Shown here: one piece after another, positions 1 through 64,000 of the stretch
Layout: each line of letters begins with the position of its first letter
Position numbering within the stretch: position 1 is the stretch's first letter
Sequence record: MN850595.1
DNA length: 64,000 bases
Source of the DNA: Escherichia phage naswa
Direction: 5' to 3' (one strand)
Made by a program: the position numbers and the translations under genes
The notes under the pieces: model-generated
What the model saw: only the letters and a program-made list of their open reading frames with translations
What the model was told of the DNA's origin: nothing
The model's database searches: none

Positions 1-230
1 CACATACCCCACAAGTGATCTGTGATATCTCTGATGAAATATCCCTCGCCGAGGTTTGTATTCACACTGTAAGCTGATTCGTGATCTCCGCAAATATAAC
101 GGAAGGCAGTGTACTCTTTACCTGGTGTGAAGTGAGTATCCATTAGTATGGCTGTTAAAGAATAAGGGTCTCGAAAGCCCAAGAACTTTAGTTTAACAAT
201 TTCGACATTTACATCTGCAAGATTATCCAT
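1..230 (-). CDS. hypothetical protein, partial (C-terminus beyond window start)
   Basis: Minus-strand ORF with ATG at 228-230 and GGAGA-like SD upstream; >=76 codons open to window edge; absent from track because no stop in window. Confidence 0.4.
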   Translation of the reverse strand, partial: MDNLADVNVEIVKLKFLGFRDPYSLTAILMDTHFTPGKEYTAFRYICGDHESAYSVNTNLGEGYFIRDITDHLWGM

Positions 231-391
231 GACGATCTCCTCTGTTTGGTTGGTGAGAATTATATATAGATCTGGTGGTGGCGTCAAGCTTAATTTTAAG
301 AGATCTGAGAGGGTATTTTATTCAGGAAGGCAATCGCACAGGGTGGAGAAATTTATGAAGGCACAGGCCTCGTTTGAGGCCTTAAATTCTA

Positions 392-772
392 TTATGACAC
401 TTTGACATAGCGCTCTGACAAAGCTGGGAAGCCAAAAGTAGTGCCTATACTACCATAGGCTATCCACCATTGGAGTTCATCGTGACACCATTTTCCGATC
501 AGGAAGGTGCTGGGATAGCGGGTCAGTATTTTGGCATAAGCTTTAGGATCTGCATCTTCTGGGATAATGATGCTTGGAATATCTTTGTTATGACCACAGC
601 AGCAGTTTAGCGTTTTCAAACCTGCTGCCCACAAACTCATGATAGGCTTAGCCATACACTTATCAAGGCACACACGTTTTTTGCCGTCACGAAGATTTTT
701 AGGCACATCAACGATAACACTTGGATGCTTGGCACCTTTTACTTTCCAATTATAGGATTTACACTTGCACAT
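392..772 (-). CDS. hypothetical Cys-rich protein
   Basis: Track ORF 126 aa; several Cys clusters (CKCK, CCCGHNKD); co-oriented with neighbours. Confidence 0.45.
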   Translation of the reverse strand: MCKCKSYNWKVKGAKHPSVIVDVPKNLRDGKKRVCLDKCMAKPIMSLWAAGLKTLNCCCGHNKDIPSIIIPEDADPKAYAKILTRYPSTFLIGKWCHDELQWWIAYGSIGTTFGFPALSERYVKVS

Positions 773-998
773 TTAATCAGTCTCCGTCTAGAAAGCCGCA
801 CTATACGTTTTTGAGGTATACTTTACTTAAAGTCTTTATCACCTGCCACGATTGCATGAATCCACTCATTGTGATGCTCAATAGCGGTGAGATGTAACAT
901 GATGTAGTGATCGTCATTGCCAAACATGATATGATAGGCTTTGGCAGCATTTTGATATAACTTCCACATCAGGTAATGATATCTTCGCCTCATGGCTC

Positions 999-1469
999 TT
1001 ACTCCGGTTCAGGATCTGGGTAATCTTCAATAATAAAGGGCCATCCGTTCCGCTTAGCCTCAGACTTATACTCAATCTCCTTCATTGCAAACTCTAACTG
1101 ATTCTTAGCCGGAATACATGCCGGAGAATCATCAATCCAGATATCTGGGTAGATATCAAACTGCGCCAGGTAGGCTGCCTTCTGAACACCACCTGTGTAG
1201 AACACACCAACATCGAGCTCCTTGCGCCAATACTCAATGTCTACATTGTCTTGAGTAATGAATCGGAAAGTCACAAGGTAGACTGTCCACCCCTCCTTCT
1301 TCAGATCCCTGATCAGGCGGGAGAAGATGAAAGGGCTCGCATTAAACGTTCCATCAAAGTCGATGGCAATGATGTGCGTGCCGTGGCGAGTCTCATATGG
1401 ATTGCTCGTGGTAAGATTGCTGTAATTAAAAGGGACTTCTTCCCCGCAGTAGCTGTAGTCCATATTCAC
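999..1469 (-). CDS. HAD-superfamily phosphatase (possible nucleotidase / polynucleotide phosphatase)
   Basis: DxDGT motif 'IAIDFDGTF' plus downstream 'WIDDSP' acidic motif typical of HAD fold. Confidence 0.55.
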   Translation of the reverse strand: MNMDYSYCGEEVPFNYSNLTTSNPYETRHGTHIIAIDFDGTFNASPFIFSRLIRDLKKEGWTVYLVTFRFITQDNVDIEYWRKELDVGVFYTGGVQKAAYLAQFDIYPDIWIDDSPACIPAKNQLEFAMKEIEYKSEAKRNGWPFIIEDYPDPEPE

Positions 1470-1741
1470 ACCTTCTCGTTGATAAATTTACGGGCGGTTT
1501 GGTGAGTTGTTTCTGCTGTCTTCAGAATGATATTAATTTTATCGTCAAGATCATTCATCTCGGCAGTTAATTCAGGAATCTCTCCGGCATGCATGGTGAA
1601 ATCATACATAGACATGCCCAAGATCTCATTGATGCGGCGGTTGCATTCTGCAGCACGCTGGTTCATTTTCCAAGCTAACACCAAAGCCTCCTGCGTAGCC
1701 TCTAGTGCAAAATCTAATACGTCGGCCTCTTCTTTCGTCAT
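1466..1741 (-). CDS. hypothetical protein
   Basis: Track ORF 91 aa; start overlaps stop of upstream gene; co-directional. Confidence 0.45.
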   Translation of the reverse strand: MTKEEADVLDFALEATQEALVLAWKMNQRAAECNRRINEILGMSMYDFTMHAGEIPELTAEMNDLDDKINIILKTAETTHQTARKFINEKV

Positions 1742-1798
1742 CTTAGTCTCTCCTGTTGTATTGTTGGTAGGTGTATGAATACCTTATAACTCACCTTT

Positions 1799-2365
1799 TT
1801 ATTCAAACTGCAATAGTAAGTCCACCACCGCGCTAGGTCTGTCAACAAATTCCCCAGGTCCACATGCCCACAGAGGGTATCCGTCTACATACCGCCAAAT
1901 CCAACCTGCAGTGTGGAGTTCGAGCAGGGCAGTACCGTCCTTACTGTCAACCACTCTTTCCCACAGTGTCGGGCAGCGAAGCTTGAGGATCGGATCCCCT
2001 CCCTTATACCCATCCATGTAGATACCCATTGCAAAGTTCAGCATCATCTTTTTGTGCACTGATCTTTTACTGAGGGTACTCATCACTTCCTCTTTGTGAA
2101 TGTTTGTAAGCTTCTCCTTGGCTACCCGCAGATCGTTGCAACCATTGTTCAGCAGATCTTCCAGACACTTGATCCGAAGGTCGTGAATGTCTTTGTCGTG
2201 TACCGTTGGCACAGGGTCGTAGCGGTATAGCACTGTTGATACAAGGTTGCTCGGGTGTGGGTCTGACAGCAACCCATAACCCCAATACTCTTCTGTATCT
2301 GAAAGGACAAGACACCCAATGTCTCTGTCAAGCTTTCCTGTGTTGTAAGCCACATTGACCGCCAT
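1799..2365 (-). CDS. hypothetical protein
   Basis: Track ORF 188 aa; no motif recognised. Confidence 0.5.
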   Translation of the reverse strand: MAVNVAYNTGKLDRDIGCLVLSDTEEYWGYGLLSDPHPSNLVSTVLYRYDPVPTVHDKDIHDLRIKCLEDLLNNGCNDLRVAKEKLTNIHKEEVMSTLSKRSVHKKMMLNFAMGIYMDGYKGGDPILKLRCPTLWERVVDSKDGTALLELHTAGWIWRYVDGYPLWACGPGEFVDRPSAVVDLLLQFE

Positions 2366-2367
2366 GA

Positions 2368-2613
2368 CTATAGCTCCACTAGCAAAGTGCTTTCAAAGTG
2401 ACGTTCATGCAGACCGTTGTAAGGGACCACTTCCACAACGCCATCACGGACATATGGGGCCATCATGGTGGTATAATCTCCAAACGGGTTGGTATTGTCA
2501 CTAACCACAACCACCTTCTGCCCTTCCTTGGCAGAGTGCCAAATAGATCTGCACTTCATCAGGTGTTCGAGAGCCCCAGGTAAAATTTTGTTACGTTCTT
2601 TACGGGTCTTCAT
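2368..2613 (-). CDS. hypothetical protein
   Basis: Track ORF 81 aa; compact spacing with flanking genes. Confidence 0.45.
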   Translation of the reverse strand: MKTRKERNKILPGALEHLMKCRSIWHSAKEGQKVVVVSDNTNPFGDYTTMMAPYVRDGVVEVVPYNGLHERHFESTLLVEL

Positions 2614-3059
2614 AACAGGTATAGCTCCTTATGAAAGTGATCTTTTAATTTCTCACTGAGAAACTTCTTGATACCTTCCTCTAAAGTGTTTTCGATGTAG
2701 TCCAGCTTAACTGCTTCGATGGACATATCATAGATCGCCAGCTCTAAGCTGTCAAGTCCCATCATAGCATGAACCATAAGATTTTCATCTTCAGATACAT
2801 TCAGGGGACTTCCTATAACATCTGGAGGCAGAATAGTTTCCCAATTATTCTGGGTGGTAGTTCTCCCTCCCTCTACTTTACGGCGCAGTTCGAATGTGTT
2901 CTTAGTGTAGAACACTTCATAAGAAACGATACGACTGTCGCTCTCGTAATAAACGAAGTTCAGGTAGGAGCCTAGCCGCAGTCGGCAAACTTCTACCCCA
3001 AACCATTGTTTCTTATAAGAATTCAGGCTAATGCTGTCGCATTCACGTTTGCTCAACAC
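2610..3059 (-). CDS. hypothetical protein
   Basis: Track ORF 149 aa; ATGA-type overlap with downstream gene. Confidence 0.5.
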   Translation of the reverse strand: MLSKRECDSISLNSYKKQWFGVEVCRLRLGSYLNFVYYESDSRIVSYEVFYTKNTFELRRKVEGGRTTTQNNWETILPPDVIGSPLNVSEDENLMVHAMMGLDSLELAIYDMSIEAVKLDYIENTLEEGIKKFLSEKLKDHFHKELYLL

Positions 3060-3075
3060 GGCTCTCTCCTTTTTG

Positions 3076-3312
3076 TTAATCTTCGTAAATCAGGATTTCT
3101 GCTTTAGGTTTTCGTGCTTTCATGTCCAGCTCTATCCAGTGCACCATAGCTGTTTCAAGAAAAACAGCCTGGATGCATCCGTCCTCAGCAGCGTGTCCTA
3201 GCAGCATAACAAGATCTTCTCCTTCGTCATCTGCATCACGAACATACAGAATCTCCCCGGGTTCAAAATCTTTAACAACCTGATTGTTGGATAATTTACG
3301 AATTTTCGCCAT
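3076..3312 (-). CDS. small protein, tandem paralogue family (member 4)
   Basis: 78 aa; shares basic N-terminus, 'PGEIL' core and acidic tail with the three genes upstream. Confidence 0.5.
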   Translation of the reverse strand: MAKIRKLSNNQVVKDFEPGEILYVRDADDEGEDLVMLLGHAAEDGCIQAVFLETAMVHWIELDMKARKPKAEILIYED

Positions 3313-3313
3313 A

Positions 3314-3577
3314 TTAGAAACCCTCTAAAAAGCTCTTGTAGAAAATAATTTCAGTATCTACACCAGTCACGATCTTATCGTTCCTGATTTCATCTGTAAG
3401 GTAGGTGTCAAAACGCAGAACCTGTGTGGTGTTGTCACACATCCACTCAGCTGTGACCATTGCGAAAATCTTAGCATCTTCATTATCTGGTGTGAATGTT
3501 ACCACCTCACCGCACTTAAACTTTTCGATAGGCTGAGTGTTAGCTTTCGGTTCTGCGATAGTGATTTTTGTGGTCAT
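3314..3577 (-). CDS. small protein, tandem paralogue family (member 3)
   Basis: 87 aa; 'CGEVVTF' core; stop/start abuts neighbours. Confidence 0.5.
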   Translation of the reverse strand: MTTKITIAEPKANTQPIEKFKCGEVVTFTPDNEDAKIFAMVTAEWMCDNTTQVLRFDTYLTDEIRNDKIVTGVDTEIIFYKSFLEGF

Positions 3578-3840
3578 TATTCTCCTCCTTCTTTTGAATA
3601 GCTTGTCTCTCCAAGGATGGTAATTTTGGTGTCAAGCTCTGTAACTTTCATGTTTGGCGGCAGATCGTACAACTCATTATTTTCTAAATCGAACCCCCAC
3701 ACACAATGTTCTCCTGTTTTGACAATCATAACTATGTTTTGAATGCCGTCTCCGTCGCAACTTACCACGGTCCCACACGGAAAGCTGTCTGCACGCTTTT
3801 TGTTCTTCACCTTAGAATTGAATACAATGCTGGTAGCCAT
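3577..3840 (-). CDS. small protein, tandem paralogue family (member 2)
   Basis: 87 aa; starts MAT..., 'CGTVVS' core, 'ILGE' near C-terminus; overlapping stop/start. Confidence 0.55.
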   Translation of the reverse strand: MATSIVFNSKVKNKKRADSFPCGTVVSCDGDGIQNIVMIVKTGEHCVWGFDLENNELYDLPPNMKVTELDTKITILGETSYSKEGGE

Positions 3841-4103
3841 TATTGTTCCTCCACCATAACTTCGCCAATAATTTCTATGCAGGCATCCATTTCTGTAACA
3901 ACCAAACTGTGAGGTAGTTCTACAAACACCTTTCTGAACAGGTCAAATACCCCAACATATATGTTTGCAGGATGTGATTTTACAACAAGTGCTGTATTCA
4001 CATCCCCAAGTTCATCAACAAACATCACCACAGTGCCTGGAGCTACTGAGGACAGATACTTCTTAGTTTTACGGTTTGATGCAAATTTTAACTCTGTTGC
4101 CAT
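3840..4103 (-). CDS. small protein, tandem paralogue family (member 1)
   Basis: 87 aa; starts MAT..., 'PGTVVM' core, 'IIGE' near C-terminus. Confidence 0.55.
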   Translation of the reverse strand: MATELKFASNRKTKKYLSSVAPGTVVMFVDELGDVNTALVVKSHPANIYVGVFDLFRKVFVELPHSLVVTEMDACIEIIGEVMVEEQ

Positions 4104-4118
4104 AAATAACCTCCTCTC

Positions 4119-5600
4119 TTACTTAGCGTACTCGATTAATTCCACAGTTTTACCAAAGCTCGGGATATAATTTTTATTATACCCCTCAGTGAGGACCCAT
4201 AGAGTATCGTACTTTTTCCACTTGTTGTCAACAACCTTTTGTTCAAAGTTATGCTCAAAGTATAGGTCGGTCAGGACGATGACATCTTTTGCATTAGGTA
4301 TGTTGGCATCCAGATACTCGAACACGCAAGCAGCTGTTGTGCCCCATGTTGAGTGGACCTCATAGTTGATCATCTCGTCTATGTTGCCGCGAGTGTATAC
4401 TTTAACCTCTCCAACCTCAGTTGACCAACAGAACATTGTAACCTTAAACTCTTTATACAGATTGCACAATCCGGTGATTTCATTGAACATTTTCTTTAAA
4501 GTTCTTTGAGAGATCGAGCCAGAAACGTCTAAAGCCACCACAATATCTATAGTGTTTTCCGGATTACGACCAGGAACAATAACGTGCTGGTTCTTGTTTA
4601 TAGCCCCAACTTTTCGCATTGTGCTGGTCAAAGACCCAGATCGGCGACCAGGTTTTCTGTAGGTCAGTTCGGCCTTTCTTTTAGACAACATACGTTGCTT
4701 AATGATGTCTATATAGTTGATTACAGGCTTACCTCTGTTCTTGACAAACTCACGCACCGCCTCAGGGCAACGGCCTCCGGACGCTTGCATTGCTGCCTCC
4801 AGCATATCACCAGAGTCCTGCATGGCCTGATCTTTATCAGATTGGCTGATTACAGGTTGTGGCTGATCATACCCCATAGCCTTTCCAAGATTATCACTGG
4901 TGCCACCGTTCCCACTCATGTGATCATCGGTTTGTCGCTTATCACTTTGAGAGTTCTCACCTTTACCGTTCTTACTTTTACCGTTATTCTGATCTCTTTG
5001 CTTATCAAGAACTGCATAAACGTTCTCAGCAATCCATCCATGAAACTTCATGTCGCAGTAGCAGCTGGCTAAGAAGCCAAAAGGCTTACCTTTCATGAAC
5101 GTAGTGCTTTTCCCCTTCGGGAAGAAAACACAAGGGGGTTTGCTAAAGTCAACCACAAGGCCTGTGTTGATAACGTGATCACAAGCAATATTGAACAGTT
5201 CCGGCTCAAAGCTTTTACCACGGACTAGGTGATCACAGATAATATGCCCCACCTCATGTGACAGAAGGAAGGCCACCTCTTTCACAGATTTTGGGGAATA
5301 GAAAACTTCAGCCATCTCAAACTGCTCGTCAGTTAGAGAAGCCTTAAGAATAGCCTTGCGCTCATCAGCCAATCCCATAATGAACTCAGGACTGTAATAG
5401 ATGCGTTTATGGTCGGTTGCCATGGTGGAGCACCATGTGTGGTTTTCTACGAACTGCAACCCTGACAGTAGTGTGCCATAAAACGGCAGCTTTTCAAGGA
5501 GATACATACGTGCAGCCTGCAACATTCTCAGGGCATCATCTTTCTGCGAGGCAATGATTTCTGAACTTCTGCTATCCATTAAAACTCCAGAAGGGGCCAT
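4119..5600 (-). CDS. metallopeptidase-like (HExxH) / VWA-domain protein
   Basis: 493 aa; 'HEVGH' zinc-peptidase motif in N-terminal half; 'VALDVSGSIS' (DxSxS MIDAS-like) in C-terminal half; Gly/Ser/Asp-rich linker. Confidence 0.65.
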   Translation of the reverse strand: MAPSGVLMDSRSSEIIASQKDDALRMLQAARMYLLEKLPFYGTLLSGLQFVENHTWCSTMATDHKRIYYSPEFIMGLADERKAILKASLTDEQFEMAEVFYSPKSVKEVAFLLSHEVGHIICDHLVRGKSFEPELFNIACDHVINTGLVVDFSKPPCVFFPKGKSTTFMKGKPFGFLASCYCDMKFHGWIAENVYAVLDKQRDQNNGKSKNGKGENSQSDKRQTDDHMSGNGGTSDNLGKAMGYDQPQPVISQSDKDQAMQDSGDMLEAAMQASGGRCPEAVREFVKNRGKPVINYIDIIKQRMLSKRKAELTYRKPGRRSGSLTSTMRKVGAINKNQHVIVPGRNPENTIDIVVALDVSGSISQRTLKKMFNEITGLCNLYKEFKVTMFCWSTEVGEVKVYTRGNIDEMINYEVHSTWGTTAACVFEYLDANIPNAKDVIVLTDLYFEHNFEQKVVDNKWKKYDTLWVLTEGYNKNYIPSFGKTVELIEYAK

Positions 5601-5612
5601 CGGCCCCTGTCA

Positions 5613-6656
5613 TTATTTAACGTGTTTGAAAATACCTGCCAACTCGGTCATTGTCATGCGGGTGGTCTTCATAAGATCTGTCATAGCTTTCTCCATAATT
5701 GGAGATACTACCATAAAGTTTCCTTTAGTGAAACCTTTATTCCAGTCGGTCACCAACAGGGGTTTAAGTCCAGCTCCAAGACGTTCACCAGTTAAAGCAC
5801 AGCATTTGCGAATATACGAACTCTTAAATTGGCTGAACGACAGATCAACTTTCATACCTACATCGTAGAACGTTTGACAATAGAAAGTGTAAGCTTTGGC
5901 AATCTCAACATCATCAGGTAGTGCAGGAACCTCTTCTGTAAGCTCCTCTTCGACCTCCTGAGTCTCTTTTTCCTCTTCATGCACCTGTTGCGTCATTTCT
6001 TCAATCTCTTCTGTGATAGGCTCGTTTACAATGTCGGAAATGTGCTTCTTGGGTGCACGATAAGTAACTTTAGACATCGGTAGCATATCTTCCTCCTCTT
6101 CTTCGTCAAAGAGTGCTAGTTTATCCTCTTCCGTTCCATATTGCAAGATGAAATCTTCAAAAGTATAATCACCTTTCAATTTCTCCATACGCTCTTCGCT
6201 CAGGTGGAGCATCATCTGCTGGACAATTTTTCGATCAGTTTCGTCTTTAATCAAGACTGCAGTCTTTTTATCTACCAGACAGTCCTTTAGAGAGTTGCAT
6301 CTCAATCCCACCACACAACAGTTATCAACCGCATAAGGACCTTCATCATCTATCCGCTCCAGAGATGGGTAGAAAGGATTCCCCAGCCCGTTTTCATCTG
6401 TGTGCATGTCAAAAGGTATAAGGGTATAGTCGCATACTCCATCTCCTAAAAGTTTTTTACCAAATAGGAGGTATTCTTCCCATGACAGGTCGAACTCTAT
6501 ATCTCGTTTCCGTGCGTTATTCTGTTTGCGTCTATATTTTTTGAGCAAGCGCTCTAACTCTTCTGGTGTATAATATTTTTCAAGATTCATGAGTCGTCTC
6601 TCGTGCTCTGTAAGTGAAGAAATCGTATCAATTGTCTCAACAGATGTCAACATCAA
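5613..6656 (-). CDS. hypothetical acidic protein (possible fusion of two modules)
   Basis: 347 aa; Glu-rich central region; in-frame internal ATG at 6077 preceded by GAGGAGG, encoding 'MSKVTYRA' shared with the plus-strand gene at 7921. Confidence 0.5.
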   Translation of the reverse strand: MMLTSVETIDTISSLTEHERRLMNLEKYYTPEELERLLKKYRRKQNNARKRDIEFDLSWEEYLLFGKKLLGDGVCDYTLIPFDMHTDENGLGNPFYPSLERIDDEGPYAVDNCCVVGLRCNSLKDCLVDKKTAVLIKDETDRKIVQQMMLHLSEERMEKLKGDYTFEDFILQYGTEEDKLALFDEEEEEDMLPMSKVTYRAPKKHISDIVNEPITEEIEEMTQQVHEEEKETQEVEEELTEEVPALPDDVEIAKAYTFYCQTFYDVGMKVDLSFSQFKSSYIRKCCALTGERLGAGLKPLLVTDWNKGFTKGNFMVVSPIMEKAMTDLMKTTRMTMTELAGIFKHVK

Positions 6657-6663
6657 AAACGTG

Positions 6664-6692
6664 TTGACTTTACTCTAACTCCACAATATAGT
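6664..6692 (+). promoter_or_regulatory. sigma70-like promoter (TTGACT-N17-TATAGT)
   Basis: Hexamers read directly in the divergent intergenic region upstream of 6733. Confidence 0.45.
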
Positions 6693-6732
6693 GCACCCAT
6701 TCGAAAGAAAACTAACATAGGAGCACTTACTT

Positions 6733-7632
6733 ATGGCAAATCTTAACAGTTTTAGTACGCGGTGGAAACAGGACATAACAACCAATCTTTCAGCTGGGGA
6801 CATCCTTTCTGCAATTTACGAGGCTTTAGATGATAAAGCTACTTCAAAAGCGGTTTGTACCAACCCATTAATTCCTATAGTGATGAAGGTTATTGAGCGT
6901 AGATTGGTATCTGGGTCTGATAAGTGGACATATTTAGATAATGAAGGACACACCTATTCCAATGGGTATGTCGATATAAAAGTAGAATACGCGGTATCAT
7001 ACCGCCGGAGCGGTTCTGTAACTTTCAACTTCTCTGGAGGTTTTCGATCTCTGGCTACCTCACCTTTTGTTTCCTCAGAGGAGAAGTATGAGCTGCCATT
7101 TCTTTGGATGATGGCTAACGCGACAGGAAAAACCCCCGTTAGCATCCGAGTAAAATACAACTACAACGGATCTAGTAAGATCTATGCCGAAAGTGTCTCA
7201 GCAAGTTTTTATTTTGTGATGGGGGATGGAATCCTCAAACATATAAAGATGTGCGATATGCATGATGTTATAAATGAAGTGACTGATAAGAATGTTCTAG
7301 TGAAAGACCTCAACAATTTTTATACACCTGGAGACTATTACGTCAGCCGTCCACTGTGCATCTTTAATGCCGCACACCCTCTAGGTGAGTATTTGATCGC
7401 CAATAGCGATATTGCCAATAACCGCTTCGAGGTAGCAAGAGTTCAGAATGAGGTATTGACATCTTGCAAGAGCGGTGATAAGTTTACCGAAGAAGAGATG
7501 GGTGTTTTAGAAATGATGGGATATAAGTGTAGCCTTTGGGTAGATGAGGTGTTTAATGATTGCATCTATGGACAGGATATTTACCCATTAAAGAAGTATA
7601 CTGATACAAGTTTAATTTATGCGAGGGTTTGA
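6733..7632 (+). CDS. hypothetical protein
   Basis: Track ORF 299 aa; first gene of plus-strand arm. Confidence 0.5.
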   Translation: MANLNSFSTRWKQDITTNLSAGDILSAIYEALDDKATSKAVCTNPLIPIVMKVIERRLVSGSDKWTYLDNEGHTYSNGYVDIKVEYAVSYRRSGSVTFNFSGGFRSLATSPFVSSEEKYELPFLWMMANATGKTPVSIRVKYNYNGSSKIYAESVSASFYFVMGDGILKHIKMCDMHDVINEVTDKNVLVKDLNNFYTPGDYYVSRPLCIFNAAHPLGEYLIANSDIANNRFEVARVQNEVLTSCKSGDKFTEEEMGVLEMMGYKCSLWVDEVFNDCIYGQDIYPLKKYTDTSLIYARV

Positions 7633-7907
7633 CTATGATGAAGGCATGTGGTAATGTATATTACGTCGGTGAACATGTTCAGGCAGACAGTGTGTGGAAA
7701 TCTATTAAGTCCACCACTGACGATGCCTTTCTGAGTGGACTATGTTTCCCCAATCCGGGAGACATCCTCCCTCATCCTGGAGATTTTGTTGTCAACAAGA
7801 TGGACGGTTATACCGTGTGCCTGATGGTTGAAAAAATCTTTTTAGACACTAGACACAATCACCGTCTTGTGTTAAAATTTCAAGAATGTAAAATGACAAT
7901 TGCCTAA
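7629..7907 (+). CDS. hypothetical protein
   Basis: Track ORF 92 aa; ATGA overlap with upstream gene. Confidence 0.45.
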   Translation: MTMMKACGNVYYVGEHVQADSVWKSIKSTTDDAFLSGLCFPNPGDILPHPGDFVVNKMDGYTVCLMVEKIFLDTRHNHRLVLKFQECKMTIA

Positions 7908-7920
7908 GGAGACCTTACCG

Positions 7921-8277
7921 ATGTCTAAAGTTACTTATCGTGCAGCTATTTACTGCAATGAACACCCAATCAATAATGATGGTCACTGCCTTTTTAAAGA
8001 AAATCAATTGGGCTGTATTGTCCTCCCTGATGAAGGGGAAGGTTATCTGATTGCATTGACAGGGTTTGAACCTGAGGCTCTGGAAGCCAATCTGGACTAC
8101 CTGGTAGAAGAGGGTGCTGCAGACCTGGTTGCCAATGGCCTCTCCATAAGCCTTGACGAAGTAGAGCGCTTCATGGGCAATTACCGTGTAGTGCGTGAGT
8201 TTACTATCGAGGTGGAAACTCCCGAGTGGAGTAGCCATGAAACTAATGCCGAAGAAAAAGAAGAGGAGGTAGAATAA
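7921..8277 (+). CDS. hypothetical acidic protein
   Basis: Start moved to ATG 7921 (AAGGAG 8 nt upstream); N-terminus 'MSKVTYRA' repeated inside 5613..6656; Glu-rich C-terminus. Confidence 0.5.
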   Translation: MSKVTYRAAIYCNEHPINNDGHCLFKENQLGCIVLPDEGEGYLIALTGFEPEALEANLDYLVEEGAADLVANGLSISLDEVERFMGNYRVVREFTIEVETPEWSSHETNAEEKEEEVE

Positions 8278-8534
8278 TGAAAGTGCAGATCTTGACTAAT
8301 GCCGAGAAGATGTTTATTGAAGATACACCTTTTGAAGCTGGTGAGCTACAGTTCGTTTATTTTGTTGACTTAGATAAGGTGTTTCCTGCACTGAATCTAG
8401 GTTTGGATGAAGTTCCTCATAAGGTTTTGTGCCAAGTTGTTCGTGCCTTAGCGGCAGAGGGGGAGTTCCACACCCTTCAAGATGTCCAGACCTACGGGTA
8501 TCTTGAACTACAACGAGAAGAAGAGGTGGACTGA
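8277..8534 (+). CDS. hypothetical protein
   Basis: Track ORF 85 aa; ATGA overlap. Confidence 0.45.
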   Translation: MKVQILTNAEKMFIEDTPFEAGELQFVYFVDLDKVFPALNLGLDEVPHKVLCQVVRALAAEGEFHTLQDVQTYGYLELQREEEVD

Positions 8535-8536
8535 TA

Positions 8537-8917
8537 ATGGCTCAGTGGAAGACGACAGTTGACCTTCATGATCAGTGGTTAGGACGCATCACTGAAGACG
8601 GGAAGCTAGTGGAGTGGGACAATAAGCATGTTAGCGAGTTGGCAAGTATTGTGGCTGGCAAGTTACGCTCCAAGTTCCCTGAACAACTGGATCCTGATAG
8701 TTCAAAGTTCGATCCTGAGTTGGAGGATGTTGTATACTACTTCGATACCGTGGATGACTACGATGCGTGGTTTGCAGCACGGGAGCTTTACCCACAAGGC
8801 TCTGCTATGCGCCGGATGGAAGAAGATTATCCTCCGTGTGAGCAATTCAATAGTGCAATGACTTGCCTCTATGATTGGGCAGATAAGAACCTTGTCTGGA
8901 TTCGGACTGCATTTTAG
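8537..8917 (+). CDS. hypothetical protein
   Basis: Track ORF 126 aa. Confidence 0.5.
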   Translation: MAQWKTTVDLHDQWLGRITEDGKLVEWDNKHVSELASIVAGKLRSKFPEQLDPDSSKFDPELEDVVYYFDTVDDYDAWFAARELYPQGSAMRRMEEDYPPCEQFNSAMTCLYDWADKNLVWIRTAF

Positions 8918-8961
8918 TGGGCAGGAATGGCGGCAAGGATGCCGCTTAAGGAGTAGTAGAG

Positions 8962-9231
8962 ATGTTATACCAGCAATATGAACTTCGTGCAGAAAAAGAG
9001 TTAAATTTTGACAAAGATATTCACAGATATTATTATGGGAAAGTTAGAGGGCAAGCAAGAAAGTGTACTCCAACACTCTTTTATGCCAGCAGACGACTAG
9101 CGCCAGAAGAGGCAACAGCAGAAAGGGTTGCGTACAACTGGAGAGTCACGTATGATATTGACAGATTCGATGTGATATCTGTTTTGGAAAACTTTGAAAA
9201 CACTTACACACAAGTAGAGGACTTTTACTAA
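8962..9231 (+). CDS. hypothetical protein
   Basis: Track ORF 89 aa; stop overlaps start of the ATPase gene. Confidence 0.45.
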   Translation: MLYQQYELRAEKELNFDKDIHRYYYGKVRGQARKCTPTLFYASRRLAPEEATAERVAYNWRVTYDIDRFDVISVLENFENTYTQVEDFY

Positions 9232-10415
9232 TGTCAAGAAACGTATTCGAAAGTGGTCAAATCACTGTCCGTGAGTTGCCAGCTATTATTCAGTTTGCCC
9301 AACGTCATAGCCGATCTGTCCTAATTTTGGGACCAATGGGTGTGGGTAAAAGCCAGGTGATGAAGCAGATCGCTGATAATATGTTCGGTGAGCGAGATGA
9401 CAACCTTGTTGACGTGCGACTGTCAGATAAAGATCCTGCCGACTTATCTGGGCTACCTATCCCTGTAGAAGCGGATGGAACTACACGTACAGTGTTTGCA
9501 ATTCCAGAATTTTGGCCTGCGGATCCTGACTGGAGCGGAATTATCTTTCTGGATGAGCTCACTCATGCAGATAACTACCTGCAAAAGGTTGCAATGCAAA
9601 TTATGCTTGACCACAAGTGCGGCACCTATGCATTCCCTAAGGGTTCTGTTTTTGTGGCTGCGGGTAACCGTTCTACAGATGGTGCGGTTCTTTCGGCGCT
9701 CGAAGCCCCTCTGGCTAACCGTTTTATCATTGTAGAGGTTACAAGCAATGCAGAGGTGTTTATTGAGGACTACGCATTCCTCAACGGGGTTCACTCCTCT
9801 GTAATTGGGTATCTGAAAAGAGTTCCATCAGCTATTGATAATTATGAGGCTATGGCTGAGATTAATTGTCCATCTTTTGCCACACCACGATCTTGGGTTG
9901 CTGCATCTGACATCTTGCACGATTTTGACAGCGGTATTATTTCTGACGCTATGGCCCGTGTTCTTCTGCAAGGTGCTATTGGTCACACTGCAGCGGTAGA
10001 GATCTGGACATACCACACCAAGAAACGCAATTTACCGGAAATCGGTCGGATTATGGCAGGTGGCTGCAAAGAATACGTAGGCCCTAAGCAGCCAGACATT
10101 TTGTGGATTCTTGGATCTGAAGGTTGTATCGCTATTCGTAATATGATGGAAAATGCAAGTATCTCAGACGAAGATCTTGTCAGCTGCGTGGCAAACTTCC
10201 TCGATTTCCTTTGGGAAAACTTCAAGGACGAGAACCGAGATTTTGTATTCTCAGTCTTTATGGCGATGATGAAACCTAATGCCTTAGGAAATGCCTTGCT
10301 TATCGGTAAAGGGCGTGACAAGATTGTTGCTCAGCTGATCAAAGCATACCCAAACCTGATGAAGATTGTAAAAGAGTTTGGTGAAGAGTTTAGCGCCATT
10401 TTGGCTAAAGCTTAA
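9231..10415 (+). CDS. MoxR-like AAA+ ATPase
   Basis: Walker A 'GPMGVGKS', Walker B-like 'IIFLDEL', ~390 aa single AAA module. Confidence 0.65.
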   Translation: MSRNVFESGQITVRELPAIIQFAQRHSRSVLILGPMGVGKSQVMKQIADNMFGERDDNLVDVRLSDKDPADLSGLPIPVEADGTTRTVFAIPEFWPADPDWSGIIFLDELTHADNYLQKVAMQIMLDHKCGTYAFPKGSVFVAAGNRSTDGAVLSALEAPLANRFIIVEVTSNAEVFIEDYAFLNGVHSSVIGYLKRVPSAIDNYEAMAEINCPSFATPRSWVAASDILHDFDSGIISDAMARVLLQGAIGHTAAVEIWTYHTKKRNLPEIGRIMAGGCKEYVGPKQPDILWILGSEGCIAIRNMMENASISDEDLVSCVANFLDFLWENFKDENRDFVFSVFMAMMKPNALGNALLIGKGRDKIVAQLIKAYPNLMKIVKEFGEEFSAILAKA

Positions 10416-10425
10416 GGGGGGTTGT

Positions 10426-10806
10426 ATGGCTAAAGTAGGTAAGCGGGGAAACTACCTGGTGGTATTGACCGAGGAGCCGGAGAAGGAGTACGAATGCAGC
10501 TCCACTTGCGTGATCGATATCCGAGAAAAAGATGTAGATGAAATCTGGTTTAAAATATTGGACGCTTGCGATAGCAGTGATTATTTCTTCATTTATGTCA
10601 ACGATAAGGCTGGATTCTTCCATGACGACGGAGAGTTGCCGTATGAAATCTATGAACTTGTAGAGGCTTGCCATCGTGGAGATGCGGAGTTGTTTGGCCT
10701 ACGGCTGAAAAGCGGTAAATTCTTCTATCAAGATGAGTGCATGAATCTTCATAACTTTGTAGAGGGAACTTGCAACGATGGAGAGATTTTGGCACACTAC
10801 GATTAA
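10426..10806 (+). CDS. hypothetical protein
   Basis: Start moved to ATG 10426 behind AAGGGGGG SD (track start 10378 overlaps the ATPase gene). Confidence 0.45.
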   Translation: MAKVGKRGNYLVVLTEEPEKEYECSSTCVIDIREKDVDEIWFKILDACDSSDYFFIYVNDKAGFFHDDGELPYEIYELVEACHRGDAELFGLRLKSGKFFYQDECMNLHNFVEGTCNDGEILAHYD

Positions 10807-10817
10807 TTTCTAAGACC

Positions 10818-10845
10818 TCCCCCGCTTCGGCGGGGATTTTCTATT
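10818..10845 (+). terminator. rho-independent terminator
   Basis: CCCCGC-TTCG-GCGGGG hairpin followed by ATTTTCTATTT. Confidence 0.55.
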
Positions 10846-10855
10846 TGGAGTCATT

Positions 10856-11356
10856 GTGAAAATTAAGATCTTTGCTATTATTTTGAGCGCACTTTTATCG
10901 CTGCCTGTTGTTGCAGCACCAAAACAAAAAGTATATCATACTTGCAAGCCCTCAGATACTAAGGAAAACATTCTGGCATGCAATATCTACAGGGAGGCTA
11001 GAGGGGATGGCACGATGGGTATGCTGGCATCAGGGTTTGCCACACTAAACAGGAAATCTCACCCCAAATACCCAGACACTATAAGAAAGATTGTCTACCA
11101 ACCTAACCAGTTTTCGTGGACAAACCACGGCAAAACTTTTAAGGTGACAGAAAAAGATTCATGGGATCACGCTAAAAGTCTTGCAAAGATGCTTCTAAAG
11201 GTCTATAATAACAACCATGTTGCATACATGGCTATGGACATAACAGGTGGAGCAACACACTACCATACAACCAAAGTACGACCGAAATGGGCAAAAAAGA
11301 TGCAGAGGACAGCTCAATTCGGGAGTCATATCTACTACAAGGAGCGCAATAAATGA
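10856..11356 (+). CDS. secreted SleB/CwlJ-like cell-wall hydrolase
   Basis: N-terminal signal-peptide-like segment; 'NIYREARGDG' and 'IVYQPNQFSW' resemble Hydrolase_2 signatures. Confidence 0.5.
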   Translation: MKIKIFAIILSALLSLPVVAAPKQKVYHTCKPSDTKENILACNIYREARGDGTMGMLASGFATLNRKSHPKYPDTIRKIVYQPNQFSWTNHGKTFKVTEKDSWDHAKSLAKMLLKVYNNNHVAYMAMDITGGATHYHTTKVRPKWAKKMQRTAQFGSHIYYKERNK

Positions 11357-13335
11357 TTGTAAACAGTAATGAAACTAAAGCAGTACTAACCGGAAATATG
11401 GAGGTCACCAGGGGCTCAATTTCTCTGAACAAAGAGACTTTTGGGCTAATCATTAAAGGGATTTACGAAGATAAGGTGCTGGCAAGCTGCCGTGAACCAA
11501 TCTTCAATGCTGTGGACTCCCATGTTGAGTCTGGACGGGGTGATGTACCGATCATCATTCACTCTCCTACAGACCTTGAACCATACTTCTTTGTGCAGGA
11601 CGTTGGATTGGGCATGTCGGAAGAGATGGTCCGCAACACTTTCATGAACCTCGGGGAGTCAACCAAGCGCAACAGCAACGCTCTGGTAGGTAATAAAGGT
11701 GTAGGTTCAAAGGCCCCGTTCAGCATGGTGGACACTTTCGATGTGATCAGTGTGCACAACGGTGTTGAAAGCACATATCTGTTGTTCTTGGATCAGGGTA
11801 TCCCAAACGTTACCAAGATCCGCGAGCGAAAGACTGAAGAGCACAACGGGGTAAAAGTTCAGTTCCATGTTAAGAAAGAGCATGTTCTGAAATATCGCAC
11901 TGCTATTGCGTCATGCCTACGCTATGCAAAGTTTCCGTTTACCGTTACCGACCCTATGACCAGTAAGATGCTGGAAGGTGACAAGGTTGAGGCGCAGTAT
12001 CGCTACGAGAAAGATGGTTGGAAAATGACTATCCTGAAAGGTTATACCAGCTCTGATGAGAGCCGTGTGGTGATGGGACACCAACCTTACCGCTCTAAGT
12101 TTCTGGAAACATTGACAGACTACCCTGCAATCTGTGTAGAGATCCCTATCGGGGATTGCAATATTAACCCTGGGCGCGAATGGACCATAGAGGGGCACGA
12201 CGATGGTGGATTCCAGGATCGCCTGGAGGCCTTTGTCAAAGAAGGTATACGTCTTCGTGGGGCAGAAGTTGTTGCGGAATTGGAGACAGCAAAAACATCC
12301 TCAGAAGCACGTGAGATGATGAAGAACAGTGGAGTGTTCGGACACATCTTCGGCAAAAACTTTATGTGGAACCGTTGGGAAGAAACAGGGCTTGGCGACT
12401 TAGGCGATTGTGAAATTTTCGCTGGCGGCTTAAATAAAGGCCGCATAGGCTATGCTCGTTACGGAAAGTCGGAGTTCTTACGAGGTGTATACCTTGTATT
12501 TAACGACGGAGACGGCAAATATAACCGAAATAAGTGTAACTACTTAAGCGAGATCACCGGACGCAACGTTTTCTATTGCCGTAACACGGATCTGATGGAA
12601 GAGTTTAAAGAAGCGGCACACCACCCGTTCTTTGCAGATACGGTCAAATTGTTATCAGAGCTCCCTCGCCGTCCTGTAAAGAAAGGTGAAACAAAAACTC
12701 ACTATGAGCCAGGGTATTGGGTTAAAAAACTTGAGAAAGATGGTTACTTCCGTCGTGAGCGTATTACTAAGGCAGAGTTCAAGAAGATTAAGCACTGCAT
12801 TCCTTATGAGGGTGATATCCAACGTGGAAGTTGTTGGCTGGGACAGCTAAGTAACATCTACCAGCAAAATTATGACCGTGTGCGTGCGGCACTCCAGATT
12901 CCTGAAGGGGAAGATCTGTACCTGGTATCAGAATCTCGTCTGCTTTGGACTGATCCTGATTGCCAGTATGTTACAGAGAAAAATGTGGAACATTTGTTGA
13001 AAGAGGACGCCTGGAAATTCTTACTGACTCGCGCAGCAAATGAAACTTCATATGACAGCCTGTATAGACAATTAGGGAAAATTATCCCCATGCAAGATTT
13101 TGGAAATTATCGGCCACATTTCCACAAGTGGGAAGGTAACACCGCGTGGAAGCACAGTGAGCTAAATCATCGTGCCAAAATCTTAATCGCCAACCGAGTC
13201 AAGTGCGGGAAGGCCTATATTGCAAGATTGGAAAAGAAATATCCACTTTTGAAGCATGTGGGCTTGAAATATTGGGACACTCCTGCTATGATTGAATACC
13301 GTGAACTGATCGACGCAAAGAATAACACCAAATAA
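11353..13335 (+). CDS. rIIA: rIIA-like protein with GHKL (Bergerat-fold) ATPase domain
   Basis: N-box 'EPIFNAVD', G1 'DVGLG', G2 'GNKGVG' within first 130 aa; 660 aa; followed by an rIIB-sized gene. Confidence 0.55.
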   Translation: MIVNSNETKAVLTGNMEVTRGSISLNKETFGLIIKGIYEDKVLASCREPIFNAVDSHVESGRGDVPIIIHSPTDLEPYFFVQDVGLGMSEEMVRNTFMNLGESTKRNSNALVGNKGVGSKAPFSMVDTFDVISVHNGVESTYLLFLDQGIPNVTKIRERKTEEHNGVKVQFHVKKEHVLKYRTAIASCLRYAKFPFTVTDPMTSKMLEGDKVEAQYRYEKDGWKMTILKGYTSSDESRVVMGHQPYRSKFLETLTDYPAICVEIPIGDCNINPGREWTIEGHDDGGFQDRLEAFVKEGIRLRGAEVVAELETAKTSSEAREMMKNSGVFGHIFGKNFMWNRWEETGLGDLGDCEIFAGGLNKGRIGYARYGKSEFLRGVYLVFNDGDGKYNRNKCNYLSEITGRNVFYCRNTDLMEEFKEAAHHPFFADTVKLLSELPRRPVKKGETKTHYEPGYWVKKLEKDGYFRRERITKAEFKKIKHCIPYEGDIQRGSCWLGQLSNIYQQNYDRVRAALQIPEGEDLYLVSESRLLWTDPDCQYVTEKNVEHLLKEDAWKFLLTRAANETSYDSLYRQLGKIIPMQDFGNYRPHFHKWEGNTAWKHSELNHRAKILIANRVKCGKAYIARLEKKYPLLKHVGLKYWDTPAMIEYRELIDAKNNTK

Positions 13336-13345
13336 GGAGACAGCT

Positions 13346-14551
13346 ATGATTTTCATCTACGAACATTTCAAAACTCGTAAAGAAGCACGCGACCGCCGTG
13401 CAGAACTTGAGAAGAAGGGTTTCACATGTGCTATTGAGAAAGGTACTACAACATGGACACTGGCAGTAGGTGCCCCAGAGCTGTTTGATCCTGACCGAGA
13501 CAGTGTCTGCTATACCCGTGAGGATTTTGAAACCCGCGAAGAGGCCCGTTTATTCCGCTACGGACTGGAAGACAACGGTAAGTACGCCATGATCTTAGAT
13601 TCAGGTGAAGGTTCCGTTAAACGTTGGGGCGTGGTATACCCACTGTGTGTTGTTCACGGTGTGGGGGTCACTGGGGTAGCAATCAAGTCAGAAGAACCTT
13701 TAGTAGAAGTCAAAGATCCGGTGCTGGAAGTGGTGAGCAGTGTGTCTCAGCAACAGTCTCGAAGCATCGAGCCTTTGGTAGTTATTTGCGGGGAACTCCT
13801 CCAGATCACCTGCAACGAAGGCATTTTTGAAATTCGCCGCAGCGAAAGTGAGGAAGTTTACCAGAAAGTCTTCGACCATATTTCTGTTCAGGAATATGAT
13901 GAGGCAATTGGTGAAATCCTTGTCTGGCTGGAACGCAAGAATGAGTTCACCACACTTGCAGACAACCTGATCATGAAAGATGGTAAGCTCTACTACTACG
14001 GTGTAGAGATGCGATCCACCATTGCAAAGAAAATTGAGGAAGATTATGTAGATGGAACACTGGACGACCGATATGTTAAATTCCTTGTCCGTCTGCTACG
14101 CAACCCGTCTGCAAAATCTGTGAACATGCTCTACGATTTCATGCAGGCTAATGACATCCAGGTTGCAGAAGATGGTCGAATCATTTGCTATAAGGGGGTT
14201 CAGTTTAACGGGAGCAGGTGGGTGGATTGGCACAGCGGTAAAGTTCCACAATACCAGGGTGCTTTTGTGTCCATGCCTCGTAACTTTGTAGAAGATGATC
14301 CGGAAGCTGCGTGTTCTTATGGCCTGCACTGCGCCAGCAAAGAGTATGCAGCGGGCTATGGCACTGTAATGATGGTTATGGTTGACCCTGCGGATGTGGT
14401 TAGTGTGCCATACCAACACAACAGTGCTAAGTGCCGTGCATGCCGCTACGAAATAGTAGCAGCACCGGAATCACGCAAAGATGGCGATCCGATTGAATAC
14501 GTAGTTGACCGTGATGGTAACATCATCGACATTATCTACGAGGAGGCGTAA
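13346..14551 (+). CDS. rIIB-like protein (by position only)
   Basis: 401 aa directly downstream of the rIIA-like gene; internal ~45-aa duplicated module near N-terminus; no motif verified. Confidence 0.35.
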   Translation: MIFIYEHFKTRKEARDRRAELEKKGFTCAIEKGTTTWTLAVGAPELFDPDRDSVCYTREDFETREEARLFRYGLEDNGKYAMILDSGEGSVKRWGVVYPLCVVHGVGVTGVAIKSEEPLVEVKDPVLEVVSSVSQQQSRSIEPLVVICGELLQITCNEGIFEIRRSESEEVYQKVFDHISVQEYDEAIGEILVWLERKNEFTTLADNLIMKDGKLYYYGVEMRSTIAKKIEEDYVDGTLDDRYVKFLVRLLRNPSAKSVNMLYDFMQANDIQVAEDGRIICYKGVQFNGSRWVDWHSGKVPQYQGAFVSMPRNFVEDDPEAACSYGLHCASKEYAAGYGTVMMVMVDPADVVSVPYQHNSAKCRACRYEIVAAPESRKDGDPIEYVVDRDGNIIDIIYEEA

Positions 14552-15921
14552 TGGAAAAAGGGCAGTATGACGTAGGCACAGATGCTGCCCTCATTGCAAT
14601 CATGAGTGGTGAGAATGTCTTCGTTTCAGGACCTGCAGGTTGTGGGAAGACGTATCTCATCAACATGATCCAGTCAATGTATGGAGACTCTTGCATAACG
14701 GTTGCCCCGACAGGGGTAGCCGCTTTAAACGTTAATGGAGCAACAGCACACCGAACATTCGATCTTGCAGCAGGTGTGAGCATGGAGTCGGACTGGACCG
14801 CAATAAGGGCAAAAACAGCAAAGCCTTTGAAAAGCAAGGCATTTACCATCCTAATTATCGATGAAATCTCTATGATCCGTGCTGATAAGTTTATAGAGAT
14901 GGATAGGAAACTCCGCTTCCTTCGAAAAAATGACAAACCTTTCGGAGGCATACAGGTCATATTGTTTGGCGATTTTTACCAGGCACCTCCTGTTGTCTCT
15001 TCTATGGAGAAGGAAGCCTACTTCAACTTCTACCATACGGACCTGTGTTGCTACACCGAATCTTGGAAAGAGCTTGACCTCCACAACATAGCCCTAATAG
15101 ATCAGTTCCGACAGGAGTCTATTCGATTTGCCACAATGCTTAACTGTGTTCGTGAGGGTCGTCGCATAAAAGAGGTTGTAGCAGAACTTAATGCTCGCTG
15201 TTACAAAGGTGGTGTACCAACAGATGCTCTCACAATTTGCGCCACCAACAAACAAGCAGAGGAAGTAAACAGAAGGTTCTATGATGCCATCAACGCCCCA
15301 GAGAAGGTATACACTGGTGAAATGAAGGGTAAGTTTCCCTCCACCCTGCCAGTTGAGCAGGAGATGAAGTTGAAAATTGGCATGAAAGTTATGATAACCG
15401 CCAACGATGTTGACCCGACGCACAAAGTACCTTATTATGTTAACGGAACACGTGCCACAATTGTTAAATTTAAGAACAAGGCGGTGGTGGTAGAGCTTGA
15501 AGATGGAACACAGGTTGACATAGAGCAGAGGTTGTGGGAGAATAACGAGTATAAGCCCTCTCAGAGATACAACATTGCAGAAAGGAAGATGGAGAAGTTT
15601 ATAGAGAGGGTAGTGATTGGGTCATACAAGCAACTTCCTCTGAAATCTGGGTACGCCGTAACATCTCATAAAAGTCAAGGACTTACGCTAGATTGTTACA
15701 ACCTAGACCTTGGAAAGAACGGAGCTTTCTCTCCTGGGATGACGTATGTCGCTTTGAGTAGAGTTAAGACAATACAAGGAATAAACTTGTTGCGTCCCCT
15801 AAGAGAAGTTGACATTATTGTTGACCCGCGAGTAGTAGAGTTTTACAATACAACATTCCCTGACTTAGACAAAATTGTCAGGAAAGATTTTGAAACCAGA
15901 GCAGAAGAGGGGGACGTATGA
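14551..15921 (+). CDS. SF1B DNA helicase (Dda/RecD/Pif1-like)
   Basis: Walker A 'GPAGCGKT', motif II 'IIDEISM', C-terminal 'VTSHKSQG' and 'YVALSRV' signatures. Confidence 0.8.
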   Translation: MEKGQYDVGTDAALIAIMSGENVFVSGPAGCGKTYLINMIQSMYGDSCITVAPTGVAALNVNGATAHRTFDLAAGVSMESDWTAIRAKTAKPLKSKAFTILIIDEISMIRADKFIEMDRKLRFLRKNDKPFGGIQVILFGDFYQAPPVVSSMEKEAYFNFYHTDLCCYTESWKELDLHNIALIDQFRQESIRFATMLNCVREGRRIKEVVAELNARCYKGGVPTDALTICATNKQAEEVNRRFYDAINAPEKVYTGEMKGKFPSTLPVEQEMKLKIGMKVMITANDVDPTHKVPYYVNGTRATIVKFKNKAVVVELEDGTQVDIEQRLWENNEYKPSQRYNIAERKMEKFIERVVIGSYKQLPLKSGYAVTSHKSQGLTLDCYNLDLGKNGAFSPGMTYVALSRVKTIQGINLLRPLREVDIIVDPRVVEFYNTTFPDLDKIVRKDFETRAEEGDV

Positions 15922-16259
15922 GTTTGTGGAGAAATATCGTTAACTACGTGTGTGGCAATCCGACTCCTGAAGAGAAGGATGTTGTGATTCACGATTTTAC
16001 TAAAAGATCTCGTGAAAAAGATCTACTGCTAACAAAGGTGACTGATAAAGATCCTGCAGTAGGGGACTGGGCAGGTTTTGCGTTTACATCGGACAAATAC
16101 ACCTTTAACAAAGGTGACTACCTTGTTGTGGATTTTAACGAAGACATTGAGGGTGCTGAACCTTACTATCAAACCCTTATTGTTGCAGGGTGTGTTAATC
16201 TCTCTGCAGGTATGCACAGTTTGATTCTTTTTGAGCTTGACTCTGAAGACCTTGAGTAG
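15918..16259 (+). CDS. hypothetical protein
   Basis: Track ORF 113 aa; ATGA overlap with helicase stop. Confidence 0.45.
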   Translation: MSLWRNIVNYVCGNPTPEEKDVVIHDFTKRSREKDLLLTKVTDKDPAVGDWAGFAFTSDKYTFNKGDYLVVDFNEDIEGAEPYYQTLIVAGCVNLSAGMHSLILFELDSEDLE

Positions 16260-16320
16260 TAAGATGTGAGTATAAAGGGGAGGCACTCCTCCCCACAAAA
16301 ACTAAGGAGAGCACCAAACG

Positions 16321-17646
16321 ATGAGTAAAACCAAATTAGAACTAACCTGGATAGGTAAAAACGAGCGCAAAAAGTTAGAGCCGCACATTTTGTTAGAAGA
16401 TTCTAGCAAGTCTTACCACAGCCAGAAAGTGACCGAAAACGATATTTTTGATAATAAACTGATTTTTGGAGATAACTTATTAGCATTGAAGGCGCTAGAG
16501 CAAGAGTATGCAGGCAAAGTGAAGTGTGTTTACATAGACCCGCCATTCAATACCGGGAGGGCTTTTGAGCACTACGATGATAGCCTGGAGCATTCCATTT
16601 GGCTGGGCTTAATGAGGGATAGGTTAGAAATAATTCGTAATCTTCTAAGTGATGATGGGGTAATATTCGTTCACTTAGATGATTGCGAAATGGCGTATTT
16701 AAAAGTTTTGATGGACGAGATTTTTGGTCGTGCAAATCAGTTAAATACCATATCGATGACCACAAATTCCCCTTCGGGATTTAAGGCAACAGGAGCCACA
16801 GTTTTCTCCACAGCAAACTTTTTGCTTGTATATGCAAAAGATCGCACCCAGAAACCGCTTAATAAAATCTATATACCTAAAGGGTACGATACAGGATATA
16901 ACAAATACCTATTAAACCCGGATGACCATTATAAAAATTGGACGTGGTGCAGTATTGCCGATGCGTTTGCAAAGGCCAATGGCTATAAGGATGCAAAAGA
17001 AGCCAAGAAAAAACTGCCTGACACATTCGATGATGAATTAGCACAATTCGCAATTGATAATGCAGAACGTGTATTTCAATCTGTTGCAATTGGTGGTGGT
17101 GCTAAAATAAAGAGAAAAGAAACTATCGAGAAGTCAAAGAAAGATAGGGATAAGGTTTATGTACATCCAAATGAGGATGTTGAAGGATTTTATATCGCAA
17201 ATGGTAGGCAAATGGTCTTTTACTCCAATAGGCTTTTGGAAATTGACGGTGAGATGCAACCTGCGGAACTAATAACTGATGTTTGGACAGACATTAGTTG
17301 GAATGGAATAGCAAATGAAGGCGGCGTTAGTTTCAAAAATGGGAAAAAACCAGAAGCGCTTTTGAAGCGGATTTTCGAAATGTGTACGCGAGAAGGCGAT
17401 TTGGTATTGGATTCATTCGGTGGTTCGGGAACTACTGCTGCTGTAGCTCACAAGATGAAAAGACGTTGGATCTCAATCGAGCTAGGTGATCATTGTCATA
17501 CCCATATTATTCCGCGCTTGGAAAAAGTGATCGATGGCGAAGATCAAGGTGGTATTTCTAAGTCTGTAAGCTGGCAAGGTGGTGGTGGCTTCCGTTATTA
17601 CAAACTCACCCCGGCCTTAGTTGCGAAAGATAAGTCTGATCAATAA
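16321..17646 (+). CDS. DNA methyltransferase, beta-class amino-MTase (N6-adenine or N4-cytosine)
   Basis: Catalytic 'DPPF' motif precedes SAM-binding 'FGGSGTT' (motif IV before I). Confidence 0.75.
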   Translation: MSKTKLELTWIGKNERKKLEPHILLEDSSKSYHSQKVTENDIFDNKLIFGDNLLALKALEQEYAGKVKCVYIDPPFNTGRAFEHYDDSLEHSIWLGLMRDRLEIIRNLLSDDGVIFVHLDDCEMAYLKVLMDEIFGRANQLNTISMTTNSPSGFKATGATVFSTANFLLVYAKDRTQKPLNKIYIPKGYDTGYNKYLLNPDDHYKNWTWCSIADAFAKANGYKDAKEAKKKLPDTFDDELAQFAIDNAERVFQSVAIGGGAKIKRKETIEKSKKDRDKVYVHPNEDVEGFYIANGRQMVFYSNRLLEIDGEMQPAELITDVWTDISWNGIANEGGVSFKNGKKPEALLKRIFEMCTREGDLVLDSFGGSGTTAAVAHKMKRRWISIELGDHCHTHIIPRLEKVIDGEDQGGISKSVSWQGGGGFRYYKLTPALVAKDKSDQ

Positions 17647-17659
17647 AGAGTACAATCAA

Positions 17660-17965
17660 ATGATGAAACGTTATAAACCATACACTTTTGAAATCGATTT
17701 CGAACTTGACGATATGTTCACTGTGGAAGCTCAGGCAGTTGTCCAGTTGCCAGACCCAGAGTGTCGTGATTCTGATGTTGACTATTATGGATTTAGACAG
17801 ATCACTGATGTGCATGTTTACCACAACGGTGAAGAGGTGGACTTCCACCAATTGCCAAACGATATGCGCCACTCAATTTACAAACGTGCAGCCCGTGAAC
17901 TAGAGTCCTATCTGGATGCAGCGACGACAGCAGCTGCATTTGCTGAAGAAGTGGGAGGTTTCTGA
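17660..17965 (+). CDS. hypothetical protein
   Basis: Track ORF with start moved to first ATG downstream of the MTase stop. Confidence 0.4.
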   Translation: MMKRYKPYTFEIDFELDDMFTVEAQAVVQLPDPECRDSDVDYYGFRQITDVHVYHNGEEVDFHQLPNDMRHSIYKRAARELESYLDAATTAAAFAEEVGGF

Positions 17966-18360
17966 TGATTACAGGTGTGAAGATTATCCAATACCACTTA
18001 ACCAAATTGGAAGATGCTGAAAAAGAGCTTGCAGAAGTTCTAAATAGTGGATATACTTTGCTATCATGCGCCTGCTCAGACACCTACGCTGTGTGGACAC
18101 TTATCCGGAAGGAGGAGCCTGCAGGGATCTTGGTGCCAAACCCTAAGATTATCAGTGAAGTGGATGACTGCTCTCAGGACGGCCTGTCAGAAGACTGGGA
18201 AGCATGGGAAGGTGGTGAAAACCCTGCACCAGGTAAGTGGGTAAAATACAAACTACGTAGCGGTGCACAGCACGCTGGATACTCTGATAACCTGGACTGG
18301 AGTCATTCTTCACCGGAATCATTGGTAAGTGCATATGATATCGTTGCTTTTCAGGAATAA
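17965..18360 (+). CDS. hypothetical protein
   Basis: Track ORF 131 aa; ATGA overlap. Confidence 0.45.
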   Translation: MITGVKIIQYHLTKLEDAEKELAEVLNSGYTLLSCACSDTYAVWTLIRKEEPAGILVPNPKIISEVDDCSQDGLSEDWEAWEGGENPAPGKWVKYKLRSGAQHAGYSDNLDWSHSSPESLVSAYDIVAFQE

Positions 18361-18372
18361 GGAGAGAGTGTT

Positions 18373-18855
18373 ATGTCAGATTTTATGTGGAAAGTAGGTT
18401 ATGCCTCTCCTGAAATGTGCGAGGCTTGCTTTGTAAAAATAGGCCGCGAGGATATTGACAAAGTGATCTTTAAGTTTCGTGATGTATCTGTGATCGGCAA
18501 CCGAGTGCTTAAGCACTTAAAGAATCTGAAGCTCACCAAAAAGAAGTTCTTCGGACTTTTCGAAGAGAAAGTTGATGCTTGGACCCATTGCATTCAGGAA
18601 GCTAAATCTCACTACAGTGCTATCGTTACCCCAGAACGGGTAGCCAAGATGGAAGGATTCATCAACAGCACAGAGTTTGAGTGCCTAAAGGCTGCCCTTA
18701 ATAGTTATCCAAAGTGCCTCAAACACCTTGACAAGTATGTAGAAAAGGATGGGGAAATGTATCTCACCCTGGACGCATATTATGAGATGCAAGAAATTTT
18801 AAATTTAGATTTGACATTGGTATCCACCGAGTATACAATAGGTATCCGGGTTTAA
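18373..18855 (+). CDS. hypothetical protein
   Basis: Track ORF 160 aa; AGGAGAGAG SD upstream. Confidence 0.5.
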   Translation: MSDFMWKVGYASPEMCEACFVKIGREDIDKVIFKFRDVSVIGNRVLKHLKNLKLTKKKFFGLFEEKVDAWTHCIQEAKSHYSAIVTPERVAKMEGFINSTEFECLKAALNSYPKCLKHLDKYVEKDGEMYLTLDAYYEMQEILNLDLTLVSTEYTIGIRV

Positions 18856-18861
18856 CACTAG

Positions 18862-18888
18862 GCCCTGCCCGAAAGGGTGGGGCTTTTT
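18862..18888 (+). terminator. rho-independent terminator
   Basis: GCCCTGCCC-GAAA-GGGTGGGGC hairpin (G-U pairs) then TTTTT; same hairpin at 29008. Confidence 0.6.
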
Positions 18889-18906
18889 GCATTAGGAGAC
18901 AGCAAA

Positions 18907-19671
18907 TTGAAATTTATCTACAAAGAACACTACCACAAAGGTGTTGTGTGGAGTCTATTTGACGGGTCTGGTGGTGCAGTCATTGACTGGGCAAAAGCTG
19001 GGTACCTGTGCCTGTGCTTTAATGCAGAAGGCGCTGATCACGGCAGTTATGCAGAGGTTATAACCGATCATCCCAACATTCACTATGTGGATTATTGGAT
19101 TGACCCATGGTTCCCTCAGGAAACTTTTTGCATGTACCCAGCTCCAGACTTTATTCTTGCATTTCCTCCGTGCACGCATTTAGCGGTATCAGGTGCTGCA
19201 CATTTTAAGAAAAAGCTGGCTAAGGACCCTCTGATCCAAATTAATGCCGTAAAGGATGCTCGGGTTGCGGAAGAGCTGGGAGAGATTTACGATTGCCCGT
19301 GGCATGTAGAGAATCCTGTGGGTGTTATGTCCACACTGTGGCGCAAACCTGATTACCGTTTTCATCCTTCTGACTATGGTGGGTATTTACCGGAGGATGA
19401 TGTAAACCCTTGGTTTCCTGAATTTATAGCTCCACGTGATGCCTATCCAAAAATAACTTGCGGCTGGATAGGTAATGGATTTATAATCCCGCCCACAAAA
19501 CCTGTCCCGCAAATAGTTGACGCGGTTAGCGGGTATTCTATGCAACACGCCAAGCTGGGTGGAAAGAGTGCAAGAACGAAGATGATTCGAAGTCTCACAC
19601 CACGTGGCTGGGCAAAAGCCGTATTCTTAGCAAACGAGCCTGTAGTAAGGAGCAGAATTAATGGGAAGTAA
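18907..19671 (+). CDS. putative C5-cytosine DNA methyltransferase-like protein
   Basis: 'FDGSGG' (FxGxGG-like), 'FPPCTHLAVSG' (PC motif) and 'VENPVG' (ENV-like); start placed at TTG 18907 after terminator with TAGGAGA SD. Confidence 0.4.
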   Translation: MKFIYKEHYHKGVVWSLFDGSGGAVIDWAKAGYLCLCFNAEGADHGSYAEVITDHPNIHYVDYWIDPWFPQETFCMYPAPDFILAFPPCTHLAVSGAAHFKKKLAKDPLIQINAVKDARVAEELGEIYDCPWHVENPVGVMSTLWRKPDYRFHPSDYGGYLPEDDVNPWFPEFIAPRDAYPKITCGWIGNGFIIPPTKPVPQIVDAVSGYSMQHAKLGGKSARTKMIRSLTPRGWAKAVFLANEPVVRSRINGK

Positions 19672-21739
19672 ATTTATGGCATCTGCATACAACCGTTTCG
19701 GTGAGCCAAACCCGAAAGCAACTAAGTATAAAAGTGGGGGGAGTGTGAAACGAGACTATCGTGATGAAAAAGAAGTTGAAACTGTAGAGACTGTTTTAGA
19801 AAATACTAAAATTGTCCCTGTCCCACAACAAAATATCGGTCTGATGGCTGCACAATATTTTGGTGTGCGATCAGCATTGTCCCAAGAAGACGGTGTGACA
19901 GTCACTGCAACATATTTCCCATATTACGACCGCTACGGAAATCTGTCTGGTTTCAAAAAGCGTGACTGGACTATTCCTAAAGAGCAAAGGGGCCATTTCT
20001 CCGTTGTTGGCATCGTAAAGGCCAACTCCCAGATGTTTGGTCAAAAGCTGTGTGCATCTTCCAACAACCGTAAGCAGATTAACGTTTGTGAGGGAGAAGG
20101 TGATGTTATTGCAGCATGGCAGGCTGCATATCAGATACAAGTAAAAGGGATTCTCACCAACGCTAAAGCCCCGGCAAAGGTGAAGCAGTGGGCTAAAGAG
20201 GTCCAGGACGGGATCGACGCAGTTATCAACGGTGGTGATCTGGCAGGAAAACCCTGCCTGCCTTTTGTTGGAATTAACTGTGGATGTGCAAACGCAGTAG
20301 ATACTTTTGCAAACAATGAGAAGTTTATCCGTAGCTATGGAACAGTTGTGCTGGCAATGGATAACGATGCAGCTAACGAGGTAGAGAAGCAAAAACACGT
20401 CATTAAAGGTGTTGAGGCCACGCACAATATCGCAGCATTTTTGATGTCTGATAACGTTTACCACGTAGAATACCCCGGTGAAGTAAATGACCCTGACGGT
20501 GTAAAAGATATCCGAGACATGCTGAAGGCTAAAAAGCTGGAAGATATTGTCAACATGTTCCGGCACCCTGTTAAATATGTGCCTGATGCTGTGTCGGATT
20601 TAGAAGACTTCTCTATCGAGTCTTTGCGGAAAAAGACTTCCAACGGGGTAGATATCAGTGCAGAGTTCCCAAAACTGCAAAAAATGCTAAAAGGCTTGCA
20701 CAAAGGGACACTTGTAATGCTTACAGGTCCATCAGGCGGCGGTAAAACAACCGTGGCTAAAAAACTGGAACACTGTATTGCAAGATACCTAATGGACCCG
20801 ACATGCCCGAAGGCCGATGACTATGAAGAGGATGATCGTCTATGCATGATCCATCTTGAGGAGGATCCAGAGGAAGCAATTAACTCCTTGTATGCAAACC
20901 AGTTAGGGTTTGATGTTAAAGAGTTTGTTGAAGATCCTAGCCAGTTTTTAACTGATCAAGAACACGCAGAGATTCACCAATCATGGGCAAAAGCTGGAAA
21001 AATCAAAGTGTTCAAACATTTCGGGTCTATTCCGGTGGACGAGTTGATTACCAAGCTTAAGCAAATGGTTTGCCTGTACCATTGTCGTTATATTGTGCTG
21101 GATCACCTGTCCATGGTAATTTCAGGGCTTAATGTTAAGGATGAGCGAAAAGAACTGGACATGGCTATGACCCAACTGGCTGCGTTTTGTAAGCAGTTTA
21201 ACGTGTTTATCTTGGTGATCGCTCACCTCAAACGTACAGAGATTGTGCCCCCTAAGGACAAGGATGGTAACCCATTACCTTTCTGGTATCCTGTGCGAAA
21301 AGAGAATTTGCGAGGATCGGCTGGGCTTGAACAGTTGAGTTGGGTAGTCATAGGTGTCGAGGCCGAAGAAATGGTGGATCGTTCTCGTGGACGTGTCCGT
21401 CTGGTAGGTCTTAAAAACCGTCCAGCAAAAACTTTAGGTATTGCTGACACTTTAGTTATGGATCCGCATACAGGTAAGTTCCATGATGCCAGTAATTGGT
21501 ACTGGGACAAAGAAATGCAGATGTTCACAGACGGAGAAGGTGGGGAGGTTGTTTGGAGACCTCAGGCTATGTTTGAGGATCAGGAGCATGCAGTTGTAGA
21601 AACACCTATGGGCAAGGTTGTGGCTGATAAGGTTGTAACACCCACTGTCAAGCCTATTGACACGCAGGAAGACCTCCAATACGATGATCCATCCTCTGAT
21701 CCGGTCCCTGGTTTTGAGGATGATGAAACACCTTTTTAA
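19661..21739 (+). CDS. DNA primase-helicase (TOPRIM + DnaB/gp4-like helicase)
   Basis: Acidic TOPRIM-like 'CEGEGD'; Walker A 'GPSGGGKT', Walker B 'IVLDHL'; acidic C-terminal tail '...FEDDETPF'. Confidence 0.75.
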   Translation: MGSKFMASAYNRFGEPNPKATKYKSGGSVKRDYRDEKEVETVETVLENTKIVPVPQQNIGLMAAQYFGVRSALSQEDGVTVTATYFPYYDRYGNLSGFKKRDWTIPKEQRGHFSVVGIVKANSQMFGQKLCASSNNRKQINVCEGEGDVIAAWQAAYQIQVKGILTNAKAPAKVKQWAKEVQDGIDAVINGGDLAGKPCLPFVGINCGCANAVDTFANNEKFIRSYGTVVLAMDNDAANEVEKQKHVIKGVEATHNIAAFLMSDNVYHVEYPGEVNDPDGVKDIRDMLKAKKLEDIVNMFRHPVKYVPDAVSDLEDFSIESLRKKTSNGVDISAEFPKLQKMLKGLHKGTLVMLTGPSGGGKTTVAKKLEHCIARYLMDPTCPKADDYEEDDRLCMIHLEEDPEEAINSLYANQLGFDVKEFVEDPSQFLTDQEHAEIHQSWAKAGKIKVFKHFGSIPVDELITKLKQMVCLYHCRYIVLDHLSMVISGLNVKDERKELDMAMTQLAAFCKQFNVFILVIAHLKRTEIVPPKDKDGNPLPFWYPVRKENLRGSAGLEQLSWVVIGVEAEEMVDRSRGRVRLVGLKNRPAKTLGIADTLVMDPHTGKFHDASNWYWDKEMQMFTDGEGGEVVWRPQAMFEDQEHAVVETPMGKVVADKVVTPTVKPIDTQEDLQYDDPSSDPVPGFEDDETPF

Positions 21740-21797
21740 TGTTTAACAAAGAGTGGGAGGGGTAGTACAACCGCCTCCCCTTTAAGGAGAACTGTAT

Positions 21798-24575
21798 ATG
21801 AGCATGTGGTCGTTCGATTTTGAGTCATCCGGTTTGCTGGAAGACCCAGATCTTTATTATCACTGCGGTCTGTTTAAAGAGCTGAATAAGAACCGTTTTA
21901 TGCTGTTCCTTCCTCTAAATGACCGCACACACTACTCCGGGGAGGATATAGAAAAGGCTAAGAACTTCATTCTGGCAAAGAAAACTCTTTATAAAGATTT
22001 TGAAGTTCGCATAGCAGATTTTTCGGAGTTGGAAGGTTGGCTTACAGGCAATTCTGACTGGTCACCAACAGCTTTGAACTGCCATAACTGCTACAGTTAT
22101 GACTTTATGCTGATGGAAAGATTATCCGGTATTCATTTTGATATGTTCCGTGATCCTAAATGCATGGGGACTATCAACGACCACCAGGTTAACCTGTTTG
22201 ATACGTTGGCGATGAGCAGAATCTTGTGGCCTGATCGCCCTTTACCAAAAGGTTGTCCGGACTCTGTATTCAACCCGGTTACTAAGAAAATGCAGCCTGT
22301 TGGTCCTCACGGCCTTATGGCATGGGGCTACGCCCTTGGTAACCAGAAAGTTCAAATTGATGACTGGCGCGATCTTCCGTTGTGGAAGTATGTGGATCGT
22401 GTATTCGAGGACGTTATCATCCAGGAGCTGCTCTGGAAAGAGCTGGTAGCGGAATCAAAAGGCGTATTCTACGGCAAATCTGACATGCAGAACTTTATGT
22501 ACGATCCAGCCAAAGAGAAGCCGAAAGGGTTCAAGAAAATCACCTGGAAGAACGCATTACGCCGAGGCATGCTGCAGCACTTCCTGATGGAGCTGCAGGC
22601 CCGTCAGGGTGTGTATTTCGACATAGATGGGGCTATTGCCTTACGTGACCGTTGCGATGCGTGGATGAAAGAGATCGCTGATCGTGTTGAACCTCAACTT
22701 CCTTTAAAAGAGTTGTCAATGTCTCAGCGGCCCAAGTTCCCTGAAAAGCCGTTTAACCAAGACGGGACAATCTCCAATAATGGTTGGAAATGGTTAAAAG
22801 ATAAGCTTGGCTATCCTGTAGACATGAGCGCTTTAGAATTCAAAGCCCCGCCTAAGCGAGCATTTACCTCCACAGGAGATGTCAGCAAGATGGGGATAAA
22901 ATGGTGCGAAGAGATGGGCTGCAAAGACCCCGACAAGATGGCTGATTTCTTGAGAGGTTATATTAAGGGCACCTCCACACCACAACCTTTACCTAAAGAG
23001 CTGATGGATCAGGCAATAAGTGATCTGCAGCAGAAGCGAATGCCTGACTGCAAGATACCTATGAAAATCAGCAATCAGGACGACATTAAGCGATACCTGA
23101 TCAGTGCTGGTTGGCTTCCGACAATGTGGAGAACTAAGGATGTAACTAAGGACAGCAAGAAGAAAGCTCTACCTGATGCAGATGTTGATGCACGAGTATA
23201 TGCATACATGGACGAGCTTTTAGAGTCAGAGTATTGTGACCTAATTATCAACTTCTGGAACAAAACTGATGCTAAGTTTCAGACAACAGTGCACAAGTTC
23301 CGAAGCTTTCCTAACTCCGAAAGGATTAAAAAGGAAGTGTTCGGGAAAATACGCAGAAAAGCCAGGGCACTTATTACTTCTCCGCAACTGAAAGATACGT
23401 TTGGACACCTATGTCCGAATCTTGAAAAATTGAACGGAGAGATGGCTAAAGATATCGTCTTGTGGTTATCATTGCGAAACCGCAGATCGGTCCTTGATCC
23501 AATCAAGGAGGATAAGGTTGATACTGGTCTTCTTAATCACCCACGTTTGAAGATTGACCATAAGCTTCCTGCTAAAAGCTCTGGATTAACAAACACTTCC
23601 CGACAGAAACACAGTATTTGTGCAAACATGCCTAAACCATCTCCTAAAGTGGTTATGGGTAAAGAGATGCGTAGCTTGTGGGGTGTTCCTCCTGGATACT
23701 TTGAGATCGGTATTGACGGGTCCAACTTAGAGCAGCTTATCGGGGCTTGGGGTGCCTTTGAGTTCGACAACGGCTTGTACTATGATGTTGTAAGTAACGG
23801 AGACGCACACCAAAACAATGCTGAAGCATATACAAAAGTAGCAGGCAGAGAGGTGTCTCGTAACGACGGTAAACCTATCACGTATGGGGTTATGTACGGG
23901 GCACAAAAAGATAAAGTTGCAGATATGCTGGATATCTCCCCAGAGTTGGGGCAAAGGGTGATCGATGCACTTTGGGATGCCAACCCCGGTCTTAAGGGGC
24001 GCAAAGAGGATCTGGAGAAATTCTGGGAAGCAACAGGTAAGAAGTTTATCTACTCTTTTGATGGTCATGCTATCTGGACCCGATCTAAACACTCTTTACT
24101 TAATGCATACCAACAAAATGGTGGTGCATCGCTGTGTGACTTAGTTGGGATACTCATGCACCACCAAATGGTGAAGCGTGGGTGGTACGATGAAGGTGTC
24201 CGTCGTATTATCTATTACCATGACGAATATCAGCTTCAAGTGCCTGACACACCGAAGTATAAGACTGTGTACACCTTCGACACAATTGAAGAACTGGAAG
24301 CATTTAAGGCAGAGCAGGAAGCCAAACTTCATGTGTTCGACGGTCATAAGTACAAAAAGGTACGCAAGGATGAGGACGGAAACGAAGTGGTTGACAGAGA
24401 CGGAAACACGGTGTACGATCCTATCCTGAACGATGACGGAAAGCTTGAACTTATCTGGAGCCCTGTGGGTGAAATGGTGGTGCATTGCTTCTGGCAAGCT
24501 TCTAAAATGATGGGAGTCCCGTTCCAGATCACAGGTGAATACTTGTGTGGTCGTAATTGGGGTGATTGTCACTAA
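21798..24575 (+). CDS. DNA polymerase, family A, with 3'-5' exonuclease
   Basis: Exo I 'FDFE'; Pol A motif A 'DGSNLEQL', motif B 'RNDGKPITYGVMYG', motif C 'YYHDE'. Confidence 0.85.
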   Translation: MSMWSFDFESSGLLEDPDLYYHCGLFKELNKNRFMLFLPLNDRTHYSGEDIEKAKNFILAKKTLYKDFEVRIADFSELEGWLTGNSDWSPTALNCHNCYSYDFMLMERLSGIHFDMFRDPKCMGTINDHQVNLFDTLAMSRILWPDRPLPKGCPDSVFNPVTKKMQPVGPHGLMAWGYALGNQKVQIDDWRDLPLWKYVDRVFEDVIIQELLWKELVAESKGVFYGKSDMQNFMYDPAKEKPKGFKKITWKNALRRGMLQHFLMELQARQGVYFDIDGAIALRDRCDAWMKEIADRVEPQLPLKELSMSQRPKFPEKPFNQDGTISNNGWKWLKDKLGYPVDMSALEFKAPPKRAFTSTGDVSKMGIKWCEEMGCKDPDKMADFLRGYIKGTSTPQPLPKELMDQAISDLQQKRMPDCKIPMKISNQDDIKRYLISAGWLPTMWRTKDVTKDSKKKALPDADVDARVYAYMDELLESEYCDLIINFWNKTDAKFQTTVHKFRSFPNSERIKKEVFGKIRRKARALITSPQLKDTFGHLCPNLEKLNGEMAKDIVLWLSLRNRRSVLDPIKEDKVDTGLLNHPRLKIDHKLPAKSSGLTNTSRQKHSICANMPKPSPKVVMGKEMRSLWGVPPGYFEIGIDGSNLEQLIGAWGAFEFDNGLYYDVVSNGDAHQNNAEAYTKVAGREVSRNDGKPITYGVMYGAQKDKVADMLDISPELGQRVIDALWDANPGLKGRKEDLEKFWEATGKKFIYSFDGHAIWTRSKHSLLNAYQQNGGASLCDLVGILMHHQMVKRGWYDEGVRRIIYYHDEYQLQVPDTPKYKTVYTFDTIEELEAFKAEQEAKLHVFDGHKYKKVRKDEDGNEVVDRDGNTVYDPILNDDGKLELIWSPVGEMVVHCFWQASKMMGVPFQITGEYLCGRNWGDCH

Positions 24576-24624
24576 TGTAAACTATCAACACATGGAAGTG
24601 TTGTTGAGCAAAGAGGAGACTTTT

Positions 24625-24909
24625 ATGGTAGTAGAACCAACAAAAACATTTACATCCATGACTATTCCTGTTATTATGCAGGTGGAGTGTGTTCAGGTAT
24701 CTCAAGTGTGGCCTGGCACCAAAATCCCGACAGGGCCTGATTTCTTTCAGGTTGGCAAAGTGTACAATGTCTGGAAGGCACCAGATTGTTACCCTTTCAT
24801 CAAAGATGACCGTGGGATGCTGTGGTATCTTGGAAATGATTTGACACTGCACCTTGGGAATGCTATTATTGCAGTATTCAGACTTAACAAGAAGGAGACT
24901 GATCAATGA
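24625..24909 (+). CDS. small protein, WY/WF paralogue group
   Basis: Start moved to ATG 24625 behind AGAGGAG; 'GKVYNVW...DDRGMLWYL' pattern shared with next two genes. Confidence 0.45.
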   Translation: MVVEPTKTFTSMTIPVIMQVECVQVSQVWPGTKIPTGPDFFQVGKVYNVWKAPDCYPFIKDDRGMLWYLGNDLTLHLGNAIIAVFRLNKKETDQ

Positions 24910-25133
24910 CGACTTTGGTTAAAGCTACCTTTGTAGAAGAAAAGATGACAGACCTGTCATTCTTTAAAGAAGGAAAGACCTACGAGGTTTATTACGATAA
25001 AGCTCGTGCAAATAAAATGATTAAAGACGAGGAAGGGGTTGCCTGGTTTATCTCCCATCTGGCAAACGGTGAGTATCATATCTACGGAACCACCCTGCTT
25101 GCCAAGTTTGTAGCTGTTGAAGAGGACCTATGA
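24906..25133 (+). CDS. small protein, WY/WF paralogue group
   Basis: 75 aa; 'GKTYEVYY...DEEGVAWFI'. Confidence 0.5.
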   Translation: MTTLVKATFVEEKMTDLSFFKEGKTYEVYYDKARANKMIKDEEGVAWFISHLANGEYHIYGTTLLAKFVAVEEDL

Positions 25134-25324
25134 AAGTAAAGTATCTGGCTGAGGGTATGAGTAGGTATTTCACCCTTGGTGAAGAATATTGGCCATTTAC
25201 AAGCAACGGCGATGTCTACGTGAAAGATAATTTCGGCACGCCATGGTTTTTGCACCCTAACGGGTTAGGGTATTCTATTTATCGCAGTGCAATGAGCGAC
25301 ACAACCCTTGCAGAGTTTGTATAG
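25130..25324 (+). CDS. small protein, WY/WF paralogue group
   Basis: 64 aa; starts MKVKYL; 'GEEYWPF...NFGTPWFL'. Confidence 0.5.
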   Translation: MKVKYLAEGMSRYFTLGEEYWPFTSNGDVYVKDNFGTPWFLHPNGLGYSIYRSAMSDTTLAEFV

Positions 25325-25334
25325 AGGAGGTAGA

Positions 25335-25706
25335 ATGTTAGTAAAAGGTACTCACACAGTCAAACAACGTATCGAAGTTGAGATCGATGACTGCGAGCTG
25401 AAGCATATTTTACGGTCATGTTCCAACGTTTTGCTCCTTAGTATTCTCCAGGAGCGAGCGGAGAACGAGTTCTTAAATGCACTGGCAGGCCGCCCTGGTG
25501 ATTTCTGTGTGCGTAAGCGTGGTGACAACAAGTCATGGCTGTGGGAGATAGACGCAGAATGGGATTACCATAAAAATGAGGGTATAGATGAACCTATTCG
25601 TGAATTGACGGACAACGAGGTTCAGATGTACAATGAAGTTTGTCAGTGGGCAAAAAGTCAACAAACTTATCTTGATCCTTGGTGGATGATCGAAAATAGT
25701 CGTTGA
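25335..25706 (+). CDS. hypothetical protein
   Basis: Start moved to ATG 25335 behind AGAGGAGG SD. Confidence 0.45.
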   Translation: MLVKGTHTVKQRIEVEIDDCELKHILRSCSNVLLLSILQERAENEFLNALAGRPGDFCVRKRGDNKSWLWEIDAEWDYHKNEGIDEPIRELTDNEVQMYNEVCQWAKSQQTYLDPWWMIENSR

Positions 25707-25782
25707 CAGGAAGTAAGATTAGATATAAGATGCTTCACACAAACAGAGCGTTGATTGTTTAACACTTAAGGAGACCGCTAAG

Positions 25783-26037
25783 ATGAAAATTACTCTGAAG
25801 CCAGAATGCGTTGAAAATGACCGAGCTTTTAAAGATTGCACAATCGGTGCAATTTATGAAGCAGAGTTTTGTGAGAACCCTTTGGTAAAAGCCCTTCTGG
25901 AAGAAGGAGCTCCTCTATCACAGGAAGAGCTTGATGAGTTGGAAAACTCAGCACAGTGCCTTACCTTTAAAGATGATGAAGGAGACTCTGTCTGGTGCAC
26001 TGTTAATGAAGTAGTTTTTGTAAAACCTGAACATTAA
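25783..26037 (+). CDS. small protein, paralogue pair A
   Basis: 84 aa; 'KPECVENDRAFKDCT' matches next gene. Confidence 0.5.
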   Translation: MKITLKPECVENDRAFKDCTIGAIYEAEFCENPLVKALLEEGAPLSQEELDELENSAQCLTFKDDEGDSVWCTVNEVVFVKPEH

Positions 26038-26100
26038 TGCTTGACAACAGTCATAGGGCCTACTATAATGGCCCTATCAAAACGAAAGGGGACCACAGCA

Positions 26101-26373
26101 ATGACCAAACAATATCAACGAATTAAAGCCAAGGTTAAGCCAGACTATCTGGAGAAGGACTCTGCTTTTCGGGACTGCACAGCTGACAAAGTTTACACAG
26201 GGGCCGTCCTGTTGAACGATGAACTTGAAGTAGATATTCTGGGTAAAGAGGCCACTATTAAGGACGACCAAGGCGATTATGTTTGCTGCACCACACGTGA
26301 GCTAGAAATCTTAGAATACTTCGGTGAAATCTTCACCTCTCTTGATGATTACTTAGATGATGAGGAAGCGTGA
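26101..26373 (+). CDS. small protein, paralogue pair A
   Basis: Start moved to ATG 26101; 'KPDYLEKDSAFRDCT'. Confidence 0.5.
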   Translation: MTKQYQRIKAKVKPDYLEKDSAFRDCTADKVYTGAVLLNDELEVDILGKEATIKDDQGDYVCCTTRELEILEYFGEIFTSLDDYLDDEEA

Positions 26374-26762
26374 TGAAAAATATTTGGGATATCGATATCT
26401 TTGAAGCCTCTAAGCTTGATGGTGCTGATGGAGTGATTATGGTGTCTGATGGCAAAGCAACACTAACTTCCGGAGATATCATCTATGCCTTGGACGAGCT
26501 GGCGCTTCTGAAATCTACCGGTAACACTTTAGAGGAGCGTCTTCAAGGCTTCGCCTTCAAAGAAGGCACAAATACCGCCATGATGTGCACCACACGGACA
26601 GTTCAAGTTGGTAACGGTGTCTATATGATCATTGCTGTGTGTCCTAAATTCAGCAACGTCAACAAAGATGATGCTGACGCTGTCAACGATGTGGTTGTTC
26701 TCTTCGTGGGTGACGCTATGGCAGATCTGATGAATGCAGGAGAAGCAGCAAATGAAGACTGA
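26370..26762 (+). CDS. hypothetical protein
   Basis: Track ORF 130 aa; ATGA overlap. Confidence 0.5.
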   Translation: MMKNIWDIDIFEASKLDGADGVIMVSDGKATLTSGDIIYALDELALLKSTGNTLEERLQGFAFKEGTNTAMMCTTRTVQVGNGVYMIIAVCPKFSNVNKDDADAVNDVVVLFVGDAMADLMNAGEAANED

Positions 26763-27054
26763 AAACATCACCCCCGCAGGGTTCTTAAAAGTATACCGTG
26801 AACTGCTATATACTACAGAGGACAGTGTTCTAGAGTATCCAGAATATCTTTTGCTGTATAAGTATCTGCAGGAGGCTGGTGAAAATCTGCCAGTTAGTGC
26901 AGAAGGTGGTCCGAACTGGATATACAGCGCATGGAGAAAGGTTGACATTCTCCCAGATCCAGGTAAAGATATGGTAGTTTGGCAGCTTATCAACAACATT
27001 GGGATTCCAATCTTTGATGAAGCTGTTAAAATCTATTTTGAACTTGACGATTAA
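26752..27054 (+). CDS. hypothetical protein
   Basis: Start moved to ATG 26752 behind GGAGAAG. Confidence 0.45.
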   Translation: MKTENITPAGFLKVYRELLYTTEDSVLEYPEYLLLYKYLQEAGENLPVSAEGGPNWIYSAWRKVDILPDPGKDMVVWQLINNIGIPIFDEAVKIYFELDD

Positions 27055-27071
27055 TATCAGGAGACCTTAAG

Positions 27072-27317
27072 ATGACTGAAGTAGTTGCTCGCGCAGGACA
27101 GAAAGTACGTTGTGTTGAAGTAGGTTTTGGTGGCAAAGGGTGTCAAAACTTGACTCAAGGTAAGGAATACGCTGTTATTTCTGGTGGTGGCGACGAAAGT
27201 ATTGTGTTCGAGGGCCACATCCTGGATGCTGAAAACTTTGAAATCTTTGACGACGATGGGGATCCGATCACCTGCCTGCTGGACGGGAATTGGGGAACTT
27301 TCGAAGTGATTGGCTAA
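27072..27317 (+). CDS. hypothetical protein
   Basis: Track ORF 81 aa; AGGAGA SD upstream. Confidence 0.5.
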   Translation: MTEVVARAGQKVRCVEVGFGGKGCQNLTQGKEYAVISGGGDESIVFEGHILDAENFEIFDDDGDPITCLLDGNWGTFEVIG

Positions 27318-27400
27318 CAAATACCTATTGTAATTTGCAGAAGGGGATGCTAAAATAGTGTCTCCTTCTATGTTGTTCAAATAAAATCGGAGATTCCATA

Positions 27401-27766
27401 ATGGAACAAATGAACGATCAAGCGTCGGTTGCGATGAACGAGCAAGAACAACCTCAAGAATTTTTCTTAGGGTTAAGTAAAGATCAAGTGTCTCTTCTGC
27501 TAGTGCTTTCTTCTTTCATGGGAAGACTTCAGGAGCTCACACAACAACCAGAGGCTGAACAATTATTTCAAGCTCTGCGTGAAGAAGAAAAATATCGTCG
27601 TTTGGACTATGCCTTAGGTTGGGTAGCTCAACAACGAGATATGCTGATGGCCCTCTCTGGGACCACAAGTTTTGCAATGGGGCTGTTGGCTCAAGTTCAG
27701 GACAAATTAATTCAAGCAGGGTTTGCACACACGGCAAACACTAACGAAGAACAAGGAGACAAATAA
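27401..27766 (+). CDS. hypothetical protein
   Basis: Track ORF 121 aa directly upstream of SSB. Confidence 0.5.
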   Translation: MEQMNDQASVAMNEQEQPQEFFLGLSKDQVSLLLVLSSFMGRLQELTQQPEAEQLFQALREEEKYRRLDYALGWVAQQRDMLMALSGTTSFAMGLLAQVQDKLIQAGFAHTANTNEEQGDK

Positions 27767-28992
27767 TGAGCGTTATTCAACAATTCGCTAACCCGATGAA
27801 TCCGCGTGAAACTGTTTTACTGGCTCACGGCATGATTAAACGTGTCAGCATCAAGCCTATCAAAGGTGCTGATCCTACAACAGGTATTAAAACCACTGTG
27901 TGGCAAGGTAAGAAAATTGAATCCAGCCACACCATCTCTTTACTGATTTCTGAACTGGATTCCTCTGATAACCTGCTTCAAGGTGGTGAAGAAGTTTGGA
28001 TCAGCATGGGTGATAAGCTGCTTAAACCTGGTCATCAAGACTCTGTCTCTGTTAAAATTGATGACAAGTGGGAAACCGTAACGCCGGGATGGATCGTAAA
28101 TATCCCTTTGAAGGCAAACGAGCATAACGGTAAGACCTATTACAAAGGCTCACTGGCTAAGATGGTCAAGCTGGGTGCAGGAGAGGCTCCAGCAGCGACT
28201 CAGCAGCAAAAACAGCAACAAGGTGCACAATCACAAGGCCAGAAGCAGAAACCTCAGCAGAATGCCAATCAGGACGTTTTACGCATCTATGGCGATGTGA
28301 CTCAGATTGTTGGCAACGTGGTTACTGTTAATGACCACAAGATTGGCGAAGGTGCTATGGTTGTAACTGATGAGCAGCTTAAAGACCTGGTGGTAGGTGG
28401 TCGTGTTGCAGCCATTGTTGACAAAGACACCGGAAACATTATCAGTGGTTTCAAAGCCTACCCCCCTAAGGCAGAGAACGGCACTCAAGGCTCCGGTGGC
28501 AAGCGTAAATCCTCTTACGACCCTATCGGTGTGGAAACGGGGCATAGCATCAATGCGTTGCAGATCATCCTGGATCGCGGGTTTAAGGTAGACGACCCAC
28601 TGGGCGTGGCTAAAACACTGCACGTAGTCACCATTGAGCTTAAGAAAGAGTATGCTCAAGCCACCAACCGAACTGAAGATGAAGTAGGTGCCAGTGTCGG
28701 TAATGCGGTGTTGAACGCTTGTCGCCGTATTGACAAGAAAACGAAAGTTGATGATTTTGCAGCGGCAATTACTGCAGAAGCAAAAGATGTCTTGACTAAT
28801 CTGGCTGAACCGTTGTACGATTGGATCAAGAACGGTGCTGGGTCAACTGACTATCAAGAACCCCAGGCTGCCAAACAGGAAGCAGCTCCACAGCAAAACA
28901 CTGTAGACGCTCCTCCTGTAAATGATGAGGAAGATGACCCAATGGATCAGAATCCAGCACAGTATACCTTTGATGATGACATCCCTTTTTAA
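27766..28992 (+). CDS. ssb: single-stranded DNA-binding protein
   Basis: C-terminal 'DDDIPF' matches the canonical bacterial SSB acidic tip; Gln-rich linker; sits in the replication module. Confidence 0.6.
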   Translation: MSVIQQFANPMNPRETVLLAHGMIKRVSIKPIKGADPTTGIKTTVWQGKKIESSHTISLLISELDSSDNLLQGGEEVWISMGDKLLKPGHQDSVSVKIDDKWETVTPGWIVNIPLKANEHNGKTYYKGSLAKMVKLGAGEAPAATQQQKQQQGAQSQGQKQKPQQNANQDVLRIYGDVTQIVGNVVTVNDHKIGEGAMVVTDEQLKDLVVGGRVAAIVDKDTGNIISGFKAYPPKAENGTQGSGGKRKSSYDPIGVETGHSINALQIILDRGFKVDDPLGVAKTLHVVTIELKKEYAQATNRTEDEVGASVGNAVLNACRRIDKKTKVDDFAAAITAEAKDVLTNLAEPLYDWIKNGAGSTDYQEPQAAKQEAAPQQNTVDAPPVNDEEDDPMDQNPAQYTFDDDIPF

Positions 28993-29007
28993 CATCTAGT
29001 TAACATA

Positions 29008-29035
29008 GCCCTGCCCGAAAGGGTGGGGCATTTTT
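29008..29035 (+). terminator. rho-independent terminator
   Basis: Same GCCCTGCCC-GAAA-GGGTGGGGC hairpin as at 18862, followed by ATTTTTG. Confidence 0.6.
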
Positions 29036-29054
29036 GTATAAGGAGATCTGAAAA

Positions 29055-29471
29055 ATGACATTAGAAGATATCATTGTTAAGCCTGAGAACTATGACCAAT
29101 ACAACCTGTCAACTCAATCTGTAGACCTTGGATGCGCCACGGTCAGTGCGTGGCTGGTTAACGGAAAAGAGCTGGATAAATGCTTAGAAGCTCACATGTC
29201 TATTAACAAGTTTCTGGATGAAAATACTCACTGGCTTGAGGGTGCAGGCGTATATGCTTCATGGTTGGATAGTATGGGATTCGACTACCAATCTGAAGAG
29301 GGGTGGTGGAGCTATTTAGCTATCTGTCCAGAGACGCTACAATGCTTCATGAAATATTCTGAAGATTTGGAGTACCGGGCGGTGGTTGATAGTGCTATTG
29401 CCCGTTATAGCCGTAAACCTTTTTCCCACGACATTAAAACTGTGGAAGAATTTGTTGAAGTTTTCTGTTGA
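29055..29471 (+). CDS. hypothetical protein
   Basis: Track ORF 138 aa; AAGGAGA SD. Confidence 0.5.
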   Translation: MTLEDIIVKPENYDQYNLSTQSVDLGCATVSAWLVNGKELDKCLEAHMSINKFLDENTHWLEGAGVYASWLDSMGFDYQSEEGWWSYLAICPETLQCFMKYSEDLEYRAVVDSAIARYSRKPFSHDIKTVEEFVEVFC

Positions 29472-29567
29472 CACAGATTGAAAGGTGTGCAATTATAACT
29501 TCATAGAACGGGAGGACGTGATGAACGAAGAAAACTGGGATGTATAACTAACAGGAGGCCACTGCCC

Positions 29568-29765
29568 ATGATTTATCGAATCCGTGTAAGAGAAGATGCA
29601 CCAGGCTGTTACTTTGACTGGCGTGGGTGGTGGTTTATCCACCCAATGGATGGACTCACAGATAGAATGCTGGATGCTGCCCTTTACACAGATACCGACA
29701 TAGAATATAATCTCTATCTGAAGGACGGTATAGATAACGGCCTGTTTGAAGCAATTCCTGTGTAA
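29568..29765 (+). CDS. hypothetical protein
   Basis: Track ORF 65 aa; CAGGAGG SD. Confidence 0.4.
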   Translation: MIYRIRVREDAPGCYFDWRGWWFIHPMDGLTDRMLDAALYTDTDIEYNLYLKDGIDNGLFEAIPV

Positions 29766-29833
29766 GAGACTGTGATAGCTATGTTTTATGATCTTCCTGT
29801 AGCGCCACCACCTGTTGAACCAGGAGAACTAAG

Positions 29834-30259
29834 ATGATCTATGAAATGCCAAAACTGATTCGTGACGATGCCCAAAACGCTCACACCATTATTATGGGCA
29901 AACGCATGGATATTATTTGTCATAAAGATTTCTGGGAAGGAAGTTACTTCACAGAGTATTTTGGTAAACTGGACAATGGTCTGCTGATCCAGTTCTACAC
30001 CGATGCGGAAAACAACATTCCCTGGGAGTTCGAAACTGAAGATGTCCATAAACTTTTCACCTTCCTCGGTATTAAGGTTAAGGCCAAGTTTGAAGAAGGT
30101 GAGTGCGACGATTGTGGATTTTATGAGGTAACAGATTTCTACCTTCCTAGCGGTAAGAACCTTTACTATGAAAGCCACTTCGGTAACTCCAATATGCCAC
30201 AGTGCTGGACTGAGTTTTTTGAAATTGCGGAAGAGGAGCTGGCTTACCGTGATTATTGA
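29834..30259 (+). CDS. hypothetical protein
   Basis: Track ORF 141 aa; GGAGAA SD. Confidence 0.5.
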   Translation: MIYEMPKLIRDDAQNAHTIIMGKRMDIICHKDFWEGSYFTEYFGKLDNGLLIQFYTDAENNIPWEFETEDVHKLFTFLGIKVKAKFEEGECDDCGFYEVTDFYLPSGKNLYYESHFGNSNMPQCWTEFFEIAEEELAYRDY

Positions 30260-30707
30260 TACTGTAGAGGGAGATTTAATCTCCCTTTTTAAGAGCGGTG
30301 CTGGTCACCTGATCCACGGTTGTAACTGCTTCCACACAATGGGCAAGGGTATAGCAAAACAGATTGCCCGTGAGTTTCCTCAAGCACTGTCAGCCGACAA
30401 AGAGACTAGATACGGTTGCCTAAGTAAACTGGGTGCGTTCTCCCGATGGGAGCACTTATCTCCGATAGGTATTGTCTACGGAATCAATCTATATACCCAG
30501 TTCTACCCAGGACCTAATGCTGAGTATTTCTCAATCCTGAAAGGCTTTGAGCTAGTCAATGAAGTATTCAGCGGATCGACTTTACCATTCTACATCCCTA
30601 AGATCGGGTGCGGCATAGGCGGTTTGAAGTGGGAACACGTAGAGGACGTTATTAACCTTGCCACTTTCGACATAGATATTGTCGTGGTGGAGTACAAAAA
30701 GTGTTGA
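30249..30707 (+). CDS. macro-domain-like protein (ADP-ribose binding/processing)
   Basis: 'HLIHGCNCFHTMGKGIAKQIAREFP' and 'PKIGCGIGGL' resemble macro-domain nucleotide-binding loops; start at GTG 30249 (alternative ATG 30168). Confidence 0.5.
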   Translation: MIIDTVEGDLISLFKSGAGHLIHGCNCFHTMGKGIAKQIAREFPQALSADKETRYGCLSKLGAFSRWEHLSPIGIVYGINLYTQFYPGPNAEYFSILKGFELVNEVFSGSTLPFYIPKIGCGIGGLKWEHVEDVINLATFDIDIVVVEYKKC

Positions 30708-30958
30708 CGACCATCTTCTGAGGTGATATAGTTTCCACGACAACTAAGAGAGGAGAGCACTGTGGAGACTAAAATCTTAATTCTTGCTGTGGTAGATACA
30801 ACCGAAGGAGCTATATTCGAATCTGCAGGAGGGTATTTCTACCTACCATACGGAAAAAGAACTTCCGAGCCAAGTAAAGATTCAATCCTCAAAGTGTTCC
30901 CGTGTGCTTTCTGGCTGGAGATTTTGGTATAAGATTGCAGAGGATTTGGGAGAGAATT

Positions 30959-31153
30959 ATGAGAAACAAGAAAGAACTTTACTCCGGTGAGTGGATCAAC
31001 GATCAACAGGTGGGAGAGGTAACCTGCTTCCGATGTTTTACCAGGTACAATCTTAAAACTGCACCAAAAAGTGTTCCAAAGACTGACGGTTACTACATAA
31101 AAGAACCTCATTGCCCAAAATGTAAATGCCGATTGTACTGGAGCAATCTGTAA
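30959..31153 (+). CDS. small zinc-ribbon-like protein
   Basis: Start moved to ATG 30959; CxxC ... CxxC ('CFRC', 'CPKCKC'). Confidence 0.4.
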   Translation: MRNKKELYSGEWINDQQVGEVTCFRCFTRYNLKTAPKSVPKTDGYYIKEPHCPKCKCRLYWSNL

Positions 31154-31216
31154 GAGGTTGACATCTGAAAACTGCAGTGTATAATATACGCATAAACTAA
31201 CAGAGGGTGATGTATT

Positions 31217-31408
31217 ATGGTAATTTTTAACCGGGATGGTATCATAGTTAGACAGCACCCGTTCCTTGAATACTATCAAATTGAGCAATGGTGCTACGGG
31301 GATTGCAGTCACTCCTATGGGCAAAGTTGGGGATATCGTACAGTTTTTGAATCCACAGACCTTGACAAAGTAAAACAGAAAGTTTTAGAACTTCTTAACA
31401 ACAAGTGA
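31217..31408 (+). CDS. hypothetical protein
   Basis: Track ORF 63 aa. Confidence 0.4.
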   Translation: MVIFNRDGIIVRQHPFLEYYQIEQWCYGDCSHSYGQSWGYRTVFESTDLDKVKQKVLELLNNK

Positions 31409-31418
31409 GTATCGTGCC

Positions 31419-31751
31419 ATGGTAACATTGGAAAGACGTAAAGCTATTGCCGCCACACTGGCAGACATCTTTTGGGATTGTAATTTAAAATCTACCCGAA
31501 ATTGTGGTGCATCTGTAGATGTATTATTCCCACGGCCTACTATTGTTGCAATGGGCAACCTGCTCGATGTGGTATATGGAGCATGGGACAAGGAAGGTGG
31601 ATTCTATATCTGGCAACCTGACTACGGGACTTGGAAAGAGGTTAGTGGTTCTTCGGACTTCACTCCTGCAGTGGCTAAAATGGATGGCTGGAAAATCTAT
31701 GTCGGTAACGACATGGAACTGAAAGGCGAAATTGTTTACTGGTTACCTTAA
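31419..31751 (+). CDS. hypothetical protein
   Basis: Track ORF 110 aa. Confidence 0.45.
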   Translation: MVTLERRKAIAATLADIFWDCNLKSTRNCGASVDVLFPRPTIVAMGNLLDVVYGAWDKEGGFYIWQPDYGTWKEVSGSSDFTPAVAKMDGWKIYVGNDMELKGEIVYWLP

Positions 31752-31772
31752 GAAAGTCCAGGAGATAAAGTT

Positions 31773-32018
31773 ATGAACAAAGGGTGGACATTTGTAGACG
31801 GCGTTAAAAACATGCCTCTAGGAAAGTATATTGTAGCCATGGCAGATGAGAATGGCAAGGTTGATTTCGGAGTTTGCGAGGTTGTTCTTGCAGGATCTGG
31901 TGACTATGCTCACAAAACTGGGATAATTAACGGTCATTTCTACTTTGATTACAACCCTGTTGTGGCGTATATGGCTATGCCAGAGTTCGAGCTCCCAAAG
32001 GAAGGTGCAGATGTTTAA
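31773..32018 (+). CDS. hypothetical protein
   Basis: Track ORF 81 aa. Confidence 0.45.
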   Translation: MNKGWTFVDGVKNMPLGKYIVAMADENGKVDFGVCEVVLAGSGDYAHKTGIINGHFYFDYNPVVAYMAMPEFELPKEGADV

Positions 32019-32208
32019 GCTTAAATCTGCATGGAACATCGCTGTGGGGGACGAGATCCGTATCCCAGGTGGAAAGACCATTATGAAAATATCTCGTATC
32101 GAGTACGAAGGTGATCGTGTATTTCATATCTTTGCAGAAGATGGTCGAGAAATTTATATACAGGCAGGCTCTCACATCTATATTCGTAAGAAAGGGGAGG
32201 ACAAATGA
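32011..32208 (+). CDS. hypothetical protein
   Basis: Start moved to ATG 32011 behind AAGGAAGG; overlaps stop of upstream gene. Confidence 0.4.
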   Translation: MFKLKSAWNIAVGDEIRIPGGKTIMKISRIEYEGDRVFHIFAEDGREIYIQAGSHIYIRKKGEDK

Positions 32209-32534
32209 CAGAGATCATCATTTCAACTGCAGGGTATGTATTCCTGACAATCATTGCGCTGGCTATTCTGGTGGCGGTGTATGGATTTGTTATCCTTCCT
32301 ATTCTTGAGACATTTAGTTTGTGTCGGTGTTGGAGAAAAGCTTACGGTCCACAACCATGGAAGGACTGGCCCCACCTGGTGCGCTTAGCGTTCTCTTATG
32401 CTTACGATCACTCCAGTAGTGCATGCATAACCGGATACCACGCCCACAACTGGAGCTGGGAAGGGTTGAGGAAATGGAATGTTACAAAGACCATACCTCT
32501 GCGCATGTACAAACCTAAAAACAAAGACAACTGA
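32205..32534 (+). CDS. membrane protein
   Basis: 109 aa; hydrophobic helix 'YVFLTIIALAILVAVYGFVILPIL'. Confidence 0.5.
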   Translation: MTEIIISTAGYVFLTIIALAILVAVYGFVILPILETFSLCRCWRKAYGPQPWKDWPHLVRLAFSYAYDHSSSACITGYHAHNWSWEGLRKWNVTKTIPLRMYKPKNKDN

Positions 32535-32569
32535 TACTTGAAAATTCCTGGCATATCAAGTATAAGGGG

Positions 32570-33060
32570 GATTTCTAAAATGGATTTCCTCCTTTTGATA
32601 TTTCACCGGGCTGGATATTTTAAAATTCTTAGAAAATCAGAAAATGGATCGAAAACTAAAATGGATTTTTCAGAGTAGGCGCGACAAGCTGAATAGCTCA
32701 TCCTATCGTTTGCACCATATTCCAGACCACCATTATAGATTTCCCACACATGCTAACCTCCCTCTACTAGAACTTCCTCCACTTACCCTTGACCTTCTAT
32801 GGTAACAATCTAACCACTATCTTGAAGTTGCGGTGCAGCTTTCCAGGTACTCGATCTACTTTTCATTTCAGGGCTTGGATTTTCTGAAAATTTTTCTCGA
32901 TAAATTTCTCAGTACTCGATCTGTTTTTCGTTTTCTGAATCGGATTTTCTGGAAATCGTTCCGGATCTCGACCTGAAATTTTTGGGGACGAAATCTATTT
33001 TTCGTTTTCAGAAATGGATTTTTAAAATTTCTATATGGGAATATTTTATGGGGCACTGTT
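32570..33060. repeat. AT-rich degenerate tandem direct repeats (~70-bp period)
   Basis: Recurring 'TACTCGATCT(A/G)(C/T)TTTTC(A/G)TTT(T)C(A/T)G', 'GGATTTTCTG(G)AAA' and 'AAAATGGATTT' units; non-coding. Confidence 0.5.
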
Positions 33061-33083
33061 TTATAGGAAATTGTTACGGAGGG

Positions 33084-33101
33084 TAATTAGCATGCTAATT
33101 A
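33084..33101. promoter_or_regulatory. perfect 18-bp palindrome TAATTAGCATGCTAATTA
   Basis: Read directly; lies in non-coding region. Confidence 0.45.
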
Positions 33102-33167
33102 AATTTATTAAATGCGAGGGATTCTTATTTAGAATTTTGAATGATAATTATTCTCGTTTGCAGAATA

Positions 33168-33349
33168 ACGGGCAGGCCCGGTGATTGTCTCCCGGCCCCT
33201 GCTGCCCCGGCTTGTTATTATAGTATCACACAGGACAAAGAAGGCAAGGATTTTTTGCATAAATTTTTAAATGATAATGATAACCGTTCTCATTTTATGA
33301 AGCGCCCATCCCCGGTGGTTGTCTCCCCCGTCACCGGTGCCTGCCGTCC
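33168..33349. repeat. two direct copies of a GC-rich imperfect-palindrome element (~45 bp)
   Basis: 'GGCAGGCCCGGTGATTGTCTCCC...' at 33168-33211 and '...CCGGTGGTTGTCTCCCCCGTCACCGGTGCCTGCC' at 33305-33349; third inverted copy at 42738-42787. Confidence 0.5.
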
Positions 33350-33499
33350 TTTCGATAGGTATATTATGCCGCCTGGCGGGGCCGCTGTCAACACTTTTCA
33401 AAAAATTTTTCTAACCTGATGCGCTAACCGTTGCAACCTGGCGGGGCCAGCCTGGCAGGTCCGCACTATAAAGTAAACAGCTACAGAAGAGGTACAAAA

Positions 33500-33658
33500 A
33501 TGAAAGGTAATGCTACTCGCCTGGGAAATGTAGTGATTAATGATACGGAAGCTATCGCCCTGGTTGAAAAGGTTATGGCGGGAGCGTTGGAACATAAAGA
33601 AGAGTACGAAAAAATGGTGGTTAACCTGGCGGGGGGCGGCAGGTGGATTCTATCATAA
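33500..33658 (+). CDS. hypothetical small protein
   Basis: 52 codons from ATG 33500 behind AGAAGAGG; partly overlaps CCTGGCGGGG repeat, so coding status uncertain. Confidence 0.3.
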   Translation: MKGNATRLGNVVINDTEAIALVEKVMAGALEHKEEYEKMVVNLAGGGRWILS

Positions 33659-33677
33659 AAATAATTTAAAATAGTCG

Positions 33678-33705
33678 TTGACAACAAGGTTAATCATGGT
33701 ATTAT
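33678..33705 (+). promoter_or_regulatory. sigma70-like promoter (TTGACA-N16-TATTAT)
   Basis: Hexamers read directly. Confidence 0.5.
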
Positions 33706-33755
33706 TACCCTACAAGGTGAACAACACCGCACTAACCAGTAAAGAGGATAAATTT

Positions 33756-33953
33756 ATGAACGCATACGGGATCAAAGTACGTCGCAACACTCGCCAGGTG
33801 GTCACCAATCAAGTGATTTGCCGGGTGGATGTAACCATCAACAACGGGCAAGGCCTTTATAAATTTCGTCGCGGTCATAGCTATACCCTGCAACAGCTTA
33901 ATCGTTGCGCCCTGACAAAAGGTCAGATCAACCACTGGTTTAATAAAAAATAA
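33756..33953 (+). CDS. hypothetical small protein
   Basis: Start moved to ATG 33756 behind AAAGAGGA. Confidence 0.4.
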   Translation: MNAYGIKVRRNTRQVVTNQVICRVDVTINNGQGLYKFRRGHSYTLQQLNRCALTKGQINHWFNKK

Positions 33954-33956
33954 GTA

Positions 33957-33985
33957 TTGACATACAGTCCGACACCAAATACACT
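33957..33985 (+). promoter_or_regulatory. sigma70-like promoter (TTGACA-N17-TACACT)
   Basis: Hexamers read directly. Confidence 0.5.
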
Positions 33986-34017
33986 AAAAGCACAAAAGAC
34001 ACTAAGAGGATAAAATC

Positions 34018-34416
34018 ATGAAAACCACTACCTTTAATTTTGATAATGCAGACTTTTCTTTTTCTGATGTCAAGAACTGCCGCCGTGATCGTGGATTTTA
34101 CAAGGCTTATAATCTGGTGGGCCTGGACGATGACAATAATTTGCACGAAGTAGCTGAGATCCGGTATTATGCCGCCGCCAGCGGGAACACTCACTACTGC
34201 GTGTTTTGGATTCACGACAACAAGAACAATAAGTACGGTTATACTGGCGGCAAGGCGAGCGGTCACGGTTACGATAAAGCTAACGCAGCACTTGAGAGCG
34301 CATTAAATGCTATGGGGATCACTGCCGACGGCTGGATCTACGAAGAAGAGTTTTTGTCGGCACTTGCTGACCACCTGGGCTATAAAAAACACATTGTAAC
34401 ATGCGCCCACGAATAA
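34018..34416 (+). CDS. hypothetical protein
   Basis: Track ORF 132 aa; AAGAGGA SD. Confidence 0.5.
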   Translation: MKTTTFNFDNADFSFSDVKNCRRDRGFYKAYNLVGLDDDNNLHEVAEIRYYAAASGNTHYCVFWIHDNKNNKYGYTGGKASGHGYDKANAALESALNAMGITADGWIYEEEFLSALADHLGYKKHIVTCAHE

Positions 34417-34422
34417 AAATCA

Positions 34423-34450
34423 TTGACACGCTGCAAAATTTAAGTAAACT
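34423..34450 (+). promoter_or_regulatory. sigma70-like promoter (TTGACA-N16-TAAACT) with 5' leader hairpin
   Basis: Followed by GGCGGGAA-TGTT-TCCCGCC stem-loop at 34461-34479 and CA-rich leader. Confidence 0.5.
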
Positions 34451-34498
34451 AGACACAAAAGGCGGGAATGTTTCCCGCCAGCACAAAGGAAAAAGATC

Positions 34499-34894
34499 AT
34501 GAATAAGAACGTACGCCGCATCATGAACGAACTGGCAAACGATGAAAAAATTATTGATATGCATTTGGTCAACATTTGCCGCCGTTGTGTAACATATAAC
34601 AACCGCGCCGCAAAAGCGCGTGAGATGAACGCAAAAGGCACCTTAAAGCCCTTTCAGGTGGTTGTAAAATCTATAACTAGCGCAGCAGGCCAGGCGCAGG
34701 ACCACAACAACGAGAGCGCTAATATTGATCCGTCTTACGTAATGAAACGGATCCGGACTTGCAAGAATAAAGAGCAGGTATATAACGTCATAGATTGGCT
34801 GGACTCCCTGGGCGATGTGGTTTACAATAGGTTTTCTGCAGCTATCGAGATCCAGCTTGACAGATTGGACGGGAAAGTACTAAAAACTTATTGA
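34499..34894 (+). CDS. hypothetical protein
   Basis: Track ORF 131 aa. Confidence 0.5.
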   Translation: MNKNVRRIMNELANDEKIIDMHLVNICRRCVTYNNRAAKAREMNAKGTLKPFQVVVKSITSAAGQAQDHNNESANIDPSYVMKRIRTCKNKEQVYNVIDWLDSLGDVVYNRFSAAIEIQLDRLDGKVLKTY

Positions 34895-34896
34895 GT

Positions 34897-34942
34897 TTAT
34901 TTTTAGATGGCCTTGACACCAGGGCCATCAATAAAGTAAACT
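34897..34942 (+). promoter_or_regulatory. repeated promoter/operator element (copy 1): palindrome GATGGCC-TTGACA-CCAGGGCCATC with TAAACT -10
   Basis: 45-bp element 'TTATTTTTAGATGGCCTTGACACCAGGGCCATCAATAAAGTAAA' also at 35518 and 39251. Confidence 0.55.
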
Positions 34943-34974
34943 AACCACAGTTGAGCGGAAAAGGGGGCTTAAAG

Positions 34975-35094
34975 ATGAGCACTACACGCCAGCACACAAA
35001 GGTAACCATCATCGTTTGCATCATTGGGTACATCCTGGCGCAAATGTTGATGGGTAGCGCCAACGGTGTCGCAAAATTTTTCTTAAACTTTTAA
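34975..35094 (+). CDS. small hydrophobic peptide (39 aa)
   Basis: ATG behind AAAGGGGG; hydrophobic core 'IIVCIIGYILAQMLMG'; below track length cutoff. Confidence 0.3.
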   Translation: MSTTRQHTKVTIIVCIIGYILAQMLMGSANGVAKFFLNF

Positions 35095-35122
35095 TTGACA
35101 AGCTAACTTAAATCGATATAAT
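35095..35122 (+). promoter_or_regulatory. sigma70-like promoter (TTGACA-N16-TATAAT)
   Basis: Consensus hexamers read directly. Confidence 0.55.
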
Positions 35123-35173
35123 AAGCACATAAACGGGAAAACTTCCCAGAACACACAAAAGGAGAAAAACACC

Positions 35174-35515
35174 ATGACTACTATGACCGCCTCAGAAAAA
35201 GCTATGCAGATCGCTGAACTGAAAAAACAGATCGCAGACCTTGAGAATAAGATCGATAACTTTGAAATCGACGAGGACAAGTACGACGAAAACTATGATG
35301 AATGGTTAGACGAGATCTACGGCGAAATTATGATCGGAAACATTTCTTTTCTTCCGTCGCGTATCCTCAAGGAGCTAGATCCTATCGCTTACCGCTGCGG
35401 ATTTAGCGACTACATCGACAGCCTGGATATTGAGGACGATGAAGAATACCAGGAATTACAGACAGAGTTAGAAGAAGCAAAAGAAGAGCTTGCGGAGCTG
35501 GAAGAAAACGAGTAA
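35174..35515 (+). CDS. highly acidic small protein (DNA-mimic candidate)
   Basis: 113 aa; long Asp/Glu runs and coiled-coil-like heptads. Confidence 0.5.
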   Translation: MTTMTASEKAMQIAELKKQIADLENKIDNFEIDEDKYDENYDEWLDEIYGEIMIGNISFLPSRILKELDPIAYRCGFSDYIDSLDIEDDEEYQELQTELEEAKEELAELEENE

Positions 35516-35517
35516 GC

Positions 35518-35562
35518 TTATTTTTAGATGGCCTTGACACCAGGGCCATCAATAAAGTAAAC
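35518..35562 (+). promoter_or_regulatory. repeated promoter/operator element (copy 2)
   Basis: Identical 45-bp element to 34897. Confidence 0.55.
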
Positions 35563-35604
35563 TTTATACTGTTAACACTGAACTAATGCATAGGAGTTAA
35601 AACC

Positions 35605-35850
35605 ATGGCAGCACTAATCACCAAATATTATGCCCCTACCAACACCAAAAGCGCCCGTATCATGGTAAAAGGCTTCGGACGTAAAAAGGTGTACACCTGG
35701 GATTATGCCTTAGACACGGAAGACAACTACACCAACGCAATGACCGATTTTATTAATGAACTAAATAAGCAGATCTTGACAAGTTATAAAGTGACCGATA
35801 TTGCTTATATAGGTGAAGGCGGGATCTGTTTTGTAGGCATTGTGAAATAG
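35605..35850 (+). CDS. hypothetical protein
   Basis: Track ORF 81 aa; 'ATAGGAGTTAAAACCATGGC' start context identical to gene at 40217. Confidence 0.5.
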   Translation: MAALITKYYAPTNTKSARIMVKGFGRKKVYTWDYALDTEDNYTNAMTDFINELNKQILTSYKVTDIAYIGEGGICFVGIVK

Positions 35851-35924
35851 TTATTTTTTCGGTGGTCCTGGTTGCAGGGCCATCTATAAAGATAATTTAT
35901 TAACACCATGAAAGGAGAAAGTAC

Positions 35925-36278
35925 ATGATCAGCGGGGCAAGTTTTATTATTGGCGCTATTGCTACGGCTTTAATTGTAAATAAGATCCAGGATAAAAAGG
36001 AAAGAGGAAGTACCGCCCTTGCAGAATATCCATTTTGGGCATTCAACGATAACGAAGATTATATTATAAAGTATAAAAATAAAGAAGGTGACCAAGTAAC
36101 ACCGCGACCGATCCCGGCTTACAAAATGCAGGAAACACTATACCGCCTGGAGGCGGGAGGCGCAAAAATTGTAGACTTTTGGGGATACGACCACACAGAT
36201 CAGGAAGTTATAAAGCGCCGTATCCGGGCTATTCAGGCCAATATTGAAGTTAGCAAGGGGGGAATATATGAAAATTAA
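35925..36278 (+). CDS. hypothetical protein (N-terminal hydrophobic segment)
   Basis: Track ORF 117 aa. Confidence 0.5.
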   Translation: MISGASFIIGAIATALIVNKIQDKKERGSTALAEYPFWAFNDNEDYIIKYKNKEGDQVTPRPIPAYKMQETLYRLEAGGAKIVDFWGYDHTDQEVIKRRIRAIQANIEVSKGGIYEN

Positions 36279-36465
36279 TTTCGAGAAAATTGTAAAGCGC
36301 CCTCATGATTCCGAAGAGCTGCCAGAACGCCGCCAGCGTAACAATAAACTGAATAAGCCAAAAAGGTTTGGGAAGATCTGGCGTAATCATTATGATCGTA
36401 AATTGCCCGGCCTACTTTTGGAACGTGAACGACAGGCAGAACGATACCGCCATAAAGACAAATAA
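36268..36465 (+). CDS. hypothetical basic protein
   Basis: Start moved to ATG 36268 behind AAGGGGGG; Arg/Lys-rich. Confidence 0.4.
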   Translation: MKINFEKIVKRPHDSEELPERRQRNNKLNKPKRFGKIWRNHYDRKLPGLLLERERQAERYRHKDK

Positions 36466-36471
36466 CAACCA

Positions 36472-36498
36472 ACGCCCCGCCATTGTGCGGGGCTTTTT
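36472..36498 (+). terminator. rho-independent terminator
   Basis: GCCCCGC-CATTGT-GCGGGGC hairpin then TTTTTATTT. Confidence 0.6.
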
Positions 36499-36646
36499 AT
36501 TTCTATCCTACGAATAGCGCCCCTGGTTGGCCCCACAAACGCCACAAAAGCCCCTACCTATGCAATCCCCTTTCTTGACCTGAAAACAACGTCTAGGGCC
36601 GTTTTATGGCGTTAAAAATATTATTGACAGTGATTTTATTCAAAGC

Positions 36647-36675
36647 TTGACACCTTGGAATAGTCCGGATATACT
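36647..36675 (+). promoter_or_regulatory. sigma70-like promoter (TTGACA-N17-TATACT)
   Basis: Hexamers read directly; track ORF 36647 starts inside the -35 and is rejected. Confidence 0.5.
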
Positions 36676-36706
36676 AACCACATCAAAGCAAGAAGGAGTA
36701 AACGCC

Positions 36707-36967
36707 ATGCGTAAATTAAAAAATTTTGATAAAGTAGATGTTGTCCTGAATAATTTTTACTACTGCAATAATAAAGCCGTTTGGTGGCGTGATAGTTCCA
36801 CCGATAAAGTTAAAGCGCGCTTTCTCCAGGGGCACTGGCAAGGCCGCCCAGTGATTAAAATCTTAGGGCAATTGGTAGCGTTTAAAAATTGCCACCGTGT
36901 TGACGACGTTGAAGATATTTTGAACATTTTACGCCACAATAATTTAAAAAATAGTGTTGACAAGTAA
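36707..36967 (+). CDS. hypothetical protein
   Basis: Start moved to ATG 36707 behind AGAAGGAG. Confidence 0.45.
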   Translation: MRKLKNFDKVDVVLNNFYYCNNKAVWWRDSSTDKVKARFLQGHWQGRPVIKILGQLVAFKNCHRVDDVEDILNILRHNNLKNSVDK

Positions 36968-36984
36968 GCCTCAATAAGTATACT
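36957..36984 (+). promoter_or_regulatory. sigma70-like promoter (TTGACA-N16-TATACT) with leader hairpin
   Basis: Followed by GGCGGGAA-AACT-TCCCGCC at ~36996-37013. Confidence 0.5.
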
Positions 36985-37041
36985 TAAACACACAGGCGGG
37001 AAAACTTCCCGCCACTAACAAAGAAAATAGGAGAAAATATC

Positions 37042-37665
37042 ATGACCACCGTTAACATTACTACAGGTTACAATTTATCTTTCGACGTGCTGACCGACGA
37101 ACAAAAAGAAAAAGCCGTTGAAATGGTCCGCGAAAGAGAAGAACACAGCGGGGATAATTTTTTTGCAGAAAGTGTAATTGAATACTATAAAGAATATGTT
37201 TTTCCAGAGTATGGCCTTGAAGATACCGAAGTACATTGGTCAGGCTTTTGGTGCCAGGGTGACGGCGCGTCAATCAGTGCGGAAAACGTGGATTTAGAAA
37301 AATTCTTGCGTAAAGTAAAGGCCCTGACCAAGTTCCGATCAATTCGTCACTTGTTCGGCACAATGCACGATGGCGAGCTATCCGCAAGTGTTGAGCGTGA
37401 TCCATATAGCCGCTATAGTCACGAAAACACTGTAAGCGGGTACATCGATACTACATGGCTAGACCTGACCGCCAAACAAGAAAATAAAGTGGAAGATCTG
37501 GAAGAGCTGATCACCGAGACGGTACGGGAGCTATCCCGCAAGGTTTACGTAGACCTGGAGGAGGCCTATCTTGAGCAATTTACCGCCGAAAACTTGATCG
37601 GCCTTATCGAGGCAAATGATTGGCGGTTTGATGTGGATGAGCATGGCGAGATGAGTTTTTCATAA
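37042..37665 (+). CDS. hypothetical protein
   Basis: Track ORF 207 aa; TAGGAGAA SD. Confidence 0.55.
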   Translation: MTTVNITTGYNLSFDVLTDEQKEKAVEMVREREEHSGDNFFAESVIEYYKEYVFPEYGLEDTEVHWSGFWCQGDGASISAENVDLEKFLRKVKALTKFRSIRHLFGTMHDGELSASVERDPYSRYSHENTVSGYIDTTWLDLTAKQENKVEDLEELITETVRELSRKVYVDLEEAYLEQFTAENLIGLIEANDWRFDVDEHGEMSFS

Positions 37666-37672
37666 ATAAAGT

Positions 37673-37700
37673 GTTGCAATAATCTAAAAACCTGCTATAT
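37673..37700 (+). promoter_or_regulatory. sigma70-like promoter (TTGCAA-N16-TATATT) with leader hairpin
   Basis: Followed by GGGGCAAG-ACG-TTTGCCCC stem-loop. Confidence 0.45.
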
Positions 37701-37754
37701 TAAAACTCAAGGGGCAAGACGTTTGCCCCCACACAAAACAAAGAGGAAAACATC

Positions 37755-38135
37755 ATGAAAAACACTACTAAAGCTATTGACACCGTCATGTTTAACCTGG
37801 TTACATTCCGTGAAGATATGAAAGATCTTCCTCGTGAAACAGTGTGCGACCATATCGAAAACTATCGCAAACTAATCAAAGAGTTGCCTTTAAAACGTGA
37901 TCAATATGCGGCTAACGCCATGCTTAATGCCATGATCAAAAAGATGATCCAGTGTGATTTAACCCTGGCCTATGATTATGCAGGCGGTCGTTTTGCAGTA
38001 TACAATCAGCCCGTGCCCGGTATGAGCACCACCGAAGAATTGCACGCGCTCAATCTAAAACAAGACGTGTGGGATAGTATGCCTCGCGTGGTGGTATGGG
38101 TAGAAAGCGGAAAGATTTACGGCGATAATTTTTAA
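37755..38135 (+). CDS. hypothetical protein
   Basis: Track ORF 126 aa; AAGAGGAAAA SD. Confidence 0.5.
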   Translation: MKNTTKAIDTVMFNLVTFREDMKDLPRETVCDHIENYRKLIKELPLKRDQYAANAMLNAMIKKMIQCDLTLAYDYAGGRFAVYNQPVPGMSTTEELHALNLKQDVWDSMPRVVVWVESGKIYGDNF

Positions 38136-38199
38136 TCAGGTAGCAGGCGGCATATTTGCCGCCTTATTGTTAATCAGAACTGTAAAAGAGGTACATAGA

Positions 38200-38571
38200 A
38201 TGGAATTTATTATTTTGGCTGTATTTGTTGCCTTGTTCAACGCCTGGATCGCTGGCAAGATGGGTAGATCCGCCTTTTTATGGTTTATTATATCTATTTT
38301 CCTGGGGGTGGTTGCAACTATTGTACTTGTTATCCTTGCAATTGTTGACAAGGGGAATAATAGAAAGGGTAAAGTATTTTCAGACCTGTACGACGCTCAA
38401 ACGTTTGTCAACGCCTATTATAGTGATCTTCCAGTCTCCCTACGCTGCAGCCTGGCACAACAAGTTTTCGATGAGGCTAAAACCAGAGATCAAGCCCATG
38501 AGATATGTTTAACTGAGGCGGATCGCCTATTTGAGAGGAATAGAAAATATGTGGGCCAACCGTTTAAATAA
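38200..38571 (+). CDS. membrane protein (two predicted TM helices)
   Basis: Start moved to ATG 38200 behind AAAGAGG; 'FIILAVFVALF' and 'WFIISIFLGVVATIVLVILAIV'. Confidence 0.5.
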   Translation: MEFIILAVFVALFNAWIAGKMGRSAFLWFIISIFLGVVATIVLVILAIVDKGNNRKGKVFSDLYDAQTFVNAYYSDLPVSLRCSLAQQVFDEAKTRDQAHEICLTEADRLFERNRKYVGQPFK

Positions 38572-38770
38572 TGCCACATTAATTAATCCCTTTAGTGAAG
38601 ATTTGAAGCCAGCCGCCTGGCGTGATGGATTCAATAACGAACGCTTTATTTTCAAGCCTGATCTTGAGGAATTTTATAACAATGGATCGAACAACGACAG
38701 AGATAATTTTTCTTGTGGTGTGCGTAGTGATGGTACTCCTGGGGGCCATTGTAAACCACGTCACTACTAA
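38549..38770 (+). CDS. hypothetical protein
   Basis: Start moved to ATG 38549 behind GAGAGGAA. Confidence 0.35.
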   Translation: MWANRLNNATLINPFSEDLKPAAWRDGFNNERFIFKPDLEEFYNNGSNNDRDNFSCGVRSDGTPGGHCKPRHY

Positions 38771-38913
38771 CAGGGGGAAAGGGGGAGACGATGACACCCA
38801 AGGATAAGCCCCGCACCGATAAGGCGCGCCGTGTTATGGTATGGCTTGAGATCATCGCCCTTGAAATATTGTTAGGGGTAGGGATGTACTTTATCGCTGT
38901 AAGTAACTAAGAA

Positions 38914-38945
38914 CGGCCCCCCGATCATGGGGGCCTATCTTTTAA
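38914..38945 (+). terminator. rho-independent terminator
   Basis: GGCCCCCC-GATCAT-GGGGGCC hairpin then TATCTTTT. Confidence 0.5.
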
Positions 38946-38951
38946 AAAAAT

Positions 38952-38991
38952 TCTTCCGGGGTGTTGCAATCCGGTCCGGAATGTGGATAAT
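38952..38991 (+). promoter_or_regulatory. sigma70-like promoter (TTGCAA-N16-GATAAT) with -35 bracketed by TTCCGG/CCGGAA
   Basis: Hexamers and palindrome read directly. Confidence 0.4.
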
Positions 38992-39047
38992 AACAATCAA
39001 CGGGGAGCTAATCCCCACCACCACAAAAACCAGAAAGGAGAAACAAA

Positions 39048-39248
39048 ATGAGCAACAATATCCGCGTTATTAACTTCAAAAAAGAAGAAAAAATTGCCGT
39101 GCTGATTGACGGTCAAGAAATCTTCAAGGGCGACTATGAAGATCATCAAACGGCGATTAGTATCACTCGCGTGATTGGTTACCATAATTTTTACCCCCAA
39201 GGCGCTGAGGCAGCGGTTAAACGAATCAAAGAGATTGTAGGCCTGTAA
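39048..39248 (+). CDS. hypothetical protein
   Basis: Track ORF 66 aa; AAAGGAGAAA SD. Confidence 0.5.
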   Translation: MSNNIRVINFKKEEKIAVLIDGQEIFKGDYEDHQTAISITRVIGYHNFYPQGAEAAVKRIKEIVGL

Positions 39249-39250
39249 AA

Positions 39251-39295
39251 TTTATTTTTAGATGGCCTTGACTCCAGGGCCATCAATAAAGTAAA
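39251..39295 (+). promoter_or_regulatory. repeated promoter/operator element (copy 3, TTGACT variant)
   Basis: 'TTTATTTTTAGATGGCCTTGACTCCAGGGCCATCAATAAAGTAAA'. Confidence 0.5.
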
Positions 39296-39333
39296 TTTAA
39301 ACCCTGTTAAAAATACCACGCAGTTAACAAGGA

Positions 39334-39642
39334 GTGATAGACATGTTTATCCAGGCTAATAATCTTTATTTCTTTGATGGTCAGATCGTAGACGGCGTGG
39401 AGGTGGAAATCACCGGGTGCCCTGGCGGTCAGGTTATGACTTTTCGGAATAATGCCTTTGATGATTCTCATATCGTTATGAGAATGGAAGTTAGTAAGCT
39501 GGATGACAAGAAAACACTTATCGACTATTCCGTCAAAGATCATCCAGACTACCACATGATCTATGGTGATTTGTGCATTGTTGACCGTGACAAGGTTGGC
39601 GGCATTGTGATCGCTATTGTGAACGATGTTTTCTCAAACTAA
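39334..39642 (+). CDS. hypothetical protein
   Basis: Track ORF 102 aa; AAGGAG SD. Confidence 0.5.
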   Translation: MIDMFIQANNLYFFDGQIVDGVEVEITGCPGGQVMTFRNNAFDDSHIVMRMEVSKLDDKKTLIDYSVKDHPDYHMIYGDLCIVDRDKVGGIVIAIVNDVFSN

Positions 39643-39659
39643 TTTCAGCAGGTAATTTT

Positions 39660-40010
39660 ATGAAAGTAAAACTATATTACCTTAATGAGCTTAACCCCCT
39701 TGCCCAGGTCCGCGCCCTGGCTAATACCTTGATTTGTGAGAAATCTGTATATTGTGTTGAGCTTAACGCCATGCGTGAACGTCTCAAAGGTGGTTACTTT
39801 GACATCCATGCTGCAATCAACGGCCTGAATATAGAATTTATCCGCTTACGTAACAGCCGCCAGAATCTGGCAAGAATGGAACAAGATCCGGCCCACCTTC
39901 GTAAGCTGGTTATTGAAAATCATCTGATGTTTAATGCCGATGGTGATTATTACCATTTTCACCGTAAACGCTGGTACCGTAGCGGCAATATAGGAAAGAA
40001 TGCAAAATAA
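39660..40010 (+). CDS. hypothetical protein
   Basis: Track ORF 116 aa. Confidence 0.5.
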   Translation: MKVKLYYLNELNPLAQVRALANTLICEKSVYCVELNAMRERLKGGYFDIHAAINGLNIEFIRLRNSRQNLARMEQDPAHLRKLVIENHLMFNADGDYYHFHRKRWYRSGNIGKNAK

Positions 40011-40044
40011 GGCCCCTGGCAGGGCCTGCAGCGATATAATCACA

Positions 40045-40078
40045 TAAAGGCTATGCGGTTGCATAGCCTTTATTATTT
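40045..40078 (+). terminator. rho-independent terminator
   Basis: AAAGGCTATGC-GGTT-GCATAGCCTTT hairpin then ATTATTTT. Confidence 0.6.
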
Positions 40079-40216
40079 TGGCGTTACAGCGGCCCCCAAG
40101 GCGCTTAAAAAATTTTTAAAGAAGTACTTGCATCAAGTCCTACAATATGGATAATAAAGGGTGTCGGGGGGCGGTGAGGCCTCCAATCATTAACCGGATA
40201 GATAGGAGTTAAAACC

Positions 40217-40501
40217 ATGGCTATTGTTACCGTTGGCGATGTAGTGGAAATGGAAGCAAAATACTTAAAAGCGGGTATGCATATCCTACGCAACGATCTT
40301 GAACTAGTCCTGACAATGGTTGACTATAACCCAGGGCAAGATTATCCAAGCATCGACTACTTTTTTGAGTATGTTGATGAAGAGTTGAAAGAGGATGAGG
40401 CCTATTGCGGTGAGTTCTGCAATTTCTTTTGTCCTGATGAGGTTGTAAAGGTTATCTATCAACCTGGCGTACCTTTCCCGCTGCACGCTATCAATAAATA
40501 A
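40217..40501 (+). CDS. hypothetical protein
   Basis: Track ORF 94 aa; TAGGAG SD. Confidence 0.5.
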   Translation: MAIVTVGDVVEMEAKYLKAGMHILRNDLELVLTMVDYNPGQDYPSIDYFFEYVDEELKEDEAYCGEFCNFFCPDEVVKVIYQPGVPFPLHAINK

Positions 40502-40564
40502 ACCTGGTGGGGCCGAAAAGGCCCCCTCCTGAAACTATGAAAAAATAAAGAGAGGTAAATCATC

Positions 40565-40798
40565 ATGATGGAACAAATTAAACGCGCTGAGTCTATTAAT
40601 GGCAATGTGATCTATTTTGTCAGCAAAAACGAAAAAGGCGTACCATATGCGGCGGTAATAGTACAACCTGACGGCGATTATTGGTTTACTGTATACGGAT
40701 CTTATTCTTTCGGGCGTCCGGTTCATGATAGAATTTTGAAAGTAGCAAATCCGACCGGGAAAAATATCACAGCAGAAAAATTTTTTGAAAATAGTTGA
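40565..40798 (+). CDS. hypothetical protein
   Basis: Track ORF 77 aa; AGAGAGG SD. Confidence 0.5.
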   Translation: MMEQIKRAESINGNVIYFVSKNEKGVPYAAVIVQPDGDYWFTVYGSYSFGRPVHDRILKVANPTGKNITAEKFFENS

Positions 40799-40822
40799 CA
40801 TGACCATATAAGACTGTAATAT
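40795..40822 (+). promoter_or_regulatory. sigma70-like promoter (TTGACA-N16-TAATAT) with leader hairpin
   Basis: Followed by GGGGGGCAAC-AA-GCCCCACC and CCACAAAGAGGA leader. Confidence 0.5.
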
Positions 40823-40874
40823 ATAAATCAAAGGGGGGCAACAAGCCCCACCAACCACAAAGAGGATAAAAATC

Positions 40875-41054
40875 ATGGCTATTATTGCAAAGACTGAGAT
40901 CGTAGGCTTAGATTCTATTCTCCTCGCATATGAGGAAGCTATAGAAATGTATGTGGTTTCCTATGGTGAGTATATTCGTGAATATAAATCTATTGATCTG
41001 GCTTTTGAATGTTATATTCGCCAGGTAAATAAAGCATATGATGATTATCGTTAA
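40875..41054 (+). CDS. hypothetical small protein (59 aa)
   Basis: ATG 40875 behind AAGAGGA; below track cutoff; translated by eye. Confidence 0.4.
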   Translation: MAIIAKTEIVGLDSILLAYEEAIEMYVVSYGEYIREYKSIDLAFECYIRQVNKAYDDYR

Positions 41055-41060
41055 AATAGT

Positions 41061-41088
41061 TTGACAACAATTACAAATCGGGTAGAAT
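41061..41088 (+). promoter_or_regulatory. sigma70-like promoter (TTGACA-N16-TAGAAT)
   Basis: Followed by 'TGTATTTCGTAGGGCGG' leader (also at 41581) and GGCGGCA-ATGA-TGCCGC hairpin. Confidence 0.5.
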
Positions 41089-41139
41089 GTATTTCGTAGG
41101 GCGGCAATGATGCCGCTCACAACTAAAAGAGAGATCATC

Positions 41140-41334
41140 ATGGCGCTTAAAAAACTAACAAGCAATACTCGTTGGGATGAAATCGACGGGGAAGTTTACA
41201 TTTTTGCCCGTAAACCAGGGGATCAAAAATGGTCAAAGGCTTTTACTTGCCATCCTGCAACAATAGATCTGATAAAAAGTCAAGGACTACGTGAAGCAGT
41301 AGCAAGAAGTTTACTGATCCCTTGTAAAAATTAG
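41140..41334 (+). CDS. hypothetical small protein
   Basis: Start moved to ATG 41140 behind AAAGAGAG. Confidence 0.45.
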   Translation: MALKKLTSNTRWDEIDGEVYIFARKPGDQKWSKAFTCHPATIDLIKSQGLREAVARSLLIPCKN

Positions 41335-41345
41335 TTTGACAACAG

Positions 41346-41373
41346 TCAACAATCTGGTAAAGTGTACTACATA
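41346..41373 (+). promoter_or_regulatory. sigma70-like promoter (TTGACA-N16-TAAAGT)
   Basis: Followed by GCGGGAA-TACT-TCCCGC hairpin and 'CCATTAATGAGGGTA' leader. Confidence 0.5.
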
Positions 41374-41411
41374 GCGCGGGAATACTTCCCGCCATTAATG
41401 AGGGTAATTTA

Positions 41412-41549
41412 ATGAAAACTTTCAACGCAACAGCCTCGACAATTGGTTATATTATTACAGTACAAGCCGTGGATCTGGTAGCAGCAGCAAACAAGATTAA
41501 AAAGATGATTCCGCCAGGTAGTGAATTTTCCGTTTGGGAAGTAAAATAA
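41412..41549 (+). CDS. hypothetical small protein (45 aa)
   Basis: ATG 41412 behind GAGGGTAA; below track cutoff. Confidence 0.35.
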   Translation: MKTFNATASTIGYIITVQAVDLVAAANKIKKMIPPGSEFSVWEVK

Positions 41550-41552
41550 ATC

Positions 41553-41580
41553 TTGACAATAGTTTATTACTTGATAGACT
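41553..41580 (+). promoter_or_regulatory. sigma70-like promoter (TTGACA-N16-TAGACT)
   Basis: Followed by 'TGTATTTCGTAGGGCGG', hairpin and 'CCATTAATGAGGGTA' leader. Confidence 0.5.
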
Positions 41581-41632
41581 GTATTTCGTAGGGCGGGGCA
41601 ATAAGGCAACGCCCATTAATGAGGGTAGAATC

Positions 41633-41737
41633 ATGTTAGAGAAAATTTTCACGGTTGTAGTAGTTGGCCTGGCATTATCGGTTGGAGTGGTTGCAACTAT
41701 GGCTAACATGATCCTATCTTCCCACGGTATCGGTTAA
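41633..41737 (+). CDS. small hydrophobic peptide (34 aa)
   Basis: ATG 41633 behind GAGGGTAG; 'FTVVVVGLALSVGVVATMANMIL' single TM-like segment. Confidence 0.35.
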   Translation: MLEKIFTVVVVGLALSVGVVATMANMILSSHGIG

Positions 41738-41738
41738 G

Positions 41739-41963
41739 GTGAATCAAATGATCACGAATAAGACAGGTAAAACAGAATTTTTACGCGGCTTGCAAATAGG
41801 TAAGCCTGAGATCTGGCATTGCACTAAAACACCACGTGACGAAATGAAAGACTTCACCGCCACGCTGCAACGGGTAAAGATATCCATCACGCAGAAAAAG
41901 GCCTTGATAGTGGTGGAAGGTGAGATCCCTCAAACCGTTGTTATAGTTGAGCGTACAGCATAG
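41739..41963 (+). CDS. hypothetical protein
   Basis: Track ORF 74 aa. Confidence 0.4.
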   Translation: MNQMITNKTGKTEFLRGLQIGKPEIWHCTKTPRDEMKDFTATLQRVKISITQKKALIVVEGEIPQTVVIVERTA

Positions 41964-42054
41964 TTTAATTTATAGCGATACCTGAAAATTAACCAATAAA
42001 TCATAAACAGGCGGTTACCGCCGCCTTAAACGTAGCAGAAAGAGGCTAGACACA

Positions 42055-42339
42055 ATGAAAAAGATGATCGCAGTAGTTGCCCTGGTTGTTGGACTTAATG
42101 CGCCTGTAATGGCTAAAGAGCTGGCAAAAGAGGTTAATCTAACGGATATCCATGCCGTCAATAAAATCGGGGTTACTTATCGCTTATGCCTTGCCGCTAA
42201 AACTTTTAATGACGGCACAACAGAGTACTACGGATTCGAGGGTATCCGGTGCGGTGAGCTTGCTCGCGACCTTAAGGAAGATCCAGACCTGGAAGATCTG
42301 CCCATCACCGTAAACGGTAAAGCTTACGTAAACCGTTAA
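42055..42339 (+). CDS. secreted small protein
   Basis: 94 aa; signal-peptide-like 'MKKMIAVVALVVGLNAPVMA'; leader hairpin GGCGG-TTA-CCGCC upstream. Confidence 0.5.
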   Translation: MKKMIAVVALVVGLNAPVMAKELAKEVNLTDIHAVNKIGVTYRLCLAAKTFNDGTTEYYGFEGIRCGELARDLKEDPDLEDLPITVNGKAYVNR

Positions 42340-42488
42340 CCGTGAAAAAGATAATCATTACCTTGGGGATTGTGGCGGGATCGCTGGCGCTCTTTCCCCT
42401 TATGGTTAGATATGTGCTGATCAGTATTGTCCTGGTGGTCAGTGATCTACTAGAAACGGTTGGCACCTTGTTTTAAAGAGCGATAAAA

Positions 42489-42680
42489 ATGAATGTTGAA
42501 CAAGTTAGAAAGGTATTGGCGGTACTGCGTTATCATAATCATAGAAAGGTCATAGACGATCCTGATTATGTTGATTCAAGTCTGGAAGAGGATACACTAC
42601 AAGCCATAAGTAACATGCAAGAATTGCTAAAGCGCATGACAGAGAAAAACCGACCGGACTACATAGGCGAAAAAATATAA
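42489..42680 (+). CDS. hypothetical protein
   Basis: Track ORF 63 aa. Confidence 0.45.
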   Translation: MNVEQVRKVLAVLRYHNHRKVIDDPDYVDSSLEEDTLQAISNMQELLKRMTEKNRPDYIGEKI

Positions 42681-42695
42681 TCCTTATTAACTAGA

Positions 42696-42726
42696 AAACA
42701 GGGCTTGCAATGGTCCTGTTTTTTGT
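42696..42726 (+). terminator. rho-independent terminator
   Basis: AACAGG-GCTTGCAATGGT-CCTGTT hairpin then TTTTGTT. Confidence 0.45.
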
Positions 42727-42737
42727 TATACTTATTA

Positions 42738-42787
42738 CACGGCAGGCACCTGGCGACGGGGGGAGACAATCACCGGGCCTGCCTGTC
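42738..42787. repeat. GC-rich imperfect-palindrome element (inverted copy)
   Basis: Reverse complement carries 'GGCAGGCCCGGTGATTGTCTCCCCCCGTC..CAGGTGCCTGCC', matching the two copies at 33168-33349. Confidence 0.5.
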
Positions 42788-42808
42788 ATATAAGAACTAT
42801 AAAAACCG

Positions 42809-42837
42809 TTGACATCTGCCAGGTGGTGGGGTAACAT
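42809..42837 (+). promoter_or_regulatory. sigma70-like promoter (TTGACA-N17-TAACAT) with leader hairpin
   Basis: Followed by GGGGCAAAAGTGCCC-like hairpin and ACACAACAACCAGAAGAGAGG leader. Confidence 0.45.
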
Positions 42838-42891
42838 TTATCTTGAAGGGGCAAAAGTGCCCACACAACAACCAGAAGAGAGGAAAACATT

Positions 42892-43164
42892 ATGTCAAGC
42901 TGGATTAATCAAGAAGTCGAATCACGTTTTAATGCTATTTGGGATCTCATCGAAAAAGAGGACGGAACATCAAGCCCTTATCTCAATAATCTTGAATTCC
43001 ATTTCGTGGAAGCGATGAACGCAGAACATGATCACGAAGGTGGTGCGGATGAGTTCGCTAAAGGGTATGGCTTCAACAATGCCAACGAAATGATCGAGGC
43101 GGTTGTACTCCAGGCTGAGGAAGATTATCAATTAAAAACGCTTGAATTCTGCCGCCGTAAGTAA
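42892..43164 (+). CDS. hypothetical protein
   Basis: Track ORF 90 aa. Confidence 0.5.
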   Translation: MSSWINQEVESRFNAIWDLIEKEDGTSSPYLNNLEFHFVEAMNAEHDHEGGADEFAKGYGFNNANEMIEAVVLQAEEDYQLKTLEFCRRK

Positions 43165-43224
43165 TAAGATAATGACACGGGCCAAAAGGCCCACTAATCA
43201 GAACCACACAAAGAGAGAAAGAAA

Positions 43225-43443
43225 ATGACAACCCGTAAAATTAAAGTTGTTTGCATTGAATCGACTGGGGGCGCTTTTGTAGTTGGTCAGGAATATAATG
43301 CGGTTTTAATGGGTACGGATTGGAAGGTTAAAGGCCTTAATGGTTACGAGTACGGCACTACTTGCGGCTTGCGTGGTCGAATCGGATACGTGAGTTTAGA
43401 CAATAAAGAAAAATTTGTTTTCGACACCGTTGTGAGTAAATAG
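43225..43443 (+). CDS. hypothetical protein
   Basis: Track ORF 72 aa; leader hairpin GGGCC-AAAA-GGCCC upstream. Confidence 0.5.
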   Translation: MTTRKIKVVCIESTGGAFVVGQEYNAVLMGTDWKVKGLNGYEYGTTCGLRGRIGYVSLDNKEKFVFDTVVSK

Positions 43444-43521
43444 CATGAATTGCTAAAGACTGATCTGCGAACTGCTGTATTATCAACTAATCAAAACGAA
43501 CCGCATAAAGAGGAAAACATC

Positions 43522-43785
43522 ATGAAACGTCTGGATCAGCTTAAATTAGTTCAGTACATGGCCTACAGAATTCTTGAAGTCCAAAAAGGTAGCAAAAAAG
43601 AGGTTTGCGAGAAAGCTTATAAGATCTTTACTCGCAAAAAAGATGACTGGATGCTACGCCAGACCAAAAAATCCGATATCCTGGGGTACCTGGAAGAAGA
43701 GATCCGGCTTGAAGAACAAGAAGAGATCCGCCGCAGTGAGGCAGATTATCAGGCAGCTTGGGAAAACTGGATGAGCAACAAATAA
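43522..43785 (+). CDS. hypothetical protein
   Basis: Start moved to ATG 43522 behind AAGAGGAAAACATC leader. Confidence 0.45.
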   Translation: MKRLDQLKLVQYMAYRILEVQKGSKKEVCEKAYKIFTRKKDDWMLRQTKKSDILGYLEEEIRLEEQEEIRRSEADYQAAWENWMSNK

Positions 43786-43842
43786 TACAACAAGTTACGG
43801 TCAGGGGGGTAATAAAGCCCCTTGATCACATAAAAATTATGC

Positions 43843-43880
43843 TATCCCTGGTTGACAGGGATCGGCAGTTTTGCTATATT
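43843..43880 (+). promoter_or_regulatory. sigma70-like promoter (TTGACA-N17-TATATT) with -35 inside palindrome ATCCCTGG-TTGACA-GGGAT
   Basis: Hexamers and palindrome read directly. Confidence 0.5.
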
Positions 43881-43929
43881 CTTTTTTGAAGGGGAGTTGT
43901 AAGAAAATTAACTAAGAGGTAAAAACACC

Positions 43930-44349
43930 ATGAACATTAAATCTAATAATCCGGCATATAGCTTTGATAACGCTTTTTGTCACGGTCCGGCGGCGAAAGG
44001 ATTCGAAATCGATGGTAAACTAATTATTGTCAATGTTGACGGGGAAGAGGTTGCAGTATATCCGGTGGCAGACGTTAAAAGCCGTCTACAATGCCGCATG
44101 GATGTTACCGCCTATCAGCTTGATCCGGTCCGCATAGTTGCCCTGGTCCTGGAAGAAGAAATTAAAGCCATGCACCATAGCAACAGATTTATTGGTGACG
44201 CGCAGGATAATATGAAAGTATGCCGCCATAAAGTTAATGAAGTGCTTAAAGAGTACGGCTATAAAGATCTTATGATCAAACGCGAGGAAAAATTCCGCTA
44301 CCGTAACGACCTGGCAAATCGGATTTTTGAAATATACGAATCATTATAA
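43930..44349 (+). CDS. hypothetical protein
   Basis: Track ORF 139 aa; last gene of plus-strand arm. Confidence 0.5.
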   Translation: MNIKSNNPAYSFDNAFCHGPAAKGFEIDGKLIIVNVDGEEVAVYPVADVKSRLQCRMDVTAYQLDPVRIVALVLEEEIKAMHHSNRFIGDAQDNMKVCRHKVNEVLKEYGYKDLMIKREEKFRYRNDLANRIFEIYESL

Positions 44350-44367
44350 TTTTTTAACTGAATTATC

Positions 44368-44393
44368 AAGGGGCTTAGGCCCCTTTCTTTTTG
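44368..44393 (+). terminator. rho-independent terminator
   Basis: AAGGGGC-TTAG-GCCCCTT hairpin then TCTTTTTG. Confidence 0.6.
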
Positions 44394-44399
44394 TCTGCT

Positions 44400-46840
44400 C
44401 TTCCCCCCCTACCATAAACGGCCCTACCTGGCAAGTGGAATAATTGACGAGCCATCAATCCCACACACTGTACAAATATACATGGAAAATAACTATTGCA
44501 TAATTTTTCATTGTGTGGTAGCAAGGCCATTTTTACCCGTTTTACCTTCCAAAATTGCACGTAATGCCGCTATTGCACAAATTTTAACCTGATGCACATC
44601 TCCAATATCTTGTCAACAACTAAAAATCTTTATAAGTCATGCACTTACATAACCACAAAAGCGTGTTCTACGTGAAAAATCGAGTATAACTATAGCCGCC
44701 AGATCTCAGAATTTACGTACGCTCACCAGTCTATAGCCTGCTAAGTATTTATTCCAACCATAGAATAACGGAATAGTCAATACCTGCATAAAATAATTAT
44801 TCGTGTAAACTGCATAACATAAATCGGCTAGGATGTCAACATTTTTCGTAAACAGCTCGAAATTATAACGGTGAGTTATAATAAACAGAGAAATCTTTAG
44901 TCGTCTAATGTTTACTGTACATTACTATACTGACTGGAATCATTAGATGACTAAGAGAAAGATAAGAAATCATTAACAATGCAATTGTTTTATTCGTAAC
45001 AATAAGGCAACTATGCAAACGAATGGCATGGCGCGACGGAGTCGCGACATAATATAAAAGCAGTAACCATCACCCCCGTGATAGTTTGTCTGCAAACTAT
45101 TAATCAGATCATAGTTGCCTTGTATTTAGTTAATCATGACATAACAAGCAGGGCAACTATAGATCTGCTAATAGTTGCCCTGCTTTTATATTATGTCATG
45201 CTAATTATAATCAGTGCGATTATTGTCATGTATAATTATTGTCATGCAAACGAATGGCATGGCTGATTATCGGTGTGTAAACAGTCAATCATGTAAATGG
45301 TTAGCATGTGAACAATCAGGAATGTAAACAATCCAGTGTGTAAACTAATAGGTGTGTAAAAGTGTCATGTTGTGTCAGTTAGGTCACATTATGTCAGACA
45401 AGTTTTTCTCCTCTTTGTCAAGTGCTGCATGAAAAATTTACAAGCTTGTATGGTAGCATTTTTGCGGCCCTGTTTACATTCAGGAGTGTATGTATAATCC
45501 TTGGTGTGTGGGCGTTTAGACGTCTAGACGGTTGGAAGTATGCAGGTCAATATCTAATCTATTGGCTGCTAACTATATCCCACACAAATGATAAGAAATA
45601 TAATTGTTATATGCGTAAACTGTAACTCATGTTATCAATCCCTGTATGTATCGCCAGTGGTGCGCATAATGGGTATTATGTTAAATTGCCCGTAATGATA
45701 ACTATTCTCACAATGATAGGTATTCTCATTCACCCCCACAAGATAGGTTGCAAATGTTGTGCCACTGTGTGAACGGCCTAGCCTATTAATTTGCCTCACT
45801 GCCTTGATATTTGAGAATTGTTATAAGAATGAGAAGTATTCCCATTTCGTCCGCCTGGCAGCACTCCAGTCGCTACCGGCTCCTGACAGGGCAGCTCTCC
45901 TGTAGGTCAGGTCAAAATCGTGGTAGAATTGGGCCTATTCAGATATTTCTGGCTGACTCTTCAGGTCTGTGTGAGAAAAGCCAACCTTTCCGGCGGCGGG
46001 GAGGGGTCAATTAAAAAATTTACGTGGTGTATGAAGCGCTCTTCAGGTAAGGCAGGTATTATGTGATGAAACCCTCTTCAGGCAATGATATTTGTGGGTG
46101 TGATATTTGCTGGAAAGCCAGATATGACGGGACTCCCGGCGGGGCAGGGGTAGTACAGACAGGGAAAATATGGGGGATGTAGTTGGGGAAATTGATCAGG
46201 CAGGTAGAGTATGGAATATGTTACAAGTATGTTAAATATGGAGGTTGAATATCTGCAGGATTTGTGTGTAAAATCAAAGACTTAAGTGGTGTTGTGGTAT
46301 TTTCTATAAATAATTCAAGTTTAATAGGTAATATTTGTCTCTATCCACTTTGTGTGGTAAACAGATTCAGATGAAATTGGTTTACAAGTGTATACATAAT
46401 ATACAAATTAAAGATACAAGAAACCCCCCTCCCCCTTCGGCTACCATTCACCTTTTCCTCTGACTGGTACTTAAACACTTATTCAGACTCTTCAGGTTAT
46501 CACCCATATATCATATGGCAGTGACTGGTGTCCTCCGGCCCCTCTTTCGTCACCCGTCCGCTTCGCCATGCTAATGCCATAGCCAATGGTTCGGTTGTTC
46601 ACCCTGTTCACTCAGGTGTATCTCCATACCCCTTCAAACCGAAGAGAACAGAAAACCCGAATTACTCGGTAAAAGAAAAGAGAAGAACTTAATTTTATCA
46701 GGATAGGCAAGAATGTCAAGGCATGACTGCTCACTAAACAAGCAAACAGTCATGTGTGGTAGGTAAGTGATTGTGGTGGTAGGAAATTTAGTTGAAAGAT
46801 GTGTTATAGGTGCGCTTCCAGCACTTTAGCCGGGCAGCTA
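44400..46840. other. ~2.4-kb non-coding convergence region with several repeat families (candidate origin / packaging / terminus region)
   Basis: No long co-directional ORF; 20-bp direct repeat at 45013 and 45244; ATAGTT(G/T) palindromes 45082-45182; six TGTAAAC-like iterons 45276-45361; CTCTTCAGG x5 from 45957. Confidence 0.5.
45276..45361. repeat. six iteron-like repeats (TGTAAAC core, 14-17 bp period)
   Basis: Cores at 45276, 45293, 45307, 45323, 45339, 45355. Confidence 0.5.
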
Positions 46841-46848
46841 ATTGTGTG

Positions 46849-47064
46849 TCAGTCTAGCGGTTCATCCTCTACTTCACTGAAATCAATGTTCATGGTCTCT
46901 TCCCAACCATCGATCTCAGCACAAGAGTGGAGTTCTTTAGGGTTTACTCCCAAAGCCTCAGCAACAGAGTCTATATTTAACACCTCTGGCAGGTATGATT
47001 CATCGAATTCAAGGTAAATCAGGCCACGAGTGTTGTCAGCTCCACCAAATATCTCTATCTTCAT
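46849..47064 (-). CDS. hypothetical small protein
   Basis: Track ORF 71 aa; starts MKIEIF like other small proteins on this arm. Confidence 0.45.
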   Translation of the reverse strand: MKIEIFGGADNTRGLIYLEFDESYLPEVLNIDSVAEALGVNPKELHSCAEIDGWEETMNIDFSEVEDEPLD

Positions 47065-47185
47065 AAAATCTCCTCTGGGAATGAGAGTGTGAACAGGGTT
47101 TTATACGTTCCAATGCACAAGAATTATACACGTTTGCCTCTTCAGGCCATGCTTTAGCATGAGGAACCTGTGTGGGCTCGGTGCT

Positions 47186-47398
47186 TCATAGTCTACCACC
47201 TCTGAACTCTTCGTGCTCAGGCATAATAGAGAACCAGATATCTACGATGTCCTCCCACGTCAGGTCATCAGCCTCAGGATCTGTCTGGGACGAAGATGAA
47301 GAGTCCTCAGAATCTAAGTTTCCCTCTTTAACTGGCTCATCCAAGGGACATATGGTCACTCCTTCGGATGTCTCTTCAGATGCATGTGTGTTGATCAT
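47186..47398 (-). CDS. hypothetical acidic small protein
   Basis: Track ORF 70 aa; Ser/Asp/Glu-rich. Confidence 0.4.
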   Translation of the reverse strand: MINTHASEETSEGVTICPLDEPVKEGNLDSEDSSSSSQTDPEADDLTWEDIVDIWFSIMPEHEEFRGGRL

Positions 47399-47700
47399 GT
47401 TCCACCCGTGAGTATTCCGGCAACAGCCGCTATGGAAGTAATGATCATCAGGATCACCACTAAAACTTCAGACAATGTTCTCATTGTGTATTCCATATTC
47501 TCCAAACTGTGTGTGGATACTATCACGGGAGCGGTAATGTGTCAACAGCAACGCCGCGAGGGTTTGGTTAAAATCCGAGCGTATGGTGATTTGGGTCAAA
47601 ACGGACGTGCGTTCTCGCTACGCTCGAAAGAGAGACTTGTTTGTAGAAAGCTCTTAAACGCTCTGTAACGAGATTATCTGTCCAAGGTATGCAATCGTGC

Positions 47701-47734
47701 ACCAAATAAAGAAAAGGACGCCACAGAGCGTCCT
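47701..47734 (-). terminator. rho-independent terminator (minus strand)
   Basis: AGGACGC-CACAGA-GCGTCCT hairpin followed on minus strand by TTTTCTTTATTT. Confidence 0.5.
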
Positions 47735-47758
47735 AGGTGTCTTAAATTTGATATTTTG

Positions 47759-48058
47759 CTATACCCATGAGGGCTTATCAAGGTTGGAGTAGCTGAAAGG
47801 TGTCAAAAGGTGACTGTCAAAATCCCTCAAACTATCCAAATCTTTTTCCTCGTCCTGACACCATCTGTGCCTACATTTATTGTTGTAGTGCATAGAATGC
47901 ATAGCGTTCTGCAACTTAACAGGTACAAGTGATTCAGGAGTAGATAGTATTGTTGGGTATGCCAGAACCACCTCAAACAGTGGAAACACATCGAAACTAA
48001 AGTCTACCTCTGCAGAGGTTGATGGCATGTAGGAGTATTTAGCCGCCTTTGTAGACAT
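47759..48058 (-). CDS. hypothetical protein
   Basis: Start moved to internal ATG behind GAGGTGG (track start 48070). Confidence 0.4.
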   Translation of the reverse strand: MSTKAAKYSYMPSTSAEVDFSFDVFPLFEVVLAYPTILSTPESLVPVKLQNAMHSMHYNNKCRHRWCQDEEKDLDSLRDFDSHLLTPFSYSNLDKPSWV

Positions 48059-48066
48059 AATCCACC

Positions 48067-48393
48067 TCACACAGGTTTGATAATACCTTTACCGAATAAC
48101 TCTTCGTATCTAATCTTATCCGGATCCCACTCCTGGATAATTTCGAAGACAATATCCAACCCAGGGATAATCACTTCTCCAGTGTCAAGTTTGGCAAGAA
48201 CAAAACCAGAAGGTTGAATGGTTTCCCAGTTACGACGATTGGAATAGAAGACCTCAAAAATATCACCGACCTTGATCTGTTGATCAAGATGTTCAAGATT
48301 CTCTTTCATATAGACGCAGCGGATTTTTCGTGCAGGCCATAGACCGCCTGCATCACGCTCATTCAATTCTTTTACAGTGATTGGTATACCCAT
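48067..48393 (-). CDS. hypothetical protein
   Basis: Track ORF 108 aa. Confidence 0.5.
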   Translation of the reverse strand: MGIPITVKELNERDAGGLWPARKIRCVYMKENLEHLDQQIKVGDIFEVFYSNRRNWETIQPSGFVLAKLDTGEVIIPGLDIVFEIIQEWDPDKIRYEELFGKGIIKPV

Positions 48394-48423
48394 CTCAAAT
48401 CTCCTTCATAGATAGTAAAAAGA

Positions 48424-48450
48424 GGGGCCCAAGCCCCTCTCTTTGTCATT
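48424..48450 (-). terminator. rho-independent terminator (minus strand)
   Basis: GAGGGGC-TTGG-GCCCCTC hairpin followed on minus strand by TTTTTAC. Confidence 0.55.
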
Positions 48451-48754
48451 ATTCTACAGAGCGTTTGAACAGAATGTCTGCCTCAGACATGTGCTCAACC
48501 TCTTCTTCGATTTTAGCGCGACGTTTTTCAGCCTCATAGCGAATATCGAACTCGGTAGCCACCAGAGATTTGATGAATTTAGGAGAATACAGGTGATCCT
48601 GCTTCTCAACGAGAATGATATCCTTAATGGCATCTTTCAGATCTTTAATCTGAAGTTGGAGTTCTACCAGTTCTTCGATTGTTTTGCGAAGGCGATCACG
48701 CTCTGCAGTGTCAGAAGGAAGAGAGGTGAACAGTTCAACTTTAGATTTAGCCAT
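48449..48754 (-). CDS. hypothetical coiled-coil protein
   Basis: Track ORF 101 aa; heptad-like charged pattern. Confidence 0.5.
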   Translation of the reverse strand: MAKSKVELFTSLPSDTAERDRLRKTIEELVELQLQIKDLKDAIKDIILVEKQDHLYSPKFIKSLVATEFDIRYEAEKRRAKIEEEVEHMSEADILFKRSVE

Positions 48755-48782
48755 CGTAAGAGTCTCCTTATGTTGTTTTAAA

Positions 48783-49100
48783 TTAACGTTCTACAAAAAT
48801 ACCGTTCAGTTCAATAACCAGGAATTTCTGGTCTTCACTATCGTCTCGTGCCAGCACCTCACAGACGTATCGGTCATCCCCATCATCATCGCAGTCAAAT
48901 ACAAGACTGAGGACTTTATCATGGTAAACCTTCGCCACTACCGCCTCGTAAGTATTGCCGATTGTGAATCCAAGATAATCTCCGATGCATTTGACAACAA
49001 CATGGTCTCCAGCATTTAAGTCAATCTTCGTCATTACTGCGCTCCTTGGGTAATAATACTGTATGTAAAACTTTAACCAGAGATGTGAATAACGCCCCAA
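48783..49100 (-). CDS. hypothetical protein
   Basis: Track ORF 105 aa. Confidence 0.5.
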   Translation of the reverse strand: MGRYSHLWLKFYIQYYYPRSAVMTKIDLNAGDHVVVKCIGDYLGFTIGNTYEAVVAKVYHDKVLSLVFDCDDDGDDRYVCEVLARDDSEDQKFLVIELNGIFVER

Positions 49101-49189
49101 AACACACCGATAGCGCTAAAACAGACAAGGCCATCATTAAAGCTTCAGTAAAATCAGTCATTCCTCACCTCTTGTTAGTCACTATACTA

Positions 49190-49453
49190 TCATTTATCCT
49201 TGTCGTCAAGAACTTTTTTAAATCTTTCAGGGATATCTCCCGTTCTTAGATAGTTCATGACCTCGCAAGGTTCCCACTTGAATTTCTTACAGAGCAGGGC
49301 GGCTGAGATTGTTTCATTGCGAAAAGAAAGGATATTAATATCCCATTCTGAGAACCCCAACTTCCGAAGGGTAGCTACAGAAATCCTCACCGCAACCCAG
49401 CAGCAAAAACATGCAACAAACGCCACTGCTATAACCCACATCAGGATGTTCAT
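49190..49453 (-). CDS. membrane protein
   Basis: 87 aa; N-terminal 'ILMWVIAVAFVACFCCWVAV' hydrophobic helix. Confidence 0.45.
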   Translation of the reverse strand: MNILMWVIAVAFVACFCCWVAVRISVATLRKLGFSEWDINILSFRNETISAALLCKKFKWEPCEVMNYLRTGDIPERFKKVLDDKDK

Positions 49454-49542
49454 ACAAGCACCTCACTGAAATACAAGACACAGTGTTAAGGTTACTGACC
49501 AGCAAATAATTAGCAGGACCATTGCAACCTTGGCAAGATTTA

Positions 49543-49830
49543 TCATAGTGCCTCTAAGATTTCATATCCTTCAGGTCGAAATACAAGCCACTCCGTGGCT
49601 CCGTTTGGTCGATACGCTTTATACAGAACAACCTGATCTCGGCACATGCACATGGCTACATAGTTTTCATCCACACCTGCAGCCTGCATTGCAGCTTCTT
49701 CTCCGGCAACTGCTTTGCTTACAACCTCCTTAGTAGGCAGGTGTGCGATCAGCTCGTCACCATCATTAATTCCAAAATGGCTGAGTTCTCCATTGGTATC
49801 TTTAATCTTAATCTTAACCAGATCTTTCAT
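49543..49830 (-). CDS. hypothetical small protein
   Basis: Track ORF 95 aa. Confidence 0.5.
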   Translation of the reverse strand: MKDLVKIKIKDTNGELSHFGINDGDELIAHLPTKEVVSKAVAGEEAAMQAAGVDENYVAMCMCRDQVVLYKAYRPNGATEWLVFRPEGYEILEAL

Positions 49831-50159
49831 TAGTCTTCCTCCAGGTTCAAAGGCCCTAAGATTTCATATGCCAGATTAGAAGTTACCAGAGGGTCTTCTG
49901 CATCTTTAGTATTATACCACCCGTGAATAACCAGAGTCCCACTCTGTTTCATATCTAACTGGAACTGTTCTGCAGTTTCCTCATCCATCTCTAAGATCTC
50001 CATAAGGTACTTGATGTTAGGAAGGTATGCAGCTGTTACAGTTCCCTCCACCAAACCTTCGGGCCAACCTACATCCGGATGACAAGTAGGAACCAGATTA
50101 GTCAGCTTAATAGTGTACGCTTTTTCTGCACGAGCCTTCAGTAACGGGTCAATCTTCAT
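49830..50159 (-). CDS. hypothetical small protein
   Basis: Track ORF 109 aa; overlapping stop/start. Confidence 0.5.
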   Translation of the reverse strand: MKIDPLLKARAEKAYTIKLTNLVPTCHPDVGWPEGLVEGTVTAAYLPNIKYLMEILEMDEETAEQFQLDMKQSGTLVIHGWYNTKDAEDPLVTSNLAYEILGPLNLEED

Positions 50160-50509
50160 TATTCGTCCTCCTCTTCGGTGCCTGCTTCCAGTAATAAGTT
50201 AAGAATATCTTCTGCACAAGGTTCATAGAACTCTTGGCCTTCATTATCGATGATTTTGTAGTCATCTCCACGAATAATCAGGGGATCACTCTCAAAATTA
50301 TCGAGACCTTTAACAACGACAACACGATCGATTGCCATCATTGTAAGAACTTTATCGACATCTTCCTCTGCTACACCATACTGCAGCAGAATGTCTTTGG
50401 TAGGAGGAACAGCATCCACCACAACGCCGTTACCAAAACCTTCTGGAAGTTTAGCTAAAATATCTTCCGGAACCACATTCACATCAAAACCGGTAATTTC
50501 TACTTTCAT
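50159..50509 (-). CDS. hypothetical small protein (MKVEITG... N-terminus)
   Basis: Track ORF 116 aa; acidic C-terminus. Confidence 0.5.
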   Translation of the reverse strand: MKVEITGFDVNVVPEDILAKLPEGFGNGVVVDAVPPTKDILLQYGVAEEDVDKVLTMMAIDRVVVVKGLDNFESDPLIIRGDDYKIIDNEGQEFYEPCAEDILNLLLEAGTEEEDE

Positions 50510-50770
50510 TTACAGCACCTCTTCGTCAACTACTTCATAAAAATGGCCTGGGATTGCAATAGCGTTCTCACCTTCACCTACAAACACAGTTCCGTCAAGA
50601 ATCAACATCATAAGAATTTCTGTAATATCCTCTTCCGGAACGTTGCCAAAACCTTTAATCAGCTCGTAGGTTGGAATATTTACCTCTAAGATGTCACCAT
50701 CTTTAGAACGGAAATCAACACCGTCCTGAATCTCTGCCGTTTCAAGGTTTTTCAACTTAATCTTCATCAA
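50510..50770 (-). CDS. hypothetical small protein
   Basis: Track ORF 86 aa; MMKIKLK start, '...YEVVDEEVL' end. Confidence 0.5.
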   Translation of the reverse strand: MMKIKLKNLETAEIQDGVDFRSKDGDILEVNIPTYELIKGFGNVPEEDITEILMMLILDGTVFVGEGENAIAIPGHFYEVVDEEVL

Positions 50771-50846
50771 TCGGTCTCCTGTCTTGTTAAGATGAAGGTA
50801 TTATTTCACACAGGGTTGGCGTTGTCAACACCTGTGTGCAAGAAAA

Positions 50847-51242
50847 TTACTGAAACAGTGCGGATAAATTACCTTCTGGTGGGAACTTATCTGCCAAAAA
50901 CGGTGTTAGCACAGTAGCCTTCTGAAGATCTGGGGTCCACTCGTTGTTCAGAACATCCCAGTAGTACGCAATGTTGCTGTGTGGGTGCCGCATTACGAAC
51001 TTTTTCCCTTCGTAGTCATCTGAAACCTCTACAGAAGAAATAACAACAGAATCTTCAAGGGTTTCTTCATAGAAAGATCCGCCTTCAAATTTCCAACGAG
51101 ATGCAAGAGCCCCTGCCTTGAACGCTGCAGATAACGGACTGTCGGCAAGAACATACATTTCTTGCACTCTGTCGCTGCGATCTTTGCTTCTTACGTTGTA
51201 TACAGTATCTGAGCTATACTCAACACGGTATAGGCTTACCAT
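50847..51242 (-). CDS. hypothetical protein, paralogue of 53054..53452
   Basis: 131 aa; shared 'HP.S...YW......WTP' segment. Confidence 0.5.
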   Translation of the reverse strand: MVSLYRVEYSSDTVYNVRSKDRSDRVQEMYVLADSPLSAAFKAGALASRWKFEGGSFYEETLEDSVVISSVEVSDDYEGKKFVMRHPHSNIAYYWDVLNNEWTPDLQKATVLTPFLADKFPPEGNLSALFQ

Positions 51243-51601
51243 TACCGCACCTCCTCAATAACTTCCACATCTGAACCCACCACAAATGCAAAAGGACAGG
51301 TTTCATGAAAGACATCCGGATCTCCGCCAAGCTTGCTAACAATTTCTCCACCACTAATAAACACAAGCTCACCGATATTCATCAGATTGCTGAAATAGTA
51401 CCCATAATGATTAAAGAATGCAGCAGGGTCAGGTAGACTAGTAGCCTCAAGCACTACATCGGTTGAGGTTACTTTCTTATCATAACCTCTCGCCTTTTGA
51501 GATGCAAGATCTGCAGAATCCTCAGGAGACCGGAGATGCACAGGAATTGTTTCACCAATAAAGCGTACTTTCATATTATCACCCAACAACCATAGCTTCA
51601 A
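51242..51601 (-). CDS. hypothetical small protein
   Basis: Track ORF 119 aa; ends '...DVEVIEEVR'. Confidence 0.5.
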   Translation of the reverse strand: MKLWLLGDNMKVRFIGETIPVHLRSPEDSADLASQKARGYDKKVTSTDVVLEATSLPDPAAFFNHYGYYFSNLMNIGELVFISGGEIVSKLGGDPDVFHETCPFAFVVGSDVEVIEEVR

Positions 51602-51842
51602 AAGGAGTCATGAACGAATAAACGGCATCATCATCTGCTTCAGGGAATGCTCCCAAAGACTTCATGTCTGAGCCCTTGACAAATACAAGGTTTTGATCAA
51701 AAGCTTCTTGGGGGTCAATCCGATACATATTTCGTAGAATATTACTTACCTCCTCATCAAGAGGTGAGTATGCTGTGCACGTTTTTCCGATCAAGCTTTG
51801 AGAATCAGGGTATCCACCTGAAGTTTTAAAATAAACAATCAT
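51579..51842 (-). CDS. small protein, MKVK-family member (divergent)
   Basis: 87 aa; 'VFVKGSDMKSLGA' matches family core. Confidence 0.45.
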   Translation of the reverse strand: MIVYFKTSGGYPDSQSLIGKTCTAYSPLDEEVSNILRNMYRIDPQEAFDQNLVFVKGSDMKSLGAFPEADDDAVYSFMTPFEAMVVG

Positions 51843-51933
51843 ATAATATCACCTCTGGTAAGAGATTGGGATTCCTTTCCCACAAATAATTACAAATCTT
51901 ACTTAGCGAGGAAGTATGCTAATCCAAGCAGGA

Positions 51934-52203
51934 TTATTCCTCTACAATCTCATACACATCAGGAGTTACAATCAACTCTTCTCCATTACCAGGTGCAACA
52001 AACACCACCAAACCCTCAGGTGTGTGCTTTTTAGCCATCTCGATAACATCTTCTCGCAGAGCTGGCTCCATCAGATCAAAACCTTCACCCAGGGCATCAC
52101 GAACCACCTTCATATAGTCCACTGGTTGTGCTTCAACAATCATGCCTTCAACCAGACCACAATTTTTGTCTGCCAGCTCAGTTTTGAATAATTTAATTTT
52201 CAT
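51934..52203 (-). CDS. hypothetical small protein
   Basis: Track ORF 89 aa; MKIKLF start, '...YEIVEE' end. Confidence 0.5.
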   Translation of the reverse strand: MKIKLFKTELADKNCGLVEGMIVEAQPVDYMKVVRDALGEGFDLMEPALREDVIEMAKKHTPEGLVVFVAPGNGEELIVTPDVYEIVEE

Positions 52204-52340
52204 TTAGAGGTCTCCTCAATTATTTGATATTAATAGCCGTAACCTAACACATTAACTACAACTGCGATTGCAAACATAATTTCAAAGCATGCAATCTCTA
52301 CATTTGGGACTAATTTCTTAATCACACCCATTGTAGCACC

Positions 52341-52661
52341 TCATTCTCCAAAGTCAATCTTTACTTTGCCTTTCCCCTTACCTTTCTTTCCACCGCATTT
52401 AGCCAGCTGACGTGCTGCAACATCTACCATACGGTCAGTTGCCTCGTAAGCATCACTGCCTTTAGCCTTGGCAATAACTTCTTTTCCAGAATTGTCAAAA
52501 ATGAACGCCATAACTTCCTGGTGATCATTTTCAACTTTTACACTCACACGTGCATAGTTAACAGAGGGATGTAAACGCTCCAGCTTGGACATTTTGCGGG
52601 AAATAAAAGATACCATACCTTCTGTGATTTCTACATTGTTGCCAGTGATTTCAATTTGCAT
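52341..52661 (-). CDS. hpf: ribosome hibernation-promoting factor (HPF/RaiA family) homologue
   Basis: 'MQIEITGNNVEITEG' N-terminus and 'ARQL(A)K' C-terminal motif as recalled for bacterial HPF; ~100 aa; Lys/Gly-rich tail. Confidence 0.7.
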   Translation of the reverse strand: MQIEITGNNVEITEGMVSFISRKMSKLERLHPSVNYARVSVKVENDHQEVMAFIFDNSGKEVIAKAKGSDAYEATDRMVDVAARQLAKCGGKKGKGKGKVKIDFGE

Positions 52662-52745
52662 AACGTGTTCCTTTTAAGGAAGAGGGAATAACTATCTCTC
52701 TTTGAAAACAATGATACTAAATCTGAAGCGTTGTGTCAACAGTTT

Positions 52746-53036
52746 TTACAGCTTGTTGTCGATAGTTTTTAAAATATCCACAGCAAGATCTGCCATTTTT
52801 CGAACATACTCTGCAAACTCAACAGGATCCTTGATCAAAGAATTCACAGGGTCGTACCCTAGAGCGTTTAAAATGGCTGCAGCATCTACAACCTTCTCAT
52901 CATTTGCGAAGATCTCTCCGTCAAACTTGTAGGTCCATTTTGAGTCAACCTTAGCAGAGCAGGGTTTGTCCATGCTTGTTACACCATCGTCTTTAAACTC
53001 TCCTGCGTTATCAATATTTAGAATTAAATCCATCAT
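52746..53036 (-). CDS. hypothetical small protein
   Basis: Track ORF 96 aa. Confidence 0.5.
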   Translation of the reverse strand: MMDLILNIDNAGEFKDDGVTSMDKPCSAKVDSKWTYKFDGEIFANDEKVVDAAAILNALGYDPVNSLIKDPVEFAEYVRKMADLAVDILKTIDNKL

Positions 53037-53053
53037 GGTGACACCTCACTGTT

Positions 53054-53452
53054 TCAGTTTAGCTTTTCTTCAACAACCCCATAACTTGGGGCAGAGTCAA
53101 GAGCTTTCTGGTTTAAAAGTGGCGTAGCAGAATCTGCAAACGGTGTCCAAGTTTTTGTTCTGGCATTCCAGTAATGCTTCACTCTGGAATCTGGATGCAC
53201 TATAACAAAAACTTTTTCACTTGTCAACACATTAATTTCTTCTACACCCTTGCTGATAATTTCTCCGTCATAGCCCCCAGTCTGGTATCCTTCGTACCAG
53301 GTTCTTGCATAGGCATAGCCAGCCTGCCAGCATGCAGCCTCCTCCGAGGTGGAGACTACGTAGAAGTCTTTCTCAAATTCCGGAATACGCCCTTGCTTTA
53401 CGCTCCAAGCTCCGCGAATTTTCATTGTTACTTTGAAAAGCTTGTTCTTCAT
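53054..53452 (-). CDS. hypothetical protein, paralogue of 50847..51242
   Basis: 132 aa; 'VHPDSRVKHYWNARTKTWTP'. Confidence 0.5.
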   Translation of the reverse strand: MKNKLFKVTMKIRGAWSVKQGRIPEFEKDFYVVSTSEEAACWQAGYAYARTWYEGYQTGGYDGEIISKGVEEINVLTSEKVFVIVHPDSRVKHYWNARTKTWTPFADSATPLLNQKALDSAPSYGVVEEKLN

Positions 53453-53453
53453 A

Positions 53454-53708
53454 CTACCGCTCTACAATCTCTACATCTGTTCCTACACCGAAGGCATAGT
53501 AATGTTCTTCCCCAAAGTAATACTTGGGGACACCCGCTTTGATCAGATCTAACCCGCGAATAAATACCACACCGTGTGATACAGTGGAATGCTTCTGACG
53601 CACAGGATCGTTGTCAGGCAACCATTCAAAGTACACCGCAGGTACAACCTTTCCCTTCAGGAAGGATTGTCCCAAGTAGACGTTAGAATCAAGAATTTTA
53701 ACCTTCAT
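53454..53708 (-). CDS. small protein, MKVK family
   Basis: 84 aa; MKVKIL start, 'VFIRGLDLIKAGV' core, '...DVEIVER' end. Confidence 0.55.
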   Translation of the reverse strand: MKVKILDSNVYLGQSFLKGKVVPAVYFEWLPDNDPVRQKHSTVSHGVVFIRGLDLIKAGVPKYYFGEEHYYAFGVGTDVEIVER

Positions 53709-53925
53709 TCTCGTCCTCCACTATCTCTACATCCTCACCAAGGGCAAAGTTGTAGGTCCACTGGCTGTCAAAGCAGTCCTGAGATGCACCAGCGGCAATA
53801 AGATCTGCACCTTTTATTTTTAAAAGGTCAGGATAATCTTCGTTAGGGATAGCGGTAAACACTTTCCCCACTAAGGGCTCCTGACCAATATAGAAGCTTG
53901 AATCTAAAACTTTAACTTTCATCAA
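53698..53925 (-). CDS. small protein, MKVK family
   Basis: 75 aa; MMKVKVL start, 'LKIKGADLIAAGA' core, '...DVEIVEDENEG' end. Confidence 0.55.
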   Translation of the reverse strand: MMKVKVLDSSFYIGQEPLVGKVFTAIPNEDYPDLLKIKGADLIAAGASQDCFDSQWTYNFALGEDVEIVEDENEG

Positions 53926-54209
53926 CGGTCTCCCTCAGGCGGTTGTGGGACGTAAACACTGTTACGAATATCGTCAGCAGTGTAGTAATAAGTGGTTCCA
54001 ACCCTATCTCGGGCTGCAATGTACTCTGCTATACCAGCAAGTGCCATTGATTTGGTGGCGTATCTTCCCCACTCGTTAGCTCCCCAGTAGAATTTAGACC
54101 AGTAGGGAATAAGACCGAACAAATATACCTTTTGACGAACTTCCCAGTAAGTGCCTTTTCCGACAAGTTTAAACTCTACTTCACTACTGTTAATCTTTTT
54201 CATTATCAA
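53922..54209 (-). CDS. hypothetical protein
   Basis: Track ORF 95 aa; ATGA overlap. Confidence 0.5.
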   Translation of the reverse strand: MIMKKINSSEVEFKLVGKGTYWEVRQKVYLFGLIPYWSKFYWGANEWGRYATKSMALAGIAEYIAARDRVGTTYYYTADDIRNSVYVPQPPEGDR

Positions 54210-54502
54210 TCTCCCTCTACCGTGGTCGGATTGTCAGTAAGAAATTGAGCATTGGCTGGAGGCACGCCTGACATTTTCCACACAACCATAAGTTTATAAC
54301 CAGGCACTCTATTAAGTGCAGATCGAGTAGAGTTTGTGCACGTATACTTTCGCTTTCCAAACCCGTTCTCCATCATAATCCAGTACCCAGTATCTTTGTC
54401 ACCAGGTATCGGTAGACCACCTTCATCAACCCACTGAATTGACCACGGCACGATGGCTACAGCTTTATATTTAAACTTTTTAAACCACTCAAAAAGTTTC
54501 AT
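54206..54502 (-). CDS. hypothetical protein
   Basis: Track ORF 98 aa. Confidence 0.5.
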   Translation of the reverse strand: MKLFEWFKKFKYKAVAIVPWSIQWVDEGGLPIPGDKDTGYWIMMENGFGKRKYTCTNSTRSALNRVPGYKLMVVWKMSGVPPANAQFLTDNPTTVEGD

Positions 54503-54597
54503 AATTCAGCCCCGCATAGACATAATCACTATAAACAGGCAAACAATGAATCCGAATGCCACGCCACCCATAAACGTTAATATTGATGCAATCATAG

Positions 54598-54783
54598 TCA
54601 ATCAGCCTCGCCTGGCAACTCTTCTACCTTAACATGCCGAAAAGTGTTACCGTAATGGTTGATCCATGACATCAGCTCACTTTCTTGCTCTTCCTCTGGG
54701 ATGAACTCTCGAATACTGACAAGTTTTAAGAAAACCCAATCACAATCTGCACCCATTCTACCAGACAGACAATAGTGCTTCAT
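54598..54783 (-). CDS. hypothetical small protein
   Basis: Start moved to internal ATG 54783 behind GGAGGG to remove overlap with upstream gene. Confidence 0.4.
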   Translation of the reverse strand: MKHYCLSGRMGADCDWVFLKLVSIREFIPEEEQESELMSWINHYGNTFRHVKVEELPGEAD

Positions 54784-54802
54784 AAAAACCCTCCCGCCCG
54801 GT

Positions 54803-54997
54803 TTAGAATATTGCTTCTTCCATTGCGCCTGAGAGCAACAAAGAGGTGATCTGGCTAACATTCATCTCAGACTCTACTTCCTCCCCTTTGAAAGGTTCGC
54901 GGCAGAATAGGACTGTTTCAGGACTTTTACTTCGAACAATATAATACAAATCATTCAATGTGTTGTAGTAATAAGTGTTAAAACGTAAGTTTTTCAT
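54803..54997 (-). CDS. hypothetical small protein
   Basis: Track ORF 64 aa. Confidence 0.4.
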   Translation of the reverse strand: MKNLRFNTYYYNTLNDLYYIVRSKSPETVLFCREPFKGEEVESEMNVSQITSLLLSGAMEEAIF

Positions 54998-55281
54998 TTT
55001 CTAGTCCTCTTCTTAGATTTTTGGGGAGAAACGCTTTCTGCAATACGAGACAGACGTTCTTCTGAAGCCTTACCTACTCCAGGTTTTTTGAGTGGATTAT
55101 CTTTATGACCACAATCCAACTGGATATTGGATACCTCTCCAACTTTGTAAGTCAATTCTAGCAAAAGGTTGTCGTCCTTGTCAAATGTTTTTACGATAAA
55201 TTTTTTATCGTTCTCCTGAACTTCATATCTGGTACCTGCAGTATACAGCATGGTGCCATCAGCATAGGATATCCAAATCAT
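54994..55281 (-). CDS. hypothetical protein
   Basis: Track ORF 95 aa; ATGA overlap. Confidence 0.5.
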   Translation of the reverse strand: MIWISYADGTMLYTAGTRYEVQENDKKFIVKTFDKDDNLLLELTYKVGEVSNIQLDCGHKDNPLKKPGVGKASEERLSRIAESVSPQKSKKRTRK

Positions 55282-55625
55282 TGAGCCTCCTTTTGCTGCA
55301 ACAGCATTAACTCTTTGTTAGAAATCTTTACTGCTGTTTTTATTGTTCCATCTTCACGAAACCACGACCAGAACTCTACAGTGTCACCACTATCAAGTAA
55401 AGCATGCCCATGGTAAAAATCTTTGTCCTTAGACAGTTTCTCATCTATATCTGCATCAACACATTCGTGATCCATAGCATTTTGCCTGAACGCATCGGTT
55501 ATGCCAATGCACGCCTTGCTCTCAAGACTGGTATATCCGATATCTTTTAATTCAGTTTCCCAAGTCCAGTACCCTATAAAAGCTAAAACAGCTACCCACA
55601 GTAATAACGTTTTAATCTTTGGCAT
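55278..55625 (-). CDS. secreted or membrane-anchored protein
   Basis: 115 aa; N-terminal 'LLLWVAVLAFIGYWTW' hydrophobic segment. Confidence 0.5.
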   Translation of the reverse strand: MPKIKTLLLWVAVLAFIGYWTWETELKDIGYTSLESKACIGITDAFRQNAMDHECVDADIDEKLSKDKDFYHGHALLDSGDTVEFWSWFREDGTIKTAVKISNKELMLLQQKEAQ

Positions 55626-55687
55626 TCTCTCTACCTCTTTCTTAGTTTATTTCACTATGGCACATCCTTTGTGCCATATCTCAACTA

Positions 55688-56158
55688 CTACTTAAATAGT
55701 AGTTCAAAATAGTGCAAAATTAACAGAAGTTGAACTACACCTAGTGCAACGGCGAGTATGTTAATCTTAGAATCGAAAAACTTCTTAACTTTTACTCTAA
55801 AAGGTTCCTTAATGTCCTTTACGATCCTATCTATAGATGACCTCATATCTCTGATTACCATCCTGAACATTAAAGACGGATGCTCCCCCATCTCTGTAAC
55901 GGAATCGAAAACATACTCTCTTCGGTCATAAGGGCCGCCAGCTCTGCGTATTAACCTCTCCACAGAGACCTCGAACGTCACACCTGTAACGTAATCATCT
56001 ATAACAAGTCGTGACGGGTCTTTACCTTTACTATCAAGAGGTATCAAAGTTATCTTTCCAGATTTTGTTAAAATTTCCCCTTTTTCAAGCAAGGTGTACC
56101 AATGCTCTCTGCCAAGACTGTTGAGGCACGTTTTTACATATTTAACAAACATCGTCAC
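55688..56158 (-). CDS. hypothetical protein with C-terminal TM anchor
   Basis: 156 aa; C-terminal 'ILAVALGVVQLLLILHYF'. Confidence 0.5.
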   Translation of the reverse strand: MTMFVKYVKTCLNSLGREHWYTLLEKGEILTKSGKITLIPLDSKGKDPSRLVIDDYVTGVTFEVSVERLIRRAGGPYDRREYVFDSVTEMGEHPSLMFRMVIRDMRSSIDRIVKDIKEPFRVKVKKFFDSKINILAVALGVVQLLLILHYFELLFK

Positions 56159-56340
56159 CCCTCATCGCACGTCTGATATAACCACTCTATAAAATCTTGA
56201 TACCATTCGCCCTCTGAGCGCTCCGTAGGCCAATAATCTTCACCCTCTCGTGCATTAAAATCTGAGTATTCAACTTTCCACTCCTTTACCAGCTCGTGGA
56301 GAAGGTTTTCAGCCTGCTCTAAAGATTTATTTTTTACCAT
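56155..56340 (-). CDS. hypothetical small protein
   Basis: Start moved to ATG 56340 behind AAAGGAGA (track start 56358). Confidence 0.4.
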   Translation of the reverse strand: MVKNKSLEQAENLLHELVKEWKVEYSDFNAREGEDYWPTERSEGEWYQDFIEWLYQTCDEG

Positions 56341-56559
56341 TGCTGTCTCCTTTTTCAAGATAGTTATACATCAGAACTGCACCACCTAAGATGGCTACCA
56401 GTAACAATACCCCAGATAGCATCTCAATAAACATGGCTTGAAACACTGGAAGGCCTCCCTAAATTAACGCACCATTTTAAATACATGCTCTTTTCCCATA
56501 AAGGTGCCTGGCTAAGATCTGCGTAGAACGCAATCTCTTTAAGAACAGTATAAACAGTT

Positions 56560-56796
56560 TTAGGTGCGGTCTCCATCCCTACCCTCCTTTTTCTCCTTAC
56601 GGATATTCTTGTAGTAATCAACCAGGCACATTATCACGATGAAGATAACAACAGGCCAAAAAGGTGCAGCAGTGATGATGGTGATAAAATCATCAAACTT
56701 CACCCTTCGTCTGGACACGATGCATACACCTGTCAAGAATACCGCTGTTATAACGGACATTACCAGGTAACCTATTAGCACAACATTTATACTCAT
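56560..56796 (-). CDS. membrane protein (two TM segments)
   Basis: 78 aa; 'VVLIGYLVMSVITAVFLTGVCIV' and 'FWPVVIFIVIMCLV'. Confidence 0.5.
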   Translation of the reverse strand: MSINVVLIGYLVMSVITAVFLTGVCIVSRRRVKFDDFITIITAAPFWPVVIFIVIMCLVDYYKNIRKEKKEGRDGDRT

Positions 56797-56826
56797 TGGT
56801 CCTCCCTTTGTAGGTTAAATTGTATA

Positions 56827-57360
56827 CTACAAATGGCAACTGAGGGTGTCAAGAAAATTATCCCGTTCTTTCTCAGAGTTTTCATGGGTGTAGCTGAAAA
56901 ACATATCGAGAATAACCTTATTGATATATTCCAGCTCCTCTGTGTTCAGATGCTTAGCAGGATCTACAATGACATCCCAAATATCATACAGACCACACTC
57001 ATGATACCCATAACGCCACTCAATTGTCAAGCTGAGCGGCAAATCTTTACCGTCACAAACAACCTTCCATCTACATATGTTGGTATCTGGTCGTATCTGT
57101 GCACGGTACACCTGTACAAAATCCAATTTGAATTTGAGGTACTCGTCATACAATTTAAGCACAAAGCTCTCGATTTGTGGAGACACTTTTGCAGCAAACT
57201 GTGCGTATTTGTACTTGCACTGGATGATCTTTCTGCGTTTTGCAGTTAAATTTTTTGCCGCCAGTTGTTCTTCAGTGTATCTCCACCTACGATCAACAAA
57301 CGCAACAGGGTCTTTGTCCCCATAGAGGTCTTCCCAGTTAATCAGAAGCATACCTGTCAC
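56827..57360 (-). CDS. hypothetical protein
   Basis: Track ORF 177 aa. Confidence 0.5.
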   Translation of the reverse strand: MTGMLLINWEDLYGDKDPVAFVDRRWRYTEEQLAAKNLTAKRRKIIQCKYKYAQFAAKVSPQIESFVLKLYDEYLKFKLDFVQVYRAQIRPDTNICRWKVVCDGKDLPLSLTIEWRYGYHECGLYDIWDVIVDPAKHLNTEELEYINKVILDMFFSYTHENSEKERDNFLDTLSCHL

Positions 57361-57590
57361 TCCTCCACAACTTCAAGGCCTTTACCGCCTCGCTCTGGCA
57401 GATTACTTAAAGATAGGTAATACATATAATCAGGAGAGATCCTGCCAGACTCTGCACCTGCAGCTAGTAAATCCTTCCCTTTAACCAGGACAACATTCTC
57501 GTTTGCAGATAGCCGTTTTGCTTCCACAATTTTACCAACACAGTCAACCAAGGAAGGGTACCCTAAATCTGTAAGAAATTTAACTTTCAT
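57357..57590 (-). CDS. small protein, MKVK family
   Basis: 77 aa; MKVKFL start, 'VLVKGKDLLAAGA' core, '...GLEVVEE' end. Confidence 0.55.
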   Translation of the reverse strand: MKVKFLTDLGYPSLVDCVGKIVEAKRLSANENVVLVKGKDLLAAGAESGRISPDYMYYLSLSNLPERGGKGLEVVEE

Positions 57591-57629
57591 GCTACCTCCT
57601 GCTTCTACCGTCCCTGGTAAGATAAATTA

Positions 57630-58031
57630 TTACTGAACAGAGCGCGGGGCTAGGAAGGATAACTCTTCTAAAGAGAAGATTTCATTTCCTACCACCCAAG
57701 TTGCTGGATCATCTGGGTCAACAGGCTGGATAATCATTACCTCATCCGCCTCGCACACACGTTTCCCACCTATAGTAGCGGAGTCAGCCACTAGCATACG
57801 AGGCTCTTCAGAAATGCACAGGTAACCTCCTCGGCCCACTGTTCCTTCCACAGGATCCTGCCCTTTGACCACAATGAATACCTTCTCTCCTGTGGCGATA
57901 TTACTTTGCACACTAACAGTTTGACCAACTTTAGATGTACCGATCTTGGTGGCTTCAAACATTAAATCCCGAATTACTGTTGCATAGTTGCCGGACACTT
58001 TCTTACCTTCTTTAGTAATCTCAATCTTCAT
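57630..58031 (-). CDS. hypothetical protein
   Basis: Track ORF 133 aa; MKIEITKEG start. Confidence 0.5.
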   Translation of the reverse strand: MKIEITKEGKKVSGNYATVIRDLMFEATKIGTSKVGQTVSVQSNIATGEKVFIVVKGQDPVEGTVGRGGYLCISEEPRMLVADSATIGGKRVCEADEVMIIQPVDPDDPATWVVGNEIFSLEELSFLAPRSVQ

Positions 58032-58303
58032 AATCTAGGCTCCTTAAATGAATCTATGTAATCAATTAAATCCCAAGCATCGCGATGGGCTGTCAGAGGG
58101 TATACTTCTCCGAGAGGGATCATAGCAATAAGTCTATCAAAAACCCAGTCTGGACGCAACATTTTATGGTGATATTCCCACTCACCTTCCACAGATTTTT
58201 TCTGAGTGATCAGGATCTCTGTGTAGTGTTTCGACTGTCTTGAGTAGATTGAAAATGACTTGTACATAAATGACCCCCTCTTGTTGAAAACAACAATACA
58301 CAA
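58028..58303 (-). CDS. hypothetical protein
   Basis: Track ORF 91 aa; ATGA overlap. Confidence 0.5.
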   Translation of the reverse strand: MCIVVFNKRGSFMYKSFSIYSRQSKHYTEILITQKKSVEGEWEYHHKMLRPDWVFDRLIAMIPLGEVYPLTAHRDAWDLIDYIDSFKEPRL

Positions 58304-58588
58304 CTACCAGGTTACTGTCAAGTAGGCAACCGTATTATTTTTCTCTGGGGAGATGCCAACAACATCTACCTGCAGACCTCCTGCCCTTAAATCTCCAACA
58401 ATGTGCGGGAAGTAATCTGAGAGATGCGATGGTAGATTTATCGAAAATCCGCACCCCAGAAAGCCTGCTAACGCTTTATTTTGTATCTCCCCTACAATCG
58501 CATCATAAATAGAGTTAAGCTCGTCAGGAAGCGTTACAGGACGTTTTAGCGCTAACTGGTGTAATTTGTCCTTAGCACTCATTTTCAT
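58304..58588 (-). CDS. hypothetical protein
   Basis: Start moved to ATG 58586-58588 overlapping upstream stop (ATGA); track start 58618. Confidence 0.45.
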   Translation of the reverse strand: MKMSAKDKLHQLALKRPVTLPDELNSIYDAIVGEIQNKALAGFLGCGFSINLPSHLSDYFPHIVGDLRAGGLQVDVVGISPEKNNTVAYLTVTW

Positions 58589-59118
58589 TTCAGGTCTACC
58601 TCTGGAGGTGCCAACCACATAAATGGCGGCAAGTCTAAACGGTTTTTCTTATCCCAGACAAAATATGCATATGCTTGCCCGTCAGTTCTGCCATTTGATT
58701 GAAAAGATGGACGCTTAGATATTGTGATCACAGTGGTAGGTGCATTATCAAGCCACCATTCAAATCTGGCTTTGCTTTCCAGAAAATTAAGACGCAAAAG
58801 CATAATAACTACGTCAGCATCTTTCAACGCCTTGTCTACAAACTCACGAGCCAAACTGTATGGTGGGTTGGTGATAATACAGTCAACATGGTTGTATTCT
58901 GTATTCAGATAGTCAACACCTTCTTGGATTTCTCCCCATGCAGATCCTAACGGCATACGTGAGTAGAACACACCTGAGGCACTATTCCTGCAAGGCTCTA
59001 AATAGGTCCAGTCTTCTGGGAACGGAATAAGGTCATACAGCCCTTCTGCACACCACTCCGGTGTCACATACTCATCGTAAGCGTTACGTTGTTCATCAGG
59101 TTTTCTAGCACAAGTCAT
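58585..59118 (-). CDS. small N6-adenine DNA methyltransferase (phage Dam-like)
   Basis: 'TNPPYS' catalytic motif; upstream 'YVTPEW...LEPC' segment as in compact phage Dam-type MTases; 177 aa. Confidence 0.6.
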   Translation of the reverse strand: MTCARKPDEQRNAYDEYVTPEWCAEGLYDLIPFPEDWTYLEPCRNSASGVFYSRMPLGSAWGEIQEGVDYLNTEYNHVDCIITNPPYSLAREFVDKALKDADVVIMLLRLNFLESKARFEWWLDNAPTTVITISKRPSFQSNGRTDGQAYAYFVWDKKNRLDLPPFMWLAPPEVDLK

Positions 59119-59127
59119 GCAAATCTC

Positions 59128-59160
59128 CAGATCATAAAAGCCCTCCGAAGAGGGCTTTAG
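59128..59160 (-). terminator. rho-independent terminator (minus strand)
   Basis: AAAGCCCTC-TTCG-GAGGGCTTT hairpin followed by TTTTAT on minus strand. Confidence 0.5.
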
Positions 59161-59169
59161 AATTAATGT

Positions 59170-60219
59170 TTAAGCTTCTTCGACAATTCCTGCACCCAGG
59201 ATTTTTTCATTGAGCTCTTTTGCTGTTTTAATAATATTGTCCACCAGACGCTTGCGAGTCTTATCTTTTACCTTAACCTCTTCACCGCCGTTCAGGGTTG
59301 TCTTCAATTGGGACAGAATGTCTTGAAGTTCAACGACAGAGAATCGCTGCAGATCTTCTGAAGTAATCTCACTCAGGGCAATTCTGACGGTCTCGCCACT
59401 TTCCATCTGCAGATTCAGGAACACAGTGTGAACATCACCTTTCGAACCACCCGCTTTTGCAGATTCAACAGCATGAACTAACTCATCTAAAGATGTGCAC
59501 TGGTGAATCTCCGGAAGACCTGCTTCACCTAACACGCCTTCTTCATCACCTTTTGCCAGAAGCTTTTTCGGTTTTTGTCCGTTCTGGATGCGTTGTATGT
59601 TGCCTTCATCCAGAATAATAGCTCCAGTGCGTGCTGCCAGCTCTTCTCCGTCCAACCACACTTCGCCACCAGCTGTGATGGATGCGATCTCATCTTCTGT
59701 CAGCACCCCACCGTAGTATTTTTCGATCAGGCGTTCAAAACGTTTTTTCCAGTAGCTGACCTGAGTATTCATGTTCACACCGTTACCATAAGTGCCACCT
59801 TGATAGTAGTGGAACATAAACTCTGTGTCCGGAGCCACAGTACGTTCTTTACAACCAAGCCATAAGATTGTTCCAGCAGAGCAGCACATCCCTTCAGCAT
59901 GTGCAACAACGCTTGCCTGAGACTCTCGGAATGCCTGCAGATAAGCCATTGCAATGTGCACGCAACCCCCAGGGCTATTGATGATCACCCGAATGCTTTC
60001 TTCCGGCTGAGCCATACGGATCGTCTGCAGACGAGACATATGATCTTGTAAGTCTTCCAAATCGTCGATATAAAGAACGTGGTCAACAACAGGTGTTGGG
60101 TAGCTGTATGTTTCCATGATACCGCCCGGCATACCAAACATTTTATTACTCATAGGTTCGAAACCGTTCTGTTTTTCTTTCATGCCGTGTACCATGGTTC
60201 TGCGAGGTGTTAAATTCAT
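59170..60219 (-). CDS. ClpP/S14-like serine peptidase with C-terminal extension
   Basis: 'VIINSPGGCV' and 'GMCCSAGT' resemble ClpP oxyanion/Ser regions; ~150-aa extra C-terminal region. Confidence 0.6.
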   Translation of the reverse strand: MNLTPRRTMVHGMKEKQNGFEPMSNKMFGMPGGIMETYSYPTPVVDHVLYIDDLEDLQDHMSRLQTIRMAQPEESIRVIINSPGGCVHIAMAYLQAFRESQASVVAHAEGMCCSAGTILWLGCKERTVAPDTEFMFHYYQGGTYGNGVNMNTQVSYWKKRFERLIEKYYGGVLTEDEIASITAGGEVWLDGEELAARTGAIILDEGNIQRIQNGQKPKKLLAKGDEEGVLGEAGLPEIHQCTSLDELVHAVESAKAGGSKGDVHTVFLNLQMESGETVRIALSEITSEDLQRFSVVELQDILSQLKTTLNGGEEVKVKDKTRKRLVDNIIKTAKELNEKILGAGIVEEA

Positions 60220-60279
60220 GAGAAATCCTTAATATTGGAAGTTGAAAGCTATTTATTTAAACCTGATTCACATTTACCT

Positions 60280-60591
60280 TTATTTAGCAATCACTATGGA
60301 ATACTTACGATTGTCAGAAGCATCACAACTCAATGATTGCCAGTCTACCACATACCACGTATCATTGTCAACAATTACTTTATCGCCTGTTCTGTAGCAA
60401 GTGCTGCTTTCAATAATTCGAGACTCGATAAAGAATCTGTGTCGGCGCTCACGTAGCAACGCTAAGTTAATTATATTACCACCGCTGTCCTTGGTCCACA
60501 CATTCTTGGATCCCTTATTTGCCAAAATTGTCTCGCCGTTATAGACAAACAGGCAGTATATTTTATTCAGTTTCTCTTGTATTGTAGCCAT
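60280..60591 (-). CDS. hypothetical protein
   Basis: Track ORF 103 aa. Confidence 0.5.
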   Translation of the reverse strand: MATIQEKLNKIYCLFVYNGETILANKGSKNVWTKDSGGNIINLALLRERRHRFFIESRIIESSTCYRTGDKVIVDNDTWYVVDWQSLSCDASDNRKYSIVIAK

Positions 60592-60619
60592 ACTGTCCTT
60601 CTCTCTGTTTTGTCCGATA

Positions 60620-60648
60620 ATAATATCTAAAGCTTACCTATTTGTCAA
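60620..60648 (-). promoter_or_regulatory. sigma70-like promoter (TTGACA-N17-TATTAT, minus strand)
   Basis: Hexamers read on reverse complement upstream of gene starting 60591. Confidence 0.5.
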
Positions 60649-60692
60649 CAACTGTTTTAGATATTTAAGGGTGGAATAACCACCCTTCTGTA

Positions 60693-61481
60693 TTACTCGG
60701 AAACAGGGGTCCAAATATGATTTGCACGATCCTCAATAAGATTGAGTGCGATTTGACGACCCAACCCGGAACGAACGACATCGTCTGGACTATCAAAGCT
60801 GATCATTCCAACCTCAGGATCTGGATGACGAGTAAAGAAATCCGTCACCCATGCAAGGCCAGATTTACCAGGGATGTCACGTTGGCTATTATCACCCATA
60901 ATTACAAGGGTGGCTTGATCAGAGATCCTTGTGATAATTGACAACATTTCTTCAGGGTTAGTTTGCTGTGCCTCGTCAATCAGGACAAAGCATCGCTCAT
61001 CGAAACTACGACCACGAATGCTTTCAACTTCACAAATCTCGATACGACTGTTCTGACCGTCTCCCAGCATTGCGGCAAAAGCACCTTTGCCAACACGACG
61101 ACAAATCGTGTCCATCATGCTTCGAAGATAGGGCCACAGTTTCTGCATTGCATTTCCGGGTTTAAATCCTGAAGTCTTTCCTGTCTGGACGTAAGGACGT
61201 GCAACAATGATCTTATCAATCTCGTTCTTACGCAGAAGATCACCTGCATATGCAGATGCCATAAATGTCTTACCGGATCCAAACACACCGTTTACAATAA
61301 TAATCTTACGTGACCCTAGATAATCAAGATACTTTTGCTGCTTCTTATTCATTGGTCGGAGAGCTGGAGCGGTGTGCTCTCTTTCGTCAGCAAATTTCTC
61401 AGCAGCCTTACGCAGGCGATCAGATTTGCGAGCCTCTCTAGCTTCATCACGCATGCGTTTTGTTTCTTTAGCTCGACCCAT
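60693..61481 (-). CDS. phoH: PhoH-like ATPase
   Basis: Walker A 'GVFGSGKT'; 'FVLIDEAQ' Walker B; PhoH-like size and order. Confidence 0.75.
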   Translation of the reverse strand: MGRAKETKRMRDEAREARKSDRLRKAAEKFADEREHTAPALRPMNKKQQKYLDYLGSRKIIIVNGVFGSGKTFMASAYAGDLLRKNEIDKIIVARPYVQTGKTSGFKPGNAMQKLWPYLRSMMDTICRRVGKGAFAAMLGDGQNSRIEICEVESIRGRSFDERCFVLIDEAQQTNPEEMLSIITRISDQATLVIMGDNSQRDIPGKSGLAWVTDFFTRHPDPEVGMISFDSPDDVVRSGLGRQIALNLIEDRANHIWTPVSE

Positions 61482-61519
61482 GTTGGGACTCCTTTCAGAT
61501 TGAGATGTGCCAAGTACTT

Positions 61520-61870
61520 TTACTGCAACAGTTTTTCAATAGCCGCTTCCATGCTGCTTGCAACAGCCTGAACTCGGATATTCATCTCTTCTTGGTGGAT
61601 CAGCTCCTTAAGCTCTTTAATGGTAAATTCTTTAGAGAAACCTTCCACCATAATCTTGTGCAAGGCTTCTTGCGTGTCTACTTGCAAGAACTTTTCCAGT
61701 TTGTTGGCAGAGGCTTCTAAATCAGCCCGAATACGAGGGTCATCTGTGCGATTCAGCATTAGGCGTAAGCCATCAAGATTAGTAGAAATAGCATCTGCAT
61801 GTTGAGTAACTAACCGTGGCAAAATGAGATCTACAAACTTATTAGCCAAATCGATACGTTCTTGTGTCAC
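61520..61870 (-). CDS. hypothetical protein
   Basis: Track ORF 116 aa; GTG start overlaps stop of upstream mini-ORF. Confidence 0.5.
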   Translation of the reverse strand: MTQERIDLANKFVDLILPRLVTQHADAISTNLDGLRLMLNRTDDPRIRADLEASANKLEKFLQVDTQEALHKIMVEGFSKEFTIKELKELIHQEEMNIRVQAVASSMEAAIEKLLQ

Positions 61871-61980
61871 TGTTGCACCCCCTCTTCATCTTCATGATGT
61901 TTCTTTTCACGCTTGTGTTTTTTCTTAAGCTCAAGCGCAATCTCTTTCTTGTACGCCTTCTTCAAGGCTTTTTTAGCCAT
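61867..61980 (-). CDS. Lys-rich mini-protein (37 aa)
   Basis: ATG behind GAGGAGG; 'MAKKALKKAYKKEIALELKKKHKREKKHHEDEEGVQQ'; below track cutoff; directly downstream of consensus promoter. Confidence 0.4.
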   Translation of the reverse strand: MAKKALKKAYKKEIALELKKKHKREKKHHEDEEGVQQ

Positions 61981-62009
61981 TTGGCACCTCCTCTGCTTTC
62001 ATTACGACA

Positions 62010-62039
62010 ATTATAACCGACTTAACAAAGCTTTGTCAA
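62010..62039 (-). promoter_or_regulatory. sigma70 consensus promoter (TTGACA-N18-TATAAT, minus strand)
   Basis: Both hexamers match consensus on reverse complement. Confidence 0.55.
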
Positions 62040-62042
62040 CGA

Positions 62043-62516
62043 TTAGTCAACCTGAACCCAACCATCTGCTACCTTTTTAAACATTCTTTGGTTATCACTG
62101 CCTCTAAAGGGTTTTTTGGTGGGGTTATCTTTTTCGTACTTACCGTCCATAATGTAATCAACACTATCTTTAATGTAATCGGGGACTTCTTCAAACAAAT
62201 ACCCTGTGTACACCCAGATAGTTTTTGTGTTGCCGAAGTGTTCACGGATAGCGCGAATGATCGAGTACATACCATCAATATTGTAAGGCGCTAAAGGTTC
62301 GCCACCGCATAATGTAACGCCAGTAATGTGTTTCGGCTCTATAGAGTGAAGTATACTCTCAATAGTGTCATTTGTTAACGGTTCCCCTTTAGCTGGTGAC
62401 CAAACACTTTTGTTTTGGCAACCGACGCAGTGATGTGGGCAACCAGAACAGAACACCGTTGTCCTAATGCCTGGGCCGTCAACCATGCTACACTCTATAA
62501 TATTAACAACATTCAT
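62043..62516 (-). CDS. nrdG: anaerobic ribonucleotide reductase activating protein
   Basis: Radical-SAM cluster 'CSGCPHHCVGC', 'VDGPGIRTTVF', 'CGGEPL', 'IWVYTGY', 'RGSDNQ' as in NrdG. Confidence 0.8.
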   Translation of the reverse strand: MNVVNIIECSMVDGPGIRTTVFCSGCPHHCVGCQNKSVWSPAKGEPLTNDTIESILHSIEPKHITGVTLCGGEPLAPYNIDGMYSIIRAIREHFGNTKTIWVYTGYLFEEVPDYIKDSVDYIMDGKYEKDNPTKKPFRGSDNQRMFKKVADGWVQVD

Positions 62517-62749
62517 TCCTTATCCTCTTTTAGGTAAGGATATTCAGGCCCACAATAAGCTCTATCCAAGAAAACAGCTTCTTCCCCTCTGGAATCAGTA
62601 GATCTATAATACCCATCACCATGGTAACTAACGAACCAGTGGCACCCATCATCGCTTTCTACTGTTGTGGCTCTGTCCGAATGAAAGATAATTTCGTAAT
62701 CCTTACCGAATGTAAACCATCTGTTAGCTTTTACACAGACACCTATCAT
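62513..62749 (-). CDS. hypothetical small protein
   Basis: Track ORF 78 aa; ATGA overlap with nrdG. Confidence 0.45.
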   Translation of the reverse strand: MIGVCVKANRWFTFGKDYEIIFHSDRATTVESDDGCHWFVSYHGDGYYRSTDSRGEEAVFLDRAYCGPEYPYLKEDKE

Positions 62750-62900
62750 AAGGAACCTCTCTTCTGTGATGTGCTTCTATTCAAGATAAACCTATAAAAG
62801 TCCATTTGATGAAGCCGTATAACTTTTTATACTTACGCTTCAGTGCTAACAATTTTATCTTGATTTTCTTGATAGATTTCCGCATTTCGACCCCTTATGC

Positions 62901-63017
62901 TTATAAGTACTCCGCATCGCATTCAGGGCAATGCCAAATAAAATCGTCCAGTGCCTTGCACCAACGAAGATTGCAACGACAACCACACTTGCAAATTTTA
63001 TAAATACCTGATGACAT
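62901..63017 (-). CDS. Cys-rich mini-protein (38 aa, zinc-ribbon-like)
   Basis: ATG behind AGGAGGTG; 'CKCGCRC...CPEC' pattern; below track cutoff. Confidence 0.4.
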   Translation of the reverse strand: MSSGIYKICKCGCRCNLRWCKALDDFIWHCPECDAEYL

Positions 63018-63069
63018 ACTGCACCTCCTTAGTTAATAGCATGTTTAAGATATGCATATCTTTCTACAA

Positions 63070-64000
63070 TCATTTACCACAAATCTTCTTGTATACCTCT
63101 TCTACCGTGTCAAACACTTCAGGCCTGTAGTAGAAAAACTCAGTGCTACCGTCAAATTTTACAGGAAAGTTTATTTTATACTTGCTCAAGGCCTTATGCA
63201 CAGATTTTTCTAAATCTACCATGTTTTGAGTTGATCCGCTCCATGTTTTTACTACGTGAAGAGTGTGGACACCTGCGCCAGATTTACGAGCACTGTTAAG
63301 CACCTCATTTTTCCTCCTGTGCATTTTAACGCATACACCGATTTTCATAAGTGTTGGCACTTCTAAGTCATCAACCATAATGTAGAGTTTACCGTACTCA
63401 TGAGATAAGAATCCATTTTGTGCGCATTTACAGCAGCCACGACCACTTTTTAGGTTATTAGGTTTAGCAGACCACTTATACCTACAAATTTTGCACCTAC
63501 ATTGCACTTTTGTGTTATCATTGGCAATTTTCTCTAATATTTCTATGTCTGGGTTGGCTTTGTGGATAATTGCAGCGTGCTCCTTATGGGTTAACGCTTG
63601 ACTTTTCCCACGTCTTAAGTCATAGCACTCTGGGCAGCCGTTTCTTTGGTATAAGTGGTTTTCAGGGTATTGTTCAAACACACCGTGTTCAGGGCAAACA
63701 ATTTTTACAGGCGTTCTCATGTTCGCATATTTGACTAATGAGTAATCGTACTTGTCCCCATGAACAGCCATAGCCTCTTTTATGAACTCTTCAGTGTTCT
63801 TTTTCGCTGACCCACCACACCTTGGACAACCATGATTCTTGAAAGCATGTGCCACAGGGGTTTGCCAGAACTCACCGTGCTCAGGACAAATTATACACAC
63901 AGGTGTCTTGTTGTTTTTATACTCCACTTTGAAGTAATCATATTTGTCACCATGTATAGTCTGAGCTTTTTCTATAAACTCTTCGGTTGTTAGTCTTCTC
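63070..64000 (-). CDS. homing-endonuclease-like protein (N-terminus beyond window end)
   Basis: Reading frame open to window edge; repeated 'HGDKYDY...CPEHG.F.Q.P..H...GCP.C' modules; C-terminal 'KIG...RR..E...LEK..H..L...GSTEFF' resembles GIY-YIG/T5orf172-type domain. Confidence 0.45.
   Translation of the reverse strand, partial: RRLTTEEFIEKAQTIHGDKYDYFKVEYKNNKTPVCIICPEHGEFWQTPVAHAFKNHGCPRCGGSAKKNTEEFIKEAMAVHGDKYDYSLVKYANMRTPVKIVCPEHGVFEQYPENHLYQRNGCPECYDLRRGKSQALTHKEHAAIIHKANPDIEILEKIANDNTKVQCRCKICRYKWSAKPNNLKSGRGCCKCAQNGFLSHEYGKLYIMVDDLEVPTLMKIGVCVKMHRRKNEVLNSARKSGAGVHTLHVVKTWSGSTQNMVDLEKSVHKALSKYKINFPVKFDGSTEFFYYRPEVFDTVEEVYKKICGK

Follow-up and report, generated by a model that had tools for sequence, protein, structure and literature searches.

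The HPF gene and its product

The window, by which we mean the whole 64,000-nucleotide stretch of Escherichia phage naswa that was analysed, carries a homologue of the ribosome hibernation-promoting factor (HPF) on its minus strand. The gene lies at 52341..52661 and is an open reading frame running from ATG to stop, encoding a protein of 106 amino acids that reads MQIEITGNNVEITEGMV...ARQLAKCGGKKGKGKGKVKIDFGE. The protein divides into two parts. Residues 1-90 (52392..52661, minus strand) correspond to the folded HPF/RaiA domain, as defined by an AlphaFold2 model and its Foldseek matches. Residues 91-106, encoded together with the stop codon by 52341..52391 on the same strand, form a Lys/Gly-rich tail (GKKGKGKGKVKIDFGE) that is predicted from the pLDDT values to be disordered. 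Upstream there is a Shine-Dalgarno-like AAGGAA sequence (52668..52673, minus strand), read directly from the sequence 6 nt before the ATG, and a promoter scan places a sigma-70-type promoter in the intergenic region at 52711..52739 (minus strand). The latter comprises TTGACA and TATCAT separated by 17 nt, with 11 of 12 matches. The gene can be assigned as the orthologue of rV5 ORF144/gp139 and of magaca_17.

The features on which the first-pass annotation had based its assignment are all found in the protein. Its N-terminus, described there as nearly identical to that of bacterial HPF, matches E. coli HPF at 12 of the first 15 residues (MQLNITGNNVEITEA). The conserved ARQL(x)K motif is ARQLAK in the phage and ARQLTK in E. 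coli HPF, and the Lys/Gly-rich tail is present in the 106-residue protein. The tail raises the pI, which is 9.0 for the phage homologue compared with 6.5 for E. coli HPF.

Membership of the HPF/RaiA family

The phage protein belongs to the HPF/RaiA family. The homology that had been proposed is supported by profile, pairwise, PDB-sequence and predicted-fold matches alike, and the similarity greatly exceeds what chance would give. The profile search that had been suggested as a check gives scores above the cut-off for both family models: 56.7 bits (E=4e-15) for Pfam PF02482 (Ribosomal_S30AE), where the gathering cut-off is 23.7 bits and profile positions 1-83 of 88 are covered, and 56.8 bits (E=2.5e-15) for TIGR00741 (HPF/YfiA family), where it is 40.9 bits. 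When all PDB sequences are searched the best matches are the E. coli HPF entries 2rql, 4v8h and 6h4n (E ~1e-15). There is no second Pfam domain in the 106 amino acids, and the C-terminal dimerisation domain of the long HPFs is absent.

An AlphaFold2 model built on an alignment of 76 sequences has a mean pLDDT of 85, with values of 86-96 for each block of ten residues over residues 1-90. The predicted elements run in the order beta-alpha-beta-beta-beta-alpha, comprising beta1 (residues 2-8), alpha1 (14-30), beta2 (34-44), beta3 (47-56), beta4 (61-68) and alpha2 (71-90). Comparison of the model with the PDB using Foldseek returns HPF, RaiA or pY structures for every one of the top 35 matches. 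The best are to the HPFs of V. cholerae and E. coli, with TM scores of 0.78-0.82 normalised to the query and 0.86-0.94 normalised to the target, and rmsd = 1.1-1.6 Å.

Where does the protein lie within the family? Over 92 residues it is 43% identical to E. coli HPF, and its identity to E. coli RaiA is 25%. Its scores fall below the cut-offs of both equivalog models, at 65.2 bits against 125 for the E. coli-type short HPF (NF007780), and 22.8 bits against 158 for RaiA/YfiA (NF007654). Given the latter score and the 25% identity, the RefSeq product name 'RaiA' carried by rV5 gp139 is a family-level label only. In these comparisons the core is nearer to short HPF, while the extension in length is RaiA-like with an unrelated sequence.

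E. coli short HPF (YhbH; PDB 2rql, 6h4n and 6y69) shares with the phage protein its fold, the 43% identity (over residues 1-92), the N-terminus, and K23, K26, D70, Y72, D75/76, the R83/84-Q-L sequence and K87/88. The phage protein differs from it in being 11 residues longer, in a one-residue insertion (D56) in the beta3-beta4 loop, and in the replacement of T53, K80, K89, K93 and H95. Its gene lies outside any rpoN operon, and promotion of 100S particles was not seen. With E. coli RaiA (YfiA, protein Y) it shares the domain family, the fold and a C-terminal extension past helix alpha2, and the lack of 100S stimulation is likewise RaiA-like behaviour; yet the phage tail is basic and Lys/Gly-rich where RaiA ends in an acidic sequence (EEVEEE).

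Other phages carry HPF-family genes, such as those of PHROG 8990 and the HPF of Cronobacter phage GAP32. They have in common with the present gene the Pfam domain and a large myovirus genome, but fall into a separate PHROG: the naswa protein is assigned to phrog_12469 (E=1e-69) and matches phrog_8990 only at E=1e-7. In the tree of Mizuno et al. 2019 (PMC6375957) GAP32 HPF falls elsewhere, implying that it was acquired independently.

Ribosome contacts kept and lost

We built an alignment of the phage proteins, E. coli HPF and RaiA, and 139 cellular representatives taken from an exhaustive HMMER search, and mapped onto it the contacts described in cryo-EM studies of short HPF and YfiA. The structural core is well preserved. 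M1, I5, T6, G7, T13, K23, L27, V39, E44, G59, A64, D70, Y72, D76, D80 and Q85 are all kept, and the phage protein is identical at 20 of the 29 columns that are conserved in the family.

The contact residues are kept in part. K26, R29, D75, R83, K87 and K91 (HPF numbering) are retained; position 29 is glutamine in E. coli HPF and arginine in the phage, and is basic in 81% of homologues. Three of the four basic contacts common to E. coli HPF and YfiA (K80, R83, K87 and K91) are present. R83, whose equivalent in the phage is R84, contacts m4C1402 in the cryo-EM structures. Together with Q84, K87, D75 and K26, which we regard as the most diagnostic contact residues, it is kept in both clades of phage protein described below.

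Other contacts have been replaced, for the most part by residues that are rare or absent at these positions in cellular homologues. T53, which contacts m2G966, is phenylalanine in the phage (frequency 0.00 among the 139 cellular representatives) and arginine in the divergent clade. K80 is replaced by valine (0.12), R33 by serine (0.04) and K89 by glycine (phage G90; 0.01). At the C-terminal end K93 becomes G94 of the phage protein (0.01) and the terminal H95 becomes G96 (0.02). In the cryo-EM structures R33 and K93 contact the E-site tRNA, and H95 stacks on G693. The contact positions as a set are no better conserved than the remainder of the protein: the two phage clades agree at about 12 of 22 of them, compared with about 65% identity for the protein as a whole.

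The last of these changes lead into the tail. The C-terminal segment of HPF is supplanted in the phage by a 16-residue Lys/Gly extension that is predicted to be disordered. A Gly-Gly pair at residues 90-91 is followed by KKGKGKGKVKIDFGE, so that positions 93 and 95 in HPF numbering are glycine and lead into a (KG)n tail. Confidence in the model is low from residue 91, with pLDDT <50 for residues 91-104, and residues 90-106 carry a charge of +3.8. The detail of the tail sequence is not conserved, since the divergent clade ends in KYSKSKGIDKRTAKWDY, which is different but also basic. Within the group there is also variation in length. The G/A tract that encodes the tail (52344..52391; GGGGAAAGG) has 1-nt indels giving shorter tails in Murica (99 amino acids), in APCEc02 (101 amino acids) and in protein P0003; the indels may have arisen by genuine slippage or through errors in sequencing homopolymers. 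Two structural observations from cryo-EM studies bear on where such a tail might lie. The C-terminus of helix alpha2 of HPF points along the path of mRNA through the E site, and the longer tail of RaiA runs towards the site of RMF.

Distribution, selection and origin

By its sequence the window can be assigned to an rV5-like phage of the genus Vequintavirus. Over the 3.5 kb surrounding the gene, identity is 99.9% to Escherichia phage magaca and 90% or more to about 118 further rV5-like records. How general is the gene among these phages? We find it by tblastn in about 117 phage records together with one bacterial record, which is about equal to the 118 records that carry the DNA polymerase of the genus at an identity of at least 90% (in the window the polymerase gene lies at 21798..24575 on the plus strand). 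No phage record outside the rV5-like group has the gene in tblastn searches with E up to 1e-3, and it was not detected by tblastn in the other genera of the Vequintavirinae, in which the polymerase is 50-58% identical. IMG/VR adds only two further rV5-like loci. The gene behaves as a core gene of Vequintavirus.

Copies of the protein that are 100% identical to that of the window occur in slur16, navn, MaxBurger, A51.2 and others. The rV5 orthologue (gp139; YP_002003641, ABI79209) is 97% identical, and has the same genomic position, promoter and tail. It differs at R22/H and V34/A, and by a one-residue indel such that the window has GNNVEIT, as in E. coli HPF, where rV5 has GNVEIT. This indel at codons 8-9 (52635..52640) is polymorphic in the group, GNNVEIT occurring in about 20 records besides the window and Murica, and GNVEIT in rV5 and most others; according to a cryo-EM study, position 8 contacts the 16S rRNA in some species. 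Between the window and rV5 the gene has ten synonymous and two non-synonymous changes, corresponding to dN/dS ~0.05. It is under strong purifying selection, which, with its retention in the divergent lineage described next, speaks for a functional gene.

A more divergent lineage, known only from assemblies (contigs of 124-137 kb), encodes a 103-amino acid orthologue of 64-66% identity with the same genomic position and neighbours as in the window. Relative to the window gene pS is 0.83, so that synonymous sites are saturated, and pN is 0.24. Its loci, on contigs of 39-125 kb, keep the gene order around HPF, and a 137 kb contig also carries the protein. Of a 5 kb query about 28% aligns with this lineage, at about 77-83% DNA identity, and no isolate of it is among the collected phages; at NCBI one of its HPF copies bears the label 'RaiA [Escherichia coli]'.

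Among cellular proteins, short HPFs of the Enterobacterales type come closest, at about 38-44% identity. In an exhaustive HMMER search covering 1.84 billion representatives no cellular protein exceeded about 44%, and no close donor was found. The transfer is thus an old one. Its source was probably a gammaproteobacterial host, and the gene has since become a conserved one in the genus. The search also picked up a protein of 1160 amino acids, encoded on a 363 kb contig, that resembles residues 36-82 of the phage HPF in eight separate stretches (E=5e-9); it seems to be a repeat protein made of HPF-like beta-sheet units.

The annotation of these genes is uneven. In phage records the product is variously named sigma 54 modulation factor, ribosome hibernation (promoting) factor, HPF or RaiA. 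In OR062528, OR062525, OR062530, MT884009 and MT884011 the orthologue is annotated as 'ATP-dependent protease La Type I', which for a 105-amino acid protein with an S30AE domain is an evident mis-annotation. About 18-21 records in the range MG065635-MG065684 ('Campylobacter phage C12, C14, C2, A147 ...') are labelled as phages of Campylobacter jejuni. Both in the HPF region and in the DNA polymerase they are 91-100% identical to Vequintavirus of E. coli, and the host label looks doubtful, reflecting either mislabelling or contamination.

Promoter and gene neighbourhood

The promoter upstream of the HPF gene (52739..52711) is the site annotated as P144 in rV5, and TTGACA is also found upstream of the gene in the divergent clade. 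It is one of five near-consensus sigma-70 promoters with at least 11 of 12 matches between 48 and 58 kb, all of them on the minus, coding strand: 57030..57001, 55184..55155, 53227..53199, 52739..52711 and 50828..50800, each scoring 11/12. Shuffled sequences of the same region contain a mean of 0.24 such sites, and none of 200 dinucleotide shuffles has more than two. Two of the five promoters fall inside open reading frames. A further promoter-like sequence (TTGACT-16-TACAAT with a TG motif, 52357..52330) overlaps the 3′ end of the HPF gene. The 5′ leader was also considered as the site of a regulatory hairpin, which can be discounted as its folding energy is no different from that of shuffled sequences (z = -0.57).

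In the genome paper for rV5 the region appears as a block of 88 open reading frames, most of them small, with host-type promoters. Early transcription by host RNA polymerase is a reasonable inference. On this basis the HPF gene, lying within a long block of small genes, would be transcribed by the unmodified host RNA polymerase from its own near-consensus promoter, and presumably expressed early; a search of the literature found no transcriptome of a Vequintavirus.

The HPF gene is followed immediately by a 33-amino acid hydrophobic open reading frame (MGVIKKLVPNVEIACFEIMFAIAVVVNVLGYGY; 52230..52331, minus strand), which is annotated in rV5 and magaca and absent from the divergent clade. Two genes downstream of HPF lies magaca_15 (51934..52203, minus strand; 89 amino acids), to which many Vequintavirus records give the label sigma 54 modulation factor. 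It is not a second such factor, as it matches no Pfam family and does not resemble the HPF gene. This naming can be traced to an off-by-one error in APCEc02, in which APCEc02_082 received the sigma 54 name and the true HPF, APCEc02_083, was called hypothetical. The historical name 'sigma-54 modulation' reflects the location of the bacterial gene in the rpoN operon; the context of the phage gene lends no support to sigma-54 modulation as its role.

We also considered whether neighbouring small genes might be diverged HPF paralogues, and all-versus-all BLASTP finds none that is related to the HPF gene. Some are related to one another. The minus-strand genes 50847..51242 and 53054..53452 are paralogues (28% identity, E=1e-9), as are 53454..53708 and 53698..53925 (42% identity, E=1e-15), and the C-terminus of the product of 51242..51601 (minus strand) is related to this second pair; all are without a Pfam match. 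ARAGORN finds no tRNA or tmRNA gene in the 64 kb window.

Function of the phage protein

The existence of the gene, its family and its distribution in rV5-like phages are already known, annotated and published. Mizuno et al. 2019 (PMC6375957) listed the copies of rV5, FV3, JES-2013, FFH2 and the typing phages as virus-encoded HPF, and placed the phage copies among gammaproteobacterial sequences. They also expressed rV5 HPF in E. coli from pBAD with arabinose. Its peptides were present in the crude extract and absent from 70S and 100S particles purified under high salt, and the abundance of 100S particles was unchanged. As possible reasons for the negative result the authors gave the growth phase, a loss of binding, or the salt wash. 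A later survey of coliphages noted the hpf gene of the rV5 phages as already described, and we found in the literature no later functional study of a Vequintavirus HPF. The first-pass annotation had suggested that a phage HPF could hold host ribosomes inactive or protect them during takeover. The only published experiment points the other way: absence from ribosomes, which that annotation had named as a refutation, was in part observed, though not decisively.

One reading is the canonical function of a short HPF, in which the phage protein would act with host RMF to promote 100S dimers and so bring host ribosomes into hibernation. The best profile and structural matches are to E. coli-type short HPF over RaiA, and both the N-terminal strand and the motif in alpha2 are nearly the same as in HPF, as this reading would have it. 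Yet expression of rV5 HPF had no discernible effect on 100S particles (PMC6375957), the residues K93 and H95 that contact the E-site tRNA and G693 have given way to the Gly/Lys tail, and the extension, to judge from that of RaiA, would more probably hinder RMF. Moreover, the NF007780 equivalog cut-off is not reached, and a lytic phage has no obvious gain from shutting down all translation. We consider the canonical function to be highly improbable.

The explanation that we favour over the others is binding at the decoding site with an outcome that is RaiA-like or protective, a proposition that we see as evenly balanced. According to this scheme the folded domain would occupy the decoding channel of the vacant 30S subunit or 70S ribosome, overlapping the A and P sites in the manner of HPF and RaiA. 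It would dock by means of the basic face of helix alpha2, with retained contacts from K26, R29, D76, R84, K88 and K92 (phage numbering). Binding would probably be weaker and more salt-sensitive than that of host HPF, because T53, K80, K89, K93 and H95 are replaced. With fewer anchoring contacts the complex should be more salt-labile, which would bring the sequence into line with the failure to find it on ribosomes in PMC6375957. By analogy with the extension of RaiA, the flexible polybasic tail would follow the path of the mRNA in the direction of the RMF site. We expect to find it in the region of the mRNA exit and anti-Shine-Dalgarno sequence, because the C-terminus of alpha2 follows the E-site mRNA path and the RaiA tail comes near the RMF site. 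There it would interfere with RMF instead of cooperating with it. No homologue of RMF was found by tblastn in 50,697 phage records, and thus only the RMF of the host could serve.

The outcome would be that ribosomes are parked or protected as monomeric 70S particles, and not driven into 100S dimers, which fits the unchanged level of 100S (PMC6375957). The phage HPF would at the same time compete with the hibernation factors of the host. The benefit to the phage is more speculative. Vacant ribosomes might be shielded from ribonucleases once the host mRNA has gone, or alternatively the advantage might lie in the competition with host hibernation factors in slow-growing cells. Several observations argue against this scheme. 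Peptides of rV5 HPF were missing from purified 70S and 100S particles despite their presence in the extract (PMC6375957), residues at several contact positions are rare or absent in cellular homologues, the contacts are conserved no better than the whole protein, and the equivalog score is 65 bits against 125.

Alternatively, the fold may have been given a new function off the ribosome. The protein might bind some other ligand, an RNA or a nucleotide, or it might serve as a decoy for host factors or defence systems that recognise HPF-like proteins. The lack of ribosome association although rV5 HPF was expressed (PMC6375957), the substitution of several rRNA and tRNA contacts by residues almost never found in cellular homologues, the new basic tail and the location of the gene among many small uncharacterised phage genes could all be understood in this way. 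There is moreover a precedent in the viral nucleotide sponge Acb4, the fold of which resembles hibernation factors. But R83, Q84, K87, D75 and K26 are kept in both phage clades. The negative ribosome result came from growing cells and high-salt washes, a caveat raised by the authors themselves (PMC6375957), and there is no match to the defence and anti-defence profiles of PADLOC. On balance we think such neofunctionalisation unlikely.

The Acb4 precedent does not extend to kinship. The authors of the Acb4 study noted that its fold resembles V. cholerae HPF (4HEI), and this anti-CBASS sponge (SPO1 gp1.3, PF13876) is, like the phage HPF, a small phage protein with an alpha/beta fold. However, Acb4 is a tetramer without the N-terminal beta1 strand topology, and is related to the phage HPF neither by sequence or profile nor among the top-ranked folds. 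The phage HPF has no PF13876 match at E up to 1, where the SPO1 gp1.3 control scores 35.5 bits. BLASTP gives no alignment, hhalign a probability of 0.9%, and the top 50 fold matches include no Acb4-like structure. Membership of the Acb4 family can be rejected.

A further explanation, offered by Mizuno et al. 2019 (PMC6375957), is that the protein is an anti-hibernation factor. In starved cells it would compete with host HPF, RaiA and RMF and then dissociate easily, freeing dormant ribosomes for the phage. This overlaps with the RaiA-like, decoding-site proposal set out above, but it predicts the release of ribosomes and not their parking. The loss of contacts, which implies weaker binding, fits well, as do a tail overlapping the RMF region, the host-type promoter and the gut habitat of rV5-like phages. 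Against it, a weaker binder could displace tighter host factors only if present in large excess, and while bound the phage HPF would itself block the A and P sites. We regard this explanation as improbable.

Taken more broadly, there is a tentative case, which we would not put higher than possible, that the phage HPF is a phage-adapted antagonist of host hibernation, or has some other new function, and is not a promoter of hibernation. As an antagonist it would combine weakened contacts at the decoding site with a polybasic tail in the region of the mRNA exit and RMF, so that 100S formation is blocked or host factors are displaced. In the alternative version the protein would have left the ribosome for a new ligand.

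Our analysis adds to the published description a residue-level account of what is kept and lost relative to host HPF, the signs of strong purifying selection, the conserved host-type promoter and the exclusion of an Acb4 sponge. The gene itself is not thereby new, and these additions serve to sharpen the experiments that would be worthwhile. The wider interest lies in phage genes that act on the translation apparatus, where the question is what a lytic phage gains from a homologue of a hibernation factor. If the antagonist version is true, ribosomes would stay available to the phage in slow-growing E. coli of the gut.

Follow-up and report, generated by a model that had tools for sequence, protein, structure and literature searches.

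The ClpP-like gene of Escherichia phage naswa: a candidate for an ATPase-independent accessory peptidase

Genes labelled "ATP-dependent ClpP protease subunit" are found in hundreds of phage genomes, over which this name has been copied. The one encoded by the rV5-like coliphage Escherichia phage naswa (sequence record MN850595.1; the whole stretch of 64,000 nucleotides that was analysed is called the window here) raises the question of whether its product is a ClpP that works with the ClpX/ClpA motors of the host, a capsid-maturation enzyme or a peptidase of another kind. We give a probability of about 0.55 to the reading of its product as a ClpP-fold serine peptidase with an accessory, non-structural role that acts independently of any ATPase. 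The ClpX/ClpA partnership implied by the label is unsupported by the sequence.

Gene and expression signals

The ORF call gave an ATG-to-TAA reading frame of 349 amino acids that spans exactly positions 59170-60219 on the minus strand. The gene and its surroundings comprise the following features.

59170-60219, minus strand: coding sequence of the 349-aa ClpP-fold protease, ortholog of rV5 gp122 and inoa_76 (ORF, Pfam, PHROG and annotated orthologs)
60226-60230, minus strand: Shine-Dalgarno sequence AAGGA, with the ATG 6 nt downstream (sequence read)
60280-60591, minus strand: upstream 103-aa ORF, rV5 ORF121-like (phrog_5456), in the same predicted transcription unit as the protease
60620-60648, minus strand: predicted sigma70-type promoter-like site, TTGACA-17-TATTAT with 11 of 12 matches, equivalent to rV5 promoter P121
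59133-59158, minus strand: predicted intrinsic terminator with a 9-bp GC-rich stem, a UUCG loop and a U-run, equivalent to rV5 t122 (fold)

Vequintavirus genomes carry annotated orthologs of the protease that are 99-100% identical to it, and in more than 100 of these genomes the rV5 gp122 orthologs bear the label "ClpP ATP-dependent protease subunit". Since residues 1-20 are poorly conserved, translation might start at Met23; a Shine-Dalgarno sequence is present for Met1 only and not for this alternative start. Both the promoter P121 and the terminator t122 are listed in Table S4 for rV5 (PMC3606486). The terminator, located directly past the stop codon of the protease, folds with -14.7 kcal/mol (z = -3.85). 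The exact late-promoter motif was absent from the whole window, in which matches with one mismatch occurred at chance level.

The gene had been placed among early genes in a preliminary description of the locus. This placement stands as a prediction only, as do the promoter and the terminator themselves; it draws on the sigma70-type promoter, the gene's own terminator, the lack of the late-promoter motif and a nucleotide-metabolism neighbourhood (PhoH-like, methyltransferase and nrdD/nrdG genes in the window). The protease gene would probably be transcribed early or in the middle of infection by the host sigma70 RNA polymerase, in one unit with the upstream ORF, and its own terminator would end the transcript. 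The gp121-like upstream ORF occurs only in Vequintavirus and was therefore rejected as a conserved partner of the protease; Pfam and PADLOC searches with this ORF gave no match. In some records it is named "PhoH-like", apparently by an annotation slip. PADLOC likewise gave no defence-system match for the protease.

Catalytic core, docking site and C-terminal domain

The product was divided into an N-terminal region, a core, a linker and a C-terminal domain, which together with the candidate catalytic residues map as follows.

60088-60219, minus strand: N-terminal region, residues 1-44, predicted to be disordered (pLDDT, conservation, ClpP alignment)
59584-60087, minus strand: catalytic core with the ClpP fold, residues 45-212, of which 147-169 form the handle helix (pLDDT, Foldseek, phmmer)
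59878-59880, minus strand: codon TCT of Ser114, candidate nucleophile, invariant and aligned to E. coli ClpP Ser97
59809-59811, minus strand: codon CAC of His137, invariant and aligned to ClpP His122
59662-59664, minus strand: codon of Glu186, at the ClpP Asp171 position, with Gly184-Gly185 just before it (alignments)
59491-59583, minus strand: predicted flexible linker, residues 213-243 (pLDDT below 50 at 223-238; gap-rich, poorly conserved columns)
59191-59490, minus strand: predicted C-terminal alpha/beta domain, residues 244-343, family-specific (F293, E297, L298 and R322 nearly invariant)

A ClpP/S14-type core had been proposed from the sequence, and comparisons by profile and structure bore it out. 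Pfam CLP_protease (PF00574) matched the 349-aa protein with 47.7 bits (E=2.1e-12; cut-off 20.2), and phrog_5410 matched its full length (E=2e-155, residues 24-345). The AlphaFold core, residues 45-212, has a pLDDT above 90; its best Foldseek matches were solved ClpP structures throughout (target-normalised TM of about 0.7, 17-23% identity), and phmmer also retrieved PDB ClpPs with the core. By profile and by model, the ClpP fold of the core is confirmed far beyond chance. With cellular ClpP (MEROPS S14; E. coli ClpP, TIGR00493) the protease shares the common fold, the NSPGG oxyanion segment, the Ser/His register, the handle helix and the Gly-rich strand, whereas core identity is just 21-23%, five residues are deleted in helix B and a C-terminal extension of about 140 residues has been added.

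Alignment of the Ser-His-Asp triad upheld two of its three members. Ser114 and His137 were invariant across every alignment made, so that the loss of catalytic residues, raised beforehand as an objection, was not encountered for Ser and His, whereas the Asp is replaced by Glu186. At the ClpP Asp171 position, the rV5 group has Glu, as do three ClpP-type prohead proteases encoded next to capsid genes; the sister PVP-SE1/4MG/Hena1 lineage has Gln there, and Asp is present in ICP1, phi-Grn1 and Sugarlandvirus. Glu186 could stand in for Asp in the triad, and the Gln of the sister lineage suggests that activity may be weak or assembly-dependent. We infer both protease activity and oligomeric state.

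In the N-terminal region, where pLDDT is below 50 at residues 1-4 and 11-43, the family has a motif of its own, FG-x-PG ... S-Y-P, with G29, Y40 and P41 nearly invariant. A Pro-rich YSYPTPV segment occupies the position of ClpP helix A, the first modelled element is a strand at residues 46-51, and neither helix A nor the axial loops of ClpP were recognisable in the monomer model or in the alignment to E. coli ClpP. At the other end of the protein, the preliminary description had seen an extension of about 150 residues, charged and coiled-coil-like. The extension is real and covers about 140 residues past the core, but its charge excess is only mild (D+E 17% and K+R 12%, compared to 13% and 9% in the core), and a coiled coil was rejected, since both models gave a disordered linker, a hairpin and short helices of no more than 25 residues. 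As modelled, the extension consists of a disordered linker of about 30 residues, variable in length and sequence and rich in Gly and charged residues, followed by a folded alpha/beta domain of about 100 residues that is unique to the family. The elements predicted for this domain are a helix at residues 244-257, a beta-hairpin at 267-281 and helices at 295-309 and 322-342, with a block-mean pLDDT of mostly 83-93 over about 270-340 and of 63-72 for 241-270. Its occurrence in other architectures was rejected: searched against 1.84 billion representatives, the domain profile retrieved six clusters, all but one of them ClpP fusions or fragments, the exception being one spurious leucine-rich-repeat protein. 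A BFVD search with the domain returned one probable family member as the sole match.

The comparison of the ATPase-docking site uses a residue list from the established structural literature on ClpP, according to which the IGF-loop pocket of E. coli ClpP is formed by Y60, Y62, F82, I90, M92, F112 and L114, plus L48/F49. Two independent alignments agreed in placing R77, I79, E99, H107, E109, T127 and A129 of the protease at the first seven positions. At six of these seven positions, polar, charged or small residues (R/E/H/E/T/A) take the place of a hydrophobic pocket, and the family keeps most of them nearly invariant; the positions of L48/F49 fall in a deletion or are aligned to polar residues. 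In the inter-ring sensor, Glu169/Arg170 is replaced by Gly184/Gly185 and the partner Asp134 by Asn149, also nearly invariant in the family. The ClpP equivalog model TIGR00493 gave 33.2 bits against a cut-off of 308.6, PRK00277 38.2 of the 249 bits needed and PRK12553 39.2 of 228, and overall the ClpP equivalog and subfamily models scored 21-39 bits against cut-offs of 228-361. As far as can be judged from the sequence, the protease probably cannot dock to the host ClpX/ClpA motors. The earlier suggestion that it might interact with host Clp ATPases runs against the substituted pocket and against a TIGR00493 score far below the cut-off. The idea of a phage MoxR-like AAA+ ATPase as its partner is likewise weak, because the docking pocket is missing.

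Relation to prohead proteases and genomic context of homologs

Both PHROG and NCBIfam placed ClpP-type prohead proteases above cellular ClpP for the protease, which resembles the former more. Head-maturation proteases (NF045542/NF045540; PHROGs 1684, 94, 2976 and 133) were the best non-self profile matches. Those of Gordonia phage Azula (gp4), Bacillus phage PfEFR-5 and Vibrio phage K233 have Ser-His-Glu and no docking pocket, like the protease; the loss of the sensor and of helix A and the axial loops is also shared with prohead proteases of the ClpP type, and some ClpP-related head-maturation proteases likewise bear long C-terminal extensions. However, identity in the core is only 22-27%, these enzymes form a separate cluster in a small tree and their genes are placed between portal and capsid genes, which the gene studied here is not.

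It is in this light that a role as a prohead protease has to be weighed, either as a second maturation enzyme or as a processor of internal or ejected proteins, in which case the C-terminal domain would target the protease into procapsids as scaffold-like C-termini do. The curated matches (60 bits with NF045542; E of 8e-22 to 4e-14 with phrog_1684, 94, 2976 and 133) and the combination of Ser-His-Glu with a missing ATPase pocket, common to the capsid-adjacent enzymes, argue for it, and, with a linker between the protease and a C-terminal helical domain, the layout is similar to that of protease-scaffold fusions, of which lambda C/Nu3 and P2 gpO are examples. Nevertheless, NF045542 remains under its curated cut-off (60.3 vs 120 bits), as does NF045540 (51.9 vs 475), and the three sampled prohead enzymes were set apart from the accessory phage proteins with 100% bootstrap.

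The genomic context argues in the same direction. That no capsid or portal gene lies nearby, as the preliminary description had stated, was confirmed in inoa, the closest genome (100% identical over positions 57000-62000 of the window), and in rV5: capsid genes do not flank the protease gene in either, and about 31-33 kb separate it from the head module, which is encoded on the other strand. The protease gene itself combines a sigma70-type promoter with a terminator of its own and lacks the late-promoter motif. The rV5-type head module is self-contained, with portal, XkdF/Peptidase_S78_2 protease (E=6.9e-17 with Peptidase_S78_2), scaffold, decoration protein and MCP. In the related phages W70 and CB7, the protease detected in virions is this one of S78 type (phrog_1530/VOG4722), and the 19 proteins of the MS table for rV5 virions do not include gp122. 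The rV5-type scaffold is homologous to the scaffold of ICP1, a phage with a similar layout in which an XkdF protease (E=7.5e-10) lies beside the scaffold; the ICP1 scaffold has been validated experimentally, and together with the coat alone it builds procapsid-like particles without the ClpP-like protein.

Homologs were never found beside capsid genes in ICP1, phi-Grn1, PaP1, Sugarlandvirus, ABPH49 or PVP-SE1. The context consists of nrdAB, PhoH, ClpP-like and ligase genes in ICP1; frd on one side and uvsX on the other in the KVP40-like phi-Grn1; dCMP deaminase and ligase close by in PaP1; a dNMP kinase on one side and a holin on the other in Sugarlandvirus; and PhoH ... ClpP-like followed by a methyltransferase in ABPH49 and PVP-SE1. 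T4-like and T5-like phages have prohead proteases of their own, gp21 and pb11, and yet carry homologs in replication or lysis clusters. Two points speak for caution. Enzymes of the prohead type as a rule leave and are expected to be missing from mature virions, so that the absence there is compatible with a transient role in procapsids, and rV5 gp133, from the same "early" block, was detected in virions, so that the argument from context is not absolute. Taken together, the distant self-contained head module, the S78-type virion protease and the absence of gp122 from the virion strengthen the earlier judgement against a prohead function, and we consider a capsid-maturation role unlikely.

A homologous core (26-35% identity; E=2.6e-40 over residues 52-200) is shared with the accessory phage proteins of phrog_1827, which include ICP1 TUST1-15_01050, PaP1 gp041, the ClpP-like protein of KVP40/phi-Grn1 and that of Sugarlandvirus, annotated as "ATP-dependent protease". 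Like the protease, they have lost the docking pocket and the sensor and lie in a non-structural genomic setting; their third triad residue is Asp, Glu or Gln. Most of them lack the conserved C-terminal domain (182 aa in PaP1, 203 aa in Sugarlandvirus), phi-Grn1 has only a charged tail in its place, and the ICP1 homolog has a long extension which was, however, not retrieved by the C-domain profile at E<=0.001. In a tree of 15 sequences, phage and cellular proteins were split at 99%, and the monophyly of the accessory proteins had a bootstrap of 38%.

Possible modes of action

More improbable than a prohead role is an action on the host Clp machinery itself, in which an ATPase-blind ring would stack on a host ClpP heptamer, as ClpP1 does in ClpP1P2, and so re-target or poison it, or in which the protein would serve as a largely non-catalytic decoy. 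The handle region, H-x-Y-Q-G-G-T-x-G, is well conserved, which makes ring-ring contacts conceivable; asymmetric ClpP1P2 complexes, in which the ATPase docks on one ring only, are established and provide a precedent; P. aeruginosa ClpP chains from a ClpP1/ClpP2 heterocomplex (9ndj) were among the best PDB sequence matches, with the longest alignments; and the third position of the triad may be Glu, Gln or Asp. On the other hand, none of the inter-ring ion-pair residues has kept its charge, and Ser114, His137 and the NSPGG oxyanion region are strictly invariant, which speaks for autonomous catalysis.

The least probable reading is that of a genuine ClpP, a tetradecamer powered by host ClpX/ClpA that would redirect ATP-dependent proteolysis: a Pfam score over the cut-off, solved ClpPs as best structural matches, the retained handle helix and Gly-rich strand and the annotation in most GenBank records are outweighed by the mostly polar, charged or small pocket residues, the deleted or polar L48/F49 positions, the Gly-Gly and Asn of the sensor, the unrecognisable helix A and axial loops, the equivalog and subfamily scores given above and a 140-residue extension that, judging from ClpP structures, would exit the core on the ATPase-docking face.

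If the protein is, as we favour, an ATPase-independent accessory peptidase, ClpP-like rings would assemble and cleave substrates without ClpX/ClpA; ClpP-type phage prohead proteases work without an ATPase. The orphan C-terminal domain would hang from the core by the flexible linker, which is predicted to leave the core where the C-terminus of ClpP lies, on the face that normally docks the ATPase, and for this reason the domain is probably a built-in module for the recognition of substrates or partners. Substrates could be host proteins, in takeover or counter-defence, or phage proteins other than those of the virion.

The literature on phage ClpP-like genes (rV5, ICP1, KVP40, Vequintavirinae) yielded annotations and one speculative remark, with no functional work found; a jumbo-phage genomics survey had already speculated that a phage ClpP-like protease acts on host proteins (PMC7824862). 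A broader proposal, which we regard as doubtful, is that ATPase-independent ClpP-fold proteases descended from prohead proteases form a widespread class that has gone unrecognised, which rV5-, ICP1-, PaP1-, T4- and T5-like lytic phages would deploy in the cytoplasm for the early destruction of host proteins. Its targets might be defence, nucleoid or proteostasis factors, for example, with the C-terminal domain as the putative substrate receptor in the rV5/PVP-SE1 lineage. In a variant of this proposal, the ring could cap host ClpP and re-target it.

Correcting the ClpP label would avert wrong inferences on the use of host proteolysis by phages. An autonomous cytoplasmic protease would represent a rare redeployment of a capsid-type protease for host takeover or counter-defence, and would be a tractable target, being encoded by a single conserved gene, with a clear catalytic-dead mutant, in coliphages for which E. 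coli K-12 serves as a host; the finding would be ordinary if the gene proved redundant or its product a housekeeping peptidase.

The ClpP fold of clan SK is used without an unfoldase by SppA/S49 peptidases including lambda gpC, by NfeD/STOPP and by the SDH-type proteinase. The likeness of the protease to these ATPase-independent peptidases would lie in a possible mode of working only, with scores of 19 bits for NfeD1b_N (cut-off 40), 15.7 for SDH_protease (31.3) and 24 for Clp_like_SDH (250). Catalysis in SppA/S49 and NfeD relies on a Ser-Lys dyad, whereas the protease family keeps His137 invariant.

ClpP-fold core, docking surface and C-terminal domain

The protease, encoded as a 349-residue product at 59170-60219, was matched by Pfam CLP_protease above the gathering score (E=2.1e-12) and over its full length by PHROG phrog_5410 (E=2e-155), and phmmer retrieved about 100 solved ClpP chains with it. 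An AlphaFold model built from 23 homologs gave pLDDT values >90 over residues 45-212, and every Foldseek match of this model was a ClpP structure (target-normalised TM of about 0.7, 17-23% identity). All these analyses agree with the ClpP-like core proposed in the preliminary description. Alignment for a Ser-His-Asp triad bore out the first two residues, since Ser97 and His122 of ClpP correspond to Ser114 and His137, invariant across all alignments, and placed Glu186 at the third position, that of ClpP Asp171. The PVP-SE1/4MG/Hena1 lineage has Gln there, and ICP1, phi-Grn1 and Sugarlandvirus have Asp.

A partnership with host Clp ATPases had also been suggested. We aligned the protease with the ClpP sequence taken from the E. 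coli K-12 genome, using two alignment methods that were concordant at the docking pocket and the inter-ring sensor. The established IGF-loop docking pocket of E. coli ClpP, made up of Y60, Y62, F82, I90, M92, F112 and L114 together with L48/F49, corresponded to R77, I79, E99, H107, E109, T127 and A129, with L48/F49 falling in a 5-residue deletion or opposite polar residues. The sensor Glu169/Arg170 was replaced by Gly184-Gly185, and Asp134 by Asn149. Most residues at these positions are almost invariant within the family. Neither helix A nor the axial loops were recognisable in the model or in the alignment to E. coli ClpP, and the NCBI curated ClpP models scored 21-39 bits against cut-offs of 228-361. 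With pocket and sensor replaced and the curated models failing, the suggested partnership is probably wrong, and sequence and model together make it unlikely that the protease would work with host Clp ATPases.

The C-terminal extension had been described as coiled-coil-like, the one wrong term in an otherwise largely correct observation; the models instead give a linker followed by a folded domain. The linker, residues 213-243, is variable and contains many Gly and charged residues (pLDDT <50 over 223-238), and residues 244-343 fold as a helix, a beta-hairpin and two more helices, on which the full-length and domain-only models were concordant. The pLDDT was lower over the first helix than over the hairpin and the last two helices, where it was 80-93. 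The domain is conserved, with F293, E297, L298 and R322 almost invariant. The protease gene was annotated long ago and is widespread, and is thus not in itself a discovery; the present analysis adds a corrected view of its function and an orphan domain that merits testing.

Relationship to prohead proteases

The 5 kb around the protease gene (57-62 kb) matched Escherichia phage inoa (Vequintavirus, rV5-like) at 100% identity and about 100 further rV5-like genomes at 98-99%. The orthologs of the gene in rV5 and inoa are ORF122/gp122 and inoa_76, annotated there as 'ClpP ATP-dependent protease subunit'. Window positions 1-6 kb were 99.6% identical to phage nomo and 'Campylobacter phage C12', and 40-50 kb only 97.8% identical, with gaps, to EmilHeitz. 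Because its parts best match different Vequintavirus genomes, the window is, by sequence, part of a mosaic rV5-like phage, and statements on the rest of the genome therefore rest on genus-wide conserved architecture.

The head genes of inoa occupy 18.5-25.5 kb, and its protease gene is at 56.4 kb on the opposite strand; those of rV5 occupy about 53-58 kb, with ORF122 at 90.6 kb. The complete head module encodes portal, decoration and gpE-type major capsid proteins along with a 134-aa Peptidase_S78_2/XkdF protein (E=6.9e-17) and a protein of 325 aa. ICP1 has the same layout, its XkdF protein (E=7.5e-10) adjoining the scaffold; the two XkdF proteins are 40% identical and have DAHG and GLSI motifs in common. 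The 325-aa protein is homologous to the ICP1 scaffold (E=1e-11), which together with coat alone forms procapsid-like particles in experiments (PMC10002752). In related genera the virion protease is the head-module one: W70_136, detected in W70 virions (PMC11370258), belongs to phrog_1530, the PHROG of inoa_20, and CB7_5, detected in CB7 virions (PMC7344957), lies beside a protein of VOG1355, also the VOG of inoa_19. The rV5 virion mass spectrometry table (19 proteins) contains gp60-62 and gp64 and not gp122 (PMC3606486). The evidence is thus against a prohead protease, a role for which the preliminary description had seen no support in the gene context: the head genes are distant, they include an S78-type protease of their own, and gp122 is missing from the virion table.

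The large terminase gene of inoa, at 23110-25540 of its record and thus not in the window, is annotated in two pieces with an endonuclease gene between them, which would fit the terminase intron that the rV5 paper discusses.

The top curated match of the protease was 'head maturation protease, ClpP-related' (60 bits, under the cut-off of 120), and PHROG head-maturation families matched it at E values of 8e-22 to 4e-14. Like the protease, the genuine capsid-adjacent ClpP-type proteases of Gordonia phage Azula, Bacillus phage PfEFR-5 and Vibrio phage K233 have Ser-His-Glu and no docking pocket. A small neighbour-joining tree split phage proteins from cellular ClpP at 99% and grouped these three prohead enzymes together at 100%; monophyly of the accessory proteins, encoded away from capsid genes, was weak (38%). 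The protease does not look like a captured host clpP. On the simplest reading, the accessory family would be a relative of prohead proteases that act without an ATPase, and would have been redeployed among the non-structural genes.

A tblastn search with the protease core matched 1113 phage records. No capsid genes lay beside the ClpP-like gene in the contexts inspected:

ICP1: nrdA/B, PhoH, two small genes, ClpP-like gene (326 aa), ligase
phi-Grn1 (KVP40-like): ClpP-like gene flanked by frd and uvsX
PaP1: ClpP-like gene amid small genes, with dCMP deaminase and ligase near
Sugarlandvirus (T5-like): ClpP-like gene flanked by dNMP kinase and holin
Acinetobacter ABPH49 and Salmonella PVP-SE1: PhoH, ClpP-like gene and DNA methyltransferase, in this order

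T4-type phages possess the gp21 prohead protease.

Predicted transcription and proposed mechanism

60648-60620, minus strand: predicted near-consensus sigma70-type promoter, TTGACA-17-TATTAT
60280-60591, minus strand: 103-aa ORF, phrog_5456, function not assigned, predicted to be co-transcribed with the protease gene
6 nt 5' of the first ATG of the protease ORF: Shine-Dalgarno AAGGA, read from the sequence
59170-60219, minus strand: protease gene, a single 349-aa ORF

The predicted promoter is followed by the 103-aa ORF and then the protease gene, and a strong hairpin with a U-run directly 3' of the protease stop codon (-14.7 kcal/mol, z = -3.85) is a predicted terminator. Both the promoter (P121) and the terminator (t122) had been predicted independently in the rV5 study, whose authors located their late-promoter motif in the structural region only; this motif had no exact match across the 64-kb window.

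In the mechanism considered most likely, host polymerase would transcribe the gene early or in mid-infection. The protease may assemble as ClpP-like rings, in which Ser114, His137 and probably Glu186 would form the active site, and could cleave unstructured or specifically recruited substrates without an unfoldase. The orphan C-terminal domains, on flexible linkers at the face where an ATPase would dock, might serve as recognition modules. No experimental work on phage ClpP-like genes was found in the literature searched; a comparative-genomics survey speculates that the host is the target of phage ClpPs with a patchy distribution (PMC7824862).

Neighbouring genes and annotations

The 103-aa ORF is restricted to Vequintavirus and was therefore discarded as a conserved partner of the protease. 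It had no Pfam match. In inoa and several sister records it carries the label 'PhoH-like protein', which seems to have slipped over from the true PhoH-like gene at 60693-61481. In Vequintavirinae a DNA methyltransferase gene always lies 3' of the ClpP-like gene (window 58585-59118, minus strand; 4421-5101 of the PVP-SE1 record; 4723-5265 of the ABPH49 record); in PVP-SE1 and ABPH49 the two genes overlap at the protease stop codon, and in the rV5 group a predicted terminator lies between them.

55688-56158, minus strand: rV5 gp133 ortholog, 156 aa, C-terminal transmembrane-like segment, phrog_7821 'virion structural protein'
62513-62749, minus strand: 78-aa ORF between anaerobic ribonucleotide reductase genes, annotated in rV5 and inoa as 'putative minor capsid protein'
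63070-63927, minus strand: 285-aa ORF with repeated CPEHG...GCP-x-CGG motifs, beside nrdD near the window end

The gp133 ortholog is encoded 11 genes downstream of the protease, within the non-structural block. In rV5, gp133 appears in the virion mass spectrometry data on two peptides only, and could be genuine, as a virion or ejected protein, or else a contaminant from membranes. The minor-capsid label of the 78-aa ORF is doubtful, since Pfam gives it no support.

About 16-19 records titled 'Campylobacter phage' (e.g. C12, C14, A140) shared about 99% identity with E. coli rV5-like phages when compared with window 57000-62000 and 1-6000, and are probably mislabelled or contaminant sequences. 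The GC skew changes sign at about 6000-8000 and 44000-48000, both marking switches in transcription direction. The inoa counterpart of about 44-47 kb holds about 2.5 kb without annotated genes, which could be a regulatory or origin region. In inoa, the 285-aa ORF is followed by a 38-aa fragment labelled as an anaerobic ribonucleotide reductase, and rV5 has no ORF of that size at the matching place beside nrdD, which suggests that a mobile element, e.g. a homing endonuclease, was inserted near or in nrdD.

Follow-up and report, generated by a model that had tools for sequence, protein, structure and literature searches.

Introduction

Phages that encode both genes of a class III ribonucleotide reductase (RNR) normally keep the two together (PMC3653736), and both nrdD and nrdG are known targets of homing-endonuclease genes (HEGs), as in phage T4, where the free-standing HEG mobC has its insertion site between nrdG and nrdD (PMC2988022). 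T5orf172 nucleases form a subfamily of GIY-YIG; those of phages usually have zinc-finger repeats of the CapR, DUF723 and DUF4379 types, and T5orf172 HEGs are concentrated in the vicinity of RNR and other essential genes and mark the borders of genetic exchange (PMC10448857).

Here we describe the nrd locus in a stretch of 64,000 nucleotides from Escherichia phage naswa (hereafter the window), whose sequence identifies it as part of the genome of an rV5-like coliphage (Vequintavirus). As in T4, where the order is nrdD-mobC-nrdG, the class III RNR genes of the naswa-type locus are parted by a free-standing HEG, and in T4 and the Vequintavirus locus alike nrdD may hold a mobile intron in some relatives. 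The lineages differ (Tevenvirinae for T4, Vequintavirus for naswa), as do the endonucleases: that of mobC belongs to the HNH family, whereas the naswa enzyme is a T5orf172 (GIY-YIG-related) protein with CapR/DUF723 zinc fingers. Unlike T4, the naswa-type locus also has two small open reading frames, orf38 and orf78, between nrdD and nrdG. The architecture of the naswa endonuclease, with zinc-finger repeats at the N-terminus and T5orf172 at the C-terminus, is shared by the ICP1-type T5orf172 HEGs (Barth et al. 2023, PMC10448857), and like them it adjoins an RNR gene and sits at a divergence boundary between near-identical phages, although cleavage, homing and target are putative in the present case. 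In rV5, APCEc02, inoa and WalterGehring/Bas51 (BASEL), the DNA of the nrd locus is identical or nearly identical to that of the window and nothing substantive differs; the GenBank entries for inoa, I29 and WalterGehring already annotate nrdD, then a gene labelled hypothetical, T5orf172 or "putative homing endonuclease", then nrdG. The locus is a conventional, already annotated class III RNR operon with a mobile endonuclease gene, and nothing in it is new in kind.

Results

The starting point was an earlier note, made on the window alone, that reported an nrdG without an adjacent nrdD and proposed that nrdD might lie beyond the window, be interrupted by a neighbouring endonuclease gene, or be dispensed with in favour of the host enzyme. 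Its identification of NrdG, the radical-SAM activase of class III RNR, was well founded. In a profile search, the 157-aa open reading frame at 62043-62516 on the minus strand matched TIGR02491 with 148 bits (cutoff 126.1; E = 2e-43) over model positions 1-152 of 154, together with Fer4_12 (2e-38) and Radical_SAM in Pfam and PHROG 626, "anaerobic ribonucleotide reductase small subunit" (2.5e-54). The diagnostic motifs can be read directly in the translation: the radical-SAM CX3CX2C motif for the 4Fe-4S cluster lies near the N-terminus as C26-PHH-C30-VG-C33 (CPHHCVGC), and the GGEP motif for S-adenosylmethionine binding lies within L69-CGGEPL. By profile and motif, 62043-62516(-) is a bona fide NrdG gene. 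A sigma-70-type promoter-like site at 62010-62039 on the minus strand (TTGACA-18-TATAAT, from the inoa scan, L001 14040-14011) lies 4 nt past the nrdG stop codon; it is a consensus match only, at 12 of 12 positions, and putatively marks the end of the nrd unit. Beyond it, at 61867-61980, lies a Lys-rich open reading frame of 37 aa that is wrongly called "anaerobic NTP reductase small subunit" in APCEc02.

Does this nrdG truly stand without its nrdD? Within the window it does, as the earlier note held: a six-frame tblastn search of the 64 kb, with a Vequintavirus NrdD as query, found no NrdD-like sequence (best E = 3.4). The window's final base is the G of the ATG of the endonuclease gene, whose start codon would occupy 64002-64000, and the sequence past position 64000 was taken from relatives rather than read from the window. 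In a base-by-base comparison, Escherichia phage inoa (MN850593; Vequintavirus), in which the ATG is read, is 100% identical to the window over 54800-64000, the last 9.2 kb; upstream of 54800 the differences are scattered, giving a mosaic, and identity over the 24.5 kb of 39500-64000 is about 97%. In inoa an intact nrdD of 712 codons has its stop at window-equivalent 64121, only 121 nt past position 64000, and the claim that nrdG lacks an adjacent nrdD is not confirmed. The inoa protein matches NF006732 with 822 bits (cutoff 657) over model positions 3-707 of 712, TIGR02487 with 528 bits and PHROG 487 with 953 bits. It contains the Pfam domains ATP-cone, NRDD and Gly_radical, and its C-terminus holds a four-Cys zinc ribbon (CLKCG...CPACG) and the glycyl-radical motif RRVSGY. 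Upstream of nrdD, inoa carries genes for glutaredoxin, nrdB and nrdA.

Between the endonuclease ATG and nrdD, inoa shows a promoter-like TTGACT-17-TAGTAT, then a GAGAGCA/TGCTCTC hairpin, a run of 14 T and the nrdD stop; the terminator-like hairpin with its T-run lies at window-equivalent 64092-64109, after the nrdD stop. A terminator and nrdD tail are conserved within about 120 nt of the endonuclease start in every genome that carries this endonuclease gene. HEG-bearing genomes differ in the length of the T-run after the hairpin, from about 5 to 14 T (L001 16080-16093 and the equivalents in L005-L019), which may be either homopolymer length polymorphism or assembly noise.

An upstream nrdD recurs throughout the 23 relatives compared, namely 10 contigs that encode the exact NrdG of the window, 10 further Vequintavirus contigs and three GenBank genomes (APCEc02, I29 and WalterGehring). 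All 10 contigs with the exact NrdG have the order nrdA, nrdB, grx, nrdD, HEG310 (the endonuclease gene), orf38, orf78, nrdG. In all 23, nrdD lies directly upstream of the nrdG unit and is followed next by the endonuclease gene or, where the HEG is missing, by orf38; relatives that lack the HEG encode a complete NrdD of 707 aa. An intact nrdD immediately past the endonuclease gene, which the earlier note said would make the locus ordinary, is thus what every relative shows, and its suggestion of an nrdD past the window edge holds as far as testable. We infer that the naswa genome continues like inoa past position 64000. The impression of an nrdG without nrdD is very probably a window-edge artefact, the window stopping inside the nrd operon. 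We put at roughly 96% the probability that the source genome carries nrdD just past the window edge, the apparent orphan nrdG being such an artefact in an otherwise ordinary nrd locus with a mobile HEG.

A variant of this reading places nrdD beyond the window and adds, in the naswa genome too, a mid-gene insert resembling an HNH-bearing group I intron. Such inserts do occur among the relatives. In five of the 23 (L004, L007, L012, L015 and L024) nrdD is split at about codon 287, L007 and L012 being the two cases among the 10 contigs with identical NrdG, and the nrdD of WalterGehring is annotated as a joined CDS. The insert measures about 0.8 kb and carries an HNH_3 gene in four of the five; that of L024 is about 260 nt long and has no open reading frame. 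The Rfam model Intron_gpI matched L007 6828-7115 with 27.7 bits (E = 7e-5), below its gathering score, and an Rfam scan of the window and L007 at gathering thresholds found nothing, as did a tRNA scan of the window. Against an insert in naswa itself stands inoa, identical over the last 9.2 kb, with an uninterrupted nrdD, and we regard a split naswa nrdD as unlikely, though a case to be reckoned with. The codon-287 insert is in any event unrelated to the T5orf172 endonuclease gene.

A phage truly without nrdD, whose orphan NrdG would activate the NrdD of its E. coli host, is very improbable. The empty tblastn search of the window fits it, and the mosaicism upstream of 54800 makes another arrangement past the edge conceivable, though one unprecedented among the 23 relatives. 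However, naswa would then have to part from every relative precisely where the window ends. The last base of the window is the third of the HEG start codon, past which HEG310 genomes have the terminator and nrdD tail within about 120 nt, and the relatives with nrdD immediately upstream include the 10 whose NrdG is the same and the one, inoa, that matches the window base for base over its final 9.2 kb. Reliance on host NrdD, as the earlier note had it, is unnecessary and unsupported, given an nrdD upstream in 23 of 23 relatives. We consider it more likely than an orphan NrdG that the T5orf172 endonuclease and nrdD form an uncharacterised HEG-target pair, the enzyme cutting the stretch of nrdD that encodes the glycyl-radical motif. 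That the endonuclease gene at the window end splits nrdD, as mobE splits nrdA in Aeromonas phage Aeh1, is scarcely credible even though HEGs split RNR genes in some phages (PMC3653736) and another element interrupts nrdD at codon 287 in the five Vequintavirus relatives above: the NrdD upstream of the HEG aligns end to end, zinc ribbon and RVSGY included, its frame has its own stop codon and terminator-like hairpin, the endonuclease has its own ATG, nothing downstream of the HEG resembles NrdD (orf38, E = 0.35), and the HEG-less relatives keep the same complete protein.

The endonuclease gene itself, HEG310, is a free-standing HEG that occupies 63070-64000 on the minus strand, running to the window end, and its product has three zinc-finger modules followed by a C-terminal T5orf172 nuclease domain. 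In relatives the protein is 310 aa long. T5orf172 scores 31-32 bits (cutoff 20), the Pfam families DUF723, CapR and DUF4379 are all above their gathering scores, and PHROG 681, "endonuclease", matches at 9e-64. The gene is present in some relatives and missing from others. Its DNA was found in about 19 phage records, at one place per record, as against 121 records with the nrdG region; among the 23 loci compared, 13 carry HEG310, two carry at the same site a different HEG of 331-333 aa with 52% identity, and eight have none. In alignment, the gene is cleanly inserted after the nrdD stop and ahead of the orf38 ribosome-binding site, and neither nrdD nor orf38 is interrupted.

Presence of HEG310 goes with a divergent nrdD tail. 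Over the last 157 nt of nrdD, HEG310-linked and HEG-less loci have only 63.7% DNA identity; over the 326 nt upstream they have 98.2%. When 61 codons of the tail were compared, 21 were identical, 29 differed synonymously and 11 differed non-synonymously, and the recoded, HEG310-linked tail yields an NrdD of 712 aa instead of 707 aa. It co-segregates with HEG310 in 13 of 13 HEG310 genomes, and the HEG-linked 3' end (L001 16122-16300) corresponds to window-equivalent 64121-64299. In two loci the tail is chimeric and changes allele at the RVSGY codons. One, L016, has the other HEG; the second, L022, has no HEG, and its tail resembles the trace that partial co-conversion or loss of the HEG would leave. 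Taken as sequence patterns, the polymorphic insertion and the divergent tract linked to it are what a free-standing homing endonuclease with a co-converted flank is expected to leave behind. The HEG310-linked flank is presumably immune to cleavage, and we infer that the endonuclease is active, with a target in the 3' end of nrdD.

The neighbours of nrdG given in the earlier note, a 78-aa open reading frame and a homing-endonuclease-like gene, are both present, at 62513-62749 and from 63070 to the window end; a third gene between these two, orf38, had been omitted. The 78-aa frame, orf78, lies on the minus strand, belongs to PHROG 3249, of unknown function, and overlaps nrdG in an ATGA that joins its stop to the nrdG start. 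We weighed it as a dedicated partner of NrdG and rejected it in that role. Vequintaviruses with the other nrdG allele lack it, and homologues occur in Rtp-like siphophages, among unrelated small genes and away from RNR genes; since homologues are found in this non-RNR context, orf78 is not a dedicated NrdG partner.

Two nrdG alleles circulate among Vequintaviruses that are otherwise 95-98% identical (window 62043-62516 versus L003 6046-6519 and L015-L024). The proteins they encode are 52% identical, and both pass the TIGR02491 equivalog model. The naswa-type ("class A") allele is always paired with orf78; the second allele is coupled directly to orf38. Over their final 30 or so residues the two NrdG proteins are almost the same, suggesting that a recombination boundary lies within nrdG.

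The Cys-rich, zinc-ribbon-like orf38 (38 aa; 62901-63017, minus strand) holds eight Cys (MSSGIYKICKCGCRCNLRWCKALDDFIWHCPECDAEYL); in every one of the 23 Vequintavirus loci (numbered L001-L024) it is conserved, between nrdD and nrdG. It matches PHROG 20137 (4e-31), and no family was detected for it outside that group. Some records and PHROG 20137 itself label it "ribonucleotide reductase"; comparison with NrdD gave no significant similarity (E = 0.35), so this label is unsupported. The idea that orf38 is a detached C-terminal zinc ribbon of NrdD was rejected on the same value.

Two observations concern the wider context of the window and its relatives. At about 44350-46850, where gene blocks on the plus and minus strands switch, some 2.5 kb contain no open reading frame longer than 72 aa; GC falls to 0.39 and the sign of the GC skew flips. 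The region has clustered direct and inverted repeats; among them are an exact direct repeat of 20 nt (45013 and 45244) and, at 44997-45197, a motif of the ATAGTTGCC(C/T)TG type. The inoa homologue of the region carries no annotation. The stretch may serve as an origin or in regulation. Separately, about 19-25 GenBank records of the MG0656xx series, titled "Campylobacter phage" with C. jejuni as host, share about 98% identity with E. coli Vequintaviruses at this locus; the deposited set appears to be mislabelled or contaminated.

Discussion

The locus as we reconstruct it would read, 5' to 3' on the minus strand, nrdA, nrdB, glutaredoxin, nrdD, then a terminator, a promoter and the T5orf172 HEG, followed by orf38, orf78 and nrdG, with nrdD at about 64121-66259 in window numbering. 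The phage would then encode both subunits of the class III (anaerobic) ribonucleotide reductase, and its NrdG, with S-adenosylmethionine and a 4Fe-4S cluster, would generate the glycyl radical on the NrdD that the phage itself encodes, at the RVSGY motif. The endonuclease gene would be a selfish, free-standing HEG inserted in the nrdD-orf38 intergenic region, and it would travel with the recoded last 160 nt or so of nrdD, as expected of a co-conversion or cleavage-immunity tract.

The value of the locus is modest. It offers a natural example of a T5orf172 HEG at a recombination boundary, linked to a synonymously recoded nrdD 3' end that spans the glycyl-radical motif, and it could be used to study target site and immunity in the poorly characterised T5orf172 HEG family.
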